A stretch of 64,000 nt of DNA from Blasia pusilla. Its lineage: Eukaryota. The notes beneath the pieces were generated by a model, which was not told where the DNA came from, did no database searches, and was given only the letters and a program-made list of their open reading frames with translations. Where the stretch lies: positions 16,926,001 through 16,990,000 of the forward strand of contig CM114271.1 in the NCBI GenBank assembly GCA_050084515.1, in the 5' to 3' direction. This document shows positions 1 to 64,000 of the stretch, piece by piece. Made by a program: the position numbers and the translations under genes. How positions within the stretch are numbered: the first letter of the stretch is position 1; each line of letters opens with the position of its first letter.

Positions 1-218
1 AAGGAAAAACGCTTCGATGTGACGATGTTCGAAACTCAAGAATTAGATCGATCTACAACTTTAGGATGGCTTGGATCATCCTTGCTCGAACAAGCATGGT
101 TATGCCGCTCCTCAAACCCGGTAGCTACCAGTGACATGAATGAAGCCTATGAGCTAAGAGCTAAGAGCTATCGATGCAAAGCTATGAAGCCAAATTTCGG
201 TCAGGACGGGAGGCTTAC

Positions 219-3050
219 GAAGAATGTCGTGGGAGCAAAAGCGAAGCCTCCAAGAAATCCAAGCAGAGATCCGAAAAACGGTATGCTACAAGCGACGAAT
301 GCTGTGAACGCTGCATCCGAAAGAAGGAAGCAAACCTGTCAGCATATTCTCTGCTGTGAACTTCAAGGCAGTAATTATTTATGCATAACTCGCAACCGTA
401 ACGACGAAATCGACTCTCGTGGCACCCGATTCGACCCGCTCCTAACGATGGGCCGCACTCGAATCCCGAAGAGCAAGCAAGCTTCTACCACAACACATTC
501 GCGTGAGGTGAGGGAGGGCTTACCGACATATAAGCTCCGACTCACCACTCGGAGCAGCGTAGAAGGAGGTATGCCGAATTTCCTCACCAGAACAGTTTCC
601 ATCATATCGAAGACGGGCATCGCATAAAGCTGCACATGCATCACTTGTTCGATTCCCAAAACATCAGACATTCTTCCCGAGACCAGCTGGGTCAGACTTC
701 GTGGAGTCCTAGACAATACCACTTTTCTTTTCTACTATAACATCCACGCGAGAGGATTCTAACACACGTACGTCAATCGAATCTGAGCCTTTTTCGCCAC
801 TAGCTCTTCTGCAAAACGGTCCCATGTAATCGGCAGTAATGCCAACGAACGACTAAGTAAATGATCGAGTGCAGAGCGTGATTGTGCAAACCTGGTAGCT
901 ACCAGTGACATGAATCACCACCATCATGTTCGCCATCGCAATGATCCACCTGGGTTTACCCAAACTGAGGAGGACGTTATGCTTCACTTTGTTGCCGAAT
1001 GCCCAATAACCCACGATGGCCACCGGGAAGTAACACATGGCAACTACCGTGTATGCAACGACCACGCCTCGCCACATAGCAATCTTGGACGGCCTCTCCG
1101 GTGTGGAAGGTATGGTAGCTTGGATCTCCAGAACCACGTTGTGCCCTGCATATGCGAATGCCACATTGCCCAGAGCGTTGAAGACTCCGAAAATGAAACC
1201 TACTTTCGAGTCGCCAGGGATGCCGTAGTCGGCTACGCGGTCGAACTTTCCCTCCGGATGAAGAGGAGCGATCCATGCTATCGTGGAGTAGCTGTTCGAG
1301 CAGAGACCATCGAAACAAACCGATTCACGACAAGTTCAGATATTCGAAGATTTCATTCATGATTCGTTTAGGCGATAGCGATCGAAGTTGTGAGTTCGGG
1401 GTGTTGGTTTTTTCTTTTTTTTTCTACGTTTAGGAGCTTGAGAAATCACAGCCCACGATCTTACCTCAAAGACATGATCGCAGCTGCGAGGGACACGCCG
1501 GCGATGGAGTTGAAGTTGGGTAGCTGTGAGAGGAAGAAGTGCTGGGATGCGAAGATGATCATCCAAGCCGACTTGCCTATATGGCCACAGTGAGAATCGG
1601 AGTCGTCGACAGCGTCTTCAGGGCAATGGACTAAGCTGTAGAACTTCTCCAGCGATTCGCCGCCTGCCACCATGTACACGATATCGACTCCGATGTCCAC
1701 GATGAGTTGCTGTGGTACCACAATCCACAGCCCCAGTTTCGGCCCGAAAGCTTGCTGCCCCAACTCATGGTACCGATCGAATCTCTTGCCGGGAACCATC
1801 TCGTGCATCTCCACCATTTGCCACAAAGTGTAGAGCGTAATCATCCACGAACCTACGAGAACGACGATCCCGGCTTCCCTGTTGGAAATCATAATCCAGC
1901 GCACTCGTCAGAATCAGCTGGCAGCTCACTAACAAGCCCATCTTCCCCATCCGCAGTGCTCTCATCGTTTCTTCATATATTTCCCACTTCGATGATCGGT
2001 CGCCCTCGACATAGAGAACAGCTTCTACACATTCGAACACTAATCTGAGACGCTCAGCAGAACCTACTACAGCCTCGTTCGCATCAGGTTCGTAGCGAGA
2101 GGAGACCGATCCCCGAGCTTCGAGGAAGCGGCTCTACTACTTACCAGCCCAAGTAGGCCATAGCCGCAGGGAGACCCAGCACACCGGCCCCCACCATTGC
2201 CGTCACATTGTGGAAGGCAGAATACCACCATTTCGCGTTTCGAGATCCTGTGACTGGAAGCCAGTCTTCGACCTCCTTCAGCTTGATAGCAGTCGGGTGT
2301 CGCAGTCCCTCCACATATCCGTCGTCGTCCTGCGCAACACATGACGAAACGTCAGGAAATGGAAGCGAAACCTCCTTCAAATCTGCAGGCACTGCTCCTT
2401 CTCACCTGGGCAGTAATCCTCGAGAGGAGAGGAGAGCAAAGCGCGAACTTGCGAATACCTTGGATACAAAAAGTGATTGCTTCTGCGTTTCTTGGGTGCG
2501 AATGCATGAAGCACAGGTCTGCAGCTTGCGTGCCGAAGCTGGAAACCGTGCGTGAGATTCGATTTCCAGGCGTCTCGTGTGAAATGCAATGAATGCAAAT
2601 GTGGAGCTTGAGTTCGATCACACAAGCATCCTTCCTGCTAGTTTCTCAAGAGATTGAGACATTCGCAAGAAACAAACAGCGCTCGACAGCCATGTCTCAA
2701 GAGAAGTGCGCATCAGAGTTTCGTCCGACGGTCGAAACGACGAGTCCCGAGCAATAATAATAATAATAATAATCAAACTAATACTAATACTACTACTACT
2801 GCTCGCGATGCATGCTTAGATCGGATGGGAAAATCTTATCATCGTACCACAGATCTATCGATCTTTAGGATACAGATCGAAGACGTTGTTTCTACAGTAG
2901 TAAAGCCTCGACGACTGGCAACACGAACCCCAGTCGAACAGGAACAGACGGAGAATGACTCCAGCTCCCTGAAGCAGACCCCCCAATCGTCTTCAATCCA
3001 ACCACACAACAACAGCAATGCAGCCTACATCTGGAAGTAGTCGAATTCAT
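219..3050 (-). CDS. LHT: Lysine/histidine transporter (LHT)-type amino-acid permease, multi-exon; last exon lies beyond the window start
   Basis: GT-AG exons in consistent phase at 2382-2145 ([32 protein letters not shown]), 1878-1465 ([25 protein letters not shown]), 1291-892 ([22 protein letters not shown]), 629-524 ([12 protein letters not shown]) and 310-219 ([20 protein letters not shown]). These are hallmark LHT motifs. A short first exon 3050-3029 (MNSTTSR) is phase-compatible but tentative. Confidence 0.93.
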
Positions 3051-3726
3051 CGGACCCGCCTTCCGAATCAGAAGAAGAAGAAGAAGAAGGGGACGTCGAT
3101 TGGCAGCGGAGCTGTACGGATTCTGAGACTAGTTAGCGAGCACTCATTTCACCGAATCTGACGAACTCGAACAGAAAGGAAACCGAAGGTGACCGATCGA
3201 ATGGTCACGTCGTCGTCCCCCATCTAACAAACTCCCTCCCATTCGAGTGCTGACGAAACATGCAGCGAGCGAGCTGCGTACACGCCCATGCCGAACGAAC
3301 GATCCCCGCAGCAGCACTAGTTCACACTTACTTTCGGCGCATGCGATGGTGTATAAATGATCGGTGGCCTCGCGAAGTCTGGCTCTCTGGGCGCCATGCT
3401 CGCTGTCGATCTTGCAGCCGCCGCAGCACTACGTTCTCACGAAACTTTCTTCGACGCAAACTGCTCTACTTCGATTACCTCCTCCGAACTACCCCCCCGG
3501 CCCCCCTCCGTATCGTCTTGGGCTGAAATCTACTGGAGGAACTCACTCGAAAACTCTTCCTCCTCCTCCTCCTCCTCCTCCTCCTCCTCCTTCTCCTTCT
3601 TCTTCCTCTTCTTCTATCGACTCGCCGACAAATGAAGGGCGAAAGGGACGAGAAATAACCTTACAGTCGATCGATGGAGTTTATACGATCTATACCCGCA
3701 TTCGGAACGGGTCTGGCCCCGAACGA

Positions 3727-4440
3727 ATGACTCCACCCATAAGACATCGTCGAAAGCTCCTCCTCCTCCTCCTCCTCCTCCTCCTCACCGGCTGCCGGCT
3801 GGATCAGTTTCATGTTCTTGTCCGAAGCTCTGCCACAGTGAAAGCAAGAAGAGCAGAGTCTGCTGTCGTGATCCCTCCCCTTGGGCCCTTGCACTTCTTT
3901 GGCGGCCATGAGCACCACCGGATAAGCGGAGACGCATTCATTCATTCTGTGGCACAGGAGGAGACGCAATCTCCATCGATGCCTGCGATCCCATTCGCGC
4001 TCGTATCAATGCCCCTCTCCGATTCGGAGCTCCCGTCGAAGCCGACAGCATCTCCGACCCTCTCCGAATTCGGAGCTTCCGTCGAATCCCATACCACTCC
4101 GACAACCCCCCGGTTCGGAGCTCCCGTCGAATCCGATAACCTCCGATTCGGAGCTCCCGTGGAATCCTATCGCGGCTCCGACGACTTCCTATTCGGAGCT
4201 CCCGTCGAACCCGATAGCGGCTCCTCCGACGACCTCCCATTCGGAGCTCCCGTCGAATCCGACAGCCGCTCCGGAAACCTCCGATTCGGACCTCCCGTCG
4301 ACCCCGATAGCGGCTCCTCCCACTCGGAGCTCCCGTCGAGCCCGACAGCATCCGCTCCGCCACCGTCTCCTCCAAGTCCCCCCGGTCACTCTCTCCTTTT
4401 GAGGAGGGCGATCTACTCCGCAGCATTTTTGGGGACGTGA
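3727..4440 (+). CDS. Putative secreted Pro/Ser-rich protein with internal FGAPVES(D) repeats (237 aa)
   Basis: ATG at 3727 lies within the long ORF 3364-4440 and follows a CT-rich leader. The N-terminus is basic plus poly-Leu (signal-peptide-like). There are about 6 FGAPVE-type repeats, a Pro-rich tail and a moderately hydrophobic C-terminus. No family recognised. Confidence 0.5.
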   Translation: MTPPIRHRRKLLLLLLLLLLTGCRLDQFHVLVRSSATVKARRAESAVVIPPLGPLHFFGGHEHHRISGDAFIHSVAQEETQSPSMPAIPFALVSMPLSDSELPSKPTASPTLSEFGASVESHTTPTTPRFGAPVESDNLRFGAPVESYRGSDDFLFGAPVEPDSGSSDDLPFGAPVESDSRSGNLRFGPPVDPDSGSSHSELPSSPTASAPPPSPPSPPGHSLLLRRAIYSAAFLGT

Positions 4441-7400
4441 TCATCTTCCCCCTCACCAAAACCAAAAACCCCCAAAAAAAAAAAACTTATTAAAAAAAAG
4501 AAAAGAAAACGAGGGGCCACCGCCAAATACTCTCCCTGCCCTCTACGCAGCTTGCAAGCCCCTCCATCTCGGCGGAGTGAACGGCCCCAAAGAATCAAAG
4601 TAGAAATGAAAGGTGAGGATTCTTTCGATAGCTCGTTTGAGATTCCTAAGAGCATGCACTAAACCCTCCATTTTCTTGTTGGGCGGAGGGCTGCCTGCCC
4701 ATGCCATGCACTGCACTGCACTGCTTCGATCAATAGATTCAATCGATAAAGCCTCGAATACCCACCAACACTACTCCTTTCCGATTAAACTTCCCTTCTT
4801 TAATGCGTTTCTTCATTATCATATGAATATCTCTCCACTTTTCTTTTCCCAAAGAAGACATCTTTGGAAGGGAGGAGGAGGGGGAGCATCGAGGAGGAGG
4901 AGGAGGAGGTGGTGATGTTGGGAAAGGATAACTACGTACGTACATCACATGCACTTAAGGTCAATATGTCATCCGTTGTAGAGTGATTTCTTGAGAGGCG
5001 TATGGGGGGGCATTTAATTAAGTGGATCTCTCTCACGAAACTAAACTAGTAAAAGTGGCAGAAGGAGAGAGCCCAAGTTTAGTTATGTGGATCTCCCACA
5101 AAAGTGAAACTAAACTAAACTAGTAAGAATGACCATGCAATCCCTCCCATGCAAAAGCATTTGGATAAGGAAACTAAACTAGTAAGAGTGGCTAGGCACT
5201 TTGGCCTAGGGAGAGAGCCATATTTAGTATCAAAACTAAATTAGCAAATGTCAATGGCACGGCATGAGAAGGGTTAAAAAATACGAGGTAAAGGAATATG
5301 CAAGCCTACTTTCACCATATCCCGTGAGCTTAGGTGCCAATATGGTGTTTTGGATGTGGCCCCTCCTCCCTTCCACTTACTTCTCCTTCTCATTCAACCT
5401 CCACCTTTATTTACTACTCTCCGCCTTCAAGTCGTACAAATGAGTACATGTGTCACAATTATTAGTAATTTTTCAATTATGGTCAAATATGTGTCCCATA
5501 TTAAATGGATTAAAATTTTCAAGGTACCACATGAGGTAGTTTTTCATGGTTTCTTTCAAAAGAGGTACTAACATAAGATTACTCTTGGAAGTGACTTCAC
5601 TTCACTTATTATAGTATAGATGTCGGCTTGACAACTTCAAACCCAAACTACTTCACAACATTGCCAACGCACCACCCCAAACTAATTATCATGGCGACAC
5701 ATTTTCATGTACCTCCTATACATCATTAATCCGATTTCTTTTTGGGGTTTTCCTACTTTTAGAACAACCATCTTTCAAAAAGCTTTGATGTGCGTTTACG
5801 GTTTAGGCCTTGGGGGGTCTTTAGGAATATGTGAACTTGCAACTATCCATCTAACTCAAACTTGTGCTTAAAAAAATCCCACAATCGGGTGATTTTCTTT
5901 GCAAATCGCACCAAAGATAGATACAACCGATTGTGAAAGAAACCCCATTTTTGTGCAATACTAAAAACACGAAAATTATCCCTTTGTTCCTTTGAACCAT
6001 GAAACTTCGTTTGGTGTAGATTTTAAGACCTGCAACTCTCCCATTCCCATTTTCAAGATACGAATAAAATCGTATCTTGAAAAAACTTCAAATTACCTCA
6101 CTTCTCGATTAAACAAAAATAAGTTTGAACTCGTGAAAAAAGATAAAATACCTCCCTATCGTCCTTCCTCCTCAATAAACGAGCACTACTCTAAAAAGTA
6201 CAAAATGATAAATAAAGAATACGTGGAAAACACCTTCCCACTGAGAAAACCCTTTTCCCTCACATGGCCCATTTGCAAAAGAAATATCGGCCTAAAAGAA
6301 AGTGCTGCTTAGAATATTATGATCCACAAAAAGGTACGAAATCTATCTCTCATCAATCAATTATTAATCATACGTGTGACAAAATGGAGGGCAAAGGGTG
6401 TCATTATATGATGTAAACTCATCATTACACGAAGTCAAAGGACATTGTCGGGTATTGTGGGGTGTGAAAAAAACCATATATAAACATGTACAAGAGGACC
6501 CAAATTCAGTTAAAATTTAGTAAATAAGTATGAGGTCATGACTTGGTAGGGTAATTGAAAAATGTAACAGATTTTTTTTTAAAAGAAAATTATGGGGAGT
6601 AGAAAGAGACTTCGGAGTCATAAGGAAGTCAACTCAAGTCAAAGAAAGCAATTTGGAGGAAGGGGTGGAGTTTGTCACCTACCTAGTGATATTCTTTCAA
6701 ATCATAAGTGGATGGGGAATCAAATTCTCATCTAGTTTTAGTGTTCAAAGTCTTTCAAACTCTTTCTTGCTCTTGGAAGTGTTGGTGGAAGATCAAGTTT
6801 GGATCAACACCGTAGAAAATGAACCAAACTCGTAATGTGCAAAATCATGAAATCGACCACTCGACCAAATTAGAATGTTAGATCAGAAATTAATTCAACA
6901 CATAGGAAAAATTCCTTATATATCTTGCTCCACCTAAAGCACCTAGGAAATCGCTAAAGTCAACTAAATCTCGACTTGCTTGTTTGGAAGGGTTGTTTAA
7001 GGTCATGAATTTTATATTTGTTTTGTTTTATATGTACAACTAGGAATGGATGGTTTCAACCATTCATCTAAATATTTAACATGAGATTTGTAATTTTAAT
7101 GAGACAACGTGGAGTTGGATTCTCAACATCCACTTCTTTTAGCACCATTAATCTGATCGGCCCTCTTATATGAAGAGAAGCCTAGATTGAGGGTTTCGAA
7201 GTGGATGTCAGAGGAGTCATAGTAATATGACGTAAGTGGTTTATGGAGTAGTGTTACTAGAATTATCTAACCCTATATTGCATCAAGGTGCGGGGCACCC
7301 TAATGCGTCACGAAATAGGCACGAATTCGAGACGCAGCCCCTGGAAAAAAAAATTCTATAAATAGAAACAAAGAAAAATAGGTAAAAATCCTAGTTTCTC

Positions 7401-8399
7401 AAGTAGTGAAATAGTCGGCAGCCGCAGCGATAGCGCATTCTCGTATGTCGAGTTATCTTCATGTTTAGGTTCCATCAAAGCTCTTTTATAAGCGCATAGA
7501 CGGACTGGGCCACTTTGTATCTCCAAGATTTGTAACATATTTCAGTGATTTCGTCACATTCTGTTTTCTCACACGTGGGAGAATCATCATACAAGGGAGG
7601 TGAAATTTGTGAAGTAGCAAATCTTCCTACCATCAACGTAGAGAAGAGTCAAAATAAGAAGAGATCTAAGGGTTTGCAAGGAATTAAAGGACAATGTTAT
7701 GCTCAAATTTGCTAAGTGGATGTCTCAATCTGTAGCTTGAGAGTTCCACAAGACATATATATATCACTCAGTTTATTTACTTGATCACTCCAAAATTATT
7801 TGTTGATCGAGCCATAGAGCAAGAACAATGAATTCCTTCCCAAAAGATGAAATATACGTCTCCATAAATTAATTGAATGAGAATACAACTCATTTTCTTG
7901 GAGTATAATGAAAACACCAATTTTAGCGTTCTTGGTGAATTAAAACATTTTTAGATTTCCAACTTCCTTGAAATCATGTTTACAAGTAAAATTAAGACTT
8001 AAGTCCATTTAAATCTGACTAAGACATCAAGTTCTTTTGCAACCAATCGAGTCTCTTTTAGTTGCCAATAGCCTATAAAGTAGGATCTTGAAGTAAAAAT
8101 GTTCAGAATGTTGTTGGCAATGTTTATTTTTCTCTTTTCTTTGGATATCTCGGGAGAGCAAAGGCTAGTGTGTGATGTGGTCGAAGTCATCGTAGACCCG
8201 TCAAAGCAATGTTTGCAACAGAAACTAAATAATTTTACGACTTCACTGTAAAGGAAGCGGCGGAAGATTGATTGCAGACTCTGCCAAGGTTTGTGCGTTG
8301 GTCAGCCAAATCGGAGCTTAAGACCCAATTCTGAAGTGAAGAAACAAATAATCTTGGCCTTATGCAGAATGAGTTATTCCACCTCTAGAATCAATCTTA

Positions 8400-9492
8400 T
8401 AGCCATAATGAGATCCTAAGAGCCATTTCAAAAGGATTTGAAACTCTAGTTTGAAACCCAAATCAGTCAAAAGTTCACAGCAAAATGAGCTATTTGGGCT
8501 CCAAAACTCTCATACCGCCAATTCGAGCATTCAAAGCAGTAGTTATTAATGATTCAAAAGTTGCCAGCGCATAAAGCTATTCCGGCCCTGGAAAAGCTCC
8601 TAACGCAAGAATAGATTTAAACAGCAAAATCCAAAGCATTCAGAACTCTAGTTCCAAATAAGCCAAAAGTTTCCAGTGGAATGAGTTGTTTCCGTTTTGG
8701 AGAATCTCCCATCTCAAAGAATCTAGAAAGTGCTATTGGCAATAGATCTACTATTTCCTGCGGAAGGAGTTGTTCAGGCTTTGAAAGAGCACCTACTACC
8801 AATTGAAGGTAATTTGGAACTATAGTTCCAAATTTATGTTTTATGGAAATTTAGAACTATAGATCCAATTTAGCTCAAAGGCCCCGCCTGTCCTTTGAAG
8901 TAGCAAGGCATGAGCGCTCAATTCAGTGGTGCCTCTGCCTTGGTTTGAACCCCTTGCGATGGCCATAAAGTTGACATCGGAATGTGCATTAGTGTGGAGA
9001 ATGCTCCAAGAACCAATCTAGCACATACTCCTGCATCTTGGTTTCAACCACCTCTCTTTGGGTCTTGTGTATTCTAATAAGGTGTTGCTTTTCAAGCACC
9101 CACTTCTCAATAGAAGTTGTAGACTAGTTCTACATCCATTCTCTTTTAGGTTTGTAAGTGATTACCCTCATGTACATGGTACAGTGGAAGATCCTGTCGA
9201 GATCTAATATCTTTCTGTGCTTTTAAAGTTTTAAAAGTAAGATCTGAGAGGACATAGAATTATGATTTCAAAACCCCCCATCCTCACCCCACTTGCAATC
9301 CACAAAGAATCTACAAGGTCCTCTAGGCAATAGACCTACTATTGGCCATTGAAGGAGGTTGTTCGGGCTTTGAAAGAGCATCTACCGCCAATTGGAAGGA
9401 ATTTTGAACTATACTTCCAAATTTTTGTTTTATGGCAATTTGGAACTATAGACCCAATTGAGTTCGGAGGCCCCTCGTGTCCTCCAAATAGG
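8400..9492. repeat. Degenerate tandem/dispersed repeat carrying the palindrome TTGGAACTATAGTTCCAA (left flank of element A)
   Basis: Motif variants near 8645, 8813, 8851, 9403 and 9440. The unit interrupted at 9492 resumes after 19846. Confidence 0.7.
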
Positions 9493-10010
9493 TATAACGT
9501 CTTTTAGGATAGATCGGTGAGATCTAGTAGAGCGCCTTCGTGAGTAGTGGAGGAGAGGCTCAGTAGGTCGAGGATGACTTGTTGAGGCCCCGGAAAACCT
9601 GAGAGAGCATGTTTCTCCTTCGTTTCGGCTCATTTGGAGCCATCTTGAGCAACTTACTATTTTAGGTAAGTACCATTTTGAATATATGATCGACTATCTA
9701 TTTTTGGTAAGTGGCCCTTGACCTCCTACATCAGATCAAGAGCCAAGGAGGTGACTTGGGAGAATAGGTTACCATGGAGAGAGCTTGGGAGAGAGGAGGG
9801 GTATACCTCAAGGAGAGAGAGCTTGAGAGCTCATTCTCTCTTTGTTGAACCTCTTGGCATGAAGCGGCGGAGCTATGGTCCCTTGCCTTGTGAGTGTAAC
9901 CCAAGCCTCTCATTGGGAGAGTGGGTTTGGTTTGACATGAGAGAGAGTGCACACCTTTGAGAGCTATGGTGTGAGATGGTGTAGAGAGAGATTGGATCTT
10001 ACTTTACAAA
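9493..10010 (+). repeat. Element A terminal repeat A1 (~515 bp)
   Basis: Near-identical to 19205-19722 at a constant offset of 9712. It is not followed by repeat B or by a TGG-type PBS. Confidence 0.93.
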
Positions 10011-11737
10011 GAGAGAATCAAAGAATGAAAGAGTGAGAGAGCTTCATGGGGGAGCTCGCTAGTCACTCGCTGTTTTTTCAGGTTGGGGACCGTGTTCCCC
10101 GTTCAGCGGCTCATGGGAGTGCTCACCGGAGCAAGGGCTGCTTTGATTGTTCTTTGCATTTGCTGATTTTTCGTGTGGAAGAGTGGCGCGCGGAAGCGCT
10201 GATAGAGATTGGTTATGGGGGCGGGTTGCCCCATGCTAGTGCTCTCAAGAGCACCATGTAGCTTGCTGATTTGTATTTTTACAGGTTTTACATTTTGGTT
10301 GGGAGAAATCAGCAAATTTTGTAGGAGAAAGAGACAATCCCTATCATTTTTACCGGAATGTCTAATTCCGTAAAAAGATTTGACCCGCCAAATTTTTTGT
10401 GTAGGAGAAAGAGACATTGGGCTTTATGACAATCCCTATCATTTTTTACTGGAATGTCTAATTCCAAATATTTTTTTACGCCGTTGTAGATCGTGAAGCT
10501 GTGCAAGTTGTACAACAAATGGTGCACAATTTGGAGTTGCGAGTAAAAAGTTATGGTCAATCTTGAAAAATTGCTATTGCTAGGCAATTTATAGGGTTAA
10601 ATTGTTCAAACCCTAAACCAGCGGCGGCCATCGCCATCATAGTCACCATCACCGATTACCGGTCAACCATGACCATCAACGGTCAATCATCACTATCAAC
10701 GGTCCACCGTCCGTTTTCCACCTTTTGGTTGCCATTGCCGCCATTACGGAGTGGAGGGTCTTCCACGACGTTCATTGATTCTCTGACTTGCGTCGCCACC
10801 ACATACTTTGTTTTGGCCGCTACCGTCATCGCAGTTTCGTCATCAACCAATGATGGCAGATGATCTCTGGTTATGGTGTTTGAGTTTTGATTTCATGCTG
10901 CTATGTTGTGATTGGTAGGCGCTCGACGACGATCGAGTACCGTGCCGTGACGCCCGTAGCCGCAACGCGCCGCCGATTGCCGCGTCCTGCCGCTCGTGGC
11001 CGCACCGCACCATCTTGATCACGGAGCCACACCGTCATTGTGGAGCAGAGTGTGGGTTTTTTGTTGATTGAGGAGGGTATGCCGCCAAGTGCCGCATCCC
11101 ACCATCGAGGGCCGTGCCGTTTGTAGCCGTTCTGTACCACCTGCAACGCCGCACCATTCCACTGGAACTGCACTGTCCATCGAGGAGTTTTGAGCAGCGT
11201 CAGTATGGGAGGAGTATAACTTGTTGATTGGAGGATTTGTCTCCACGATCGAGTTGGGGTCGAGATTTGCAGTTGCTGAGGAGCGACATCGACATGTGTT
11301 CAGGTTACCCATTCTGGTCCTTTACCCTGCACTCGTGAGGGATTATGGGATTTGGGTAGTTTATTTGGGGATATTGGATTGTGTGGATGCTGAGAGCATT
11401 ATTTATGTATATGGTTTAGGGGACATAGACATGTGTGGGTAGGTTGTCGATGAGATGATAGCGTGGTCGATTTTCCGCACCACGCCGATTGTTGCCGCAC
11501 GTTACACGTCTCGGGGAGGGAGAGTGTAGATCGAGTGCCGCATGTTTGGGATGAGTGATTGAGAGATTACTTGCGAGGTTGAGAGTGATTGTATGAGAGG
11601 GGCACGAGGGCCATCACGGCGTCCTTTTAAGATTTTGAGAGGCGAGGTAGTGGACGTGAGAGTAGCTTTGAAGGGTTTACCCGCATAGTGCGAGGTTTCG
11701 AGGGTCTCCATGTGAGAGATCACCTCGATCTCCTTCT

Positions 11738-13280
11738 GTGTCATCTTCAGACAAGGGGGAGCATGTAGAGGAGTGTGTTAGTGATCCACCTTACACATTG
11801 AGGGTCCTACCAGTTGGCCGTCCGAGATGGACGACCGGGGTAGAGGACCACGTAGGTTTTCGGGTGTTGTAGGCACCATAGAGCTACACGACTTCATTGC
11901 GGAGTTTAGGAGTTGGTGTGACTCACAACGGGCTAGGAACTGTAGAGAGTTCAACCCGTTTACAGCATAGAACGGTATGTTCCAGCATTTAGAGGGGGCA
12001 CCTATGGATGATTACCATGAGTTCTCCCAGAGATATGCCCAGGAGATTGAGACATGACAACTCTACTATGACCCACACTATGTGTCATGGACAGAGCCGT
12101 TCCCAGATGAGGAGAAGGAGTCAGGACAGGCTACTTCCTCTTCCACTGGTGATGTTTTAGGAGGGGTCACTCGCGCTGGAGCAGTTGCACCGTCTAGTCG
12201 GGTTCGTCCCAGGTTCAACCCCATGGTTGAGTTCGTTGCTGAGTTGAGGGCGAGCTACCAAGGGGTACGGACGGAGAAGTTGCGGAGCATCCATGACTTC
12301 CAGAGGCGCCCGGGTGAGAGTTTTTGTGAGGCTTACACTTGCTTGCGCCGGTTGATCAACGTCACTCACGGGGTGACAAAGGCTCAGGCTATCCAGTCAT
12401 GGTACGTGATGTTGGACCGGACCCTGCGGACACGGGTGCGGGAGGGGGTGCTTCTTATGAACACCTCCCCTACGTTGAGAGATGTTTTTAGGACCGCTGA
12501 GAACATTGAGCATAACATGGCGGAGGAGAGCGTAGCCACCATGGGTTTTGGGGGAGAGTAGTAACGATTGTCTGCACTACTTGTGCAACAACGTGGACTC
12601 CGAGATAGGTCGACTGTGGCACCACGAGCTCAGGGAGGATACCGGGAGGTCGTGCCACAGACTGCACCTTCATATGCGGCTCAGCAGCAGCCGCCTACTA
12701 TTACTTGTTGGTCATGTGGTGGAGCCCATCATCAGCGCAATTGCACTCATCAAGGTCATTGACGTGTGCCTCAGCATGGAGGAGAAGATGGTGCTGCACC
12801 AAGAGGTTATCAGTGTGACTATTGTCAGAGGTATGGTCATACACGCGCCAGGTGTTTCATTTTACATCCTGAGTGACGTCCGAACTGAGGGCCAGAGAGA
12901 GCACCAGAGCAAGTAGCCGGTCCGGGTGGACTAGAGATCGTGCACCAAGTGGTCCTGTTGGGGGACGAGGAGCTGGAGTTGCCCGACATGGTGGTGGAGC
13001 TGCCCATGGAGGAGGTAGAGTCCCACCACCTAGATGCGTTGAGGGAGATGCCGGGCGTGAGGCTAGGATGGCTGCTCAGATACATCATCTACAAGAGCAC
13101 ATTGCCGCTATGGCATTTAGATTACCCAATGTCGGATCCGTGGCATCGACATCATATGGAGCAGCCAGAGATATGGAGGATCCTGGTTGGATGTGCCCAG
13201 ATGGAGGCAACCGCAGTTATGACGCGTGGAGCAGCCGCAGAGTTGGATCCACAGCGAGGGGAAGCCAGGAAACAGACTAG
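11738..13280 (+). pseudogene. gag: Element A gag (capsid-like region, two CCHC zinc knuckles, RG-rich tail), disrupted
   Basis: FQRRPGESFCEAY capsid-like motif. CWSCGGAHHQRNC and CDYCQRYGHTRARC knuckles. Several in-frame stops. Collinear with ORFs in copy B (40868 downward). Confidence 0.8.
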
Positions 13281-13389
13281 GCTTCCTCTGTCTTTCACAT
13301 TGTCCGAGGCGATGAGGACCCCATCGATGGGTCCTGATCAGAGTTCCTGGAGAGTTGGTGATGTTGTTGGTGTGTAGGCACGGAGGGCG

Positions 13390-14200
13390 ATGGGAGAAGC
13401 GAGTGCGACGACTCCTATTGTTGATGCTCAGGAGGGGCATGTATCGAGCACGTTGTTGGGGGCGGCCACCATTGTGTACCGCGCTCCTTTATTTTTTGCT
13501 TCCGATGTTATGACGTTGGGGGGTACGCCCAGCGAGGCTTTTTGGCTGGCCGCTATGCTATGTGAGCGTGGAGTTGGAGTTCTTGCATCACATTTAGAGG
13601 TGATTGAAGAGGAGGTGATGGACCTGCCCTTGGAGCGAATACTCGGGCCGTCCACGTCAGATTCATGGCAAGCTGCGACTGCTAAGATGGCGGAGATGCC
13701 CGCTAGACCCGCGATAGAGCGTGCCATGGCTTCTCCTGGTGTTGTGTTGCTGGATAACCGAGGAGCGGTCTTCCAGTTGGTGAGTCCCGAAGGTAGAACT
13801 TTTAGTCCGCAGCGCGTCTTGTTGGATTCAAGAGCACAACCCCTGATGTTGGGGAAAGCGTCATTCAGAGGATTGGGCTTGACGAGAGTCGATGTGGAGC
13901 GTTGTCCATTCTGGATACAGAAATTCTTGGGTGGAGCAAGTACCACACAGTATATCACCCGACAGGAGGTCGTGGTGAGGATTCACCTGGGACATCCTAC
14001 ATATGAGTCTGTGGTGCGAGCCAAGGCGATAGTGACAGATGCAGAGTCCTACGACGTCTTGGTTGGTGGAGTAGTGTTATACCCGATGGGGTTTTCCCTG
14101 GATTACTGGGAGGAGTCAGCGTCCTACAGACCAAGATGGCAATCAGGTGATGGGCGCCTTAGCTCATTACGCATTCGATTCACAGGTGCAGTGATCACTG
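13390..14200 (+). pseudogene. Element A retropepsin-like aspartic protease
   Basis: RVLLDSRAQP (DSGA in copies B and C) and downstream YDVLVG motif. Confidence 0.85.
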
Positions 14201-14559
14201 CACCTGTGAATGTTGCTAAGGTCGCCATCTCTCGCCAAGAGAGATGGCGACCTTAGCAACATTTAGCAGTGCCATCACTTGGCCTAGTGATTTGATTAAG
14301 GGACACGTCCATGCAGAGGATACTCTCATTCCTGACATTTCTATGGAGAGGAGTGTTATGGTAGCCGCATCATTCCGTGGAGGAGAGGTGCCGCTGTGGG
14401 GCTCGACTGAGGAGCTTCGACGATTAGCAGATGAGCCCGGTCAGACCGCGTGGAGCGAGGCGTTTGCACCGGAGAGTGACGGATCTGAGGAACCCGAGGT
14501 AGCAGGGAGTGCTACGATGACACCCTTGGATACCACACCCATTGTGTGGTGTACCCCGG

Positions 14560-15480
14560 AGGAGGATATTCGAGTGTTAGATCTCTTTAGAGGGATTAGC
14601 ACCGAGTTAGTTGTTTTCTTGCAAGCAAGAGTGCAAGTACATCAGTACCTATATGTGGAGAGTGATGATGTTGCGAGGCGCGTCTCACTACGACATGTGG
14701 TGCAATTACGCTTACATTTTCCCGACTTATTGTCTGCGCCCGCGGTATAGGGGTACCATAGTTCCCTACTGAGGGATATTTTGTTGTTGGGGGCGTAGGA
14801 CTTAGAGCGGGTAGGGACCATTGATTTGGTTATTTCTGGTTGGCTATGTCAAGGCCAATCGAGTGCTGGACGAGGCAGCGGGTTGGCTGACACTCGGTCT
14901 AGGTTGTTTTGGGAGATGTTGAGGGTCTTACAGCAGTTGCAGGAGCACCAGTCTCGTTCTCCAGCCTACATTCTAAAGAATGTGCGGATCTTAGGAGACT
15001 CTAGGTCACGGGTGGTGACGAGTGCTCATCAAGTGCATGCCTCGATTGGCCCAGTAGTGTTCTTGGATGTAGTAAGTGTAGGTTCTAAAGCCCATCGCCG
15101 GCATCTATGGTGGACCAACTTGGTGCCCCATGCGGTGTTACGAAAGGCATATGCGAGAGTGGAGCGCCCCTCCCATTTGTTAGTGGATTCTATTCTTGAT
15201 CCGAGTCGTCGCTCACAGGCAGTGAGGCACGATGATCAACCACCGTTGACTGTGGTCAACAAGGTAAGCAAGCCGCGAGGAGCCTTTCCCACGCTTGTGA
15301 GTTTTTGTGCTTCCTATGCATACAAGAAGGCCGGTCCTGGCTTGGTTTGGGATGACCAAGTTTAGAGGTTGGTGGAGCCCAACGTCGATGAGAGAGAGCG
15401 GGCGATGGGATTTCCAACAGGAGTGATGGCATGGATCTTCAGCTTGGGAGTGGCTGAGCAGCGTCGGATGAGATCGCGAC
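14560..15480 (+). pseudogene. Element A DNMT3-like C5 cytosine methyltransferase domain, disrupted
   Basis: Motif I IRVLDLFRGI. Motif II YLYVESD. Motif IV IDLVISGWLCQG (GWPC in copy C). Motif VI YILKNV (ENV in copy C). Motif VIII AHRRHLWWTNL. Motif IX ERERAMGFP. Motif X is deleted here but present in copies B and C (VLGQAM / RRHVLGRAM). Confidence 0.9.
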
Positions 15481-15809
15481 AGATCACAGCGGTTGTGTTG
15501 GTGAGCCCCATGCCAACCGAGACGGTGGAGGAAGTGGCTGGGGGCGAGACCCGAGGAGATCGACACACCAGGGGAGATCGGGAGAGACACCCTTGGACTT
15601 CTTGGGATGTTTTGCATGTACGCTAGGAGATGATAGCGACAGCATCGAGCATGGTTCCGGGCACTGCATGTGGAGGAGATCAGAGTTTGCAATTGGCTGC
15701 ACGAGAGCGGTCGAGTGTTGTTGTTCGAGACGGGATTGTACCATAGCAACCACCGATATCCACGCCAGAGAGTCCTACTGTAGTCACCATGGAGAACTGG
15801 GAGCCAGAT

Positions 15810-17240
15810 ATGGGCCCTAAGTTGATAGGAGGAGAGCGGCGCCAAATATATCAGTTCCTCAAGAGTTATAGGAGCTGCTTTGCGTTTAGCATGGAGGATT
15901 TGGGTATGTTGAAGGGGCCGGAGATCCGCATTGAGTTGTCGAGTGATACGTCGATCTTTTGACAACACTACAGGTACAATGATATGGAGAGGGCTCTGAT
16001 TCAGAGTAGTAGCCAGGACTTGGTTGGAGCAGGACTAGTGGAGATGTTGCATGGGGAGTATGCATCTGCCACTGTCATGCCCGCCAAGAAGGATGTGCAT
16101 GGCAACTGGACGTATAGGCGGATGTGTGGGGATTACCGACCTATCAATTGGCAGATAAAATCCGATAGGTATGCCATGCCCACCTGTGAGGAGATCTTTG
16201 ATGCAATTGGTCACGCAAAGGTCTTCAGTTCGTTAGATTTGCAAGCCGGATACCATCAATTGCCTATCAGATTAGAGGACAGGCAGAAGACGACATTTTG
16301 GGGCATCGATCCTCATGGGAAGGATTGTTTGTACCAGTGGCGGTTCTTACCATTTGGGTTAAAGAACGCCCCGGCTGAGTTTCAGAGGGTCATGGATAGG
16401 ATCTTGGCTAGTCTGGATTTTGCTAGGTGTTATACTGATAACATCGTAGTCTTTAGCGCCACGGTTGAGGAGCATGAGCGACATCTAGAGGAGGTGTTTT
16501 GACGATTGCAATTACATGGGCTCAAGCTACATCCACGCAAGTGCAAGTTCTTTTATGACCAGATTGAGTACTTTGGTCATACGATATACCCAAGGGGCCT
16601 TGGTGTTCAACAGATGAAGGTAGAGGCTATCTCATGCATTCCACGCCCTACAAATGTGAGCCGTGTTCGCGCATTCATGGGATTGGCGAACTTCTATCGG
16701 CGATACGTTAAGGGATTCACTTTGATTGCGAAGCCGCTAACCTTGTTGACCAAGGTGGATCACGAGTGGCACTGGGAGAATGAGCAGGAGCGAGCATTTT
16801 AGTTGCTCAAGGACAGGTTGACATCCGCGCCCATCTTGAGGAGACCAATCAGGGGGCGTCCTTCCTAATTGCACACAGATTGGAGCATGTTGGGGCTTGG
16901 AGCGGTGCTCACTCAGCATGATGATGAGGGTAGAGAGTTTGTGGTGGCTTCTGCTAGCCGCTCGAGCAACGTTGCAGAGGCGAAGCACAGCTCGTATGAG
17001 GGTGAGTGCTTGGCTGTAGTGTGGGCTGTCGCGCATTTCAGGTGTTACTTATTCGGCAATCCCTTTACCATCATCATTGATCATCAACCACTGAAGTGGT
17101 TGATGGAGTCCGACAAGCTTACAAGGAAGCTTGCGAGATGGGCTCAATTGTTGCAGGAGTATGATTTTCAAGTGGTACATAGACTTGGGATGCTCAACCA
17201 AGATGCAGATGGGTTGAGTCGTAACCCATGCTTGAATCGA
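15810..17240 (+). pseudogene. pol: Element A reverse transcriptase and RNase H (Ty3/Gypsy type)
   Basis: RRMCGDYRPIN, FSSLDLQAGYHQL, LPFGLKNAPAEFQRVM, YTDN (YIDD in copy C); RNase H HTDWS..GLGAVL, YEGECLAVVWAV, DHQPL, ADGLSR. Confidence 0.95.
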
Positions 17241-17559
17241 CGAGATGCGACTGGAGCTCGATGGCATGGAGAGAGTGATGAGGAGTCAGTGCTAGGATGG
17301 CACGCGTCAGCCTATTTAGGTATGTTGGCTATGGAGAGCCAGAGTGTGGAGACTTCGATGGCGAGGTCTAGTGGAGAGTCTTTGGATCCCGAGGCCAGTG
17401 AGGAGACGCCAGGTAGCCAAGATATTCATGATGATGGAGTAGTCTTGGAGTACCTTTGTACTGGCAGCGTTGCGAGCACCGTGGATGCTAGAGACCGGGA
17501 TCGGATCTTACACCGGGCCAGACGGTTGCGTTGGGAGGGAACACATGTTTTGAGGGTGT

Positions 17560-18890
17560 GGGAGGATGGTAGAGTACGCGTAGTGCCGCATCCTATGCAG
17601 AGAGCACGACTAGTGCAGCATGCCCAACGAGGAGTTGGGTCATTTTGGGGTGAAGCGAACGTACAGCTTGCTACAGATTTAGTATTGGTGGCGAGGCATG
17701 CAGACTAACGTATAGCACTTTGTTGCCAAGTGCATGGTGTGTGATCGGGTCCGAGCATCGTTCAATGCTCCGACCGAGCATCATTCAATGCTCCGACTCC
17801 ACATTTGCATCCATTACCAATCATGGGCTTAGGGTATAGATGGAGTTTGGATTTTGCAGGACCTTCGCCTTTGACGGATTGTCATAGTCATTATGTGTTG
17901 GTGATGGTCAAGCACTTCTCAAAGTGGATCAAGTTGGTTGCATTGCCTGACAAAGCGAGTGAGGGAGTAGCTTATGCCTTCCTTGACACAGTGTTGAGTC
18001 ATTATGGCGCACCGGCTGAGGTGTTGATAGACCAAGGTACCGAGTTTCGTGGTGAGTTCCAGGCCTTGTGTGATCAAGCGCTGATCGACCACCCTATGAT
18101 TTTGCGAGATCATCCCGAGGCGGATGGATTAGGGGAGAGAGTTGTGCAGACGGTGAAGAGGGGTTTACATAAGTATGGCTTGCAGAGAGGTCACCTAGGA
18201 GATTGGGACCTCCAGTTGCCCTTGTTGGCGATGGGATACAGATTCAGCAGACATCCTTAGCCTCTTTTTCACCGTACTTACTACTTTATGGCCGAGAGCC
18301 AGATTTACCTACGGCCATTCGTCGAGATGTTGGTGAGGTGCTGGACCTTGATGACCAAGATGTATGGATGCGAGCCTGTACTCAGAGGGCTGAGTTGTTT
18401 CGGAGAGTGATGCCCATGGCGTTAGAGAACTTGGCGATTGCGCAGCATCGGAATACGTTGAGGTATGCAACTATTTGGGGTGGTGGTTATCGACCAACTA
18501 TCCGGAGGTTTCACCAGGGAGATTATGTCTACTTGCAGCAAACGACACCGACGACGTTGGATGTGACTGTAGGGCGCACTATCGTGAGAGTGCGTGACGT
18601 TTTGCCATCCGGTGTTCTCTTGCTAGAGGGACGCGATGATATGGTATGGTATGGAAGGACCATGTGCGTAATTGTGCGCCATGTCACCTTCCTAACACTA
18701 ATGGTATAGTAGATCCAAGCTTAGCAATAGTTCTTGCAGGCTTGCGTTGTATGTTGTGTGGTTCTGCCTGTGGTGCGGCCACGATACTAGTCTGTGATGG
18801 ATGTTCGAGAGGTTGGTATATGGCATGTTTGACGCCACCTCTCATTAGGGTTCCTCGGGGATGATGGATGTGTCCTAGATGTACATAGAG
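17560..18890 (+). pseudogene. Element A DDE integrase with C-terminal PHD finger
   Basis: HHCC region, WSLDFAGP, DQGTEF, ADGLGERVVQTVK. Terminal CMLC...VCDGCSRGWYMACLTPPL...W-CPRC PHD pattern at about 18742-18885. Confidence 0.92.
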
Positions 18891-19078
18891 GAGAAACTAC
18901 GTAGGTTTTGATTCTGACTTTTTTTGTGACATGGATGACAGGAGGGCGACTAACGATGGGGCCACATGAGCACCCGGACTTTCTACTCTTAGCGTCCTAG
19001 AGATGTATGTCATGGTAGGTAGGGATAGATGACTATCTGGAGTTAGAGGGACCTAACCATCAGCTAGGGGGGCGATTG

Positions 19079-19846
19079 GAGATATTTTAGTACTTCTTGT
19101 CTTGTTGTTTGGATGCCATGAGTTAGCATGGGATCGTGCGTGTTTGTATGTGTGTTCGCTGATAGCGATGTATGTTGTGTAGCGATGTGTATGCGCACAA
19201 CAATTATCACGTTTTTTAAGATAGATCGATGAGATCTAGTAGAGCGCCTTTGTGAGTAGTGGAGGATAGGCTCAGTAGGTTAAGGATGACTTGCTGAGGC
19301 CCCGGGAAACCTAAGAGAGGAGGTTTTCCCTTCGTTTCGGCTCATTTGGAGCCATCTTGAGCAACTTACTATTTTAGGTGTATACCATTTTGAATATATG
19401 ATCGACTATCTATTTTTGGTAAGTGGCCCTTGACCTCCTACATCAGATCAAGAGCCAAGGAGGTGACTTGGGAGAATAGGTTACCATGGAGAGAGCTTGG
19501 GAGAGAGGAGGGGTATACCTCAAGGAGAGAGAGCTTGAGAGCTCATTCTCTCTTTGTTGAACCTCTTGGCATGAGGCGGCGGAGCTATGGTCCCTTGCCT
19601 TGTGAGTGTAACCCAAGCCTCTCATTAGGAGAGTGGGTTTGGTTTGACATGAGAGAGAGTGCACACCTTTGAGAGCTATGGTGTGAGACGGTGTAGAGAG
19701 AGATTGGATCTTATTTTAACAAGAGATATTTTAGTACTTCTTGTCTCGTTGTTTGGATGTCATGAGTTAGTATGGGATCGTGCGTGTTTGTGTGTGTGTT
19801 CGGTGACAGCAATGTATGTTGTGTAGTGATGTGTATGCGCACGATA
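19079..19846 (+). repeat. Element A 3' B1-AT-A2-B2 split-repeat block
   Basis: B1 19079-19202, spacer AT 19203-19204, A2 19205-~19722, B2 19723-19846 (B = 124 bp, offset 644). Confidence 0.93.
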
Positions 19847-21310
19847 TAGGCGAGGCCTTCGTCTATAAAGATGTGGCGGGGCCTCTGAGTGTTCAAAAGC
19901 CCCTTTGTTTGCACCCCTCGCGATGGCCCTAAAGTTGACACTAGAATGTGTTCTTTTGGCTTAAGAAAAGCTCCTACCAAGCGCCAAAATCAGATCTTAA
20001 GAGCCAATGCAAAAGCATTCCGAACTATAGTTCCAATTGAGCTCAAACCCTCCGCCCCAACCCCATTTCCCCCCATCCCCCCTCTTGGCGGTAGACCTAC
20101 TTTTGCTTGTTGAAGGACCTATTCGGGCTTTGAAAGACATCCTACCGCCCTTTCTAGGGCATTTGGAACTATAGTTCAAATGGAAGTTTATTGAAGGACG
20201 TTTGGAACTCTAATTCCAAATGAGCTCGGAAGTATTTGGTTTCTACCGCTCGAGATAGCCCTAAAGTTGACAACAGAATGTATTGATTCAGTTCTGGAGA
20301 AGCTCCTACCGAGCGCCAAAATCGGTCTTAAATGCCAATTTAAAAGCATTCGAAACTCTAGTTCCAAATGAGCTGGAAGCTTCCGGCCCCCCTATCCTGC
20401 AAGAATCTGGAACATCATCTTGGTAGTAGACCTACTGTTGCCCGTGAAAGGAGCTCTTTGGGCTTTGCAACATCACATACCGCCAATTAAAGGGCATTCG
20501 GAACTATAGTTCCAATCGAAGTTATATTTGACTTACAGAACGTCTTCTCCCACCATAATTGAATCTTAAGATCTAATTGGACTTTGACTAAGTATTGTTC
20601 TAAATGACTTTCAACCGGTAGGGCATCTAGGGACACAATCAAAACTTAGGTTCTCATTCTACATTTGTTTCCAAACTATTGGGATCTTAGGAGCTAATTC
20701 ATGGACATTCCGAACTACAGTTCCAATCGAGGATGGGGATTTCCCTTTATTGGACGCTTGCTACGGCCGAAATTGGATCTTAAGATCCAATCGGACTTAG
20801 ACTAAGCATGGCTCCAAATGAAGTTCAGCAGGCAAGGTAGTTAGGGCCATAATCAAAACTAAATGAGGTTCTAATTCTATATTTGTTTCCGAACTATTGG
20901 GATCTTAGAAGCCAATTCAAGGACATTCAGAACTATAATTCCAATCGAGGATGGGGATTTCCCTTTATTGGACGCCTTCTACGGCCTGGATCTTAAGATC
21001 CAATCGGACTTAGACTAAGTATGGATCCAAATGGCGTTCAACAGGCCCGGTAGTTAGGGACACAATCAAAACTTAATAAGGTTATGATTCTACATTTATT
21101 TGCGAACTATTGGGATCTTAGGAGATAATTCAAATGCATTCGGAACTACAATTCCAATTGATCCAGAGGTTGGCAAAGTTGAGGATGCAAGCACTAAAAG
21201 AAAAAATTATACACACATATCACATTAAAAGTCTATCCCACAATCATTAAATGATAGTAAAATATGCACATTGAATATATCAAATTTGGAACTCAAGTTC
21301 CAATTCGGGA
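19847..21310. repeat. Continuation of the GGAACTATAGTTCC repeat region, including ~230-bp tandem units
   Basis: Motif near 20021, 20162, 20202, 20351, 20500, 20711, 20930, 21141 and 21285. Blocks at about 20500-20710, 20710-20930 and 20930-21160 are clearly homologous. Confidence 0.75.
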
Positions 21311-24300
21311 TAATTAACAAAATTCCCTGACAATCATATTGCTTCACAATCTTTAGCTTCTATTCTGTGGAATATGTTACAGTTCTCGCAATTTTTAGCT
21401 TCCATTCTCTGCAATATGTCACAATTCCCGTTGTATATATTTACAAATATCTACTAAAGAAATTATAATTGTACATATTATATTTCCAATCGGAGGAGAG
21501 TCTAATGTGTTGCTATATTTATGACATCCTCCAGCTCAACCTAGGCAACATACTTCCTTAATCCATCCTCTTCAATATGCATGTGTTACATTTCACGTTC
21601 TATTTATAAATGTAACTAATGGCATCATTGTACAATATCATTCCAGCTACCTATTATCTTCTATGACTTCTCTTCCTGCTTAATCGCAAGAAGATCTCAT
21701 CCTTGGCAATGTCGGTAACGTCCTCCGGCTCAACCTAACGGACATCCTTCTGGAATGTATCGACGTACTACTCCAACTAAACCTTGCCTCTCTCGAAGTC
21801 AGAAAAATACTCATGAAATCCACTTGGAGATCTTCCTTTAAAGCCATGTACATAGTTTGGAACTTATCATTATTCAACTTCAAATACACCTCGTCAAATT
21901 TCTCAAGTCGATATCCTTAGCCTTTGAGATGATAAAACTGAACAAATGTTGCTTCACTACGTGTAAGTTGTACCTTGGGGCTCTTACTTCCGTAGAAGAG
22001 ACACGTCACGTACAAAAAAGTATAGGGTTTTTTAATTGGAATCAGGGGAAGACTTATAAAGAGTCATGGAAGAACTTTAGGATATTTTTAATTTACGGCA
22101 TCATTTATAAAAAAAAATGGGCATTGTTAATTCACAAGGTGTACATTTAAGATGTCCAAGAAAGTAAGGGGGGTTTTTTCTTAAAATGGTGGGCACACGT
22201 GTCAACAATTTATTGGTCCACGTGTCAATCTTAGAGCTAGACCAATAAATGACATGGATTTGTTAATTCATTTTGAATTTTAAATAAATATCTAAAATTT
22301 ATATATCTAACCTTATCTTCAACGTTGGCGGGAGAGAGTGAAGCCCGCGTGGGAGAGGGAAGGAATCTAGGTCGAAGCTCGAGGAAAGGATCTTAGCTCG
22401 GGGAAAGGAATGCATCACAGCTCGGAGAAAGGATCATGGCTCGGGGAAAGGAATGCAACTTGCAAAATGCTGAACGAATGTTAAAAGGGGAATGCTAATC
22501 GTTTAGCATTCTCATTCTCATTGTCTTAGTAGCGTCCAACCAAGGCGCAAGGATTAATATGTGAAAAGAGTCACAATTTTTTGTAGATGACAGCATTTGG
22601 GTCTGGAAGACGAACGGACTCAAGAGAGACTGGCTCTCGAGAGGGTCAAGTTTCCGATATGGATGTAGTAATTATCTTCTTATTCTTGTCTAGTCCGGTT
22701 CTCAGGTAATATGCATACCTCTAGCCCGATTGTGATTATCTAGGTAGGCTGCTAGAAGATAGAATGAACAGTTGCAACTACTCCCATCGAGTTTCCATCG
22801 TATTTGCATAAAACATGCAGCTCACCTGATATGATGGGGTTGCAGGAGGCAAGGCTGAAGATTTTCTCAAGGCGTAGCTTACATTCGTGAACCCAATCCA
22901 TTGGAGCAACTACCCAACATTGATACGTTGCCGCTTCTCACTCATATATTCCGTTTGAGATACACCGACACGTAGGAGACCATACAAGCACGAAGCTTGG
23001 TTCAACGTTCTCTAGTACTAGTATGACCTCCTTAAACCAGCTTGTGCTCTAGTCTTCCATTCATTTGATCAACCCAATTATCGACTTTCCTCTATAACAG
23101 TATATTGCAAAGTTTGGCCGTGAGGAAACTCACCATGATAGTTAATTATTGTGAGGGAAATAGTGGATTACCAGCCATAAGACATGAAGTGAGCTAGAGA
23201 CTAGGATATGTGTTGAGAGAAGAAGAAATGAAAAAGGAACTATATCAAAGCAGGGAGACACTCTCATACATTATCAATGCTATCTTTGTTCTGCCTAATG
23301 GTGATCTATATGGCTTTGGAGACATGATGCACCTCATAATGGGACGAAAGCAATTAATCCATTGGATAGATGCTCAACTACTTATGTCCTTGGAGATCAC
23401 CATGCATCTTTGTCATATGTCACAAATGTCTATAGCCACTACCAAATTCATGAAGATGGCTTGAAGTGGGATGATGTGAATAGGACTGACAAGAAGAATT
23501 GAGTTGGGCCTTAACGAATTGCTTCAAAGAGAGTGCAAGTGTATTTGCATGATATGTTTGAGAGAATGGATGTTCGTCATGACAAAAGCCTAGAGACCCA
23601 ACTGTACTTGGAGGTTTGTAGTGATTATATTGTCATGGGCATACACATCGCTATACAACATACATCGTTGTCATTGAACACACACACAAACACGCATGAT
23701 CCCATGCTAACTCATGGCATCCAAACAACGAGACAAGAAGTACCAAAATATCTCCAATAAAATAAGATTCAATCTCTCTCACAACACCATAGTTCTCACA
23801 TGTATGCACTCTCACATGTCTCTCTTAATGTCAAACCAAACCCATTTTCCTAATGAGAGGCTTAGGTTACACACACAAGGCAAGCAAGACCATAACTCCG
23901 CCGCCTCATGCCAAGAGGTTCAACAAAGAGAGAATGAGCTCTCAAACTCTCTCTTCTTGAGGTATATCCCTCCCCTCTCCCAAACTCTCTCCATGGTAAC
24001 CTATGCTCCAAAGTCACCTCCTTGGCTCTTGACCTGATGTAGGAGGTCAAGGGCCATTTTAAAAAAATAGAAAGTTGATCATATACTCAAAACGGTATTT
24101 ACCTAAAATAGTAAGTTCCTCAATATGGCTCAAAATGAGCCGAAACGAAGGGGAAACTTGCTCTCTCAGGTTTCCCGAGGCCTCAACAGGTCATCCTCGA
24201 CCTATTGAGCCTATCCTCCACTACTCACGAAGGCGCTCTACTAGATCTCATCGATCTATCCTAAAAGACATGAGATTTTTCGTGCGCATACACATTGCTA

Positions 24301-24489
24301 CACAACATACATCGTTGTCACCGAACACACACACACAAAACGCACGATCCCATGCTAACTCATGGTATCCAAACAACGAGACAAGAAGTACCAAAATATC
24401 TCCAATCGCCCTCCTAGCTAGTGGTTAGGTCCTTCTAACTCTAGATAGCCATCTATATCTACCTACCATGACATACATCTCTCGGATGC

Positions 24490-26285
24490 TGTCGTATAGT
24501 AAAAGCAGCCAATGTGTAAACTCCTTCATCGTTAAGTGTTAGATAGAGTTTTATTAGTATTAAGTAAATTTTCTTAGGAAAAGAAAATTCCCATGTTTAA
24601 ACCTCTTTATGATGCCTCTTTTATGTGGGCCCAACTTTAGGAAAAGAGGTAATAAATAAAAGATAACTTTATAAAAGTAAAGCAGTGAGGTTGGTGCTTT
24701 AATGAAAAACAAAAGTAGTCTTGGTTGGTGGCTACGTTAGTTGGGGTAATTTGGAAAATATCAAGTGGATAAAAGAGGATATTTTGGAAGAGATAAGAGG
24801 AAATCTACTTTTGTCAAAATATGATTGGCTAAGCCTTGAGAGAAAGCCATGTGGCACAAGATAAGATTACTCTATTTCGTACTCTTGTGGATCCCTTGTG
24901 AGTTTATAAAGAGGAGGGACCCTCAAGGGTTTATCACCTTCTATTCCACATCTTGAGTCTCTCGTGTCACTCTTGAGTGTATGGCTTTGGGATTGCTTGC
25001 TCTTCCAATGAGAATGGATCATCTCTCTTGGGAGAATAACTTAGCCATTGATATTCTTCAAGAGGTTTCTAGAGTGTGGTGTGTGCGTGGAGATGAGAAG
25101 TTTGTCACCTTAGAGGAGTTTAGTTATACTAAAATAGTGAATATTTTGGCTTGTTTCTTTCCCAATGAGAGTGGATTACCCCTCTTGGGAGAATAATTCT
25201 GCCAAAACCCATTCTTGAGGAGAGTAGAGAATGTCTGTCAAGCATGGATAGGGTGGAGCACGAGTTGTGCCCGACTTTCCTTTCCTCAATCCATACCATG
25301 TCAAGCTAATCTTTGTAGATAGGTACTAGTTCACTCGCTATTTAGTTTACCACTTTGGGAAGGCGTTCATGAATCAGGTCATTCAATCTCCAACTCCGGT
25401 GATCCTTCCTATCGTCACATATGGAAGGACATGGGATTGTACTTTGTATGTCTTTATAGAGCGATCCAAGGATGTCAATAGGACTGCTCAAGTAGGGTTT
25501 AACAGTAGTTATGCCATCTTCCTCGTGTACAAGCGTAAAGTAGTTTATAGGGATTTTATAGTTAGGAATTTCAGGGTCCGATGTTACGAAGAAGTGATCA
25601 CCTCGGCACTTCCATTTTTGATACCTGTCGTGAGAGAATGGAGGGTATACATAATAATTTTGTATTAAAAAAGGAGAACTTCTTAAAGAGTTCACCTTGC
25701 ATCGATCATGTCTACCGCAGCTAGAAGGCCTGCCCCTACTCAAAGAAAGGCTCTCGACATGACAAATGGTGCTTCCATTGAGAGATCTTTGAGGCGGTAG
25801 ATTGTGTTTGCAAGTTGGAGTCTTATCAAGATGACTAATTTTGGGAGTACTTCATCAATGGAAACTCAGGGAGTTGAGGATCTTCTCCGAACTTTGACAA
25901 TATTGTTGAGCCAACAAGGAGGAGTTCACATCGGAGAGCAAAGATCAACAAGGGCTCTCCAAGCGATTGTAAAGAAGTTGGGGAGATTTGATGGTAGGAA
26001 CATCACCAAGTATGTTCGAGAATACGTCTATGAGATGGAGGTAAACTGTGTACCCGAAGGTGGTATGGTGTCAAGTTTTGAATTAGCTATAATACCAGAG
26101 ATCCGTAGTCAAGTAAAGAAGTTGAAAGCAGAAAATCCAAAATCCTGGGAGGAGTATGAGCAAATGCTGAAAGGAGAATTCTTCGATGATGATGTGGATC
26201 GGGTGACTAAGAGGAGTTTTCTAGAATGGATAGAGCAACGTCCAGGGAAGGGAATGACTCCAAATGAATTTTTGCGTGAGTTTAG
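24490..26285 (+). mobile_element. 5' fragment of a conventional LTR retrotransposon (LTR ~24490-25764, PBS, truncated gag ~25831-26285) nested in element B
   Basis: Starts TGTCG exactly where element-B homology stops and ends ...CATGACA. The PBS follows 2 nt later. Gag-like ORF GRFDGRNITKYVREY...SWEEYEQMLKGEF. Confidence 0.8.
25767..25784 (+). promoter_or_regulatory. Primer-binding site, probably tRNA-Thr(AGU)
   Basis: TGGTGCTTCCATTGAGAG matches the complement of the plant tRNA-Thr(AGU) 3' end as I recall it (...CTCTCAATGAAAGCACCA), with one mismatch. Confidence 0.75.
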
Positions 26286-27913
26286 GCAATGTAACCAACT
26301 GTATCCACTTCGAGAAATGCTCAACCATCACTAACACATAACGACTATGGCGCTTCGTCAAAGACAAAGGTCCTGCAAAATCCAAACTCCATCTATAACC
26401 TAAACCCATGATCGGAAGTGGATGCATTTGGCAACAAACAGTTGAACGTCAATCGACATTCCTCGCCACCAATACTAAATCTAGAGCAAGTTGTACGTCT
26501 GCTTCACTAAAAAATGACCCAACTCGCTTTGTCACGAAATATAACCAACTGTATCCACTTCGAGAAGTGCTCGACCATCACCAACACATAACGACTATGG
26601 CACTCCATCAAAGGCAAAGGTCCTGCAAAATCCAAACTCCATCTATAACCTAAACCCATGATCAGAAGTGGATGCAATTGTGGAGTCGGAGCCTTTGAAC
26701 AATGCTTGGACTCGATCACACACCATGCATTTGGCAACAAACTGTTGAACTTCAATCAACATGCCTCGCCACCAATACTGAATCTAGAGCAAGCAGTACG
26801 TCCGCTTCACTCAAAATGACCCAACTCGGTGTGGGCATGACGCACCAAACGTGATCTCTACAAAGGATGAGGCACTACCCGCACTCTATTATTTTCCCAC
26901 ACTCGCAACGCATGTGTGCCCTCCCACCGGAACTGTCTGGCTTGCTGTAGATCATATCCCGCTCTCTAGCACCCACTATGCTCGCAACGCTGCCAGTACG
27001 CAAGTACTCCAAGACCACTCCATCGTCGTGAATGTCCTAGCCACCTATCATCTCCTCACCGACCTTTGGATCTAAAGACTCTCCATCAGACCTCGCCATC
27101 GAAGTCTCAGCAATCTGGCTCTCCATAGCCAGCAAGCCCAAATAGGCTGATGCATGCCATCTTGGCACCTACTCCTTATCACTCTCACCATATCAATGAG
27201 ATCCAATCACATCTCGCTGACTCGGGCATGGGTTACGGCTCAAACCATCTGCATCCTAGTTGAGCGTCCCATGTCTATGCACCACTTGGAAGTCATACTC
27301 TTGCAACAAAAGAGCCCACCTCGCAAGCTTCCCTGTAAGCTTGCCGGACTCCATCAACCACTTAAGTGGATGATGATTAGTAATTATGGTAAAGGGATTG
27401 CCGAATAGATAACATCTAAAATGTGCGACAGCCCACACTGCAGCCAAGCACTCACCCTCATACGAGCTATAGTTTGCCTCTGCAATGTTGTTCGAGCGAC
27501 TAGCGTAAGCCACCATAAACTCTCTACCTTCATCGTCATGTTGGGTGAGCACGGCTCCGAGCTCCAACATGCTCCAATCGGAATGCAACCGGAAAGGACG
27601 CCCCCCTGATCGGTCTCCTCAATATGGGCGCACACATCAATCTATCCTTGAGCATCTGAAATGCTCTCTCTTGCTCATCCCCCCAATGCCACTCATGATC
27701 CACCTTGGTCATCAAGGTTAGCGGCTTCGCAATCAAACTGAAACCCTTGACGTACCGTCGATAGAAGATCGCCAATCCCGTGAGTGCACGAACTCGACTC
27801 ACATCTGTAAGGCATGGAATGCGTGAAATAGCCTCTACCTTCGTCTATTGCACACCAAGGCCCCCTGGATATATCGTATGACCCAAGTACTCAATCTAGC
27901 CATAGAAGAACTT

Positions 27914-30900
27914 TATCGTGCGAATCCACATCGTCATACAACATACATCGCTGACATACCATACGCACATACATACATAACATAGACGAGAGTATCCACA
28001 AACGCTAGTGTACCACAACTGAAATCCGTGAAAGACCTACTATCATAAAACACGTTTACAATCACATACAATCGAGCCAAACCCACTCCACGATGGGAGA
28101 ATCTAGGTCGAAGCTTGCAGGAAACACCATAGCCAAGAGCTCTACTCACTACCAAGGCTAACTCCCAACGCAACAGCTCAACTCAAAGAATCGATCGTTT
28201 TTGAGGGCAAGCCACCCTTATATCCTCCAACCTAAGAGCAGGCCCTACCGGGAAAGTCACCCCAAGTGAGTAACCCCAACCCTATGTATGGAACCGCATC
28301 TCTACCAAGCCACTACGGTCCTACATAAGGAATGGCCTCTACCAAAGACACCATACTCTACGACATAATCCATATGGTCATGACAATTGTCGTGTATAAT
28401 CCACATCGTCATACAACATACATCGCTGATATACCATACACACATACATACATACATAACATAGACGAGAGTATCCACAAACGCAAGTGTACCACAACTC
28501 GCCCCCTAATCAAGGCGGTTAGGTCCTCTAACTCCCAAGTAGCCCTATACATCTACTACATGCTATACACCTTCTTGGGTGCCCGAATCAGAAGGTCGGG
28601 TGCTAGGTTGCCCCATCGTTAGTCGCACATCTGTAATCCATATCATGCAAAGATCAAGTCATCTACCTCTCCTAAGTACATCAAGGACAAACCCATCTTC
28701 CAGTAGGAACAACATCCAAACGTGGAGTCAAACACATCATGTGCCAACCCCTAGAACACCGATCACACACCAACATACGGGCTGCGTTACCAGCAGACCC
28801 ACACAACACGCACTTCAAGCTAGCACGTATCATGGCTAAGCTTGGGTCAACAGTACCATCCACATTTGGAAGATGACATGGCGCACAATTACGCACATGG
28901 TCCTTCCAAACAACTCCATCACGACCCTCCAACATGAGAACTCCAGAAGCTAACACCTCACGCACTCGTAAAATAGTGCGGCTTGTCGTCACATCCAACG
29001 TTGTCGAGGCAATCTGTTGCAAATAGACATAGTCCCCCACATGGAACCTACGAATCGATGGTCGATAACCTCCACCCCGAATGGTTGCATACCGCAACGT
29101 ATCCCCTGTGTTGAGCAATGGCAAGATTCTCAAAGGTCGCTGGCATAACTCTCCAAAGAGCTCCGCCTGGCGAGAACACACCCTCATCCACATCTACGGG
29201 TCATCAAGGTTCACCACCTCACTAGACTCCCGACAATTCTTTCGGCAAGTCCGGATCTCGGCCGTATAATGTAGAAAATAAGGTGAGAAGGAAGCCAGGA
29301 TGCATGGCGATCGAACCTATACCCCATGGCTAACCATGGCAACCGAATATCCGGTCTCCAAGATGCCCTTCAGAGGCCATACTTGCGCAATGCCCTCTTC
29401 ACCCGTCGAACCACACGCTCAGCCAAACCATCCGCCCTGGATGATCTTCGAGACGTGGTCCGATGATCAATCAACGCCTTGTCACACAAGACCGAAACTC
29501 ACCCGAAACTCAGACTGGTCGGTCAAGACTTCACCTGGTGCACCAAAATGACTAAGCACTCTATCCAAACGCATACGCCGCGTCCCCCACTTGCCTTGTC
29601 CGGTAATGCCACCAACTCAATCCACTTGGAGAAGTGCTCCACCATCACCAACACATATCGATGATGTAAATACCAACGGTAACGGTCCCGCAAAGTCCAC
29701 ACTCCAACGGTAACCCAACCCCATAATAGGCAAGGGGTGTAATTGTGGTGTAGGGGCATTAAATGATGCCCTCACCCGGTCACAAACCATACAACGTGAC
29801 ACCAACTGCTGCACTTGAGTATGCATGCCACGCCACCAATATCGCCAAGGAGTAAGCTATACGTACGCTTTACCCCAAAATGTCCCAACTCCTCATGGGC
29901 ATGTCGCACAATGCGCTCTCTCTGAGCCAAATGTGGCACTACTCGTACTCTACCATCCTCCCACACGCGGAGAATATGTGTTCCCTCCAATCGATACCTC
30001 TTAGCACGTTGAAGAACACGGTCTCGCTCCCTGGCACTCACTATGCCCGGCACCCTCTTGGTCCGGGAACTCCAACACCAACACATCATCATGAATATCA
30101 CGCTGATCCGTACCACCATCTCCAACCTTAGGATGTGAAGGCTGGCCATCTACCCTCTAACTAGAGTAAGATATCATGTGGTCCTCCATACTAGAGTCCA
30201 CCCCTAACCAACATAAAAAGGCGGATGCATGCCAACCTGGCACCATCTCCTCATCAACCTCGCCATGCCATCTAGCCCCGATTGTATCCTCTTGGCTAGT
30301 ACATGGGTTCCTACTCAACCCATCAAGATCAAGGTTGGCAACTCCGGTCTATGTACCACCTGGAAGTCATACTCTGTAAGATAAGAGCCCACCGTGCAAG
30401 CTTCCCTGTAAGCTTGTCCGACTCCATCAACCACTTGAGTAATTTGGTGATCGTAACAAGGGTAAAGCTGTGTGCCAAACAAGTAACACCTAAAGTGTGC
30501 CCACCCCACACTCTTGCCAAGCACTCTCCCTCATATGAACTATAGCGCGACTCCATTTGCATTATTCGAACGACTTGCATAGGCCACCACAAACTCCATG
30601 TGCTCATCATCATGTTGTGTCAACACCGCTCCAAGTCCCAACCTACTCCAATCGGTGTGTAATCGAAATGGGCGCCCTCTGATAGGTCTCCTCAAGATAG
30701 GCGCCGCCACCAATCGGGCCTTAAGCTCCACAAAAGCTCTCTCCTTATCATCTCCCCAGTGCCACTCTTGATCTGATTTCAGCAATTGGTTCAAAGGCTT
30801 TGCCATAGCACTAAATCCCTTCACATACCTCCGATAGTAGTTCACCAATCCCATGAATGCTCGAACTCTACTCACATCTATCGGACGCGGAATAAGTGCA

Positions 30901-33900
30901 ATAGCCTCCACCTTTGCTTGCTTTGAACTCCCAAACCACCTGGATAGATCACATGACCCAAGTACTCAACATCCTCATGGAAGAACTTAAACTTTCCTGG
31001 ATGCAAACGAGACCATGAGCTTTCAACCGCTCAAACACCATCTGCAAATGTATCGATGCTCCTCCACCGTATTCTTTGAACACCAAGATATCATCAATGT
31101 AACACCGAACAAAATCCAACCCCGCTAGGATCTCGCCCATCACTCTTTGAAACTCGGCAGTGCATTCTTCAACCCAAAGGGTAAGAATTTCCCTTTGGTA
31201 CAAACAATCCTTGCCATGAGAGTTGACACCCCAAAATGTTGTCTTGGCCTTGTCACTCTCCCGAATCGGCAATTGATGGTATCTGGCCGAAGATCCAAAA
31301 ATCTTGAAAATCTTTGCCTGCCCCCCACCATCAAAGATCTCTCGTGTAGGCATGGCATACCTATCGGCCTTGGTTTGCCGATTGATAGACGGTAATCTCA
31401 CACATCCGCCTATCCGTGTAGTTGCCATGCATATCCTTTTAGCGAGCATGACAGTGGGATGATGCATACTCTCCATGCGACAACTCCACTAATCCACCTC
31501 CAAAAGGTCCAACGTCCTACTCGAATCAGGTCCCTCTCCATATCACTATATCGGTAGGGGACGACGGAAGATTGGCGTATCACTAGCCAAATCAATCCGT
31601 ATACCAGGTCCAACAGAAGAACCCAACTCCTTCATGCTAAAGGCAAAACAACTCCTATAAGCACGAGGAACTATGTCAGCGTCGTTTCTCACCTCCCGTA
31701 AGCTTGAGCCCAAGTAATGGCTCCCAAGTCTCCTCCTTTGGCATACTAGATGGAGAGGATGATGCCATTGGCGCACTCATAACCCCTCACAAGATGATAC
31801 ACCCTTAGCTACACCATCATCATCGAGCAAATAACTCCTCCACCAGCATGAGCAACCAACTCCACATGCCCAACCATTACATCCCATTTACTCCAAGGAT
31901 GCAAAATACTACTCTCCGCCCTGACCCGATGCCTCTACCGCCCCGGTAGCCATCGAGCTCATTACAAGGGGTGGAAGACCCATGACATAGTCCGAAGTCG
32001 ATTTGCTCGCCATACCAAGACTCAAAATCCAAGTCAAACAATTCAGGTCCATGGCCCGACCCAACACATGACGTCGTGAAGCCTCGAGAAATAGAAGCAA
32101 CCGCTCTCACGCCAAGATAGTAAATCCCATCGCACGCTCTCTCTCATCGGCGTTAGGCTCCCACCAACCGCCGCGCATGAGAATCCCATACAAGCCCCGG
32201 ACCACCTTCCTGTAGGCATGTAACGGGAAAACTCACAAATGTGGGTAGTGCCATCCTAGGTCGCCCACACGGTTCACCACCGCCATGGGTGACCGATCAA
32301 TAACCCTCACCACTTGAGAAAGTCGCCAAGATATCAAGATACTATCCTTCGTAAGGCGAGGATCCCGCCTTGCATCATATGCTCGACGTAGAACCTCCTA
32401 GGCAACAAGTTTGTCCACCACAAGCGTGAAGCGATGTGCACGCGAGCCAACTCATGCACTGCATCCAACAACACCGCTGGTCCAATCCAAGACCGCACCT
32501 CATGAACACTCGCCATCATCCGGGTCCGAGTGTCACCCAACAATGGAACATTCTCCAGAATGTAAGCTAGAGCACGTGCCTGATGAACCTGAAGATGTCG
32601 TAACACCCTTAACATCTCCCAAAACAATCGAGACCTAGGGTCATGTAATCCCTCACCACGACCAAAGACGTGTATGACCCGACATGGCCATCCAAAGCAA
32701 TCACCAAATCCACAGGACCAACCCTCTCAAGGTCCTACGCCCCCAACAATGCAATGTGTGATGGTAAAGCACGCTGGTACCCACGAATAGCTGATGGCGG
32801 CAACAACTCAAGATATCTCCGCATCAACCGCATCTGGAATGGGCAAGGCTCAAGCTCTGACCTCCGAATACCCAAACCAATACATGCCGCCTTTCCCAAC
32901 ATCAAAGGCTGGGCACCTGAGTCTAACAAGACTCTATCTGGTCTATACACGACTGTAGGACTCACCAATCGAAGATCCCACTCGATTGTCCAACATACAT
33001 ACACCAGGTGTAAGCCTCTCACGATCAATGGCTGGCGGGTGGTAATGCATCCATCTTCGCCTTTGCACCGCCAAGTAGCACCGGTACTCAATGCTACTCG
33101 ACATAGAGGGTTGCTCCACCGCAACATCCTCATCCACCTCAACACGTAGCAAGAATAACACCCCACGTTCACACAATGTGGCTCCTAGTTGAAATACAGG
33201 GAGCTAAGTCAACTCCTAAAGCCGTCGCTCCGTGGCGAAAACAATGGGGATCCCAACACCTTTGAAGTTGCCATCTGCAATACTACATCGATCTTTGCAT
33301 CCGTGTCTACTACACGCGATGTAGATGCCTCGGTCCCCACTAATCGGCTCAATAGGTCGCTGAGAGGAACCATGGATGGAGTCCTAAGCACCTCGGACAA
33401 CAAGAATGACTGGGGAAGCCTAGCCTCGCCTCCCTCACCCCTCTGTGGGTCCAACTCCCACAGAGCACCACGTGGCTCGACGCTCGAGTGGCTCCTCTCA
33501 GAATCTGCGGTGATGCCTCAACTGGCCGCACTCGCCATATAAGAGAGATCATCCCCTCCATAAGAGGTGGAAGCCCCGCTCCCGAACCGATCTATCTTTG
33601 GATATCACCATAGTAGCCAACTCTGCTCCAACTGCTCAATCTGGCGACCATAGTTGACTCTGTCGTAGTGGTAGGGGTAGCCACCGAGGCTCTCCAACCA
33701 CTGGTCCACCTCTACCACCCCTACCACCTCTACCACCTCGGCCTCTCGGAGCTACTCCACCACGGCCACGGCCTGATCTCAACTCTAGATGAAGATCAAA
33801 GCAACGCTCTCGAGGATGACCTAGTCTCCCAATGATCACACTGAAGTTGGGGCCGATCGAGGCCCATCCTCCAAAGTCCGTCTCCCATCCTCTTGGGGAC

Positions 33901-36803
33901 AAAACTTCCTAACATGATCACCTCCACATGTCCAACATGATCGTCCCTGCTGGGGCAGCAAATGAAGGCAATGGTCTCTGCACAAATGTCCTCTAGGACT
34001 TGATCGAGGTCGCGTGTACCCCCACGACTCCCACTACTACTACCACCACCACTACTACGAGAGGCGTGAGGTGGGCGGTGAACACGAGAAGTAGTAGTTG
34101 TATCCCTACTTAATGCGGATGTCACCACTCTCTCCTTCACCATGTTAAGCTCAATCTTCTCGAGATAGAGCAAACACATGGGTCAATGTGGGTGAATCAT
34201 CACTCATAAGAGTAGCATCACGTACCCTACGGGCGCAAATCTCGCCCAAGATCCCATACCAAAAACCGGACTCGCCTGATCCTCAATCACACCTGGGTAA
34301 TCGAAATCAGCGTGATACGCGTGTATGCCTCATTTAAGACTCTCACCGGTCTTTCGCTCAAAGTCCTGAAGATTCCTCAACTTCTCCGTCTTCACTCCTT
34401 GATAGTTCTTCTTCAACCTCTTGAAGAACTGCAATCGGGCTAACGATGGTGGGGCACTACCTCCACTAGTACCCCCACTAGTACCTCCACTAGTACCCCC
34501 ACTACGGCTCGTGACTCGTACCACTCACTCGGGTCTGGCCGTGGCATAATAGGAGCACTACTACCAATACCACCATGGGTGATAGACACATAGCCTGGAG
34601 ACCAATATTGTCTCCATGCCTCAATCTCAACAACATGGTCCTTCCTAAACTCATGGTAATCATCCATGGGTGGTCCTTCCAAGTGTCTTTGAAACAACCC
34701 CTTCCAAGCCAAGAAGGGTGTAAACAACGTGGCGTTTCAACATCGCATATCACACCACGTATCAAACTTCGCATGAAGTCCTCCAACTCAATGGTACCCT
34801 TTGCATCCGAGTATCGTCGTGGGCCCTTCATGGCCCCATATCCACCGCCCATGTCCCGGATCAATGGAGCCGCAACACTCGATAACAACGTAGAAGACTC
34901 GGTGTTTGGAACACCCTCGTCCTCCTCTTCATCAACCGTCGAAGTGGAAAAGGTAGCCGATACCTAAATCCACTCCGTGTGAAACCACCAATGTCCGCAA
35001 CCACGGTCCTCAACCAGACCACCCGACTGACTCGTGATGACCAACGCCGATGCCGCACCACCACCAAATTACCCAAGTGGCGTCGATGTCGCTCTACTAT
35101 TGTAGCTCTACTAGCTATGGGTGTAGGCAACCTAACCTCTCATCACCACAAGAAGACTCCCACGGTCTACTGGTCATCACTCCAGCCTCACTATAAGTAG
35201 CACACAGGAGTAACACTACTATGGAAATCAGCGTCAACCCTAACAATGGGCGCGCAAGCAAGAAGCACAATGGAGGGGATCCAAACACAGGAAATCCAAC
35301 GATAACCCTCCAATCGTAAATGGAAATCAAGGTAACACAATCCACCAAACGTGGTGCCCTCTGAATCCACAAAACCCACCACACAATTCTAACGCAATAG
35401 CTACTCCGCCGAATGGTCGATGACGTGCTAGTCGAACTCAAAGACTTGAAAATATCACTGCATGGAGAGGCTACACCGTACTATGCGCTAGAGGTACATC
35501 AACCAAAAACCTGAGATGCATAAATCGCCTAACACATCTCGAACAAAGACCAAATGAGCTACAACAACAGACACCTTTGGCATAGTTAAGAACTCGGCAG
35601 TTAAGCGTCCTCCAGGCAGAATAGCCCAAAGATGGGTGACCAGTTATGCAAAACTCAAATCCCAAATCCTGCAAAAATTGCCTCACGCCCAAGCAAGCAA
35701 GCAAGCTTGCTTGCTTGCTCCTTGCTCCTTGCTCCTTACTCCGCCTCTCACGCCCACTCGCCTCGAGTTGCCTCGAAGCCTCATAGCCCGAGTTGACCAC
35801 CATAGCTATCTCCCCACAAAAACTCAGCTACAACCGAGCTCCGTACTCCGAGCTAAAAATCAGACAAACTTGCTGTCCATACACCTCTAGAACCGCAAAT
35901 CCGACAGCGCTTCCGCCAAGTTTCATGCACGCAGAAATCCGCAACGCTCCACGCACTCGAGCAGATAGCTTCACATGAGATCACAATACAAGTAGCAATA
36001 GGAACCTCTCACCCGATCTTTCCTGCAGGAAGAACTTAACGCGGGGAGCATGTTCGGTATCGTGTGCGGATTCCAGCCCAAAATCTTTTTGGCTTTTCTG
36101 TGCGTTTGATTCTAACAGTTTGTAACCCCCGAGACAAGATGATGAACTTCAACAGAGCTTCCGCACTCCAAGCTCTCCACATCAGAAAACTGTCGAACAC
36201 GACGAGAATCTTCAATGCTTGATAACTTCCAACTCCCTTGACGAAATCCGCGATCTGGTAGCGTTGGAAAGCTCTCAGCAAGGCGCTTCTTTCCCAACCA
36301 ACCGCGCACCAGATTCACACCTCCAACATAGGCCACAAGCCACGAACATCCACGGTTGAGTACACAATCAGCCCTAACCAGATCCTACTGATCTATAATC
36401 GAAGCTACCATCGATCAACGTCAGTTCTTTGAGTGAAATCTGTGAAAGACCTACTGTTATAAAACACGTTTACAATCACATACAATCGAGCCAAACCCAC
36501 TCCACGATGGGAGAATCTAGGTCGAAGCTTGAGGGAAACACCATAGCCAAGAGCTCTACTCACTACCAAGGCTAACTCCCAACGCATAACAGGCTCAACT
36601 CAAAGAACCGATCGTTCTTTGAGGGCAAGCCACCTTATATCCTCCAACCTAAGAGCGGGCCCTACTGGGAAAGTCACCCCCAAGTGAGTAACCCCCAACC
36701 CTATGTATGGAACCGCATCTCTACCAAGCCACTACGGTCCTACATAAGGAATGGCCTCTACCAGCACACCATACTCTACGACATAATCCGTATGGTCATG
36801 ACA
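27914..36803 (-). mobile_element. Element C: full-length member of a second family with the same architecture, inserted into the RT of element B
   Basis: ACTT is duplicated at 27910-27913 and 36804-36807, and removing C restores the RT sequence (gaagaacttgcacttg). A1 ~36435-36803, B1 28388-28499, AT 28386-28387, A2 28021-28385, B2 27914-28020. Domains: gag ~34950-33600, protease VLLDSGAQP ~32920, MTase ~32830-32000, RT YIDD ~31095, RNase H ~30600, integrase ~29900-28850, PHD 28820-28681. Many frameshifts. Confidence 0.93.
32000..32830 (-). pseudogene. Element C DNMT3-like methyltransferase (motifs IV-X)
   Basis: GPVDLVIA..GWPC (32693-32682), LFWEMLRVL, YILENVP, RLWWTNL, EPNADERERAMGF, RRHVLGRAMDLNCLTWIL. 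Confidence 0.88.
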
Positions 36804-37763
36804 ACTTGCACTTGCTAGATGTAGCTTCACCCCATGTAACTGCAATCGTCGAAACACCTCCTCTAGATGTCGCTCATGCTCCTCAACCGTGGCACTAAAG
36901 ACTACGATGTCTTCAATATAATACTTAGCAAAATCCAGACCTGCCAAGATCCTATCCATGACCCTGGAAAACTCAGTCAGGGCATTCTTTAACCCGAATG
37001 GTAAGAACCCCCACTCGTACAAACAATCCTTCCCGTGAGGATCGATGGCCCAAAATATTATCTTTTGCCTGTCCTCCAATGTGATAGGCAATTGATAGTA
37101 TCCGGCTTGCAAATCCAATGAACTGAAGACCTTTGCATGCCCAATCGCATCATAGATCTCCACAGGGGTGGGCATGGCATACCTATGAAACTTCGTTTGC
37201 CGATTGATAGGTCGGTAATATCCACACATCCGCCTATCCGTCCAGTTGCCATGCACATCCTTCTTGGCGGGCGTGATAATAGCAGATCCATACTCTCCAT
37301 GCGACATCTCCACTAGTCCTGCTCCAACCAAGTCCTAGCTCCTACTCTGAATCAAAGCCCTCTCCATATCATTGTATCTGTAGGGTCGTCGAAAGATCGG
37401 CGTGTCACTCGACAACTCAATACGGATCCATGGACCCTTCAACGTACCCAAATCACGCATAGTAAATGCAAAACAACTCCTATAACTCCTAAGGAACTAG
37501 TATATCCAACGCCGCTCTCCTCCTGTCAACTTAGGGCCCATATCTGGCTCCCAAGTCTCCATCATGACTATGGTAGGACTTTCTGGCGCGGATGTTGGTG
37601 GTTGCTATGGTGCAACCCTGTCTCGGACAATAGAACTCTCATCCCCATGTGCATTATCCAGAACCATGCTTGATGTTGTGGCTATCATCTCCTGGTATAC
37701 CTGCAAAATATCCCAAGAAGTCCAAGGGTGTCTCTCTCGATCACCCCTGGTGTGTTGATCTCC

Positions 37764-38192
37764 TCAAGTCTCGCCCGCAGCTACTGCCTCAACCATCTCG
37801 ATAGGCATGGGGCTTACCAACGCAACTTTTGTGATATGTCGCATCCTCAAACGACGTTGCTCAGCTATTCCTAAGCTGAAAATCCATATCAAGCAGTTTA
37901 GGTCCATCGCCTGACCCAAGACATCACATGGTGATCCCTCCGATAGTGACGGTACTACGGTCACTCTTGTGGGAAATCCCATCGCTCGCTCTTGCTCATC
38001 GGCATTGGGCTCCACCAACCTCTGTACCTGGTAATCCCAAACCAAGCCAAGTCCGACCTCCTTCAATGCATAGGAAGCGGGAAAACTCACCAATGTGGGA
38101 AAGGCTGCTTGTGGCATGCCAATCCTGTTGACCACAGTCAACGGCAATCGATCATCGTGCCTCAGTGCCTGTGATCGACGGCCCTGAGGCAC
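37764..38192 (-). pseudogene. Element B methyltransferase C-terminal remnant (TRD, motifs IX-X)
   Basis: FPTLVSFP...EPNADEQERAMGFPTRVT...DVLGQAMDLNCLIWIF. Upstream motifs I-VIII are deleted. Confidence 0.85.
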
Positions 38193-41100
38193 TCGATCAC
38201 AGGCACCCTAAACGGCCCGAAGCTCCTCAGTCGAGCCCCAAAGCGGCACCTCTCCTCGATGGACTGATGTAGCTACCACGACACTCCTCTCCATAAAAAT
38301 ATCATGAACGGGAGTATCCTATGCATAGACATGTCCCTCAATCAAATCACTAGGCCAAGTAATGGCGATGCTAACTGCTGCTAAGGTCGCCATCTCTCTT
38401 GGCCGTCGCTCGATCATTGCACTTGTGAATCGAATGGGTAATGAGCTAAGGCGCCCATTACTTGACTACTATCCTAGTCTATAGGACGTTGACTCCTCCC
38501 AATAATCCAGGGAAAACCCCATCGGGTATAACACTACTCCATCAACCAAGACATTGTAGGACTCTGCATCAATCATTATCACCTTGGCTCGCACCACGGA
38601 CACATATGTAGGATGTCCCGAGAAAATCCTCACCACAACCTCTTGTCGGGTGATATACTGTATGGTACTTGCTCCACCCAAGGATTTCTATATTCGGAAT
38701 GGACAACGCTCCACATCGACTCTCGTCAAGCCCAATCCTCTTAATGACGCTTTCCCCAACATCAGGGGTTGCGCTCCTGAATCCAACAAGACGCGCTCCG
38801 GACTAAAATCTCTACTCCGAGACTCACCAATTGGAAGACCTCTCCTTGGTTATCCAGCAACACAACACCAGGAGAAGCCATGGCATGCTCTATTGCAGGT
38901 CTAGCGGGCATCTCCGCCATCCTAGTACTCGCAGCCTGCCATGAATCTGACGTGGAGAGCCCGAGCATCCGCTCCAAGGGCAGGTCCATCACTTCCTCTG
39001 CAATCACCTCTAACGTGATGCAAGAACTCCAACTCCACGCTCACATAGCGTAGCAGCCAGCCATAAAAACCTTGGTAGGCGTACCTCCCAACGTCATAAC
39101 ATCGGAAGCAAAAAATAAAGGAGCGCAGTACACAACAACGTGCTCGACACATGCCCCTCTTGAGCATTAGCAATAGGAGTCATCGCACTTGCTTCTCCCA
39201 TTGCCCTCCATGCTTGCACACCAACAACATCACCAACTCTCTAGGAACTTTGATCAGGACCCATCGATGGGGTCCTCATCGCCTTAGACAACATGAAAGA
39301 TTGAGGAAGCCTAGTTTGTTTCCTGGCTTCCCCTCGTTGTGGATCCAACTCTACAGCTGCTCCACTCGTCACAACTGCGGCGGCCTTCATCTGGGTAATC
39401 CCACACATCCAACCAGGATCTTCCATATCTCAGGCTGCTCCATATGATGTCAATGCCACGGATCCGGCATCGGGTAACCTCAATGCCATAGCGGCAATCT
39501 ACTCTTGTAGCTGCTGTAAGTGAGCAGCCATCCCAGCCTCATGCCTCGCGTCTCCCTTGACGCGACTAGGTGGTGGGACTCTACCTCCTCCACGGGCACC
39601 TCCATCACCCTATTGGGCAACTCTAGCTCCTCGTCCCCCAACAGGACCACCTGGTGCACGATTTCTAGGCCCACCCGGACTGGCTACTCGCTCTTGTGCC
39701 CTCTCTGGCCCTCGGTTCAGATGTAACTCAGGGTACAAACTAAAACACCTCGCGCATGTATGACCATACCTCTGACAATAGTCACATTGATAACCTCCTG
39801 GTGTAGCACCATCTCCTCCTCCATGCTAAGGCATACGTCCATGACCCTGATGAGTGCTGTCACGCTGATGATGGGCTCCACCACATGACCAACAAGTAAT
39901 CGTAGGCGGCTGTTGCTGAGCCGTATATGAAGGCGTAGGTCTCAGTGGCACGGACTCTCGGTATCCTCCTTGAGCTCGTGGTGCCATAGTCGACCTATCT
40001 CAGAGTCCACGTTGCTGCACTGGTGGTGCTAACAATCGTGACTACTCTCGCCCAGAACCCATGGTGGCTACGCTCTCCTCCGCCATGTTGCGCTCAATAT
40101 TCTCGGCGATCCTAAAAACATCTCTCAAGGAAGGAAAGGTGTTCATAAGGAGCACCTCCTTTCGCATCCGCGTCCGTAGGGTTCGCTCCAGCATCGCGTA
40201 CCATGACTGGATTCCCTGAGCCTCTGTCACCCACTGAGTGACGTTGATCAATCGGCGCAAGCAAGTGTAAGCCTCACGAAACTCTCACCCGGGCACCTCT
40301 AGAAGTCATGGATGCTCCGCAACTTCTCCGTCCGTAGCCCCGGGTAGCTCACCCTCAACTCAACGAAGAACTCAACCACGGGGTTGAACCTGGGACGAAC
40401 CCGACTAGACGGTGCAACTGCTCGAGTGCAAGTGACCCCTCCTAAAACATCACGAGTGGAAGAGGAAATAGCCTCTCCTCACTCCTCCTCCTCCTCATCT
40501 AGGAATGGTTCCATCCATGACACATAGTGTGGGTCATAGTAGAGTCGCCATGCCTCAATCTGCTTGGCATATCTGTGGGAGAACTCATGGTAATCGTCCA
40601 TGGGCGCCCTCTCCAAATGCTGGAACATACCGTTCCATGCTATAAATGGGTTGAACTCTCTAGAGTTCCTAGCCCGCTGTGAGTCACACCAACTCCTAAA
40701 CTCCGCAATGAAGTCGTGTAGCTCTATAGTGCCTATAGCATCCGAAAACCTACAGAGTCCTCTACTCCGGTCGTCCATCTCGGACACCCAACTGATATGA
40801 CCACTCAATGTGTATGGTGGATCACTAACACACTCCTCTATATGCTCCCCCTTGTCTGAAGATGACACAGAAGGAGATCAAGGTGGTCTCTCACGTGGAG
40901 ACCCTCGAAACCTCGCACCACTCCGGATAAACCCTCCAAAGCTACTCTCAGGTCCACTACCTCACCTCTCAAAATCCCAAAAGGATGCCATGATGGCCCT
41001 TCTGCCCCTCTCACATGATCCCTCTCAATCTCACGAGTAATCCCTCAATCACTCAAAATAAACATGCGGCACTCAATCTACACTCTCTCACTGAGATGTG

Positions 41101-43899
41101 TGTTGTGCAACAACAAGCAGCGTGGTGCGGCAAATCAACCGATCTATCATCTCATCGACAAACCATCCTTAACTCTGGACATCCCACATAGGTCTATGTC
41201 CCCTAAACCCATACATCATCGATGCTCCTAGGATCAGCACGAAACCCAATATCCCAAATAACTTCCCAATACTCGAAAATCCCTCACACATGCAGGGTAA
41301 GAGACCAGAATGGGTAACCAGACAATAATGTCGATGTCGCTCCTCAGCAACTACAAATCTCGATCCCAACTCGGTCGTGAAGACAACTCCTCCAATCAGC
41401 AAGTCGTACTCCTCTCCTATTGATGCTACTCAAACCTCCTCGATGTGCGGTGCAGGTCCAACGGTCCGGTGCGGCACTGGCGGCACGGAACGGCTACAAA
41501 CGACACGGCACTCGAGAATGGGGTGTGGCACTCGGCGGCATATCCTCCTCAATCAAGATCACGATCGAGATGATGCGGTGCGGCCACAAGCAGCACGATG
41601 TGGCAATCGGCAGTCCGTTGCGGCTACGGGCGTCAAGGCACGGTACTCGATCGTCGTCGAGCAGCTATCAATCCCAACATAGCAACATGAAATGAAAACT
41701 CAAACACCATAACCCGAGGTCACCTGCCATCACAAAGTGATGACAAAATTGCAATGACGGTGCCGGCCAAACCAAAGTACGTGGTGGCTACGTAACTGAG
41801 AGAATCAACGGTGGTTTTGGAAGACCCTCCACTCCGTAATGGCGGCAATGGCAACTAAAGGCTGGATAACGGCCGAATGCGGCTCTGAGCAGCGCTAGGC
41901 GACGGCAGCGGCCGACGATGGACGATGGACGATGGACGGTGGACTATTGATGGTGATGATTGACTGGGGATGGTGATGGTTGACCATTGACGTTGACTAT
42001 GACGGCGACGACCACCGCCGGCGCGGCGGTTGGTTTAAGGTTTGAACAATTTAACCCTAAAAATCGCCTAGCAATGAAAATTTTGCAAGATTGATCGTAA
42101 CTTTTTGCTCACAACTCCAAATTGCGCACCATTTTCTGCAGAGCGTGCATAGCTTTACAATCTACAATAGCATCAAAAAATATTTGAAATCTAACATTGC
42201 AGTAAAAACTAACAGGGATTGTCGTAAAGCCCAATGTCTATTTACAAGTGAAAGATTGGTTAAGAATGGTTCATAGTGGGTAGGTATTCACATTGCCTTC
42301 TTAGAATAAGAGGACAACTCACACTGTCGGATGAACTCCCAGGGAGTTTGAAAGTGGCCGTTGGATATGTTGATCCGCAAAAGATTGAGATATTTTATCA
42401 ACACTGTTATTAGAAAACTATTTTTTAACGATGATGCTTTCCATTTTGGCATTGTCACAAAATGCTCTACACTATCGTGATGGTTCTCATTTCTAACCAT
42501 GTCAAAAAACAAAATCTGTTGCTGGCTATCTAAATCCAGCCAACCTCTACATCACTCGTCAAAATACTTTAATAGTTTGAATAGAACCACTCGACCTCCA
42601 CGTGGAGTGTCATTTCCAAGTCCAAAGTGAACACAATCGGGGGGAGACTACTCTCTTGTAAGTGCTCCAAAATTGGAGCCTCCATTCTCGTTAGACTATC
42701 GCCATTCTTACATGTCCACAGGCCCAAACCTAAGTAATCACTGGCTGCGTGGAGAAATTTTGCACACCTTGGTCTGATGCTAATATTTTTTAAGTTGCGA
42801 GTATTTCGATAAGTATGGCGGAAAAGGAGGACCTCAGAATTCGAGGATACAAAAACTATAAATGCGATGCAAGGTTGTAGGAGAAAATGAAACACTTCAT
42901 GCAAGGGTAGAGTCCTTTCATTTCAACTCTTGGAATAGTAGCATTACAATAACTTGTGCACCTCTCATCTCCAAGAGGGATGCAAGGGCAAAACCCTTAC
43001 ACTTCATGATCCAAATTGTAAGAAAATAGTCAGAGGGGAATGAATCGGAACTTCAGTTCCGATTAAGATGCTTCAAGAAAATGTATGTCACCTCAAACTC
43101 CACTAGGTGCTAAAATCCAAAGATTTAATTTCCACACTCATTTCTCTAATGGTTTCCAAGCAGGTTTTATCCTCCATGGTCAAATTTATGGAACCACCAC
43201 CTGCTAGTAATCTCATCTCTTTTTGCATAATCAAAGTCTATGTGAAATCCCTGATAGTATAGATGATGCCCATTGAGTCTTACCAAGAAAGAGGTCCTCT
43301 GGTCGATGTTGGTCCCGCACCTATTTGGAGATGTTTCATGTGTTAGGGATAGGTTTTTTCTTCATTTTTTTTAAGGGTTCACGGCTAAAATTTTTGGAGA
43401 AGCGCCCAAACTGCTAGAATCTTACTTGTCCTTGATTTTTTTCTATGTGGGATCCTTTTCGTGATTTTTCCCTCTGGTTCCCACTCCACAATTCCTAAAG
43501 AAGCCTTCGACGCAATGGCTCTACGTGTCCTGACGACGTCAATATTCGTTCTCCCTTCATTTTGTGGCCTAGCAACTTTCTTAGTGGATATACTTCTTGC
43601 CTGAGCCGCATGCTTTGTAGACACTGGAGCTCAAGGTGCATCTTGTGACGTATCATTTTTCTGTACATTTATACATTTAATTATTAAATTGCATGTAGAG
43701 TCATCAGAATCCGATATTTCAAGGGCAGAGGCTAATTAAGTCATTCCCGAGGATAGTATTTTCTACTTTTCTAAGTTGCAAGTGATTCACCAACCGTGGA
43801 ACATTCAGACATCGATCTTTTACGCATTCCATCGAGTGACTCTTATATGAAACCACAATATGAGGGCTTCTTTTCGGGATGACAATTAAGTGTGGAGAC

Positions 43900-44400
43900 G
43901 CTTAACATAATGAGAACTTAAGATGCATTAGGAATCATTACTTTAGTTGCTCACCTGAGTTGGAGAAGTTGATAACATTGCAGTAAGCTTTTCCGTAACC
44001 TACATTTCCTCACTCCCCTTTTCTCCCTGTGGAGGGCCAAAATGCTTGACATAATGAGAACTTAAGTTGTACATCTAATTCAATGCAAGAGGAGGCTGTG
44101 AAAACATCCGTTATGAACGATTAATTAGGGTGCTCACCTGAGTAGGAGAGCTCAATGACGGTGGAGTCTGCTTTTTCATCCCAAGCAATCCCTCGCTCTC
44201 ATTTTCTCCTTGTGTAGTGCCAAAATGCTCAACATTATAAGAACTTAAGTTCTACATTAGTGCAAGAGGAGGCTGGGAAAATGTCCCTTAGGAAAAATAA
44301 ATTGGGTTGCTCACATGAGTAGGAGAGCTCGATGACGGTGGAGTCTGCTTTTCCGTCCCAAGCAGTACCCCCCTCTCTTTTTCTCCCCCTGGACACTCAT
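43900..44400. repeat. Three diverged ~190-bp tandem units
   Basis: Recurring acataatgagaacttaag ... tgctcacctgagtaggagagctc ... gctttttcc ... ttttctcc blocks at about 43906, 44050 and 44231. Confidence 0.65.
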
Positions 44401-47400
44401 CGGAATAAGAAAAAAAACATGAATTTGAAACTAATAAGAGGAAGGATTTAGTTACATTAGGAGGATCATAGAGATCATGTAAATTTCTCACCGCAATTGG
44501 TGATTTCGACAACTACATCTGCTTGGATTTGCTCTCTAGCACTTCATCATCCTTTCCTCCCTCAAGAGTGAGCATCGATAGTCCAAGTGATTTTCCACCA
44601 ATTGACGATGATATCTTCGCAAACGGATACTTAGATTAGAATTCCATATGTAATAGTTCTCGTCCCACTCAAAAGCATGAAGATTTTCATAACGAGCTTT
44701 TTAAATTGAACTTACCATATTTTCTCCTAGCGATGTGGGGATAGTTTTGTCGGAATATCTTGATGAACCAAGAGTAGCTAGAGCACTAGTCTCCCTTGTC
44801 AAAATTTGAGGGTTCAATACATTGATCGATGTCACCCTTTCAAAAGTTGAGGGACCCAATCCCTCGCCTTCATCCCTCAACGCGACTCCATCGTCCTAAT
44901 TGTGGAAAATAACCAAAATTAGTAATCAGCCTCAATGATGAAATCGAAGAGTCATGTGAAAAGGAACAAACTTCTGGTATTCCAAGCACAAAATCCTGGA
45001 GCTTACTTTGGATTCCTCATCATCTGACTCCTCTTCATTTTCTGGGTCCTTTGCTTGTTTGTGATTCCGGGCATTTGCCTATTTTTTGCCTTCCGAAGGT
45101 GCCACCTTTCTGTCTAGTTTAGACTTTACTGTAGGAATAGTCCTTAAAAGACCACGGTTTGAATCGATCTTGAAGAACTGATCAAATTTCAAGTAGAAGT
45201 CTGACAATGTTGCCGCATCCACTTGCAGATAGAATGCTTGGAAATAGATGCCCGAAACCTATGAAGATGCCAGCGCTGGGAGTTAGTGCATATCTTTGAA
45301 ATAAGAATTAGAGTGCATGTAATCATGATCAGAACTTAGGTTTTGAATGAGAAACTTGCCACTAGAGCCGCTAGTACACGAAAACCTAGATTTACCATAA
45401 TGGCATTCTTCCGCGCTCCAACCTTTGACAAGTCGCTGAAAATCTCCACGAGGTCACTCATTCAAAACTTGTTCTCTCCGAGGGTCGAAAGGAATCTATA
45501 CTCCTCGTTGATCATATCTCTTGTGTCACTGAAGAAGGCATGAAGAAATTTTTCTCCAAGTACTCTATTTACGGCAGCAAGTTATTCGTCCACAGTGGAC
45601 TCATCAAAACCATTGCAAAATATTGCTATTACAACCATGAGACATCCTCCACTCCGAATCTTCTGTCTCTTTGGATCTGTCAATGGAAATCGGACTATAC
45701 AAGGAATTACTCTAAACTACAGATTGGATGCTCTTTGGCAAGCAACTATAAGATTTCCGAGTGTTTCGATTTCAACGAAGAACACAAAGAATCTTTCGCT
45801 TGAATTAAGACGAGACCCGTCGGCAAAAAAATCTCCAAATTCTTCTACACTAAGCCGCTCATAATCATTTGATGCGCTAACTATATTAACAAATATTATG
45901 TCAAAAAGTACACCCTACTCATCCTCTTCCACCACCCAATTTACAACAGTCCGGAAAAATCCTGATGAGGTTGTATCAATACTGCCAATGACTTCCTTGT
46001 GCGTAGATACAAGAAAGTTAGTCGGTAGCCGTTTGGCCCTACGCACTGGAATTAAATCTCTCAATATCCTACAAAATTCATCAAGAGGAAGACCTAATTT
46101 GGCTTGCGTGCCAAAGGAGAGATGCTTCTTCACATACATCTTCTCCTCAAGTAGAATATCGAGGAGAATCTAAGCATCATCAATGCACAACTCTTTTTTT
46201 GAAATGAGCTTGTCAAAGGAATCTCGATATCTTCTCCCAATAGAGAAAACCCTCTCCAAAAAAATGAACTTACAGATAGCGCCTATATTCACTTATTCGC
46301 ATTTTAACTTATCATAGTAGAATTTCAGGTTCATCAAGTCTTTCATTCGTATTTTACGAGTAGATGTTGACCGCATTTGCATCTCAATTTCAAGAGTTCT
46401 TATGCGACTTGCATCACATTTTCCTTGTCAAGCCCCTCGAGTGGTCTCAACTCGGTCTTCTTCAGCCTTCTCTTCTCGATGCTCGTTTTATGTCTCAGCT
46501 AGTACTCATAGTACGCGAGACCATCTCGTGCCATGAGTTTACCTTCCTCGTAGGCAACCATGACAGCATGCCACATATTCTATGTGGTGGAAGAGAAATT
46601 GTAGATGAATGTGTTTATCTTCTTGTGGCTGGAACCAAAATGGGCGTTGAGCCTCTTCGTCATGGTCTACAGGAAAAATGGAATTTCAGTTCAATTAGGA
46701 TACCAATGATAATAGCTCTGACTGATTAAAGACAGAGATGGCCTATGTACTATATGTTTTCTTAGAATTCAAGTTCTAATTAGAAATTCAAATTTCGATT
46801 TGAATGGTACTACCGTAGCGATCCTCAATGCAAGGAAATCCACCACTTCTCCAATCTTCCTCTTTCCGATCTTCTTAATTTTTGCCAACTTGATATTGCT
46901 CATGTGGGCCCAAAAAGTGGCAATTTGCGTTCTTATTGGAGTCTCTATGTTGCTAGTATATGTGTCCACTTGATTATGAAGTGACGAGAGGCTACCATAT
47001 CTCAGACGATTTTTGGGATAATCTTCCCTCCAAACTACTATACACGGGAGACTTTGGAAAAAATTGTCCCTCCTGGCTTCATGAAGTTTAGAGAAGGCAA
47101 CCGATGTATGTTGACCGGAAATTACCCACTAGTAGATTGTTGTACCATCACGTAGGTACCCATCAACTATCTCCTCTTCTGAGGGAGCAACTCATAAATG
47201 GTCACCCCGATAGTCATGAGATGCTCTTGCAATATCGTATGTATATTGAACAACAATATATGTGTTTATATTTTTCACTTTGACATTTCTAGTCCCCGAG
47301 AGACTATGCATCAAGGCATTCACTCTCTCTGGATGAAGCTCCCTCGCTTTGATGTCAAGCGGGGCAACTTTGAAATCATTGACATCTAAGCAAAAGATTT

Positions 47401-50400
47401 TCAAAGTAGAGTTTGGAAATATATAGATCCTTAAAGTGCTCCCACAATCTCTCTTATCCCAGCTTTGCACAAGAGAAACTAGAAGGGATGGATGTAAGGA
47501 AGTATTTTATTACTAAAGGAATAAGAATATGAGTTTTTTTCAAGGACTCAAAAGGGGCATGAATGGTGGATGGCTTATACTTGGAGTCATGACTTACTAG
47601 CAAGAGTTCAAGAGTAGGAGAGGATGATGATGAGAATGTTTGATGTTTGGAGCAAGAAACTAAGGCTGTAAGATTGAAGGATACTAGGATATTCTCACAT
47701 TTGAGATTAAATCTATATTATTGCTGGAGAGTTCCTTCTTGATTTGCTAACACATGTGTGCTTGACATGTGGCAATTGCGCAGCAAGAAAAAAAACCTCA
47801 TACTATGGGCAGCAAGAAAATTTGAGTTTGTTTGCAGCATGGTTGGTCCCTTCACTACCATGCATAGCACGGGTTGAAGGTTGCACACGGACAAAGTGCA
47901 TGGACATGTCCATGTCCGCGGATTTATGACCGTCCTTAGGACAGACATGTCCGTGTGGGCGCGGGTACCTACGGCTTGCACCCAAACCTACCTTACCCGC
48001 AACATACATCCGTGCTCACCTACCCACACCTAGCCTAAATATTTGTTATCCGGCCATTTTGTAGACCGCACAGACCCACCTAAGCCCCCAATACGCCCAA
48101 GGAAGATGGGGTACAGGACTGCCATCTATAGACCCACAACCTAGTGAGCCCACCCTCTACATGCCAATGTGGACTACATGTGGGCCGATTCCTACCCGCC
48201 TCCCTTAGTCGAAGCCCCCACCCGTTCGAGTGTGTTGATGGGAAGTGTAAGGCGAGTATAACCAAGGGAAAGAAGCTAAACAAAGATGCACTCCTTTCAA
48301 TGCCAATCGAGGGATCGATGAGATGTTCTGAAGGGAACGATCCATTAGCAAATATGAAAATGGCTCTTCACTATAACTCACTTGAGACGCATTTTGAAGC
48401 TCCCCGATTGTGAGGTGAAACTCTCCAATTGTGAATTGCATGTCAGTGGCCTTTGTACTTGTAATCTAGGTTTCCTCATAGAATTTTGTAGGGCTTTGCC
48501 TTTGTATAATTCTTAATACCCTCGAATGAAGTTCCTAGCTCAATGAACCATCCCTTCAAGGGTCCCACTCTACCTCCTCCCTTTGCAACCATGCAACCCC
48601 TCCCCATCCACCTCAAACATGAACGGTTAGATCTTCCAAGATCCATGAGATAGTCTCATAAGAGATATCTTGAGAGGGTTTCCTAAAAGTAACCCAAAAC
48701 ACCATTCCAACCACTCTTTGCAATGGCTAAGATCATGCCGCCACATTCGACCCATCCCTTCCCGGCAAGTGAATGGCTAGGATAACCACCATCTTGTGGT
48801 TCTAAGAAAAAAAATTATGGCCCTTCTACTCAAAAGGTTATCTTCCCTCGCCCTTACAAGAAAAAAATTTATCCCTCCTCTATTCATAATTTATCGTTAG
48901 TCCAAAAAAGGAAAAATAATCCAAATATCTTCCATGGATACACCAAGGCTATTTGAATTCTAGAGATTTAATTAAAAGATTAAATTTTCTCCAAATACCC
49001 ACCTACTCTTCTCCATCTCCTTCTCTTCTTGGCCAAGCTCAAAAATCATGAAACTTTTTGAGATGATGCCCCATGCTTCTTGCAACCCAAGGAAAAAGAA
49101 AACTCTCCAAGTGCCCACCTAGACATTGAATTAAAAATGGAAGACCAAAAATTTGATCTTGGATTTTTAGTTATATCTTGGAGTCAAAAATAGCAAATCC
49201 GAGCCGTCCAATTTTGAGATGACATTACCAAGACCAACCCTACCAAGTTTCATTCCAATCCAATGGTGGAAACAATCTTAGACCGAAATGAAGGAAACTA
49301 GATTAAGGAAGCCATGTGAATCCTCACTTCAAGCCCTCTTCTTTCACTATCTTCTTCCTTTCTTGGCCTTCCTTTTTAGTCACAAGCTCGAAAATCATGA
49401 AACTTTGTAAGATTATGCCCCCATGCCTTCGTAGTGTAGGAAAAAAATAAACTCTTCAAATGCCCATCTAGGGATTGCCTTGAAAATGGAAGACAAAAAA
49501 TATGATCTTAGATTTGTAATTATATCTTGGTGTCAATATTAGAAAATCCAAACCATCCACGTGGGAGATTACTCTACAAGGACCAAGTCCACTCCGATCT
49601 AATGGTGGATGTAAATTTTGGCCTAAGCTGAAGGACAAAAGTGAAGTAATCCAAGTGAATCCCCACAAATGATTCAAAATATAACAACATTCTGTTGAAA
49701 TCAAGTGATTGAGGGGATCACCCAAAACAAGCCCACAATATACTCACATCAAAAAAAATTTCCTAATTTCTCAACCCCTTGCAAAATTTTTTAAGGGGGG
49801 AGGGGGAGGATTTCTTCACCCCTTGCAACTTTCGACCAAAAGTTTGAAATTTTTTCCCCATTTTGGGAGGGCTTTACTTACATCGGCGTTGTATTTTTTA
49901 TTTTCCCCTCCCTTATTCCAAAAAATTCGCTATCGTCAATTAAAATATGCTTGAGTTTGACGTACGTTATTTTTTACTTTTCTTTCAGTGATATACATGC
50001 CGTAGAAAAATGGTTGACTACAAACTTGCATTAGAGTTACAAAATTTTGTAGTATTACGATTGCAATGTTGCAAAAGTTTGCAAATTGCACTAGAAGCCA
50101 ACTAAAAGTTGACTTACAAACAACTCACAATTTTTTTTTCTTTTGATTTGTGGGTTTGATTTCATGCGTGTGAAGAAAATTCCATGGAATGAGTTGAATG
50201 ATGCCACAAAGAAGAATCTTTATATATAAGGATAAATTTTGTATGCAAACATATGTGGTGTACGTCATTGTCATTAATGCCACAAATCTTACCTACGCCA
50301 CTGCCACGCATCTAATGTGCCTTGCATGGAATCATGCTTGAATTATTTTACAGAGAGAAATTTATAGGTGTTGAGTTTTCTTGTAACAATCTACAAGTTT

Positions 50401-51581
50401 GTAATGAAGACATGGACATCACAATTGAACCTGTAATGAGTTTTGCAAGAACATCAACTAGTGTACAATGAGGTGGTTTAAACACTGTTGCAAAGAAAGT
50501 GAAGCCATATAAGGATGAAAGGTTGCCTTTGTCATGGATTGACCCAAGTTTTCTACACTCGGAAAGACAATACCTTACAGAGTCTCAAATTGTATTAAAT
50601 ACTCCAAAGACATCCAATCATGATGGCCTTGGTACACATCCAATCATGCACGAAAACATCACATCCACACAATACACATCATCCATTTTTTCAACATGCA
50701 AAGAAATCAAAAAAAAAATTACGTCAATAAAAAAGGATGAGGTCAGAGAAAACCCTCCTCTTGTTTTAGCAATGTAGGGTTAAAACGCACTTCTCTTGTC
50801 GATGCGTGTCATTTGAAAGTAATTAAATTAAGAAAGGAAAATATTTACATCACCCTTTAATTAAAAGGAAAAAATATAATTGATCACACATGCATCACAT
50901 GTATATGGAAGGACCCACAAGGCGGAACTAGGAATAACCCCACTATGCGAGTTTCACGCTAGGGAATGGGGTGGAAATGACTTGCATACGGAAAATAGGC
51001 CCACCACGCTAATCCACATTAGGGAATGGGGTGGAGATGGCCATCATGAGAGAAAGACGTGTTTCAAGGTTCGGGGGAACGAGGTTTTCATCGATAGAAC
51101 GAGCGGGAGCTTACGGGTTTAGGTTTAGGGTGTAAGGTAGAGGATCTCGAGGATTTCTCGTCGTTCTTGCCATCTGAAGTGTCTGGTAGGGTTCCCTGTG
51201 AGGATTCCACGAAGAATTGTGGACACGCTCGGAGCCGGGATCGAATTTCTGCGCACTCGCGTGGAGTCTGCGTCGGGTTTAGGAGATTGTGCAGCGGTGA
51301 GCGGAATTTTCTGTGGTTGCGGAGCGGCGAGGGTTTCGTGCCGGAGGAGATCTGCGTTGGTCTTGAAGAGCTCATGATTTGAGTACTGATAGGGTTCGGC
51401 GGTGGAGATTCGAAGGGGATTTTCTCCTCTCTGGCGAGTTCCTGCTGTCGGGGTATGGACGTTGCGTAGAGAGGGAATGGAGGTGGGAGGAGGTGGGGAA
51501 AGGGAATTGGCCGTGTAGTGGAACCTTCATTTCGAAGATAGAGGGGAGGGAGGTTCCGGGGTTTTCGAACGGCGGGAAGCG

Positions 51582-54500
51582 ATGCCTTCGATTCCGCAGG
51601 ACCTATACCCATCGGAGGAGGATTTGCTTTATGAGGAGGAGATTTTGAGAAACCCTTACAGCTTGAAGCTATGGTGGCGATACCTCCAAGCTCGGCGTGA
51701 TTCACCATTCAAAAAGCGGTCCATTTTGTTTGAGCGGGCGCTGAAGGCGTTGCCAGGAAGCTACAAATTATGGCATCGATATCTCCGGGAGAAGATGGAG
51801 GGGTCCGGGGGCTCCCCCTCTCTCACTCCCTGTACGAAAATTTGAATAACACGTTTGAGCGCGCTTTGGTTACAATGCACAAAATGCCGAGAATTTGGAT
51901 TCTTTACCTGCAAATTTTGACGGAACAAAAGTATTTGACGCGGACGAGGCGCACTTTCGACAGAGCTCTCTGTTCGTTGCCGGTGACTCAGCATGATCGC
52001 ATTTGGGAACTTTACTTGAAGTTTGTCGGTCAGCCTGGAGTACCGATTGAGACTGCTCTCCGGGTTTATCGTAGGTACTTGAAATTTGACCCATCTCACG
52101 TAGAGGAGTTCATCGACTTTCTGCTATCGTCCAAGTTATGGCAGGAGGGGGCGATCAAGATGGCGCAGGTCTTGAATGATGAGACATTTTCGTCCATCAA
52201 GGGGAAATCCAGGCATCAGCTCTGGCTGGAACTTTGCAACCTACTGACGAAGCATGCGAGTGAGGTCTCTGGATTGCAAGTTGATGCGATTATTCGAGGG
52301 GGAATTCGGAGGTTTACTGATGAGGTCGGCCGACTCTGGACGTCTCTGGCTGATTACTACATCCGGAGAGGTCTGTTCGAGAAAGCGAGGGACGTGTTTG
52401 AAGAGGGGATGACTAGTGTAATTACGGTTAGGGATTTTAGCATGATTTTTGATGCCTACACCCAGTTTGAAGAGAGTATGTTGACAGCGAAAATAGAATC
52501 TATTGAGGCGAAAGTAGAGGAAGATGACGAGGCAGGGCGCCACGAAAATGGTCAATCTCAAGCCGATGGGGCCGAAGATGATAAGAAGTCACGGAAATCC
52601 CAGAAGTCGAAGGAATTGTTGGATCAATGGGAAAGGGAAATTTTGTCAGATTTTTGGTTAAATGATGATGATGACATTGATCTGCGACTCGCAAGATTTG
52701 AGCACCTGATGAATCGGCGTCCAGAGCTGGTTAGTAGTGTTCTGTTGAGACAAAATCCCCACAATGTGCACGAGTGGCACAAGCGAGTGAAACTTTTTGA
52801 GGACAATCCAGGTCGTCAAATTTTGACCTACACCGAGGCTGTGAAGACAGTGGATCCGTTTAAAGCAGTTGGGAAGCCTCACACTCTGTGGATTGCCTTC
52901 GCTAAATTGTATGAAGCTCACAATGACATAGTGAATGCTGAGAAGATCTTTGAGAAAGCCGTCCAGGTGGGATTCAAAGCAGTGGATGATCTGGCTACCG
53001 TTTGGTGCGAGTGGGCCGAGATGCTTATTCGACATAAAAAGTTCAAGGGTGCACTCAACCTGATGTGGCGGGCCACCACAGAGCCGACATTGGCTGTTAG
53101 GAGGACAAGTGAGTTGAATTCACCCCAGAATACCTCAAGGAACTAGGCACAGGCTAAATCTGTTATCCATGAGCTAGCTGCCGTGGTTACATGTTTAATT
53201 CTTCAATTTTTCTTGGTTCTGGTTTATTCTCTATCGGAAAGACGACTCATGGTTCAACCCAGATGTGTACGAGTGGTGTAGATGTAAGAATTGGATTTGA
53301 TGTAGGTGAATTATATATGTCCGGGGCAGATGACCCGATTAGGCCACCTGAAGACATGTCTGTGGACTGATAATTCCTTCTTTTGGTTAACAGTTGCAGC
53401 TTCTGGGGAGGAACCAGTACAAATGAGGGTTTACAGGTCTTTGAAACTATGGACGTTTTATGTGGATCTGGAGGAGAGTTTGGGAACTCTTGATGGGACA
53501 CGCAAACTGTATGAACGAATTCTTGATCTCAAGATAGCAACTCCGCAAATCATACTCCAGTATGCGTATATGCTAGAGGTAGGAATATTTTTTCTGTTCA
53601 TTTGATATGGAGTGTGCCCAGATAAGCAATTATACGCATGCACTGGATTTGGATGTCTTTGCTTCTACAGGATGTCCTCCTCAACTCTTCATGCAATTGT
53701 TACACAATTAGTGCAAATACAGTTGATCGATAGTGTACCTGGGATAGTTCACCTTCACTTAGGCATACGCTCTCATGTTAAGTTCCAATATCTTGGAATC
53801 ACATAGTACTTGCTTGAGAGATTCCTTAAACTTGGCCATATTGTAACCCTACAAGCTTTTTTCATGACTCAGAAGGTTTTGTGTCTATTTCATTTTTTAT
53901 CGAGGATAAACCCCATGTCCAAATATTGTTCTCAAAAGTAAATTCCTTGTCACTGCTTCATGCTGAATCATTCCAATTGTGGGGTAATACAGAGCAACAA
54001 GTTCTTTGAAGATGCCTTCAGAGTGTATGAACGGGGGGTGCAAATTTTCAAGTATCCTCATGTTCGGGAAATTTGGACAACATACCTGGTCAAGTTTGTT
54101 GCTCGGTATGGAGAAAAGAAGTTGGAGCGAGCACGTGATTTGTTTGAGCAGGCAGTAGAGAAGGTATGTTGCCGTATATGGCCTGCTTGTAGTGTACATC
54201 TAGATCAAAACTTTAGTGCAGTGCTTGATGTGTCTGGAAGTTGCATCTTCTTGCCAACTACTTCAATATGTCATGCTTCAATTTATTCCATTTTCGAAGG
54301 AATTCATGGGGATTGGCAAAATCTAACGTATTAGTTTGGCTATGAATTTCCATCTTCAATATTCAGTGTCATTTGGCTGATAAGCGTATTGATGTGAAAG
54401 TCTTACCTATGGAGATGAGTGGGAGACTTTTGATTTGGGGTTCTCACAAAATGAAGGCTACATACTGTCCACAGAACTTGAAGATTTTAGGGACCCGAAT

Positions 54501-55991
54501 CTATTTGACGAGATCTTATGTTTTCTTCCTGATGTATTCCTGCTTCTCCAATTTTGGGTCTTGCAATTTGAATCACATGAGATGAAATTTCAGGTGCCAG
54601 CAGAAGATGCAAAGCCTTTGTACCTTCAGTTTGCAAAGTTGGAGGAAGACTATGGACTAGCGCGTCATGCCATGGCAGTCTATGAGCGTGCAACCAAGGC
54701 TGTTGCAGACAACGAAAAAATGAGTGTCTATGAGATTTACATTGCACGAGCAGCTGAATTTTTCGGCGTACCAAAAACTCGAAAAATATATGAGGTAGAA
54801 AATCAGATCACTCAGAAGGAACTGTCTGTTGCACATGTTGACTTCTACTGACTAAACATAAAGATTCGTTTCAGAACTTTCAATGCTTGTTTAGCTTCTG
54901 CCCTCAGTGAACACTTCTCATCATCATACCCCATCTTTTCTGTGTGGAGGGCATTATCCTTAGATTGTTACCAAATTAGTGTCTACTATAGAACCAATTT
55001 TTATCTGTTCCTGCAAAATTGACTTTATGCCTTGTTCTTGCAGTTGGCAATCCAATCAGGATTGCCTGACAAGGACGTGAAGGTAATGTGTATAAAGTAC
55101 GCAGAGCTGGAGCGCAACTTAGGAGAGATAGACCGGGCACGAGCCATCTACGTACATGCGGCCCAAATGGCTGACCCGCGCTCTGACTCTGAGTTTTGGA
55201 GCAAGTGGAATGATTTTGAGGTCCAGCATGGTAACGAAGATACATTCAGAGAAATGCTACGCATCAAACGAAGTGTCTCGGCAAGTTACAGCCAGGTAGT
55301 GAAATCTTCCAATCTAGCATTATCTCACCCAAGGGAAGAAAGCATCCATTTTGTTGAGAGACCTTTCACGTCAGTTCTTACCTTGGCTTGACAAAAGCAG
55401 TTCTTTCCTTACAGGTCCCAAGTGCCACTTCTCCTTCTGCCTTGCAATGGCATCCACAGAAACAGTATGATGTGTATTTAGAGCTAAAAATTTAGACTGT
55501 TTTGTTTCTTCACTGATTATGCTACGAATGTATATCTGTGACAGATGCATTTTATTCTGCCTGAATACTTGATGCAACGAGAGCCCGGAAAGGTTTCTTT
55601 GGAGGAAGCTGTGGACACTCTCAAGCGAGCGGGAGTCCCAGAGGATGAAATGGCAGCCCTCGAAAGGCAAATAGCACCGCCGAGGAGTCCTCTGAAGGAA
55701 GGAATGAGATCTCTGGGATTCGTCAGTGCAGGAACAGTGGAAGGAGACAAAAGCCCCAGTCGTAGAATTGCAGTAAATCCCGACGAGATTGAATTAGGAG
55801 AGGAAAGTGACGAAGACGAGGAAGGCAAAGGCGGCCAGGATGTGGGTATTGCCCAAAAAGCGGTGCCTGATGCGGTTTATGGGGACTTGGCTAACAAGGC
55901 CCGTGAACTCGCCAAAGAAGAGAAAAGAGAACCGGAAAATGCAGAGCCTATGGGTGCTCTGGAGAGACTAAAGCGTCAACGGAAGCAATGA
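51582..55991 (+). CDS. SYF1: Pre-mRNA splicing factor SYF1/XAB2 (HAT/TPR repeats), 6 exons, with one apparent 1-bp frameshift at ~51800
   Basis: [77 protein letters not shown] and GALER motifs. Exons 51582-53108, 53394-53578, 53993-54163, 54594-54794, 55044-55295 and 55545-55991, all with GT-AG introns. Confidence 0.96.
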
Positions 55992-56869
55992 GAATCTCCC
56001 AAAGTAGCAGCCGTCGTCCTTTTGGTTTTTGATCTTTCTGGATGTGTACAGTAAATTCATATTAGCACCGAACCCAAGTTGTACAATAAATCTCTTGACT
56101 CCCTTTAATTAGATTCCAACACCATCCACACGTCTCTGAATCGATGCTTCTCTCTTCACTCCTGGAATTTTCTCGCACGCGAATATCGTACTTCACACTG
56201 ATGTCCATCAGATCATGCCGGACCGCATGCCATATCTGCTGCTCTTTCCAGAGGCGACGCCAGTGCCCCAACGGCATGAACCCCGGGGCGAGAGAGATGA
56301 ATCTCAGGATCATTTCACCTTGTGATCACGAGGAGAATCGAGGCTTCGTTCCGCTTGGCAAGATGGTACTTTTTACTAAACCCTAAACAACCACACGGAT
56401 CCTGTGCTTGACCCTGGAATGCGGAGGAGGATACGAGACTTGTGCACCGTGTCATGGAGCCTGGAATACGGCGGAGGCGATGCCCGATTTCTCCAACCTC
56501 GAAAGGCCGCTCTCGGGCCCCGTCTGCAAGAGCCATCGCAGCCAGCCAGCCACGAGCAACGGCACCAGAAGGTCACGGAGAGACACCGAAGAACACTGCT
56601 CCACAGGCGACAGTCGGCCACCGGAAATCGCAAGCCAAGACAGCAGGGCCCTGATCGTCGTCGCGCCGTGTGAAGACTCCGCCGCGACCAACTGGGACCG
56701 CCAGTAGTAGTGCCATCATGCGGACTTGCTGCCCCTGACCGACGGACGGACGGACGGACGGACGGACGAGTAAGCCCCGCAGCCCCACTTTCGAGGGAAC
56801 TGGAACTCCGTTGCCCACTTTCAACAGGTCCGAAACTTTGTAGCCCGCCGGGTCAAGCCAAACTCGAGA

Positions 56870-57285
56870 TGAAAACTCCGTAAGCCGGTCCTTTTGGGTC
56901 AGGGCAACCGTGCGAACCAGGTGAAAACTCCGTAGGCCGGCTCTTTTGGGTCAGGGCCACCCCGCGATGCAGCTGGAAACTCCGTAGGCCGGTTCTTTTG
57001 GGTCACTCAGGGCAACCTAGCGATTGAGGTGAACACTCTGTTGGCCGGTTCTTTTGGGTCGGCGCAGAATCGCGGGGGAGCTGGAAACTCCGTAGACCGG
57101 TTCTTTTGCGCAACGGCAGAATTGCGAGGGAGCTGGAAACGCCGTGGGCCGGTTCTTTTGGGTCAGGCGACCAGAGTCGAACTCTGTCTCAGGCCAAGGC
57201 TGACTCCAGAGGGAGGGGAGGTGAAACTCCGTAGGCCATTCTTTCATTAGAGTGATGCACCTCAAGCCAGACTCCGTAGGTCACT
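56870..57285. repeat. ~52-bp minisatellite, core GAAACTCCGTAGGCCGGTTCTTTTGGGTCAG, about 8 units
   Basis: Core near 56871, 56923, 56976, 57031, 57084, 57136, 57223 and 57270. Confidence 0.85.
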
Positions 57286-58559
57286 ATTTCTTAGGTTAAG
57301 CGTGCTTTGGGAGGCAGGTTTACGGTTTACGGTACCCTAAAGCCTGAAGTCGTTGGCCGGTTTTCCCTGGTGAAGCCGGACTAACGAGGGAGTTCTAACT
57401 CCAGCCAGCCTTTAGTACTTAAGTTTTTGGGATTAGTGAGACATGAAGGGCCTGTTTTCCCGGTCAAGCCACACTTATTTCTCTTCCCATCTTGTCAATA
57501 CATCCAAAAAATCCTTATTTCTTAGTCACAACCTCAAAAATATAAAAACTCAATTATATGTGTATACCGCCCTTGCTGAGAGTATTCACAAACCGATACA
57601 TATGTTATCATTGGTCATAAAAAAGTTGAAAAAAAAAGGAAAAAATCTACCATGAAAAAAAAATGATGGTCTACCAAAAAAACTTTCATTCACAACCTCA
57701 ATATAAAAGTAGTGTCTTAATACCATATTAAATCTACCGGGAATACTTCATTGAAACTATCTACAAGTATATGGCCTTATAGTGTTTAGGGAAATTGGTG
57801 ATCAGGTGTGCTATTTCATTTTTGATATATCCACATCCAACTTTCACAATTTTTGTCTGCAAGTTTGAGTGTGGGTCGCTACCGTAGACTATCCCCTCTA
57901 CGGCTTCAAGGTGCATAGTGTGTAGGTGCAATCCTCATGACTCCCTTATGATTTGTTGCTAGCAATATAAATATATCACACTAAAGTCCTGCGTGCATGT
58001 CTCTGTCCTTGAGGTGGAATGGTAACACTATTTGATTTTTAGCTCAGTGGTTAATCAATGATGAGCTTGTCAATTTACCAAAATAGTTGTGGGCCACAAA
58101 GATGTTTGTTTGAAAAACATTTGGAAGTAGTTAGTTAGAGACATGCTCATGAGAAACATTGAGAGGTCCTAATGACACTTTCATTTGATATAAGGAATAT
58201 AAGTAAGAAATAAATTATTATTAAATATAAAGTTTTATATTGAGACACTTGTATTATTTTGTGTATTGAATGTTGTTTTATTTTACATCAAATATTATGG
58301 AAAATAAACAAGAAATGGAGATTAAGAAAAGAAAACGTGCATTGATAGCCGGACATGTCTGTCCCTAGGATGGACAAGTATGGACATATCTACAGACATG
58401 GATAGCGAGAGGTGGGACCCATACTTATAATTCACGATGGAAAGCATAACAAGGATGAGTAGGGCAATAAGGAGGAGGAAATGGAGGTGGAGGAAGGAAG
58501 AAACGGGAGAGAGGAAGAGCTTATGGCTCCCAATTCAATGGCTTAGGGGAATCTAGAGG

Positions 58560-60400
58560 AGCACCTTAGAGGGTTCCAACTGATGACATTCTAAGATGGG
58601 CCGAGGAAAAAAGAATGTATGAGGAGCATGGGAGACAAGATGATGTTTCTAATGATCCTTACAAGTGGACAGGGGTGAAGAGGCGAAGTTTTTTGTTTGA
58701 TTTTCCATATTGGAGAGTAACCACTTGATCCATTTATATTTGCAAAAGTTCATATAATGTGTTATGTGAAGTTTAGTTTTCATGTTGGAATCTATTTTCC
58801 TTAACTTAAGATTAACATCTTCTTATTCGACATACATTAGATGTTATGCACGTGGAAAAAAACATATGTGAGAACATGGTGAAGACTCTGCTTGGTATGA
58901 AGTGTATAAGAGATATGGAGGCTCGTGGAATTCAACCTCACTTGTGGTTACAACCACATCCAAGTAGAGCTCAAGGACTAGTGAAACCTCAATGTGATTA
59001 TGTTTTATCACCTCAAGATCTAAGCATATTCCTGTCTAGGATTGAGTCTTTGAAAGTGCCGACATGGTATAGTGGGAAGTTAAGAAAACATGTGGTGAAA
59101 TGAAAATTGGGTAACATGAAGTCACATGATTATCATGTGCTTATTCACCAAATCCTTCCTTTTTCCCTTCGCGGCCTTATGAAGGAGTCGGTCCGCTCTA
59201 CCGTCATGCGCTTGAGCAAGATATTTAGATCATTATGTTGTAAAGTGTATGATCCTACATCTTATCAACAGTTGCACCAAGATGCAGCCATAACCCTATG
59301 TCTCTTAGAGATGCATTTTCCACCATCATTTTTTGATGTGATGACACATCTCTTAATCCATGTAATCAAAGAATTGGATATATGTGGGCCATTAGCTTGC
59401 CGATGGATGTATCTGATGGAAAGATACATGGGCACTTTGAAAAAATATGTGAGATCTAAAGCTCATCCTGAGAGTTGCATGGCCGAGGGGTATGTTAAAT
59501 ATGAGGCATTGGGATTTGTGACTGAGTATATGAAGAGATTTGAGGATGTGAGGACCTGTATTTGGGATGACGGTGAAGAAGAAGGAGTTGCACGCGAGGA
59601 GTTGGAAGGTGTAGGACAGAAAGTTTCATTATCTCAAGAGATGCTACTCTTGGCACACCATTATGTCTTACATAATACCAAAGCCATGGTTGTATGGCAC
59701 AAGTACATTTTGCAATCAGCCACCTCATTCTTCGAGTATAATCAACTTTTATCTTAAACCCTGCTGTTTTTTCTAATCTTCAAGTCCACCCTATTTATTG
59801 GTGATGTTATTTTCTTCCTTCCATGAAATATGAAAGGGAGGGGGCATCAATTCCTTTCCAAGAGTGGATTCAACCAACCATCCTTCAAGATGCTAGGGAG
59901 AATGATGGGAAGGTGGATGAAGAGGCATTGGCCTTGTCAACCCCTCCGCAACCCAAAGTAAAATCATATAAGTCTATGAAGGCTTATGGAAATCACTTCA
60001 GAGTAGAGGGAGAGGATGGAAAAAATGCATATTCAACTTATGATAGTGGAATTGGAGCCATATTTTTGGATGAGGAGAAGGAGGACCAAAATTGTGCCTA
60101 TTCATATGTGGGAGTCCTAGTTGATATTCTTGCATTTGATTATGGGATTTTAGATAGACCTATAATATTAATGAGAGGGAGGTGGATGAGGGAAGATTGG
60201 GACTCTCGCATGCCCTCGATGAAGCGAGATCGTGAAGGCTTCCTACTTGTGAACCTTCGATCTTGTGAGCCACTAGACCACCAACCCTTTGTGTTCCCAT
60301 CTCAAGTGGAACAAGTTTTCTTTGGATATGCACATGAGGGAAGTGGATGGATATAGTTTTGAGGAAAGAGGCTAGATCTCATTGGGTGATTTCTGATATC
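58560..60400 (+). mobile_element. CACTA (En/Spm) transposase remnant, C-terminal part
   Basis: GVKRRSFLFDFPYW, IRHTLDVMHVEKNICEN, MKSHDYHVL, FPPSFFDVMTHLLIH, RWMYLMERYM..LKKYVR...PESCMAEGY and PFVFPSQVEQVFF are typical TnpD-like motifs. In-frame stop at 59101. No termini found. Confidence 0.88.
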
Positions 60401-63400
60401 TATGATGGTGGAAACCCGGATCAGGTACATTCCATTTGCCTCAATCACCAGGAGGCCATGCCCCATAGGATACCACCAACAAACACTATCGGCGCCATAG
60501 AGCTCACAGATGAGGAGCTAGTGATTACAAATAGAGATGTTAACAATATCCCTATCATCCATGTTTCCACGGAAGTGGTTTTTAAAGATGAAATTATGGA
60601 AGGCGATGTAGATCTTTGATTACGGTGTAATGTTTGACATAGTGTAAGTTGGCCTATATTTCTTGCTTAAAATAGTGAGTTTGAAGTATAAGCTATGGTA
60701 TATCAAGTGTGGACTATATTGAGTATTAGATGTTTGCATTTGAGTATCTACCTTGTACGGAGCCCTAATTGAGCTCCTTGATAAATACTTTCCACTAGAA
60801 ACTTTTTGAATAGCATTCCAAGCCATCCTTGGTGGCATATTAGGTGGTCACAGGGGGACTCGATCAAACCTCGAGGCCATTCTTGCTTCTGAAGGCTTGT
60901 GTGATAGTAGAGGGGAATTTCCTGATGGGAAGAACCATCAGGTTTGGTTGGTGAAATGGAGACATTAGAAAAGCAAGAGTGAGATACATGTTTGTCGCAT
61001 GTACCTACATCTTGATATACATGATGAGAGTTGGGAACCCTATCCAAGCGCAATAGAGGAGAGTGCATGTCATGTGGATACAATGAATCCCAATGTGTGC
61101 ATTAATTTTGATGAGCTCCTTGGAGTTGGAGATGCAAATGGAGAAGAGGCTGAGAGAGGGTTGACAGGGAAGCATGAATTACCCAAGGAAACAAGTGGAG
61201 AGAACGATGAGAGGATCAAAATCTGCATTTTTGGTTTGAGATAGGGGTGTAGACTCTCTTGTACCTCTAAGAAGTTGTGAGAAACTTCATAGCACATCAA
61301 TGGAAAACACTAATGATAGTATGGGGAAAACTATGGAAGATTGTGAGTCAGTGATGGTTATAAACCAAAATAGTTGTTCAAGTGTACATAGAGAAATTAG
61401 CCTAGTAGCTATTCCACATACAAGTACCTCCAAGGAGGACCTTGATTGCAGCGATAAAGTTTCGGCTTATGATTTGAGTTCAGAGGGGGGAGAAGCGCCT
61501 AAGGTGTTGGAAAAAGACGCAACGTACATGGCTCAAGAGAGAGAACCATCACCTGTCTACATGAACATTGAGTTAGAAGAGGAAGGTAATGACCTGATTA
61601 GGGATCCTGCCCTTTCAGCCCACTCTAATAACTCTGGAAACTCTTTAGTTTAACAGTAGAATATCCTCGGATTCCATTTATGTTTGTAACTACTTTATTA
61701 AGCTTAGCCACTTCTTATACCATATCCATGAGTACAATGATAATGGTGAATTTGATCAGAGTGATCCAACAATGTTCGAAGTAACACCTACACCTTATAC
61801 CCATGGCCATAAGGATACCCTATCCGCTCTTTGTGTTTTAAAGAGACAAATCACCACAAGCATTAAAAGAAAAATTTATGTACTCGTCGTGACTATTCTA
61901 TTTCACACGATACACCTTAGTAGTGTCTTCTAATAATCATATATCTTTTCAAAAAAATCATCTTAATCATCCAAATAATATATTGAAAACATAGACAAAT
62001 CAAAACTATGCCACGTGTCCGTCATTTCAAGAGAGCGGTACTATTTCATGCAAGATTCCCTAATTATTGCGGACCTATATATGATGTGAGAGGCTTACAT
62101 TATGATGGATGATGTCATAGTTACAAATCCTACATGCACAAGGGCATGTAAGGGCAGACCTGGTGCCCCAAGGGAGATAGGTACAAGGAGCGGTGACGGA
62201 GGCAAGGAAGAAGACTCAACTTTACGGCCGTCTTCACAAATGACATCGTTCCATCCCATAGGCTATTGGGATGTATGGAGCTATGGGCAAGAGGTTTAAA
62301 GCTTTTCTTACTAAGAAATGGGCTTTCTTATTAAGCTTGTGGGCTCTTATATTGGAGAAAACGAGTCTCCATCGCTTTGCAAGGCATCCCCAAGCCAATG
62401 GGCTTCTACAAAGGGCTCAAGCTATGGGACACGTTATTGCTAGAGGCCCTCTAGTACTCATCTTGTTTTATTAGCTTTCATCGATATTGTCTCTACAATT
62501 TGTGAGGTTAGATTTTATAGGACCCCACTTTTTATTCCCCCTACAGCAAGCTCCCATTCTCTAGACTATATGAGTACACATATCTTCTTTTAGGGTTGCA
62601 TCCCACAACCGTAGTGTCGCTCAATTACCGGTGCATCGTTGAATCTCCTATGCCCAAAACTTTTAGGCGTAGGAAATGTCCAATTGGAAAACCTGATTCC
62701 ACATCGATCTCTACTCTATGATTGGATCGTAAAATGATTTTTTTTCTATCCGTTTGAAAAAATATGGACCGACCATGGGATCCAACCCTTATGCATGGCC
62801 TATACTGGAGTAAAGAAAACCTTAATAAAACGCACCTGATAGAAAACCCATCGGGAATACAAAAGAGAAGGATTAAAGAGTTTAGTACTTAGACCGGAAA
62901 ATGAAAAAGGGCACTCTCTAATCTATATTATTATGGGAGAGTGTTATCTTGATTTGCAAACACCTATATGTTTGAAACGTAACAACTGGACAACAAGAGA
63001 AAAATTTGAATTTACGTGCAACATCATCCTTTCCCTTCACGGGCTATGTGCATTAACAAAAACTCTTCAAATATTTTTTTATTTCTCACGGACACCTTCT
63101 TCGGCTAAACTCACCAATGCATATACCCACATAGATCCTATATCCTTCTTCTCATGTAATCCCGTAAACGCCTTCATGTATTCCCGTAAACGCAAAACCC
63201 GTGCCGGAAGTCCATTCGCATTCCCGCAAACGCAAACGTCGTGCGGTGGGCAGATCGGAAGTCGTTTAGGGTTGCGACAGGGGCAATTCGATTCGTTCTC
63301 TCGCACAAGACTCACACAGAGAGATCAGACAGACAGGCAGAGAGAGAGAGAGAGAGAAGGAGACGATCGATCGATTGTAGGGAGCGATCGGCGAAGGTGC

Positions 63401-63412
63401 GAGGAATCCGAG

Positions 63413-63533
63413 ATGGCGCAAGCGTTGAGGCAGAAAGTGAGTTCGTTGCTGCTGCGTCGATCAGGCGTGGCGCAATCGCAGCAGGCGTGCAAGAGGACGT
63501 TCTCTGCCTCCTCATCAGCGCACGAAGATGCAG
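63413..63533 (+). CDS. COX6A: First exon of a mitochondrion-targeted protein, probably cytochrome c oxidase subunit 6a
   Basis: MAQALRQKVSSLLLRRSG...KRTFSASSSAHEDA followed by a GT donor. It resembles a transit peptide plus the SS.GHDDA start of plant COX6a. There is a GA-rich 5' leader. The rest of the gene is not visible in the window. Confidence 0.6.
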
Positions 63534-64000
63534 GTCAGTGAATGAATGGCGTCCGTGTCCTCGCGAGAATGCCCAGTTTTTAGGAAGCGGAGGGTGAATT
63601 GCGAGCATTGATTTGATCGTATGATTCGGCGATGGTAAGGATCTGGTATGCGCCACAGATCTCCACTCCGCTCGCGTCTAGTTCGTCCCGAATTCCCGTC
63701 TGTTGTGTGTCAGCCCGCATGCCAATCCTCAGGGGGCGATGTAGCTTTCGTGAGGATTTCCATCGAGGTTAGCTAACCTCGATGGAAATTCAACTCCCTC
63801 TTCCCTCAGCCGCGCCTTGGAATTCAACTCTCCAATGCTCTCATCCGCGTCCTCTACGAGCTGGTTTCCAGATTTCTCAAGTGGACTGTATGATGACTGC
63901 GCCCGCACTCCAAATTATGGTGGAATGGTTTAAGAAGTGGATGGCTAACCTGGGGGTTAGCGCCAGGGGGTGGGGCTACGAAGGAAATATTCACCGAATT

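Follow-up and report, generated by a model that had tools for sequence, protein, structure and literature searches.

The window analysed here is a 64,000-nucleotide stretch of the Blasia pusilla genome (assembly GCA_050084515.1, contig CM114271.1, positions 16,926,001 to 16,990,000 of the forward strand), and coordinates are counted from its first base. Element A occupies positions 9493–19846 on the plus strand with the layout A1-internal-B1-A2-B2. The A1 repeat (9493–10010) starts with TATAACG, a mutated form of the TGTCATG that opens other members of the family. Inside A1, a TATA motif (9802–9805) is followed after 31 nt by the point where the RNA is predicted to start; there, the candidate self-primer ATTCTCTCTTTGT (9833–9845) is complementary to the predicted self-priming primer binding site ACAAAGAGAGAAT (10006–10018) at the boundary between A1 and the internal region. 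At the other end of the element, the polypurine tract (PPT) AGGGGGGCGA (19066–19075) adjoins B1 (about 19077–19202, ending CACAACA), followed by a 2-bp spacer, AT (19203–19204), the A2 repeat (19205–19722) and the B2 repeat (about 19723–19846, ending CACGATA). The motif GAGA is common to the A2|B2 joint and the primer site. A1 and A2 are 95% identical and B1 and B2 are 93% identical. The element is flanked on both sides by the target-site duplication (TSD) TAGG (9489–9492 and 19847–19850); as empty-site support, a paralogous monomer of the flanking satellite (8860–8990) has the corresponding TAG[C] just once.

Element C is the second complete copy and lies on the minus strand (36803–27914). 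It comprises A1 (about 36803–36434) with a candidate self-primer (36608–36598), a candidate primer site (36434–36424), a PPT (28507–28499), B1 (about 28498–28388), a 2-bp spacer (28387–28386), A2 (about 28385–28021) and B2 (about 28020–27914), with the same repeat identities as in element A (95% for A1 and A2, 93% for B1 and B2). AAGT is found on either side of it (36807–36804 and 27913–27910, ACTT on the plus strand), and AAGTT is a possible reading too. Element C sits inside a third copy, element D, and its empty site can therefore be read from element A, where the sequence gtgcAAGTTctttt is uninterrupted (16540–16555). Both parts of element D lie on the minus strand, the 5' part at 36804–42243 (equivalent to 10408–16549 of element A) and the continuation past the inserted element at 26284–27913 (equivalent to 16545–17960). 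Element D is rearranged and has lost a piece of its DNMT region, and the window repeat comparison revealed no A repeat at its 5' end. Copy B (about 23629–24490, minus strand, ending CATGACA), possibly the 3' end of element D, consists of about 90 nt of internal sequence with the PPT, a first B (24402–24275), an A (24269–23819, extended by eye to about 23760) and a second B (about 23754–23629). Repeat alignments thus bear out what an earlier note had read from the sequence of all three copies, namely the A1-internal-B1-A2-B2 structure of element A with its TAGG duplication, the B-A-B block of copy B and the recurrence of the full layout in element C. All copies in the window are degraded. Both complete elements (2/2) carry A alone at the 5' end and B-NN-A-B at the 3' end, and the three 3' ends within the window all display the B-A-B block.

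The gag-pol region of element A (11857–18882, plus strand) is degraded, with many frameshifts and stops. It comprises gag (about 11857–12921), protease (13717–14181), a DNMT3-like domain (14238–15680, with a Pfam PF00145 match at 14799–15365), reverse transcriptase (RT, 15963–16802), RNase H (RH, 16869–17300), the integrase core (rve, E 2e-10, 17745–18260) and a degenerate PHD finger (about 18740–18882). The Pfam domains RVT_1, RT_RNaseH and rve follow one another in that order on the plus strand, which is the pol order of Ty3/Gypsy, and the best solved-structure match of the RT is the Ty3 enzyme (E 2e-27). DNMT sequences are present in elements A, C and D by tblastn, and the best solved-structure matches of this domain are DNMT3A and DNMT3B. 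Intact relatives share the domain order CCHC-PR-DNMT-RT-RH-IN-PHD. The integrase is of the DDE type, with an H2C2 zinc domain, and a tyrosine recombinase (PF00589) was matched neither in 18 frames of the window nor in 3 intact relatives. The six frames of the 10.0–11.8 kb leader had no Pfam match, and the same holds for the gag frame 12058–12561 and two more frames of the gag region. The description of element A as a Gypsy-type element with an integrase and no tyrosine recombinase therefore stands, although the DNMT3-like domain and the C-terminal PHD finger had escaped the earlier note.

By their sequence, the window elements belong to the Gypsy-DNMT3 lineage of Ty3/Gypsy, which was first described in Klebsormidium nitens, and are old and degraded. 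Gene models of this lineage were found in Marchantia, Calypogeia and Sphagnum, and among named relatives those from the first two genera are nearest to the window elements. The K. nitens protein KFL_009030040 (P0094) shares the domain order given above, and its DNMT matches our query (P0003) with E 3e-52 and 47% identity. In a quick RT-RH tree of 59 rows, built from DNMT-bearing relatives with no outgroup and excluding six duplicate loci and loci with fewer than 230 aligned residues, K. nitens falls in the other of two well-supported clades relative to the window elements.

The A...B-A-B layout associated with Gypsy domains is not new and not a discovery, since one line of a figure legend published in 2018 already gives it. 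That legend describes KnitGypsy-Dnmt3 of K. nitens as an element with Gypsy domains and DIRS-like A-coding-B-A-B repeats (de Mendoza et al. 2018, PMC5890265, Fig. 4c). On this description KnitGypsy-Dnmt3 resembles the window elements in its Gypsy-type pol with a DNMT3-like domain, its repeats and its sequence homology, and differs from them in its algal host and its position in the other RT-RH clade. The parts of the main text of PMC5890265 that were covered make no mention of TSDs, TG..CA ends, the 2-bp junction, the PPT, the self-priming logic or the PHD finger. In the literature at large, represented mainly by titles and passages, we found no explanation of the layout, and no report of the termini, the 4-bp TSDs, the 2-bp B1|A2 junction, the PPT at B or the self-priming site and its TATA spacing.

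DNA of relatives was available as metagenome contigs, and the layout in K. nitens and Marchantia rests on the published legend and protein models. Related elements have their 3' end in 28 unique metagenome loci, of which 12 harbor the A...B-A-B layout; it is thus not due to chance. The ends of the inserted unit are conserved. The family termini are TGTCATG...CACGACA, of the TG..CA type; in the inspected loci A begins with TGTCATG or a variant of 1–2 bases and the terminal B ends with ACA, while the two complete window elements end with ATA. B1 and A2 are joined tail-to-head through a 2-bp spacer in 9/9 related loci and in both complete window elements, a junction that is mutated in copy B, and a G-rich polypurine run adjoins the start of B1 in window elements and related loci alike. 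Perfect 4-bp TSDs flank 7 of the 10 complete A...B-A-B copies, and one further copy matches at 3 of 4 bases. A duplication of 4 bp is of the kind that a DDE integrase leaves behind.

These observations bear on whether the layout is an artefact or a secondary rearrangement, in which A would be the LTR and B an incidental duplication, a nested insertion or a product of misassembly. The age and degradation of all window copies and the rearranged state of element D would suit such an origin. We consider it very improbable, since two divergent window families and 12 unique metagenome loci, the latter drawn from two deep clades, share the layout together with its exact 2-bp junctions, its conserved termini and the TSDs outside A1 and B2, and since it has been reported for K. 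nitens (PMC5890265, figure legend). The earlier claims that the 4-bp duplications TAGG and ACTT lie directly against A1 and B2, and that this is the inserted form and not a later rearrangement, are thus upheld by the TSDs, by the empty sites of elements A and C and by the recurrence of layout, junctions and termini in the window and the metagenome loci.

A second form was observed in 15 of the 28 unique 3'-end loci, where A-internal-B is followed by unrelated DNA, without A2-B2. TSDs of complete copies of this form are perfect in 3/6 and match at 3 of 4 bases in the remaining 3; both forms pooled, 10/16 complete copies have perfect 4-bp TSDs and 4 more match at 3 of 4 bases. On the RT-RH tree the two forms intermingle (9 changes, with 220/500 shuffles as low). 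Such numbers could mean that A-internal-B is the transposed unit, cut from linear cDNA at two internal att sites, and that A...B-A-B is either a minority by-product or the sole form able to replicate again. This appears unlikely to us. A deletion between B1 and B2 would give an identical form, a short-read assembler could collapse the B-A-B loop, and B-A-B terminates 3/3 of the 3' ends in the window. Moreover, by the logic of the standard LTR cycle, first strand transfer could not finish without a 3' copy of R.

A strict layout screen flagged 8 of 59 loci. L029 and L033, which are one sequence, were rejected as A...B-A-B because the repeat pair flagged there is a different repeat, situated partly inside pol; L029 has the A-internal-B form. 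Extra "A" matches of L077 are spurious, as its A (1.1 kb) contains a foreign 0.8-kb repeat. Apparent joints in contigs that skip about 645 bases are uninformative, since single B copies were placed partly on B1 and partly on B2. In the DNA contigs, A and B are about tenfold deeper than the internal region, which may reflect solo forms or cross-mapping.

The two identical flanking LTRs that are a hallmark of Ty3/Gypsy are absent from the window elements, and B was found upstream of DNMT in 0/80 loci. An LTR finder pairing A1 with A2 would, as predicted from the first reading of element A, miss B2 and the TSD. The phrase "instead of LTRs" was nevertheless too strong: the PPT, the putative primer site, the TATA box and the TG..CA ends fit a normal reverse-transcription cycle in which B-NN-A is the LTR and the integrated copy is permuted relative to it. 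As in other Ty3/Gypsy elements, a PPT precedes the 3' repeat and a candidate primer site follows the 5' repeat. The self-priming complement is perfect over 13 nt in element A and 11 nt in element C (0/500 shuffles as long in each case). Of 30 unique metagenome loci, 13 have a complement of 10 nt or more, and in the other 17 it is short or not significant. The pairs vary between clades, and L054 displays a compensatory C>T / G>A pair. A TATA motif lies 31–34 nt upstream of the predicted RNA start in 11/16 loci, the distance being 31 nt in elements A and C. Complementarity between the end of A1 and the TATA-spaced site inside A thus suggests a Tf1-like self-priming layout. Self-priming Ty3/Gypsy elements include Tf1/sushi and the plant Tcn1 chromoviruses, which, as described in the passages covered of PMC6317226, similarly lack a tRNA-type primer site and have an RNA start predicted to pair next to U5. 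They differ in their ordinary LTRs and chromodomain, as opposed to the permuted repeats, DNMT and PHD finger of the elements described here.

The Gypsy-DNMT3 lineage is transcribed in the organism from which the window derives. Sense-strand RNA depth is about 60–290 over the internal region, B1 and A2, 20–27 in B2 and 1–5 past B2. RNA reads on the window revealed no position where many molecules begin or end, so that the RNA start is predicted and not mapped. Some reads extend into B2, and the A2|B2 joint may thus be inherited through RNA.

The reading that we favor, with a probability of roughly 0.55, is ordinary reverse transcription with B-NN-A as the LTR, after which the cDNA ends are joined and the integrase cuts an internal junction. 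The RNA would begin at the self-primer site in A1 and stop close to where A2 ends, in keeping with the drop in RNA depth at B2, and would be converted by ordinary reverse transcription into a linear DNA with the LTR B-NN-A. The A2|B2 joint would represent the right end of this linear DNA joined to its left end, through a two-LTR circle or an end-to-end jump. The integrase would bypass the DNA ends and use the near-palindromic ACA-NN-TGT junction inside the LTR, where cutting would yield A-internal-B-NN-A-B. An integrated copy would thus be a normal LTR element in circularly permuted form. Joining and cutting are proposed steps, deduced from the anatomy of the elements. A1 and A2 diverge by 10.4% before the predicted RNA start and by 11.3% after it, a similarity which suggests that both repeat copies are regenerated in each cycle; for B1 and B2, divergence is 6.6% in the 5' half and 10.4% in the 3' half.

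The A2|B2 joint itself gives a mixed picture. It carries indels in 5/8 related loci, with flanks that align cleanly, and it is unlike between the near relatives L019/L052, L026/L037, L061/L077 and window element A/copy B. In clade 1 it is uniform, being the same in L015, L039 and window element C and one base off in L025. This uniformity counts against joined ends, as do the RNA reads into B2, the weak self-priming complement in 17/30 loci and the degraded state of the window copies. A circle would also have two identical junctions, so that a mirror form, A-B-NN-A-internal-B, would be expected; its absence from 30 unique loci with a 5' end (0/30) and from the two window elements (0/2) is a further point against the model.

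DIRS-order elements are not known to make a TSD on insertion. The layout A1-B1-A2-B2 is the one that defines PAT/Ngaro, and PAT/Ngaro/TOC elements have split direct repeats like those of the window elements, the internal pair following the coding region (PMC4157794, passages covered). The difference lies in their tyrosine recombinase, as opposed to the DDE integrase, TG..CA ends, 4-bp TSDs and Ty3-type RT found here. A DIRS/Ngaro-like cycle employing an integrase would start the RNA inside A1 and end it in B2, with the A2|B2 joint inherited through RNA; the B1-NN-A2 template would restore the start of A and the end of B on the cDNA, and the integrase would trim the 2-nt NN. Besides the shared layout, the constant joint of clade 1, the missing mirror form and a B2 depth above zero are in line with such a cycle, which we regard as rather doubtful. 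The repeat borders coincide with the PPT and the primer site and not with transcript ends, neither A1/A2 nor B1/B2 has the faster-diverging part that separately inherited halves would show, the joint varies between near relatives and no tyrosine recombinase was matched in the 18 window frames and 3 intact relatives.

For the joined-ends cycle that we favor, there is a retroviral precedent. HIV-1 integrase is reported to cleave the LTR-LTR junction of two-LTR circles (PMC1905944). Likewise, the integrase of foamy virus cuts the palindromic junction between the two LTRs of such circles, and in PFV this tail-to-head junction of ends is a substrate that yields processed linear DNA (PMC1180852, in the portion covered). 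In retroviruses this junction forms only when the DNA circularises, and its role is debated, whereas here every LTR would contain it and TG..CA would be missing from the DNA ends. More tentatively, and with less confidence than in the cycle as a whole, we suggest that a built-in junction within the reverse-transcribed LTR provides the integrase sites, and that joined cDNA ends are an obligatory, productive intermediate. Troyka, which had been cited as a precedent for non-LTR-like termini, does not serve as one: this Gypsy-related lineage shares with the window elements the property of non-standard termini, but according to the passages covered of PMC12440569 it is confined to animals and has ordinary LTRs, and its CG..CG termini and 3-bp TSDs are not those of the window elements.

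LTR annotation tools will mis-delimit Gypsy-DNMT3 elements, or overlook the A-internal-B form altogether. The lineage is common in bryophytes, the laboratory model Marchantia polymorpha among them, and it is transcribed in Blasia pusilla, so that its replication is directly testable. If the integrase does work at a junction inside the LTR once the cDNA ends are joined, the finding would bear on LTR-LTR junctions as integration substrates and on the origin of split direct repeats. DIRS-type split repeats could then arise from an ordinary LTR cycle by a shift of the att sites, whatever recombinase is used.

Element A occupies positions 9493-19846 of the plus strand. Its longer repeat is present as A1 (9493-10010) and A2 (19205-19722), which share 95% identity, and its shorter repeat as B1 (19079-19198) and B2 (19723-19842), which share 93%. 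A repeat search and self-BLAST bore out these coordinates as well as the minus-strand B-A-B block (copy B, 24402-23629), which has some 90 nt of internal sequence ahead of it. When element A was mapped against the window, the minus-strand segment 42243-26284 proved to contain more than one element. Copy D, 83-86% identical to element A, is interrupted at 36803/27913 by element C (minus strand, 36803-27914), which is more distant from element A (72-77% identity). The repeats of element C lie at 36808-36434 (A1), 28389-28020 (A2), 28499-28398 (B1) and 28020-27923 (B2). Since element C is nested in D, its uninterrupted target can be read in element A at 16540-16555. AAGT (or AAGTT) is duplicated on either side of element C, abutting A1 and B2. 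TAGG is found at both flanks of element A, and in the satellite around it one paralogous monomer has a single TAG[C] at the corresponding place. The earlier note had placed intact 4-bp target site duplications (TSDs) directly against A1 and B2; comparison with an empty site upheld them for both elements (TAGG for A, AAGT for C). The A...B-A-B observation is confirmed as real and correctly delimited.

The satellite-like array that houses element A has a monomer spacing of ~332-335 bp downstream (19851-20523) and 589 bp upstream (8717-9492), and is followed downstream by a separate tandem repeat with a unit of ~213 bp (20560-21200). Between copy B and the remainder of D, ~1.8 kb of unrelated sequence (24491-26283) replaces the equivalent of element A 17960-18991, and a 143-nt direct duplication is located at 26288-26680. 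Elsewhere in the window, five overlapping 140-nt copies with 63-75% identity form a tandem array of ~52-bp period (56814-57165). An uninterrupted 470-residue open frame at 51734-53146 (plus strand) matches the HAT repeats of the pre-mRNA splicing factor SYF1 (E 7e-88) and represents a gene of the host or a single long exon of such a gene.

All copies in the window are degraded by frameshifts and stops. On the element strand, the Pfam matches follow the order C-5 DNA methylase, RVT_1, RT_RNaseH and rve. Elements A and C both carry the methyltransferase, which the earlier note overlooked; D has lost part of it. Intact relatives display the order CCHC-protease-DNMT-RT-RNase H-integrase (H2C2 and rve)-PHD. 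The PHD finger (PF00628) is intact in many of them (proteins P0088 and P0095-P0105 among those noted), and a degenerate version with a stop is retained in element A at ~18740-18882 (plus strand). Chromoviruses carry a chromodomain after the integrase, whereas the window element and its relatives carry the PHD finger at that place. Among solved structures, the RT is nearest to Ty3 (E 2e-27) and the DNMT to DNMT3A/3B. No match to the tyrosine recombinase family was found in the 18 window frames scanned or in three intact relatives. The ~1.8 kb leader between A1 and gag (10011-11850, plus strand) is Pfam-negative in every frame and is kept at 80-85% in D (41563-42243).

Protein searches with the DNMT region matched many Marchantia polymorpha gene models, together with proteins from Calypogeia fissa, Sphagnum species, Scenedesmus, Cymbomonas and many unnamed metagenome proteins. 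The Klebsormidium nitens protein KFL_009030040 has 47% identity to the query (P0003) and an identical domain order. A scan of metagenome contigs yielded 80 loci, including six duplicates. An RT-RNase H tree of 59 rows, built with a quick method, separates two clades with 99% support: elements A and C cluster with Marchantia P0009, which is 77% identical to element A, and the other clade holds K. nitens and a sizeable set of metagenome loci. Judged by these relatives, the host of the window elements is a bryophyte, probably a liverwort.

The A and B segments were mapped on all 80 metagenome loci. Twenty-eight unique loci have B on the 3' side of the integrase; of these, 12, including L037, end in B-NN-A-B (NN being a 2-bp spacer), 15 pass from B into unrelated DNA (A-internal-B form) and one is truncated by the contig end. 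B was found upstream of the DNMT in 0/80 loci; a full A+B repeat at the 5' end, as in a canonical B-A 5' LTR, and the mirror form A-B-A-internal-B are thus both unseen among the 30 unique A1-bearing loci. The start of A (TGTCATG) and the end of the terminal B (..CACGACA) form an imperfect TG..CA-type terminal inverted repeat. Element A has a mutated start, TATAACG. The two complete window elements end in ..CACGATA (19846 and 27914), while copy B and the metagenome loci end in ..GACA; one C-to-T change may have arisen twice, or the ending may be a lineage trait. The TSD is 4 bp long. Of ten complete A..B-A-B copies, seven have a perfect TSD (elements A and C of the window, L018, L025, L037, L039 and L067), L052 matches at 3/4 bases, and L026 and L056 show none. 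Complete A-internal-B copies have a perfect TSD in three of six cases (L013, L051, L068) and 3/4 bases in the remaining three. This form could derive from deletion between B1 and B2, from direct integration from two internal sites of linear cDNA or, as an artefact of assembling short metagenome reads, from a collapsed B-A-B loop. The A repeat of L077 (9227-10368) measures 1.1 kb owing to a 0.8-kb insert, probably another small mobile element, whose sequence also occurs at unrelated positions in L008, L018, L019, L035, L064, L065 and L070.

The B1-A2 spacer is exactly 2 bp, of variable sequence, in 9/9 aligned loci and both complete window elements; in copy B this junction is mutated and the spacer length unreadable. 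A G-rich polypurine tract lies directly against the first base of B1. At the A2|B2 joint the end of A, set by the A1/internal boundary, meets the start of B, set by the polypurine tract. The joint carries small deletions or insertions, or a ~140-nt deletion (L037), in 5 of 8 aligned relatives, with ~45 nt on each side aligning nearly gap-free, and differs between element A and copy B, whose A repeats are 90% identical. In L037 (15500-15560), all that is left of B2 is the final 29 nt of B, fused precisely to the A2 end, and the CCAC TSD is intact; only the terminal part of B2 seems to be required for insertion.

The sequence across the A1 end is perfectly complementary to a site within A, 120-180 nt upstream. 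The complement spans 13 nt in element A and 11 nt in element C, lengths matched by 0/500 shuffles each. Among 30 unique metagenome loci, 13 have a complement of 10 nt or more, a length attained by no more than 1% of shuffles, and most of the other 17 have a shorter one at the same position. The paired sequences vary between clades with complementarity kept, and in L054 both sides have changed in a compensatory manner. A TATA box precedes the internal site by 31-34 nt in 11/16 loci, at -31 in both window elements. Together these features are a predicted Tf1-type self-priming arrangement. Self-priming is also predicted for the plant Tcn1 clade in PMC6317226. Stranded RNA reads labelled as the same species, placed on the window at 88% likeness, are almost all in the expected sense orientation. 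Depth runs at ~60-290 across B1, A2 and the internal region; within B2 it drops to 20-27 over the initial 100 nt and thereafter to 1-5. No sharp starts or ends were reported in this placement. Since few reads exceed 99% likeness, the signal stems from related copies.

The sequence itself establishes the integrated unit and its termini, the TSD, and where the polypurine tract, primer complement and TATA box lie. The intermediate proposed here is deduced from this anatomy, none having been observed. RNA would start at the self-primer site in A1 and end near the A2 end. By the usual minus- and plus-strand transfers, this RNA would yield linear DNA of the form B-NN-A-internal-B-NN-A, in which the reverse-transcribed LTR is B-NN-A and the outer ends, the start of B and the end of A, would not be TG..CA. 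Integrase-type ends would instead lie inside each LTR, tail to head with a 2-bp gap, resembling the junction of a retroviral circle, and the integrated A-internal-B-NN-A|B would correspond exactly to a two-LTR circle opened at the 5' LTR junction. Cleavage of a palindromic LTR-LTR junction by integrase is documented for foamy virus (PMC1180852) and has been reported for HIV-1 (PMC1905944). The variable A|B joint resembles the product of end-joining or an end-to-end jump. Against this reading count the uniform joints of clade 1 and the extension of some RNA into B2. A circle with two equal junctions is also expected to yield the mirror form, whose absence could be explained if the A repeats, being longer and closer together, were lost faster, or if the joining step were directional. 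In a DIRS-like scheme, parts of the repeats would be inherited separately. Divergence is even along A1/A2 (10.4% versus 11.3%) and, in B, is 6.6% in the 5' half and 10.4% in the 3' half; this evenness and the lack of a 5' excess argue against that scheme and agree with both copies being regenerated in each cycle from a single template.

The layout is real, and it is already in print: de Mendoza et al. 2018 (PMC5890265) described KnitGypsy-Dnmt3 in K. nitens as combining Gypsy domains with DIRS-like repeats (legend to Fig. 4c) and gave the DIRS layout as A-coding region-B-A-B, so the central point of the earlier note had been published for one alga. The window elements are further Gypsy-DNMT3 elements with DIRS-like repeats, an already known kind. 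The text consulted in PMC5890265 yielded no analysis of termini, TSDs or mechanism. Literature searches on split direct repeats with an integrase, Gypsy-DNMT in liverworts and Marchantia DIRS/Gypsy returned, in the sources accessible, nothing beyond this paper and a mention of "streptophytes (Gypsy-DNMT3)" in a 2026 preprint. The suggestion that animal Troyka elements have non-LTR-like termini was contradicted by the source consulted, which gives them standard LTRs that have CG..CG ends and a TSD of 3 bp. What the present analysis adds is an anatomy that points to self-priming and a permuted LTR whose integrase sites are internal, the existence of A-internal-B copies without the extra repeats, and the wide distribution of the lineage in bryophytes, a laboratory model included.

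Follow-up and report, generated by a model that had tools for sequence, protein, structure and literature searches.

Whether the pol region of a land-plant retrotransposon can carry a DNA cytosine methyltransferase (MT) of its own, and what such an enzyme would do there, is the question raised by this locus in the liverwort Blasia pusilla. Methylation is normally a host weapon against retrotransposons, and retrotransposons that encode a DNA methyltransferase reverse this usual picture of methylation as host defence. The original prediction had placed a DNMT3-like MT between the protease and the reverse transcriptase (RT) of elements in the window, the whole 64,000-nucleotide stretch of DNA that was analysed. 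Our analysis favours this reading: with a probability of roughly 85%, the region is the MT of a Ty3/Gypsy-type lineage with the order gag(CCHC)-protease-MT-RT-RNase H-integrase-PHD finger. The coordinates of all features are given in Table 1. The window also contains a SYF1 exon of the liverwort host, which shows identities of 86, 83, and 81% to Marchantia, Calypogeia, and Riccia, respectively.

Table 1. Positions of the elements, domains, motifs, and repeats in the window
Feature	Position	Strand	Remarks
Element A, Ty3/Gypsy-type, 10.35 kb	9493-19846	+	MT between protease and RT
Target-site duplication TAGG, element A	9489-9492 (5' side) and 19847-19850 (3' side)	+	same 4 bases
Repeat A1, element A	9493-10014	+	LTR-like; 95.4% identity to 19205-19726
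Gag-like region with CCHC zinc knuckle, element A	11785-13377	+	ORFs
CCHC zinc knuckle CWSCGGAHHQRNC, element A	12706-12747	+
Aspartic protease region, element A	13378-14219	+	tblastn with protease part of P0026
29-nt inverted-duplication insertion	~14198-14226	+	private to copy A; A-B alignment
DNMT3-like C5 cytosine MT domain, copy A	14535-15470	+	decayed
Motif I, copy A, IRVLDLFRGIS	14568-14600	+
Motif II, copy A, YVESDD	14652-14669	+
Motif IV, copy A, DLVISGWLCQG	14823-14855	+
Motif VI, copy A, YILKNV	14967-14984	+
Motif VIII, copy A, AHRRHLWWTNL	15090-15122	+
Motif IX, copy A, ERERAMGFPTGV	15390-15425	+
RT and RNase H, element A	15851-17300	+	Pfam RVT_1 7e-28, RT_RNaseH 2e-30
Integrase (H2C2 zinc finger and DDE core), element A	17600-18640	+	split over frames
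PHD finger, element A	18748-18882	+	3' of integrase; one in-frame stop
Repeat B1, element A	19079-19198	+	93% identity to 19723-19842
Repeat A2, element A	19205-19726	+	pairs with A1
Repeat B2, element A	19723-19846	+	3' end of element; TAGG duplication next
3'-terminal B-A-B fragment	23629-24490	-	further copy of family A
Copy B, 3' part	26284-27913	-	remaining RT, RNase H, integrase start
Element C, second family	27914-36803	-	~70% DNA identity to A; nested in RT of copy B
Repeats of element C	A1 ~36803-36434; B1 28499-28398; A2 28386-28020; B2 ~28020-27914	-
4-bp duplication ACTT around element C	27910-27913 and 36804-36807
MT domain, element C	31875-32836	-	frameshifted; tblastn matches in three frames
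Copy B, 5' part	36804-42243	-	gag, protease, protease-MT linker, MT remnant, RT start
MT C-terminal remnant, copy B	38180-37698	-

Identity of the methyltransferase domain

Translation of 14220-15626 on the forward strand, with stops written as X, gives a copy A MT reading of 469 residues, which is interrupted by three stops (14748, 14796, and 15363) and closed by a further one at 15624. Searched alone and not as a consensus, copy A scores above the gathering cut-off of Pfam PF00145 (DNA_methylase), with 31.5 against 22 bits (E 1.6e-7), and relatives score 35-46 bits. Among PDB sequences the top matches of copy A are DNMT3A catalytic domains (E 9e-7). In a library of 1.84 billion proteins searched with its MT, 1389 representatives reach E ≤ 1e-3, with 4e-69 for the top one, and these matches lie far beyond chance. 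P0309, an intact liverwort relative, matches DNMT3A in the PDB at 8e-11, followed by tobacco DRM (4e-7), DRM2 (2e-4), and M.HaeIII (4e-4). The AlphaFold2 model of P0309 has pLDDT values >90 over most of the MT (roughly residues 300-640), and in a Foldseek comparison of this model with the PDB all matches listed are DNMT3A/B/C chains, the top one being 6f57_D (E 1e-16, TM 0.84). The DNMT3-like identity that had been proposed is confirmed by the PF00145 match together with the top PDB matches to DNMT3A/B/C. A comparison with the ESM Atlas gave a DNMT3 likeness again.

The motifs of copy A follow the unpermuted order I-II-IV-VI-VIII-IX, with motif X found after motif IX in copies B and C. The motif set of the original prediction is therefore real in its order, with motifs I-IX present in A and motif X in B and C, but it is a composite, since all three window copies are dead. 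The GWPC and YILENV forms occur only in C, whereas A reads GWLC and YILKNV and is without motif X; B is without motifs I-VIII, and motif I is seen only in A. None of the single copies in the window has the complete set. Copy A retains 33 of 43 conserved MT columns, and its catalytic lesions comprise PC>LC, ENV>KNV, and RxR>RxH as well as a deletion of motif X at 15430, where the missing letters are present in 597 DNA reads of other copies. The composite nature of the motif list, with no window copy carrying all motifs, would be expected if the resemblance were due to chance or were an artefact of joining three copies, but this explanation is refuted, as copy A by itself passes the Pfam gathering score and finds relatives at E 4e-69. 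Judged from its sequence and the fold modelled for P0309, the window domain is a non-permuted, DNMT3-type C5 MT.

Organization of element A and of the other copies

The Pol order in element A is protease-RT-RNase H-integrase (DDE), as in Ty3/Gypsy elements, with the assignments made by Pfam and, for the protease, by tblastn. The protease part of P0026, a 2188-aa uninterrupted ORF with CCHC, protease, MT, RT, RNase H, and integrase that carries Pfam Asp_protease_2, matches 13699-14223 at E 1e-7; no Pfam protease match was obtained on copy A itself. The integrase is recognized by Pfam Integrase_H2C2 (2.6e-10) and rve (1e-8), and the PHD finger by Pfam PHD (E 5e-6; 26.9 bits, cut-off 24). Judged by eye, the gag-like region of A resembles the N-terminal part of Marchantia gag-protease-MT proteins.

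Copy A has its MT, RT, and RNase H pieces in one common frame, with all starts at 0 mod 3, in agreement with the earlier claim that the MT pieces share the RT/RNase H frame. In A the 29-nt insertion puts protease and MT in different frames, and an inverted tblastn self-match is found at this insertion (14196-14252). Copy B is without this insertion, and its protease and linker are therefore in one frame; the A-B alignment thus bears out the claim that B reads in frame from the protease into the linker. Together, the frames in A and B indicate that the MT belongs integrally to pol, where it stood ancestrally in one frame with the protease before it and the RT behind it, as had been proposed.

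The terminal layout of elements A and C consists of DIRS-like split direct repeats, A1-coding-B1-A2-B2. Repeats A1 and A2 of element A differ at 24 positions over 522 nt (17 transitions), corresponding to a JC distance of 0.047. The element termini read TATAACG...CACGATA in A and TGTCATG...CACGATA in C, and a canonical LTR pair with TG..CA at both ends was not found in either element. The iMet-type pattern, the only primer-binding pattern searched, gave two matches where 5.5 are expected by chance; both lie away from the element ends, and none is near 10015 beside the 5' repeat of A. In place of the tyrosine recombinase of DIRS type, element A carries the rve and Integrase_H2C2 domains.

Element C has the same domain layout as element A, and the uninterrupted target of its insertion can be read from copy A. 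Its MT retains motifs IV (GWPC), VI (YILENV), VIII, IX, and X. Copy B belongs to the family of A (~83% identity) but is truncated, with terminal repeats absent, and is without the segment equal to 14419-15207 of A, which holds motifs I-VIII. Stops, frameshifts, lost catalytic residues, or a lost MT core have inactivated all three window copies, which cannot have methyltransferase activity. The search for intact copies was accordingly fruitless within the window but found intact relatives with all catalytic motifs in Marchantia and Calypogeia.

Relatives, selection, and expression of the family

Intact relatives in the gag-protease-MT order occur in Marchantia, Calypogeia, Sphagnum, and Closterium, where they are annotated as hypothetical proteins only. 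The Marchantia protein P0157 is a 1278-aa gag-protease-MT protein with motifs I-X intact. Many of the relatives' proteins end just past the MT, which raised the possibility of a conserved stop between MT and RT, but the stop of copy A at 15624 does not align with the end of P0157. Domain probes sorted 234 related proteins into 43 with the layout protease-MT(-RT) and 113 with RT-RNase H-MT-integrase(-PHD), 78 being too short; 24 proteins are complete for RT-RNase H-MT-integrase-PHD. In the MT tree (181 tips) one clade with support 0.991 unites all 36 of 36 protease-MT proteins with the two window copies and 19 untyped fragments, whereas 0 of 98 proteins of the RT-RNase H-MT-integrase order fall inside it. 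Relatives of the MT from Mesostigma are placed in the same clade. The RT-RNase H tree (63 tips) shows the same split into two layouts (support 0.973), both trees being midpoint-rooted FastTree reconstructions that include neither a host DNMT3 outgroup nor a Klebsormidium sequence. As far as these sequences show, the place of the MT differs between the two sister lineages and a PHD finger consistently accompanies it, and both features bear on accessory-domain shuffling in retroelements.

The distribution of the domain also bears on a rival reading, in which one copy has secondarily captured a host DNMT3 fragment or received it as a nested insertion and the MT is no family feature. Copy B is without the MT core, and DNA read depth dips over this core, to ~314 at 15012-15368 compared with ~1200 in the neighbouring bins; some copies may lack the MT core as B does, or the core may have diverged past the 90% cut-off. 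However, B keeps both edges of the MT, so that it represents a deletion and not an ancestral empty state. The MT stands at the same place in A and C, which are ~70% identical in DNA, the same order is found in Marchantia, Calypogeia, Sphagnum, and Closterium, with Mesostigma in the MT clade, and the MT and RT trees agree. A secondary capture is thus largely refuted and very improbable.

The MT as an integral part of pol has been retained under selection in two diverged families, as had been suggested. The dN/dS values between A and C are 0.24 for the MT (bootstrap interval 0.14-0.37, 249 codons), 0.28 for the RT, and 0.19 for the PHD finger, and are rough values, with dS near saturation (1.7) and codons taken from tblastn alignments that are biased to conserved stretches. 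They were computed in the true reading frames, and in the accompanying A-B comparison element C was left out of the subject range. Purifying selection on the MT between the families is as strong as that on the RT.

The family amounts to roughly 200 copy-equivalents in the same species, at a likeness of at least 90% in DNA reads; 74,281 DNA reads were matched to it, 317 of them at least 99% alike. In three RNA runs, for which the evidence consists of raw reads only, 30 of 30 bins are covered with a strand bias of about 10-fold or more, as in run X22 at 14298-14654 (3.0 versus 37.9), and the family RNA comes from one strand, which is read as sense. Heavier CpG decay, which methylation could have left behind, is not in excess in the elements: the CpG observed/expected ratio is 0.74-0.76 for the elements compared with 0.57-0.65 for the flanks, and only 4 of the 24 A1-A2 mismatches fall in a CpG context.

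Possible roles of the domain and comparison with known systems

In intact members of the lineage, the MT would be made within Gag-Pol and would travel with the RT and integrase in the particle. It could then act de novo and place 5mC on the element's newly made DNA, as cDNA or just after insertion. The PHD finger may read the state of the histone H3 tail and steer the integrase. We put forward such self-methylation tentatively as the main role of the MT, at somewhat less than an even chance. It is possible, though rather doubtful, that the MT instead acts in trans, guided by the PHD finger, on host DNA at the integration site or on rival transposons and viruses, and would thereby create a silent niche or suppress competitors. 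The co-occurrence of PHD finger and MT in both lineages (24 complete proteins, the window copies, and P0353) is consistent with such an action, and an antiviral role for transposon methylases was proposed in a 2019 opinion paper. The PHD finger, however, lies after the integrase, ~1000 residues from the MT, which makes a role in targeting integration, as for the chromodomain of chromoviruses, the simpler reading. Roles other than self-methylation and action on host or rival DNA would share the remaining probability.

A catalytically inert MT throughout the lineage, serving only in DNA binding or as a structural spacer, appears improbable. It would fit the one published test, in which the Klebsormidium Gypsy-DNMT3 domain gave no detected methylation in yeast, but the authors regarded this outcome as inconclusive, since human DNMT3B did not work in the assay either. 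Among 44 aligned relatives the catalytic Cys (C408), the Glu of ENV (E451), and the Arg of motif VIII (R493) are invariant or nearly so, and among 179 relatives the Cys is present in 97% and the Glu in 99%. The conservation of these chemistry-specific residues argues for catalysis.

The wider reading is that of a single, very old streptophyte Gypsy lineage with its own DNMT3 and PHD finger, which would be active in bryophyte methylomes and mark its own insertions; we consider this a speculative proposal with the odds against it. Lineage members or MT relatives are found in Mesostigma, Closterium, Sphagnum, and three liverworts, and on this reading the lineage is still transcribed, at hundreds of copies, in a living land plant. 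If the proposal is true, transposon-encoded DNMT3 activity contributes to bryophyte methylomes today without having been recognised. This could be tested directly on intact copies in the model Marchantia, and Marchantia polymorpha, with its methylome data and genetics, brings the question of what the element gains from a DNMT3 within experimental reach.

No description of such an element in land plants was found in the literature searched, and according to the 2019 opinion paper land plants, of which it names tracheophytes as the example, lack such transposons. The suggested novelty for land plants holds to this extent, but the kind itself is not new, being already known from the streptophyte alga Klebsormidium. 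The window elements are land-plant members of this Gypsy-DNMT3 kind. The published kind rests on one alga, to which the window adds two families in a liverwort, and intact relatives are already present, unremarked, in public annotations of Marchantia, Calypogeia, and Sphagnum.

The closest described system is KnitGypsy-Dnmt3 of the charophyte Klebsormidium nitens, which, according to its description (de Mendoza et al. 2018, PMC5890265), has a DNMT3 domain in the Pol ORF of a Gypsy element, DIRS-like A-coding-B-A-B repeats combined with a Gypsy domain content, and an MT under purifying selection (Ka/Ks <0.2). It shares with the liverwort elements a non-rearranged DNMT3-type MT in Gypsy Pol, the DIRS-like repeats, and purifying selection on the MT (0.24 between the liverwort families); both hosts are streptophytes, an alga in the one case and a land plant in the other. 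No Klebsormidium protein was among the named matches of our searches, which were word-limited and may have missed some, and the link to KnitGypsy-Dnmt3 is therefore purely anatomical. SymbioDIRS-Dnmt3 of dinoflagellates, described in the same paper (PMC5890265), is a retrotransposon-borne DNMT3 with DIRS-type repeat layout that uses a tyrosine recombinase, in contrast to the DDE integrase and 4-bp target-site duplications of the window elements. Elements of the kind represented by the 'pol' of Scenedesmus sp. PABB004 (KAF8056149.1), from green algae and metagenomes, carry a related DNMT3-like MT (30-40% identity). Their RT, RNase H, and integrase are of the types found in the window elements, and a PHD finger again follows the integrase, but in these the MT lies between RNase H and integrase, whereas in the window elements it lies between protease and RT.

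The catalytic domain of animal DNMT3A/3B/3C is the closest solved fold (TM 0.84, ~23% identity, for the P0309 model) and has the same motif order, but the window MT has no adjoining PWWP or ADD domain and forms part of a retrotransposon polyprotein. Plant DRM enzymes are distant relatives of DNMT3 in which the motif order is permuted, with VI-X before I-V; the window MT, in contrast, is unpermuted from I to X, and the matches of P0309 to DRM are weaker than those to DNMT3. In chromoviruses, which are Gypsy elements too, a chromatin reader is likewise fused behind the integrase, but there it is a chromodomain, an integration-targeting module, whereas the window elements have a PHD finger there and carry the MT in addition.

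Domain and element anatomy

Positions 14220-15626 (+) of copy A, which hold the methyltransferase (MT) domain, were translated with X at stops, giving 469 residues with three internal stops. Copy A matches Pfam PF00145 significantly (31.5 bits, E 1.6e-7; gathering cut-off 22 bits), and by sequence comparison the nearest solved structures are the catalytic domains of DNMT3A, 3B and 3C (E 9e-7, residues 115-301), bearing out the original prediction of a DNMT3-like cytosine methyltransferase. Motifs I, II, IV, VI, VIII and IX lie consecutively in that order at 14568-15425. The predicted motif list is a composite of three copies: copy A has GWLC in motif IV and YILKNV in motif VI and lacks motif X, and GWPC with YILENV occurs only in copy C among the three window copies. 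The MT of element C is frameshifted with motifs IV-X kept, and the equivalent of A's 14419-15207 is missing from copy B. The MT observation is real.

Coordinates of the element copies and their terminal repeats
Feature	Position	Strand	Remarks
Element A	9493-19846	+	starts with A1, ends with B1, A2, B2
Repeat A1 of element A	9493-10014	+	522 nt
Repeat B1 of element A	19079-19198	+	
Repeat A2 of element A	19205-19726	+	95.4% identical to A1
Repeat B2 of element A	19723-19846	+	
Element C	27914-36803	-	second family, ~70% identical in DNA to A
Copy B	26284-27913 plus 36804-42243	-	truncated at both ends
B-A-B end fragment	23629-24490	-	terminal piece of a further copy

Element A is flanked on both sides by a TAGG duplication and encodes, in three frames, the Pfam domains DNA_methylase, RVT_1, RT_RNaseH, Integrase_H2C2, rve and a PHD finger, preceded by a CCHC knuckle and a protease (PR) region. 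As had been claimed, MT, reverse transcriptase (RT) and RNase H (RH) share one frame in A, and copy B reads from protease into linker in one frame; a 29-nt inverted duplication, private to copy A, is all that puts the protease of A out of frame. This duplication (14196-14276) forms a short palindrome encoding the same peptide on both strands. Element C has the same A1-coding-B1-A2-B2 layout, with a 4-bp duplication, ACTT, and is inserted within the RT of copy B; copy A shows this target in uninterrupted form. Both families combine split direct repeats with 4-bp target-site duplications despite an encoded DDE integrase. The coding strand of all copies has a strong G-over-C skew of 0.15-0.28 (10000-20000, +; 26000-42000, -), from which flanking host DNA differs. 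Directly downstream of element A, at 20774-21161, a 175-nt unit is present in two tandem copies, 86% alike and spaced 213 nt.

The host had been taken to be a land plant, and this is confirmed by a spliced host gene for the pre-mRNA-splicing factor SYF1 at 51519-55991 (+), of which a 470-residue exon is 86% identical to that of Marchantia polymorpha, 83% to Calypogeia fissa, 81% to Riccia fluitans and ~75% to Sphagnum; the window is therefore from a liverwort other than M. polymorpha, C. fissa or R. fluitans. A host gene for an amino-acid transporter has exons at about 889-2239 (-) (Pfam Aa_trans, E 1e-32), and decayed ORFs at 58816-60619 (+) carry DUF4218 (E 3e-33), a typical domain of CACTA-type transposase genes in plants.

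Relatives, fold and phylogeny

In a search of 1.84 billion representative proteins, the MT of copy A matches 1389 with E<=1e-3; 531 of these reach E<=1e-10, and 124 reach E<=1e-30. The gag-PR-MT order occurs in at least 16 Marchantia polymorpha proteins, annotated as "hypothetical proteins", and in Calypogeia fissa, Sphagnum fallax and four Closterium strains. The Marchantia relative P0157 (Mp_4g09160; 90%-identity cluster of 18 members) aligns to 98% of the query at 51% identity, with all catalytic motifs intact. In Mesostigma viride proteins MT lies close to the C-terminus with no RT preceding. An RT-RH-MT-INT-PHD order, as in a Scenedesmus "pol" protein, is commoner than gag-PR-MT among the matches; among 234 related proteins, the first layout (PR-MT) is seen in 43 and the second (RH-MT-INT) in 113, the other 78 being of insufficient length for typing. 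In the MT tree (FastTree, 181 tips, midpoint root; MT matches under 240 probe positions, including Sphagnum P0168, and exact duplicates left out), a single clade (support 0.991) takes in the 36 first-layout proteins without exception, together with both window copies and 19 untyped fragments. It contains none of the 98 second-layout proteins, and within it the window copies group with Marchantia and Calypogeia. The RT-RH tree (63 tips) splits in the same way (support 0.973); in both lineages, therefore, MT and RT have moved together. The two sister lineages (P0002-P0354) hold MT at alternative sites, protease-MT-RT and RNaseH-MT-integrase, each monophyletic in both trees. A PHD finger 3' of integrase is seen in both (copy A 18748-18882; related proteins P0011, P0020, P0037, P0353); in copy A a Tyr apparently replaces the expected zinc-binding His, as judged by eye, and relative P0010 has an extra Tudor-like domain (PF21743).

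For the Calypogeia relative P0309, an AlphaFold2 model built from a 44-sequence alignment has pLDDT >90 over most of the MT domain (about residues 300-640). All PDB matches listed by Foldseek for this model are DNMT3A/B/C chains (best 6f57_D, E 1e-16, TM 0.84), and by sequence P0309 ranks DNMT3A (8e-11) before tobacco DRM (4e-7), DRM2 (2e-4) and M.HaeIII (4e-4).

Selection, copy number and transcription

Retention in two diverged families had suggested selection, and this is supported by Nei-Gojobori dN/dS values, for which codons were read in the true frames of A: between A and C, with dS near saturation and tblastn-based codon alignments that favour conserved parts, dN/dS is 0.24 for MT (bootstrap interval 0.14-0.37, 249 codons), 0.28 for RT, 0.32 for the second integrase segment (18173-18639) and 0.19 for PHD, dS being uncorrectable for gag, protease, RNase H and one integrase segment. 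The constraint on MT equalled that on RT during divergence of the two families. Between A and B the values are 0.39 for MT (87 codons), 0.32 for RT, 0.23 for RNase H, 0.54 for gag and 0.67 for protease.

Raw reads were mapped from runs that share a species label with the best-matching DNA runs. DNA run X20 gave 74,281 reads at >=90% likeness, only 317 of them at >=99%; if these 317 stem from copy A, the family amounts to roughly 230 copy-equivalents. At 15430, 597 X20 reads carry letters encoding the motif-X stretch lost from A. X20 depth over the MT core, however, is ~314 at 15012-15368 versus ~1200 in adjoining bins, which counts against MT being family-wide; either many copies lack the core, like B, or it has diverged beyond the 90% cut-off. 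In DNA and RNA alike, depth is lower across 14298-15368 than over protease and RT. RNA runs X22-X24 cover 30/30 bins with a strand bias of ~10-fold or more (e.g. 3.0 versus 37.9 over 14298-14654 in X22), indicating sense RNA if the libraries are taken as stranded. Only 11, 6 and 13 RNA reads, respectively, are >=99% alike to copy A, and the RNA therefore comes from sister copies, not from dead copy A. All three RNA runs have a 31-nt skip at 16668-16700 (6, 14 and 9 reads; GC..CG, not intron-like), found in 0 DNA reads of the ~1% of the DNA run read. The element is dead at this locus; the family to which it belongs is abundant in the species and is transcribed there.

Possible function and known Gypsy-DNMT3 elements

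In this lineage, whose elements insert by a DDE integrase, the translated Gag-Pol product includes the DNMT3-type domain. The function of MT is inferred: the enzyme would ride with RT and integrase and methylate the element's own new DNA, an idea raised in the abstract of de Mendoza et al. (PMC5890265), and the PHD finger may steer integration. The CpG content of the window elements bears no trace of special methylation. For the Klebsormidium Gypsy-DNMT3 domain expressed in yeast, de Mendoza et al. report no methylation signal, a result they termed "inconclusive".

The literature search found the gene identifiers of the Marchantia relatives in no paper and no description of Gypsy-DNMT3 in Marchantia or other land plants; most subscription journals and supplements lay outside it, and absence from print is unproven. 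Gypsy-DNMT3 is described for Klebsormidium in PMC5890265, and later papers cite it as "in streptophytes" (PMC12344493; bioRxiv 10.64898/2026.05.21.726589). The window element is a land-plant member of this already known Gypsy-DNMT3 kind.

Follow-up and report, generated by a model that had tools for sequence, protein, structure and literature searches.

An internal palindrome joining the two integration ends of gypsy-type retrotransposons hints at an unusual insertion route

Split direct repeats have so far been regarded as a defining trait of tyrosine-recombinase retroelements. The layout is defined as A1–internal–B1–A2–B2, and in the DIRS-order Ngaro, PAT-like and VIPER elements, as described in PMC8969392, the internal B1|A2 junction corresponds to the joined outer ends, while integration relies on a tyrosine recombinase and leaves no target duplication. 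Among the papers listed, judged by titles and abstract beginnings, the only gypsy-type element recorded with this layout is KnitGypsy-Dnmt3 of Klebsormidium nitens (de Mendoza et al., 2018; PMC5890265), for which the legend of Figure 4c gives a DIRS-like repeat arrangement; the layout is thus noted once in print, and section 9 of that paper and the legend give neither the ends, the target duplications, the junction sequence nor a mechanism. Cleavage of palindromic LTR-LTR junctions by the foamy virus integrase, mentioned in the initial annotation of this locus, is in print for the prototype foamy virus and for HIV-1 as well (PMC1180852, PMC1905944); in the 2-LTR circles of these viruses the junction is a palindrome of both ends, and the cognate integrase, by cutting there, produces 3′-processed ends. 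Self-priming LTR retrotransposons are represented by the Tf1/Sushi group and the plant Tcn1 clade (PMC6317226); that plant survey contains none of the words PHD, Marchantia, methyltransferase or Klebsormidium, so the lineage treated here is not covered there.

The window, that is, the whole 64,000-nt stretch of DNA analysed in this study, carries three elements, A, C and D, all organised as Y–internal–X|Y·X, which is the split-direct-repeat layout (A1–int–B1A2B2) of the DIRS-order Ngaro/PAT type. Their outer limits and repeats are the following.

Element C
27914-36803, minus strand: whole element, a nested insertion inside element D
36804..36807, minus strand: target duplication AAGT, 5′ copy
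36434..36803, minus strand: repeat Y1, the 5′ element end, starting TGTCATG and ending ATTTCA; 94.7% identity to Y2
28388..28498, minus strand: repeat X1, starting GTTGTGG directly after a G-run and ending CACGACA; 93.1% identity to X2
28020..28385, minus strand: repeat Y2
27914..28019, minus strand: repeat X2, the 3′ element end, reading CACGATA here and …GACA in other copies
27910..27913, minus strand: target duplication AAGT, 3′ copy

Element A
9489-9492 and 19847-19850, element on the plus strand: target duplication TAGG
9493..10008, plus strand: repeat Y1; 95.4% identity to Y2
19079..19202, plus strand: repeat X1, ending CACAACA, with a G-run before it at 19066-19074
19205..19721, plus strand: repeat Y2
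19722..19846, plus strand: repeat X2, ending CACGATA and followed by TAGG; 93.3% identity to X1

Element D
about 42243 to 23631, minus strand: third element, interrupted by C
23631..24406, minus strand: 3′ block X1|Y2·X2, with X2 ending …ATGACA at 23631; 87.9% identity to the 3′ block of A

Identical long terminal repeats at the two ends were not present: Y occupies the left end and X the right, and none of the 12 readable 5′ ends carried X. Within both A and C, the Y pair and the X pair are about equally alike, as expected if both pairs are renewed at each transposition. The layout was seen in full in A, C and the metagenome locus L018, solely within the two window families (A/D and C), while D and L044 showed the 3′ block only and L038/L039 a truncated X2. 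Downstream of the junction, the contig ended or no second X was found in L005, L006, L014, L021, L024, L025, L028, L058 and L059, with no clear X2 in L021 or within the 2.5 kb available in L025. What had been taken for a separate element B (23631-24490) is the 3′ terminus of element D; the degraded junction placed in it was found. The element family is very abundant in the host, as 33,149 contigs from one run aligned to 901 bases. Between the A/D and C families, no non-coding stretch is better conserved than the last ~40 nt of X. Contig joints that skip from X2 to X1 were explained by a single X aligning to both copies, and they were left unused.

The outer ends were fixed by the target duplications. 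Insertions run from the TG of Y to the CA of X, and 4-bp target duplications (AAGT, TAGG, TCTC, TACA and TGTG) were found in five of the five cases in which both ends were readable. The outermost bases are TGTC on the left and GACA on the right, some copies showing decay. For element C, the uninterrupted homologous site lies in element A (GCAAGTGCAAGTTCTT), and 62 D-family contigs of run X1 span the insertion point without a break (the loose end being at 27913); at its right end, 21 contigs of run X6 with dissimilar flanks start matching at 27916. A 5-bp duplication was also considered and rejected, as it fits A (ATAGG) but neither C nor L018, whereas 4 bp suits all five insertions.

The same end sequences meet inside the elements, where the palindrome lies.

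28383..28390, no strand assigned: junction palindrome of element C, ACAATTGT, where X ends (…GACA) and Y begins (TGTC…)
28389-28388, 28387-28386 and 28385-28384, element sense (minus): CA of X1, spacer AT and TG of Y2, respectively, in element C
28381-28394, plus strand: TGACAATTGTCGTG, the surrounding sequence
19200..19207, plus strand: junction of element A, ACAATTAT, reading ACA-AT-TAT, its TG decayed to TA
24271-24284, minus strand: decayed junction of element D, CACGAAA-AA-TCTCATG; the window letters here read TGAGATTTTTCGTG, the reverse complement of CACGAAAAATCTCA

In all three X-Y-X blocks of the window the palindrome falls on the exact base at which X ends and Y starts, and the X|Y junction bases are those of the outer ends of the inserted elements, set independently by the target-site duplications (AAGT for C, TAGG for A). 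The CA-AT-TG junction that the initial annotation had reported at the B1/A2 boundary of element C sits precisely where it was described, its one-transition copy in element A is present (TG to TA), and the proposed joining of the right end (…GACA) to the left end (TGTC…) with 2 bases between them agrees with ends that the 4-bp duplications define in five of five insertions. As a bare string, ACAATTGT was not enriched in the window (1 occurrence vs. 1.46 expected from shuffles), nor was GACANNTGTCAYG, a looser pattern in which as many as 2 mismatches were allowed (30 matches vs. 32.5 expected); the significance of the palindrome thus lies in its position and conservation and not in the rarity of the string. 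These results indicated that the palindrome is a conserved, heritable internal copy of the two integration ends of the element, set head to tail and separated by 2 bases (…GACA-NN-TGTC…). The earlier description of a genome-encoded circle junction holds in that the ends are joined and internally encoded, but not in the sense of a ligation scar, as the junction lies within the transcribed part and is inherited as template. Likewise the ends-joined reading of the arrangement stands, while the layout itself was already known, having been noted for the Klebsormidium gypsy-type element (PMC5890265).

Conservation of the junction was evaluated in 54 metagenome loci, in each of which the 2 kb following the pol match were searched for TGTCAYG, the bases before the motif being unconstrained. 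The motif occurred 21 times, and in 12 of these an X-end motif ending in CA stood exactly 2 bases upstream, with none at any other offset (judged by eye); in L038/L039 the X-end motif ends in TA instead of CA, and L025 provided one further junction locus beyond the 12. The CA-NN-TG junction was therefore present in 13 metagenome loci covering about six further groups, among which the C-type loci are close relatives of the window element and not independent lineages, and L014 carried a perfect 22-bp palindrome there; in all, conservation of the junction and its 2-base spacing spans about seven sequence groups. The spacer was GC in nine loci, AT in one locus and two window copies, AC in two loci, GT in one locus and AA in one window copy. 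Contigs of three organisms also contained the junction: 20 contigs of the likely source organism had C at 28387 and 2 had G at 28386, and two other organisms, with one contig each, had GC at 28386-28387. As one or two transitions suffice to turn GC into AT, AC or GT, the AT spacer looks like a transition-derived variant of the usual form GC (CAGCTG), as far as aligned copies can tell. Hence, of the invariance envisaged for CAATTG and its spacer, the length was borne out (2 bases in 13 of 13 loci and 3 of 3 window copies) and the sequence was not (GC, AT, AC, GT or AA), and CAATTG gives way as the core to the commoner CAGCTG (GC in 9 of 13 loci). Rather than varying freely in both respects, as expected for chance insertions, the spacer was always 2 bases long and restricted in sequence.

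The coding content was then compared with that of known retroelements. The domains recognised by Pfam are reverse transcriptase (RT), RNase H, DDE integrase and PHD finger, plus a cytosine-methyltransferase fragment, located as follows.

14799..18861, plus strand: coding remnants of element A, interrupted by stops and frameshifts
14799-15362, plus strand: A, cytosine methyltransferase fragment PF00145 (E 4e-7)
15963-16499, plus strand: A, RT
16869-17705, plus strand: A, RNase H
17745-18257, plus strand: A, integrase core (rve)
18640-18861, plus strand: A, PHD finger
28684..32726, minus strand: coding remnants of element C
32337-32726, minus strand: C, methyltransferase fragment PF00145 (E 3e-5)
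30952-31488, minus strand: C, RT
30332-30965, minus strand: C, RNase H
29620-30149, minus strand: C, integrase zinc domain (H2C2)
28684-29193, minus strand: C, PHD finger

The pol order RT–RNase H–integrase of A and C is gypsy-type and agrees with the intact relatives L035 and P0084, and the Ty3/gypsy features rve and H2C2 domains, short target duplication and TG…CA ends were all present. A cytosine-5 methyltransferase occurs in the gypsy-type pol of the window elements and also in relatives, upstream of RT in the former and between RNase H and integrase in P0084. No tyrosine recombinase was detected in the sense-strand frames of at least 45 aa of A and C or in the two long frames of the intact L035, and PF00589 was in none of 120 homologues among the matches listed; a DDE integrase is encoded, in support of the integrase-based reading put forward earlier. 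The first L035 frame, of at least 2083 residues, holds no recognisable domain, and this leaves room, by sequence alone, for a very divergent recombinase. No Pfam domain, gag and aspartic protease included, was matched in the ~4.8 kb upstream of the A methyltransferase fragment or in the L035 upstream frame. Among the matches listed, the closest named relatives are liverwort proteins, and by their encoded domains the elements are a gypsy-type lineage with its closest named relatives in liverworts and charophyte algae. Judged by domain set and repeat layout alone, they are kin of KnitGypsy-Dnmt3, sharing with it, as it is described in PMC5890265, the gypsy-type domains with a cytosine methyltransferase inside pol and the DIRS-like repeat arrangement. 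From the DIRS order, they differ in the DDE integrase, the 4-bp duplications and the TG…CA ends.

Signals of reverse transcription were located next to X and Y.

28499..28507, minus strand: polypurine-like tract AGGGGGCGA, directly upstream of X1 of C
36424..36434, minus strand: candidate self-primer binding site ACTCAAAGAAC, at the Y1 end of C and just after it; complementary to 36598-36608
36598..36608, minus strand: candidate RNA 5′-end arm GTTCTTTGAGT, inside Y of C, 174 nt upstream of its complement
9833..9845, plus strand: arm of A, ATTCTCTCTTTGT, inside Y; complementary to 10006-10018, 173 nt downstream

A G-run before X1 was found also in A, D and many metagenome loci; it adjoins X1 and not Y2, and X2 of L018 starts at the first base past the G-run. 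A TGG-type (tRNA) primer site was absent after Y1, and a self-complementary site was found in its place. The match between arm and site is 11 nt in C (score 24, with at least 22 reached in 1 of 500 shuffles) and 13 nt in A (reached in 1 of 500 shuffles), where the complement straddles the Y1 end, and the arm-to-site distance is nearly equal in both window families (174 nt in C, 173 nt in A). In the distant locus L021 the same complementarity was not above shuffles, and covariation of the helix over 12 sequences gave 86% of cells paired and 2 both-side changes, a result equalled in 314 of 500 shuffles. The window elements thereby resemble the self-priming Tf1/Sushi and Tcn1 elements, which likewise have no tRNA-type site and have a repeat-adjacent sequence complementary to one inside the repeat, here the putative RNA 5′ end. 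Because the G-run precedes X and the self-primer-like site follows Y, X·Y is probably the repeat that reverse transcription builds, of which the inserted copy would then be a circular permutation.

The Y·X junction, by comparison, varies by indels: L018 has a 17-nt insert, A and D differ, and letters vary among contigs. From the aligned copies, Y·X rather than X|Y looks to be the junction that is joined afresh. Its indels may, however, date from after insertion: the A/D alignment as a whole has 866 columns for aligned lengths of 854 and 858, an excess of about 20 positions in all. Among the 12 readable 5′ ends, 0 showed the alternative permutation Y·X|Y–int–X. A short form, int–X–flank with no Y·X, was found at 7 loci, two of them with intact 4-bp duplications (TACA and TGTG), and may represent X1/X2 deletions or direct products of another pathway. 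In locus L059, int–X|Y is followed by post-Y1 sequence; this is a tandem arrangement or else an assembly chimera, and the locus was excluded from the evidence.

The repeat arrangement hints at an unusual insertion route, of which integrase cutting of the palindrome in joined or circular cDNA would be the most economical model, all of its steps being read back from genomic copies only. In a first step, plus-strand synthesis would set out from the G-run ahead of X, and the 5′ end of the RNA itself would prime the minus strand at the end of Y, in the manner of Tf1; the result would be a conventional X·Y unit with the palindrome in its middle. In a second step, acting on cDNA whose outer ends are joined (Y·X) in a circle or a head-to-tail form, the integrase would bypass the outer cDNA ends and nick each strand of the palindrome just 3′ of its CA, at positions 2 bases from each other, the duplex …CGTGACAGCTGTCACG… being the proposed target of the integrase of this lineage. 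The products would be recessed CA-3′OH ends with 2-nt 5′ overhangs, and their insertion would give Y…X termini and a 4-bp duplication, one X|Y and one Y·X being kept inside. A symmetrical circle of two units would contain the identical palindrome twice, and cutting at the second copy would give Y·X|Y–int–X; with that permutation at 0 of 12, a simple circle model leaves the polarity unexplained. For the explanation as a whole, that is, a heritable joined-ends palindrome, X·Y reverse transcription and integrase cutting in joined or circular cDNA, our confidence and our doubt are evenly balanced. The more specific proposal, that these are "permuted" LTR retrotransposons whose integrase cuts …GACA-GC-TGTC… in mid-repeat and for whose lineage joined cDNA is the obligatory integration substrate, is offered tentatively, and we incline somewhat against it.

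In retroviruses the LTR-LTR palindrome arises from ligation of the outer cDNA ends and has 4 bases between CA and TG. The palindrome of the window elements, in contrast, is an internal, encoded part of the element; 2 bases separate its CA from its TG, and it would occupy a central place in the repeat unit. Its cleavage is suggested by analogy.

The best surviving alternative, which we consider unlikely, is that the palindrome acts as template only, as proposed for Ngaro/PAT/DIRS: X|Y would template or splint the outer Y missing on the left and the outer X missing on the right during reverse transcription, and the integrase would use ordinary linear DNA running from the start of Y to the end of X, with the palindrome uncut. 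This agrees with A1–int–B1A2B2 being the split-direct-repeat layout and with the equal likeness of both repeat pairs within an element, and its built-in polarity fits the absence of the other permutation from all 12 readable 5′ ends. However, no standard strand-transfer series was found that gives a full X after Y2 from a plus-strand start at the G-run and priming after Y, and the exact 2-base, usually self-complementary spacer is left unexplained.

It is less probable still that the palindrome, as an RNA hairpin, serves as a second plus-strand primer site, with the TG of Y made by reverse transcription and the CA of X by long-range 3′ processing of linear X·Y–int–X·Y, which would give mainly Y–int–X and the long form as by-product. 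The common Y–int–X short forms described above and the conserved last ~40 nt of X speak for this reading, but the X end is not purine-rich, and an X1–X2 deletion explains the short forms equally well. Further, a short form with no downstream Y would give an RNA lacking the 3′ repeat for the first strand transfer, and would thus found no lineage.

A true DIRS-order element, with a tyrosine recombinase acting at the junction, is very improbable: it is favoured by the repeat layout only, whereas the recombinase domain was not found in the window elements, the L035 frames or the 120 homologues among the matches listed, and 4-bp duplications accompany five of five insertions, DIRS elements being described as having none (PMC8969392). 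Least credible of all is a chance or repair artefact, in which an adjacent solo Y·X, a second element or host-repair joining created the palindrome by accident, for although the 8-base string is no rarer than chance in the window, the same junction, spacing and place recur in 3 of 3 window blocks and 13 metagenome loci of several groups, and in contigs of three organisms.

Integrase cutting of the palindrome, if it occurs, bears on an older question: whether joined or circular cDNA can serve retroviruses as an integration substrate has been argued over since the 1980s. Here the split-direct-repeat layout is combined with a DDE integrase, TG…CA ends and 4-bp duplications, and distant hosts share the junction with single-base precision. 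Because standard LTR finders look for the same repeat at either end, they would mis-annotate these abundant elements. If the integrase does cut the palindrome, the elements would exemplify in nature the integration of joined or circular cDNA, and would offer a route to the split-direct-repeat layout that needs no tyrosine recombinase. A joined intermediate, usually deemed a dead end for retroelements, would then be obligatory for a lineage in liverworts, charophytes and other algae.

Self-comparison of the window and direct reading of its sequence delimited three related gypsy-type retroelements, A, C and D, whose positions and flanking genes are as follows.

853-1907, minus strand: amino-acid transporter (Aa_trans), flanking host gene
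9493-19846, plus strand: element A
36803 down to 27914, minus strand: element C
~42243 down to 23631, minus strand: element D
51734-55991, plus strand: SYF1-type splicing factor, several exons, flanking host gene
59104-59757, plus strand: DUF4218 domain, transposase-type flanking gene

The DUF4218 domain is of a kind known from plant CACTA-type transposase genes. Together with the homologues of the element proteins, the flanking genes suggest that the host is a land plant, probably a bryophyte. No 5′ end could be recognised in element D, which shares ~85% identity with A. Element C is inserted within D: the D-to-A alignments are interrupted at 36803 and 27913, overlapping by a few bases of A, and AAGT stands on either side of C in D, where A has the uninterrupted site GCAAGTGCAAGTTCTT. 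The separate "element B" of the initial annotation is the 3′ end of D. A strong strand-specific GC skew runs over the elements (10001-20000 and 26001-42000), with positive values along the sense strand of A and negative values across C and D, which lie on the minus strand; the sense strand is rich in G and poor in C. Tandem repeats unrelated to the elements occur at 4013-4336 (period 45-48 bp, in a Ser/Pro-rich open frame), 20482-21199 (period ~213 bp) and 56814-57169 (period 52 bp).

The elements carry two kinds of repeat, Y (370-520 bp) and X (~105-125 bp), ordered in coding sense as Y1–internal–G-run–X1|Y2·X2, where X|Y is the internal junction and Y·X that between Y2 and X2; evidence for the full layout comes from the A/D and C families. 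In self-comparison, the Y and X pairs were 95.4% and 93.3% identical in A, and 94.7% and 93.1% in C, and the X pair of D was 91.5% identical. Both pairs are about equally alike within an element, as expected if they were renewed at each transposition. An (ACAT)n-like microsatellite lies inside X (28431-28466 and 27950-27975), where contig cover falls and the alignment of reads passed over the stretch as repetitive.

The X|Y junctions, with a palindrome of the form CA-NN-TG, were read in the sense strand as follows.

28389-28384, minus strand: junction of C, …CACGACA AT TGTCATG… (CA 28389-28388, spacer 28387-28386, TG 28385-28384)
19196-19211, plus strand: junction of A, …CACAACA AT TATCACG…
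minus strand: junction of D, …CACGAAA AA TCTCATG…

These readings bear out the initial annotation, which had recognized CA, an AT spacer and TG in C, the same junction with one transition in A, and a degraded junction at what is now D. The three copies are free of indels relative to each other. The bare 8-base palindrome is not enriched in the window (1 match vs. 1.46 expected); its meaning comes from its position, because the TG of Y and the CA of X that meet there are also the outer ends of inserted copies.

Further, in 54 metagenome loci the 2 kb following the pol match were scanned for all occurrences of TGTCAYG, leaving the upstream bases free so as not to build the answer into the search. 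An X-end motif ending in CA (TA in L038/L039) was found exactly 2 bases upstream in 12 of the 21 occurrences (L005, L006, L014, L018, L021, L023, L024, L028, L038, L039, L058 and L059), and at no offset, as judged by eye, in the remaining nine; these counts include both L021 and L023, which are the same sequence, and both of the near-identical L038 and L039. An additional junction, CCGTGACA GC TGTCACA, came from L025. The spacer was GC in nine loci (L006, L014, L021, L023, L024, L025, L028, L058 and L059), AT in L018, GT in L005, and AC in L038 and L039. The L014 junction forms a perfect 22-bp palindrome, GACCGTGACAGCTGTCACGGTC, and 64 nt on comes a second GACAGCTGTCA (15122-15207), with G-runs between them and the contig end close by; this locus may represent a lineage with very short repeats. 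Among the public-run contigs aligned to 27800-28700 of the window, two other organisms had GC at 28386-28387 (one contig each), while the likely source organism had G at 28386 in 2 contigs and C at 28387 in 20, the majority being AT; no further letter change or indel occurred at 28383-28390 among the rows of letter changes and indels listed. Since the 2-base spacing is constant and the spacers are GC-related across loci and contigs, the free variation in spacer length or sequence that the initial annotation associated with chance tandem insertions or NHEJ-formed junctions was not found. The AT, AC and GT spacers are each one or two transitions from GC, and decay of GC by deamination would be a simple explanation, because CAGCTG contains two symmetrical CHG sites; a subfamily with AT may also be active in its own right.

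Target duplications of 4 bp were found in all five insertions with both ends readable, namely C (AAGT), A (TAGG) and, among the metagenome loci, which were retrieved with an alignment of related proteins, L018 (TCTC, full layout), L037 (TACA) and L054 (TGTG). The right end is …GACA in L018, L037, L044, L054, L063 and D; in A and C it reads …GATA through a C-to-T change. In the public sequencing run X6, the match begins at 27916 in 21 contigs whose flanks differ, and their consensus ends in TG directly before this position, that is, …GACA in element sense.

Two reverse-transcription signals disagree with these outer ends. In many loci, as in A, C and D, X1 is immediately preceded by a G-run (AGGGGGGCG or similar), and X2 of L018 starts at the first base past the run; this is the expected position of a candidate plus-strand primer, which would place a cDNA end where X starts. 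No tRNA-type primer site was found after Y1, and the sequence at and after the Y1 end is complementary to an arm inside Y (C, 11 nt at a distance of 174 nt; A, 13 nt at 173 nt), in two Y families too unlike for BLAST alignment. Per family, 1 of 500 shuffles reached the threshold (in C, threshold 22, observed 24). Arm and site are retained in C-type loci, and two positions change on both sides in L038 and L054; a formal covariation count for the pairing was no better than shuffles. The pairing resembles the self-priming described for Tf1/Sushi and the plant Tcn1 clade in PMC6317226. The post-Y1 sequence (CTCAAAGAAC) recurs immediately upstream of the arm GTTCTTTGAG at 36598-36625 (minus strand) and in C-type loci, so Y holds a local hairpin mimicking the primer/primer-site duplex.

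Taken together, the G-run at the X start and the self-complementary site at the Y end suggest that reverse transcription would build an X·Y repeat unit with the palindrome in its middle; relative to X·Y–int–X·Y, the inserted copy (Y–int–X|Y·X) is circularly permuted. With CA at the end of Y and a TG 2 bases into X, the Y·X junction is CA-GT-TG in C and L038 and, in L044, CA-AT-TG, a form that would be expected from a blunt …CA end joined to the plus-strand start. Y·X is less regular than X|Y, with 17 extra bases in L018, indels between A and D, and various letters between its two sides in the contigs. This irregularity fits a junction made afresh, but is no more than suggestive, as the copies are old and indels elsewhere in them are not rare.

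For the observed layout, ends, duplications and conservation, the most likely mechanism would be joining followed by cutting of the palindrome. The outer cDNA ends would be joined into a circle or head-to-tail form, the integrase would nick after CA on each strand of one palindrome, 2 bases apart, and the nicked DNA would open into recessed CA-3′OH ends with 2-nt 5′ overhangs, to be inserted with a 4-bp stagger. This cut geometry had been correctly described in the initial annotation, and the foamy virus precedent it named is published, foamy virus and HIV-1 integrases cleaving palindromic LTR-LTR junctions according to the abstracts of PMC1180852 and PMC1905944. A two-unit circle carries two identical palindromes, and cutting the other one would yield Y·X|Y–int–X. 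This permutation was seen in 0 of 12 readable 5′ ends, so the circle model leaves the polarity unexplained; speculatively, it could come from limited extension at one end, or from a right-hand repeat still single-stranded when the integrase acts. Seven loci (L037, L047, L051, L054, L063 on the minus strand, L066 and L071) end in int–X–flank, the short form Y–int–X; among them L037 and L054 keep 4-bp duplications. Such forms may be X1/X2 deletions analogous to solo LTRs, products of one-unit circles, or products of cuts in both repeats. In L059 (3235-3790) the order is pol end–G-run–X|Y–post-Y1 sequence, with internal sequence on both sides of the repeat unit, indicating that either the element is tandem or the metagenome assembly chimeric.

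In both window families, disrupted reading frames encode a fragment of a cytosine-5 methyltransferase, reverse transcriptase (RT), RNase H, an integrase with H2C2 zinc domain and rve core, and a PHD finger. Their best named homologues come from liverworts (Calypogeia, Riccia and Marchantia) and charophytes (Closterium and Chara). The second frame of the intact L035 encodes RT, RNase H, G-patch, integrase and PHD. Upstream of pol, its open first frame (3-6254, plus strand; at least 2083 residues, very large for a retrotransposon) had no Pfam match at E 0.01, and neither did the corresponding 4.8 kb of A (10015-14800). The methyltransferase fragment precedes RT in both window families (14799-15362, plus strand; 32337-32726, minus strand). 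In P0084, a metagenome relative, the domain (residues 813-896) follows RNase H and precedes integrase, and within the lineage it has either moved or been gained repeatedly.

The window elements share the split-direct-repeat order A1–internal–B1–A2–B2 with one DIRS element type, as described in PMC8969392. Membership of the DIRS order was rejected, as no recombinase was found (a tyrosine-recombinase domain in 0 of the 120 homologues listed, rve in most) and target duplications are present. They lack one feature that defines LTR elements, the same repeat at each end, and this lineage does not appear in the reference survey of plant LTR retrotransposons (PMC6317226). In the literature searched, judged by titles and the opening of abstracts, no publication on such elements was found beyond de Mendoza et al. 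(2018; PMC5890265), where the Fig. 4c legend describes KnitGypsy-Dnmt3 as having a DIRS repeat structure with Gypsy domains. The repeat layout had already been glimpsed; the structure itself is genuine and conserved, and provocative as to mechanism, and its integration may proceed by joining and cutting of the palindrome.
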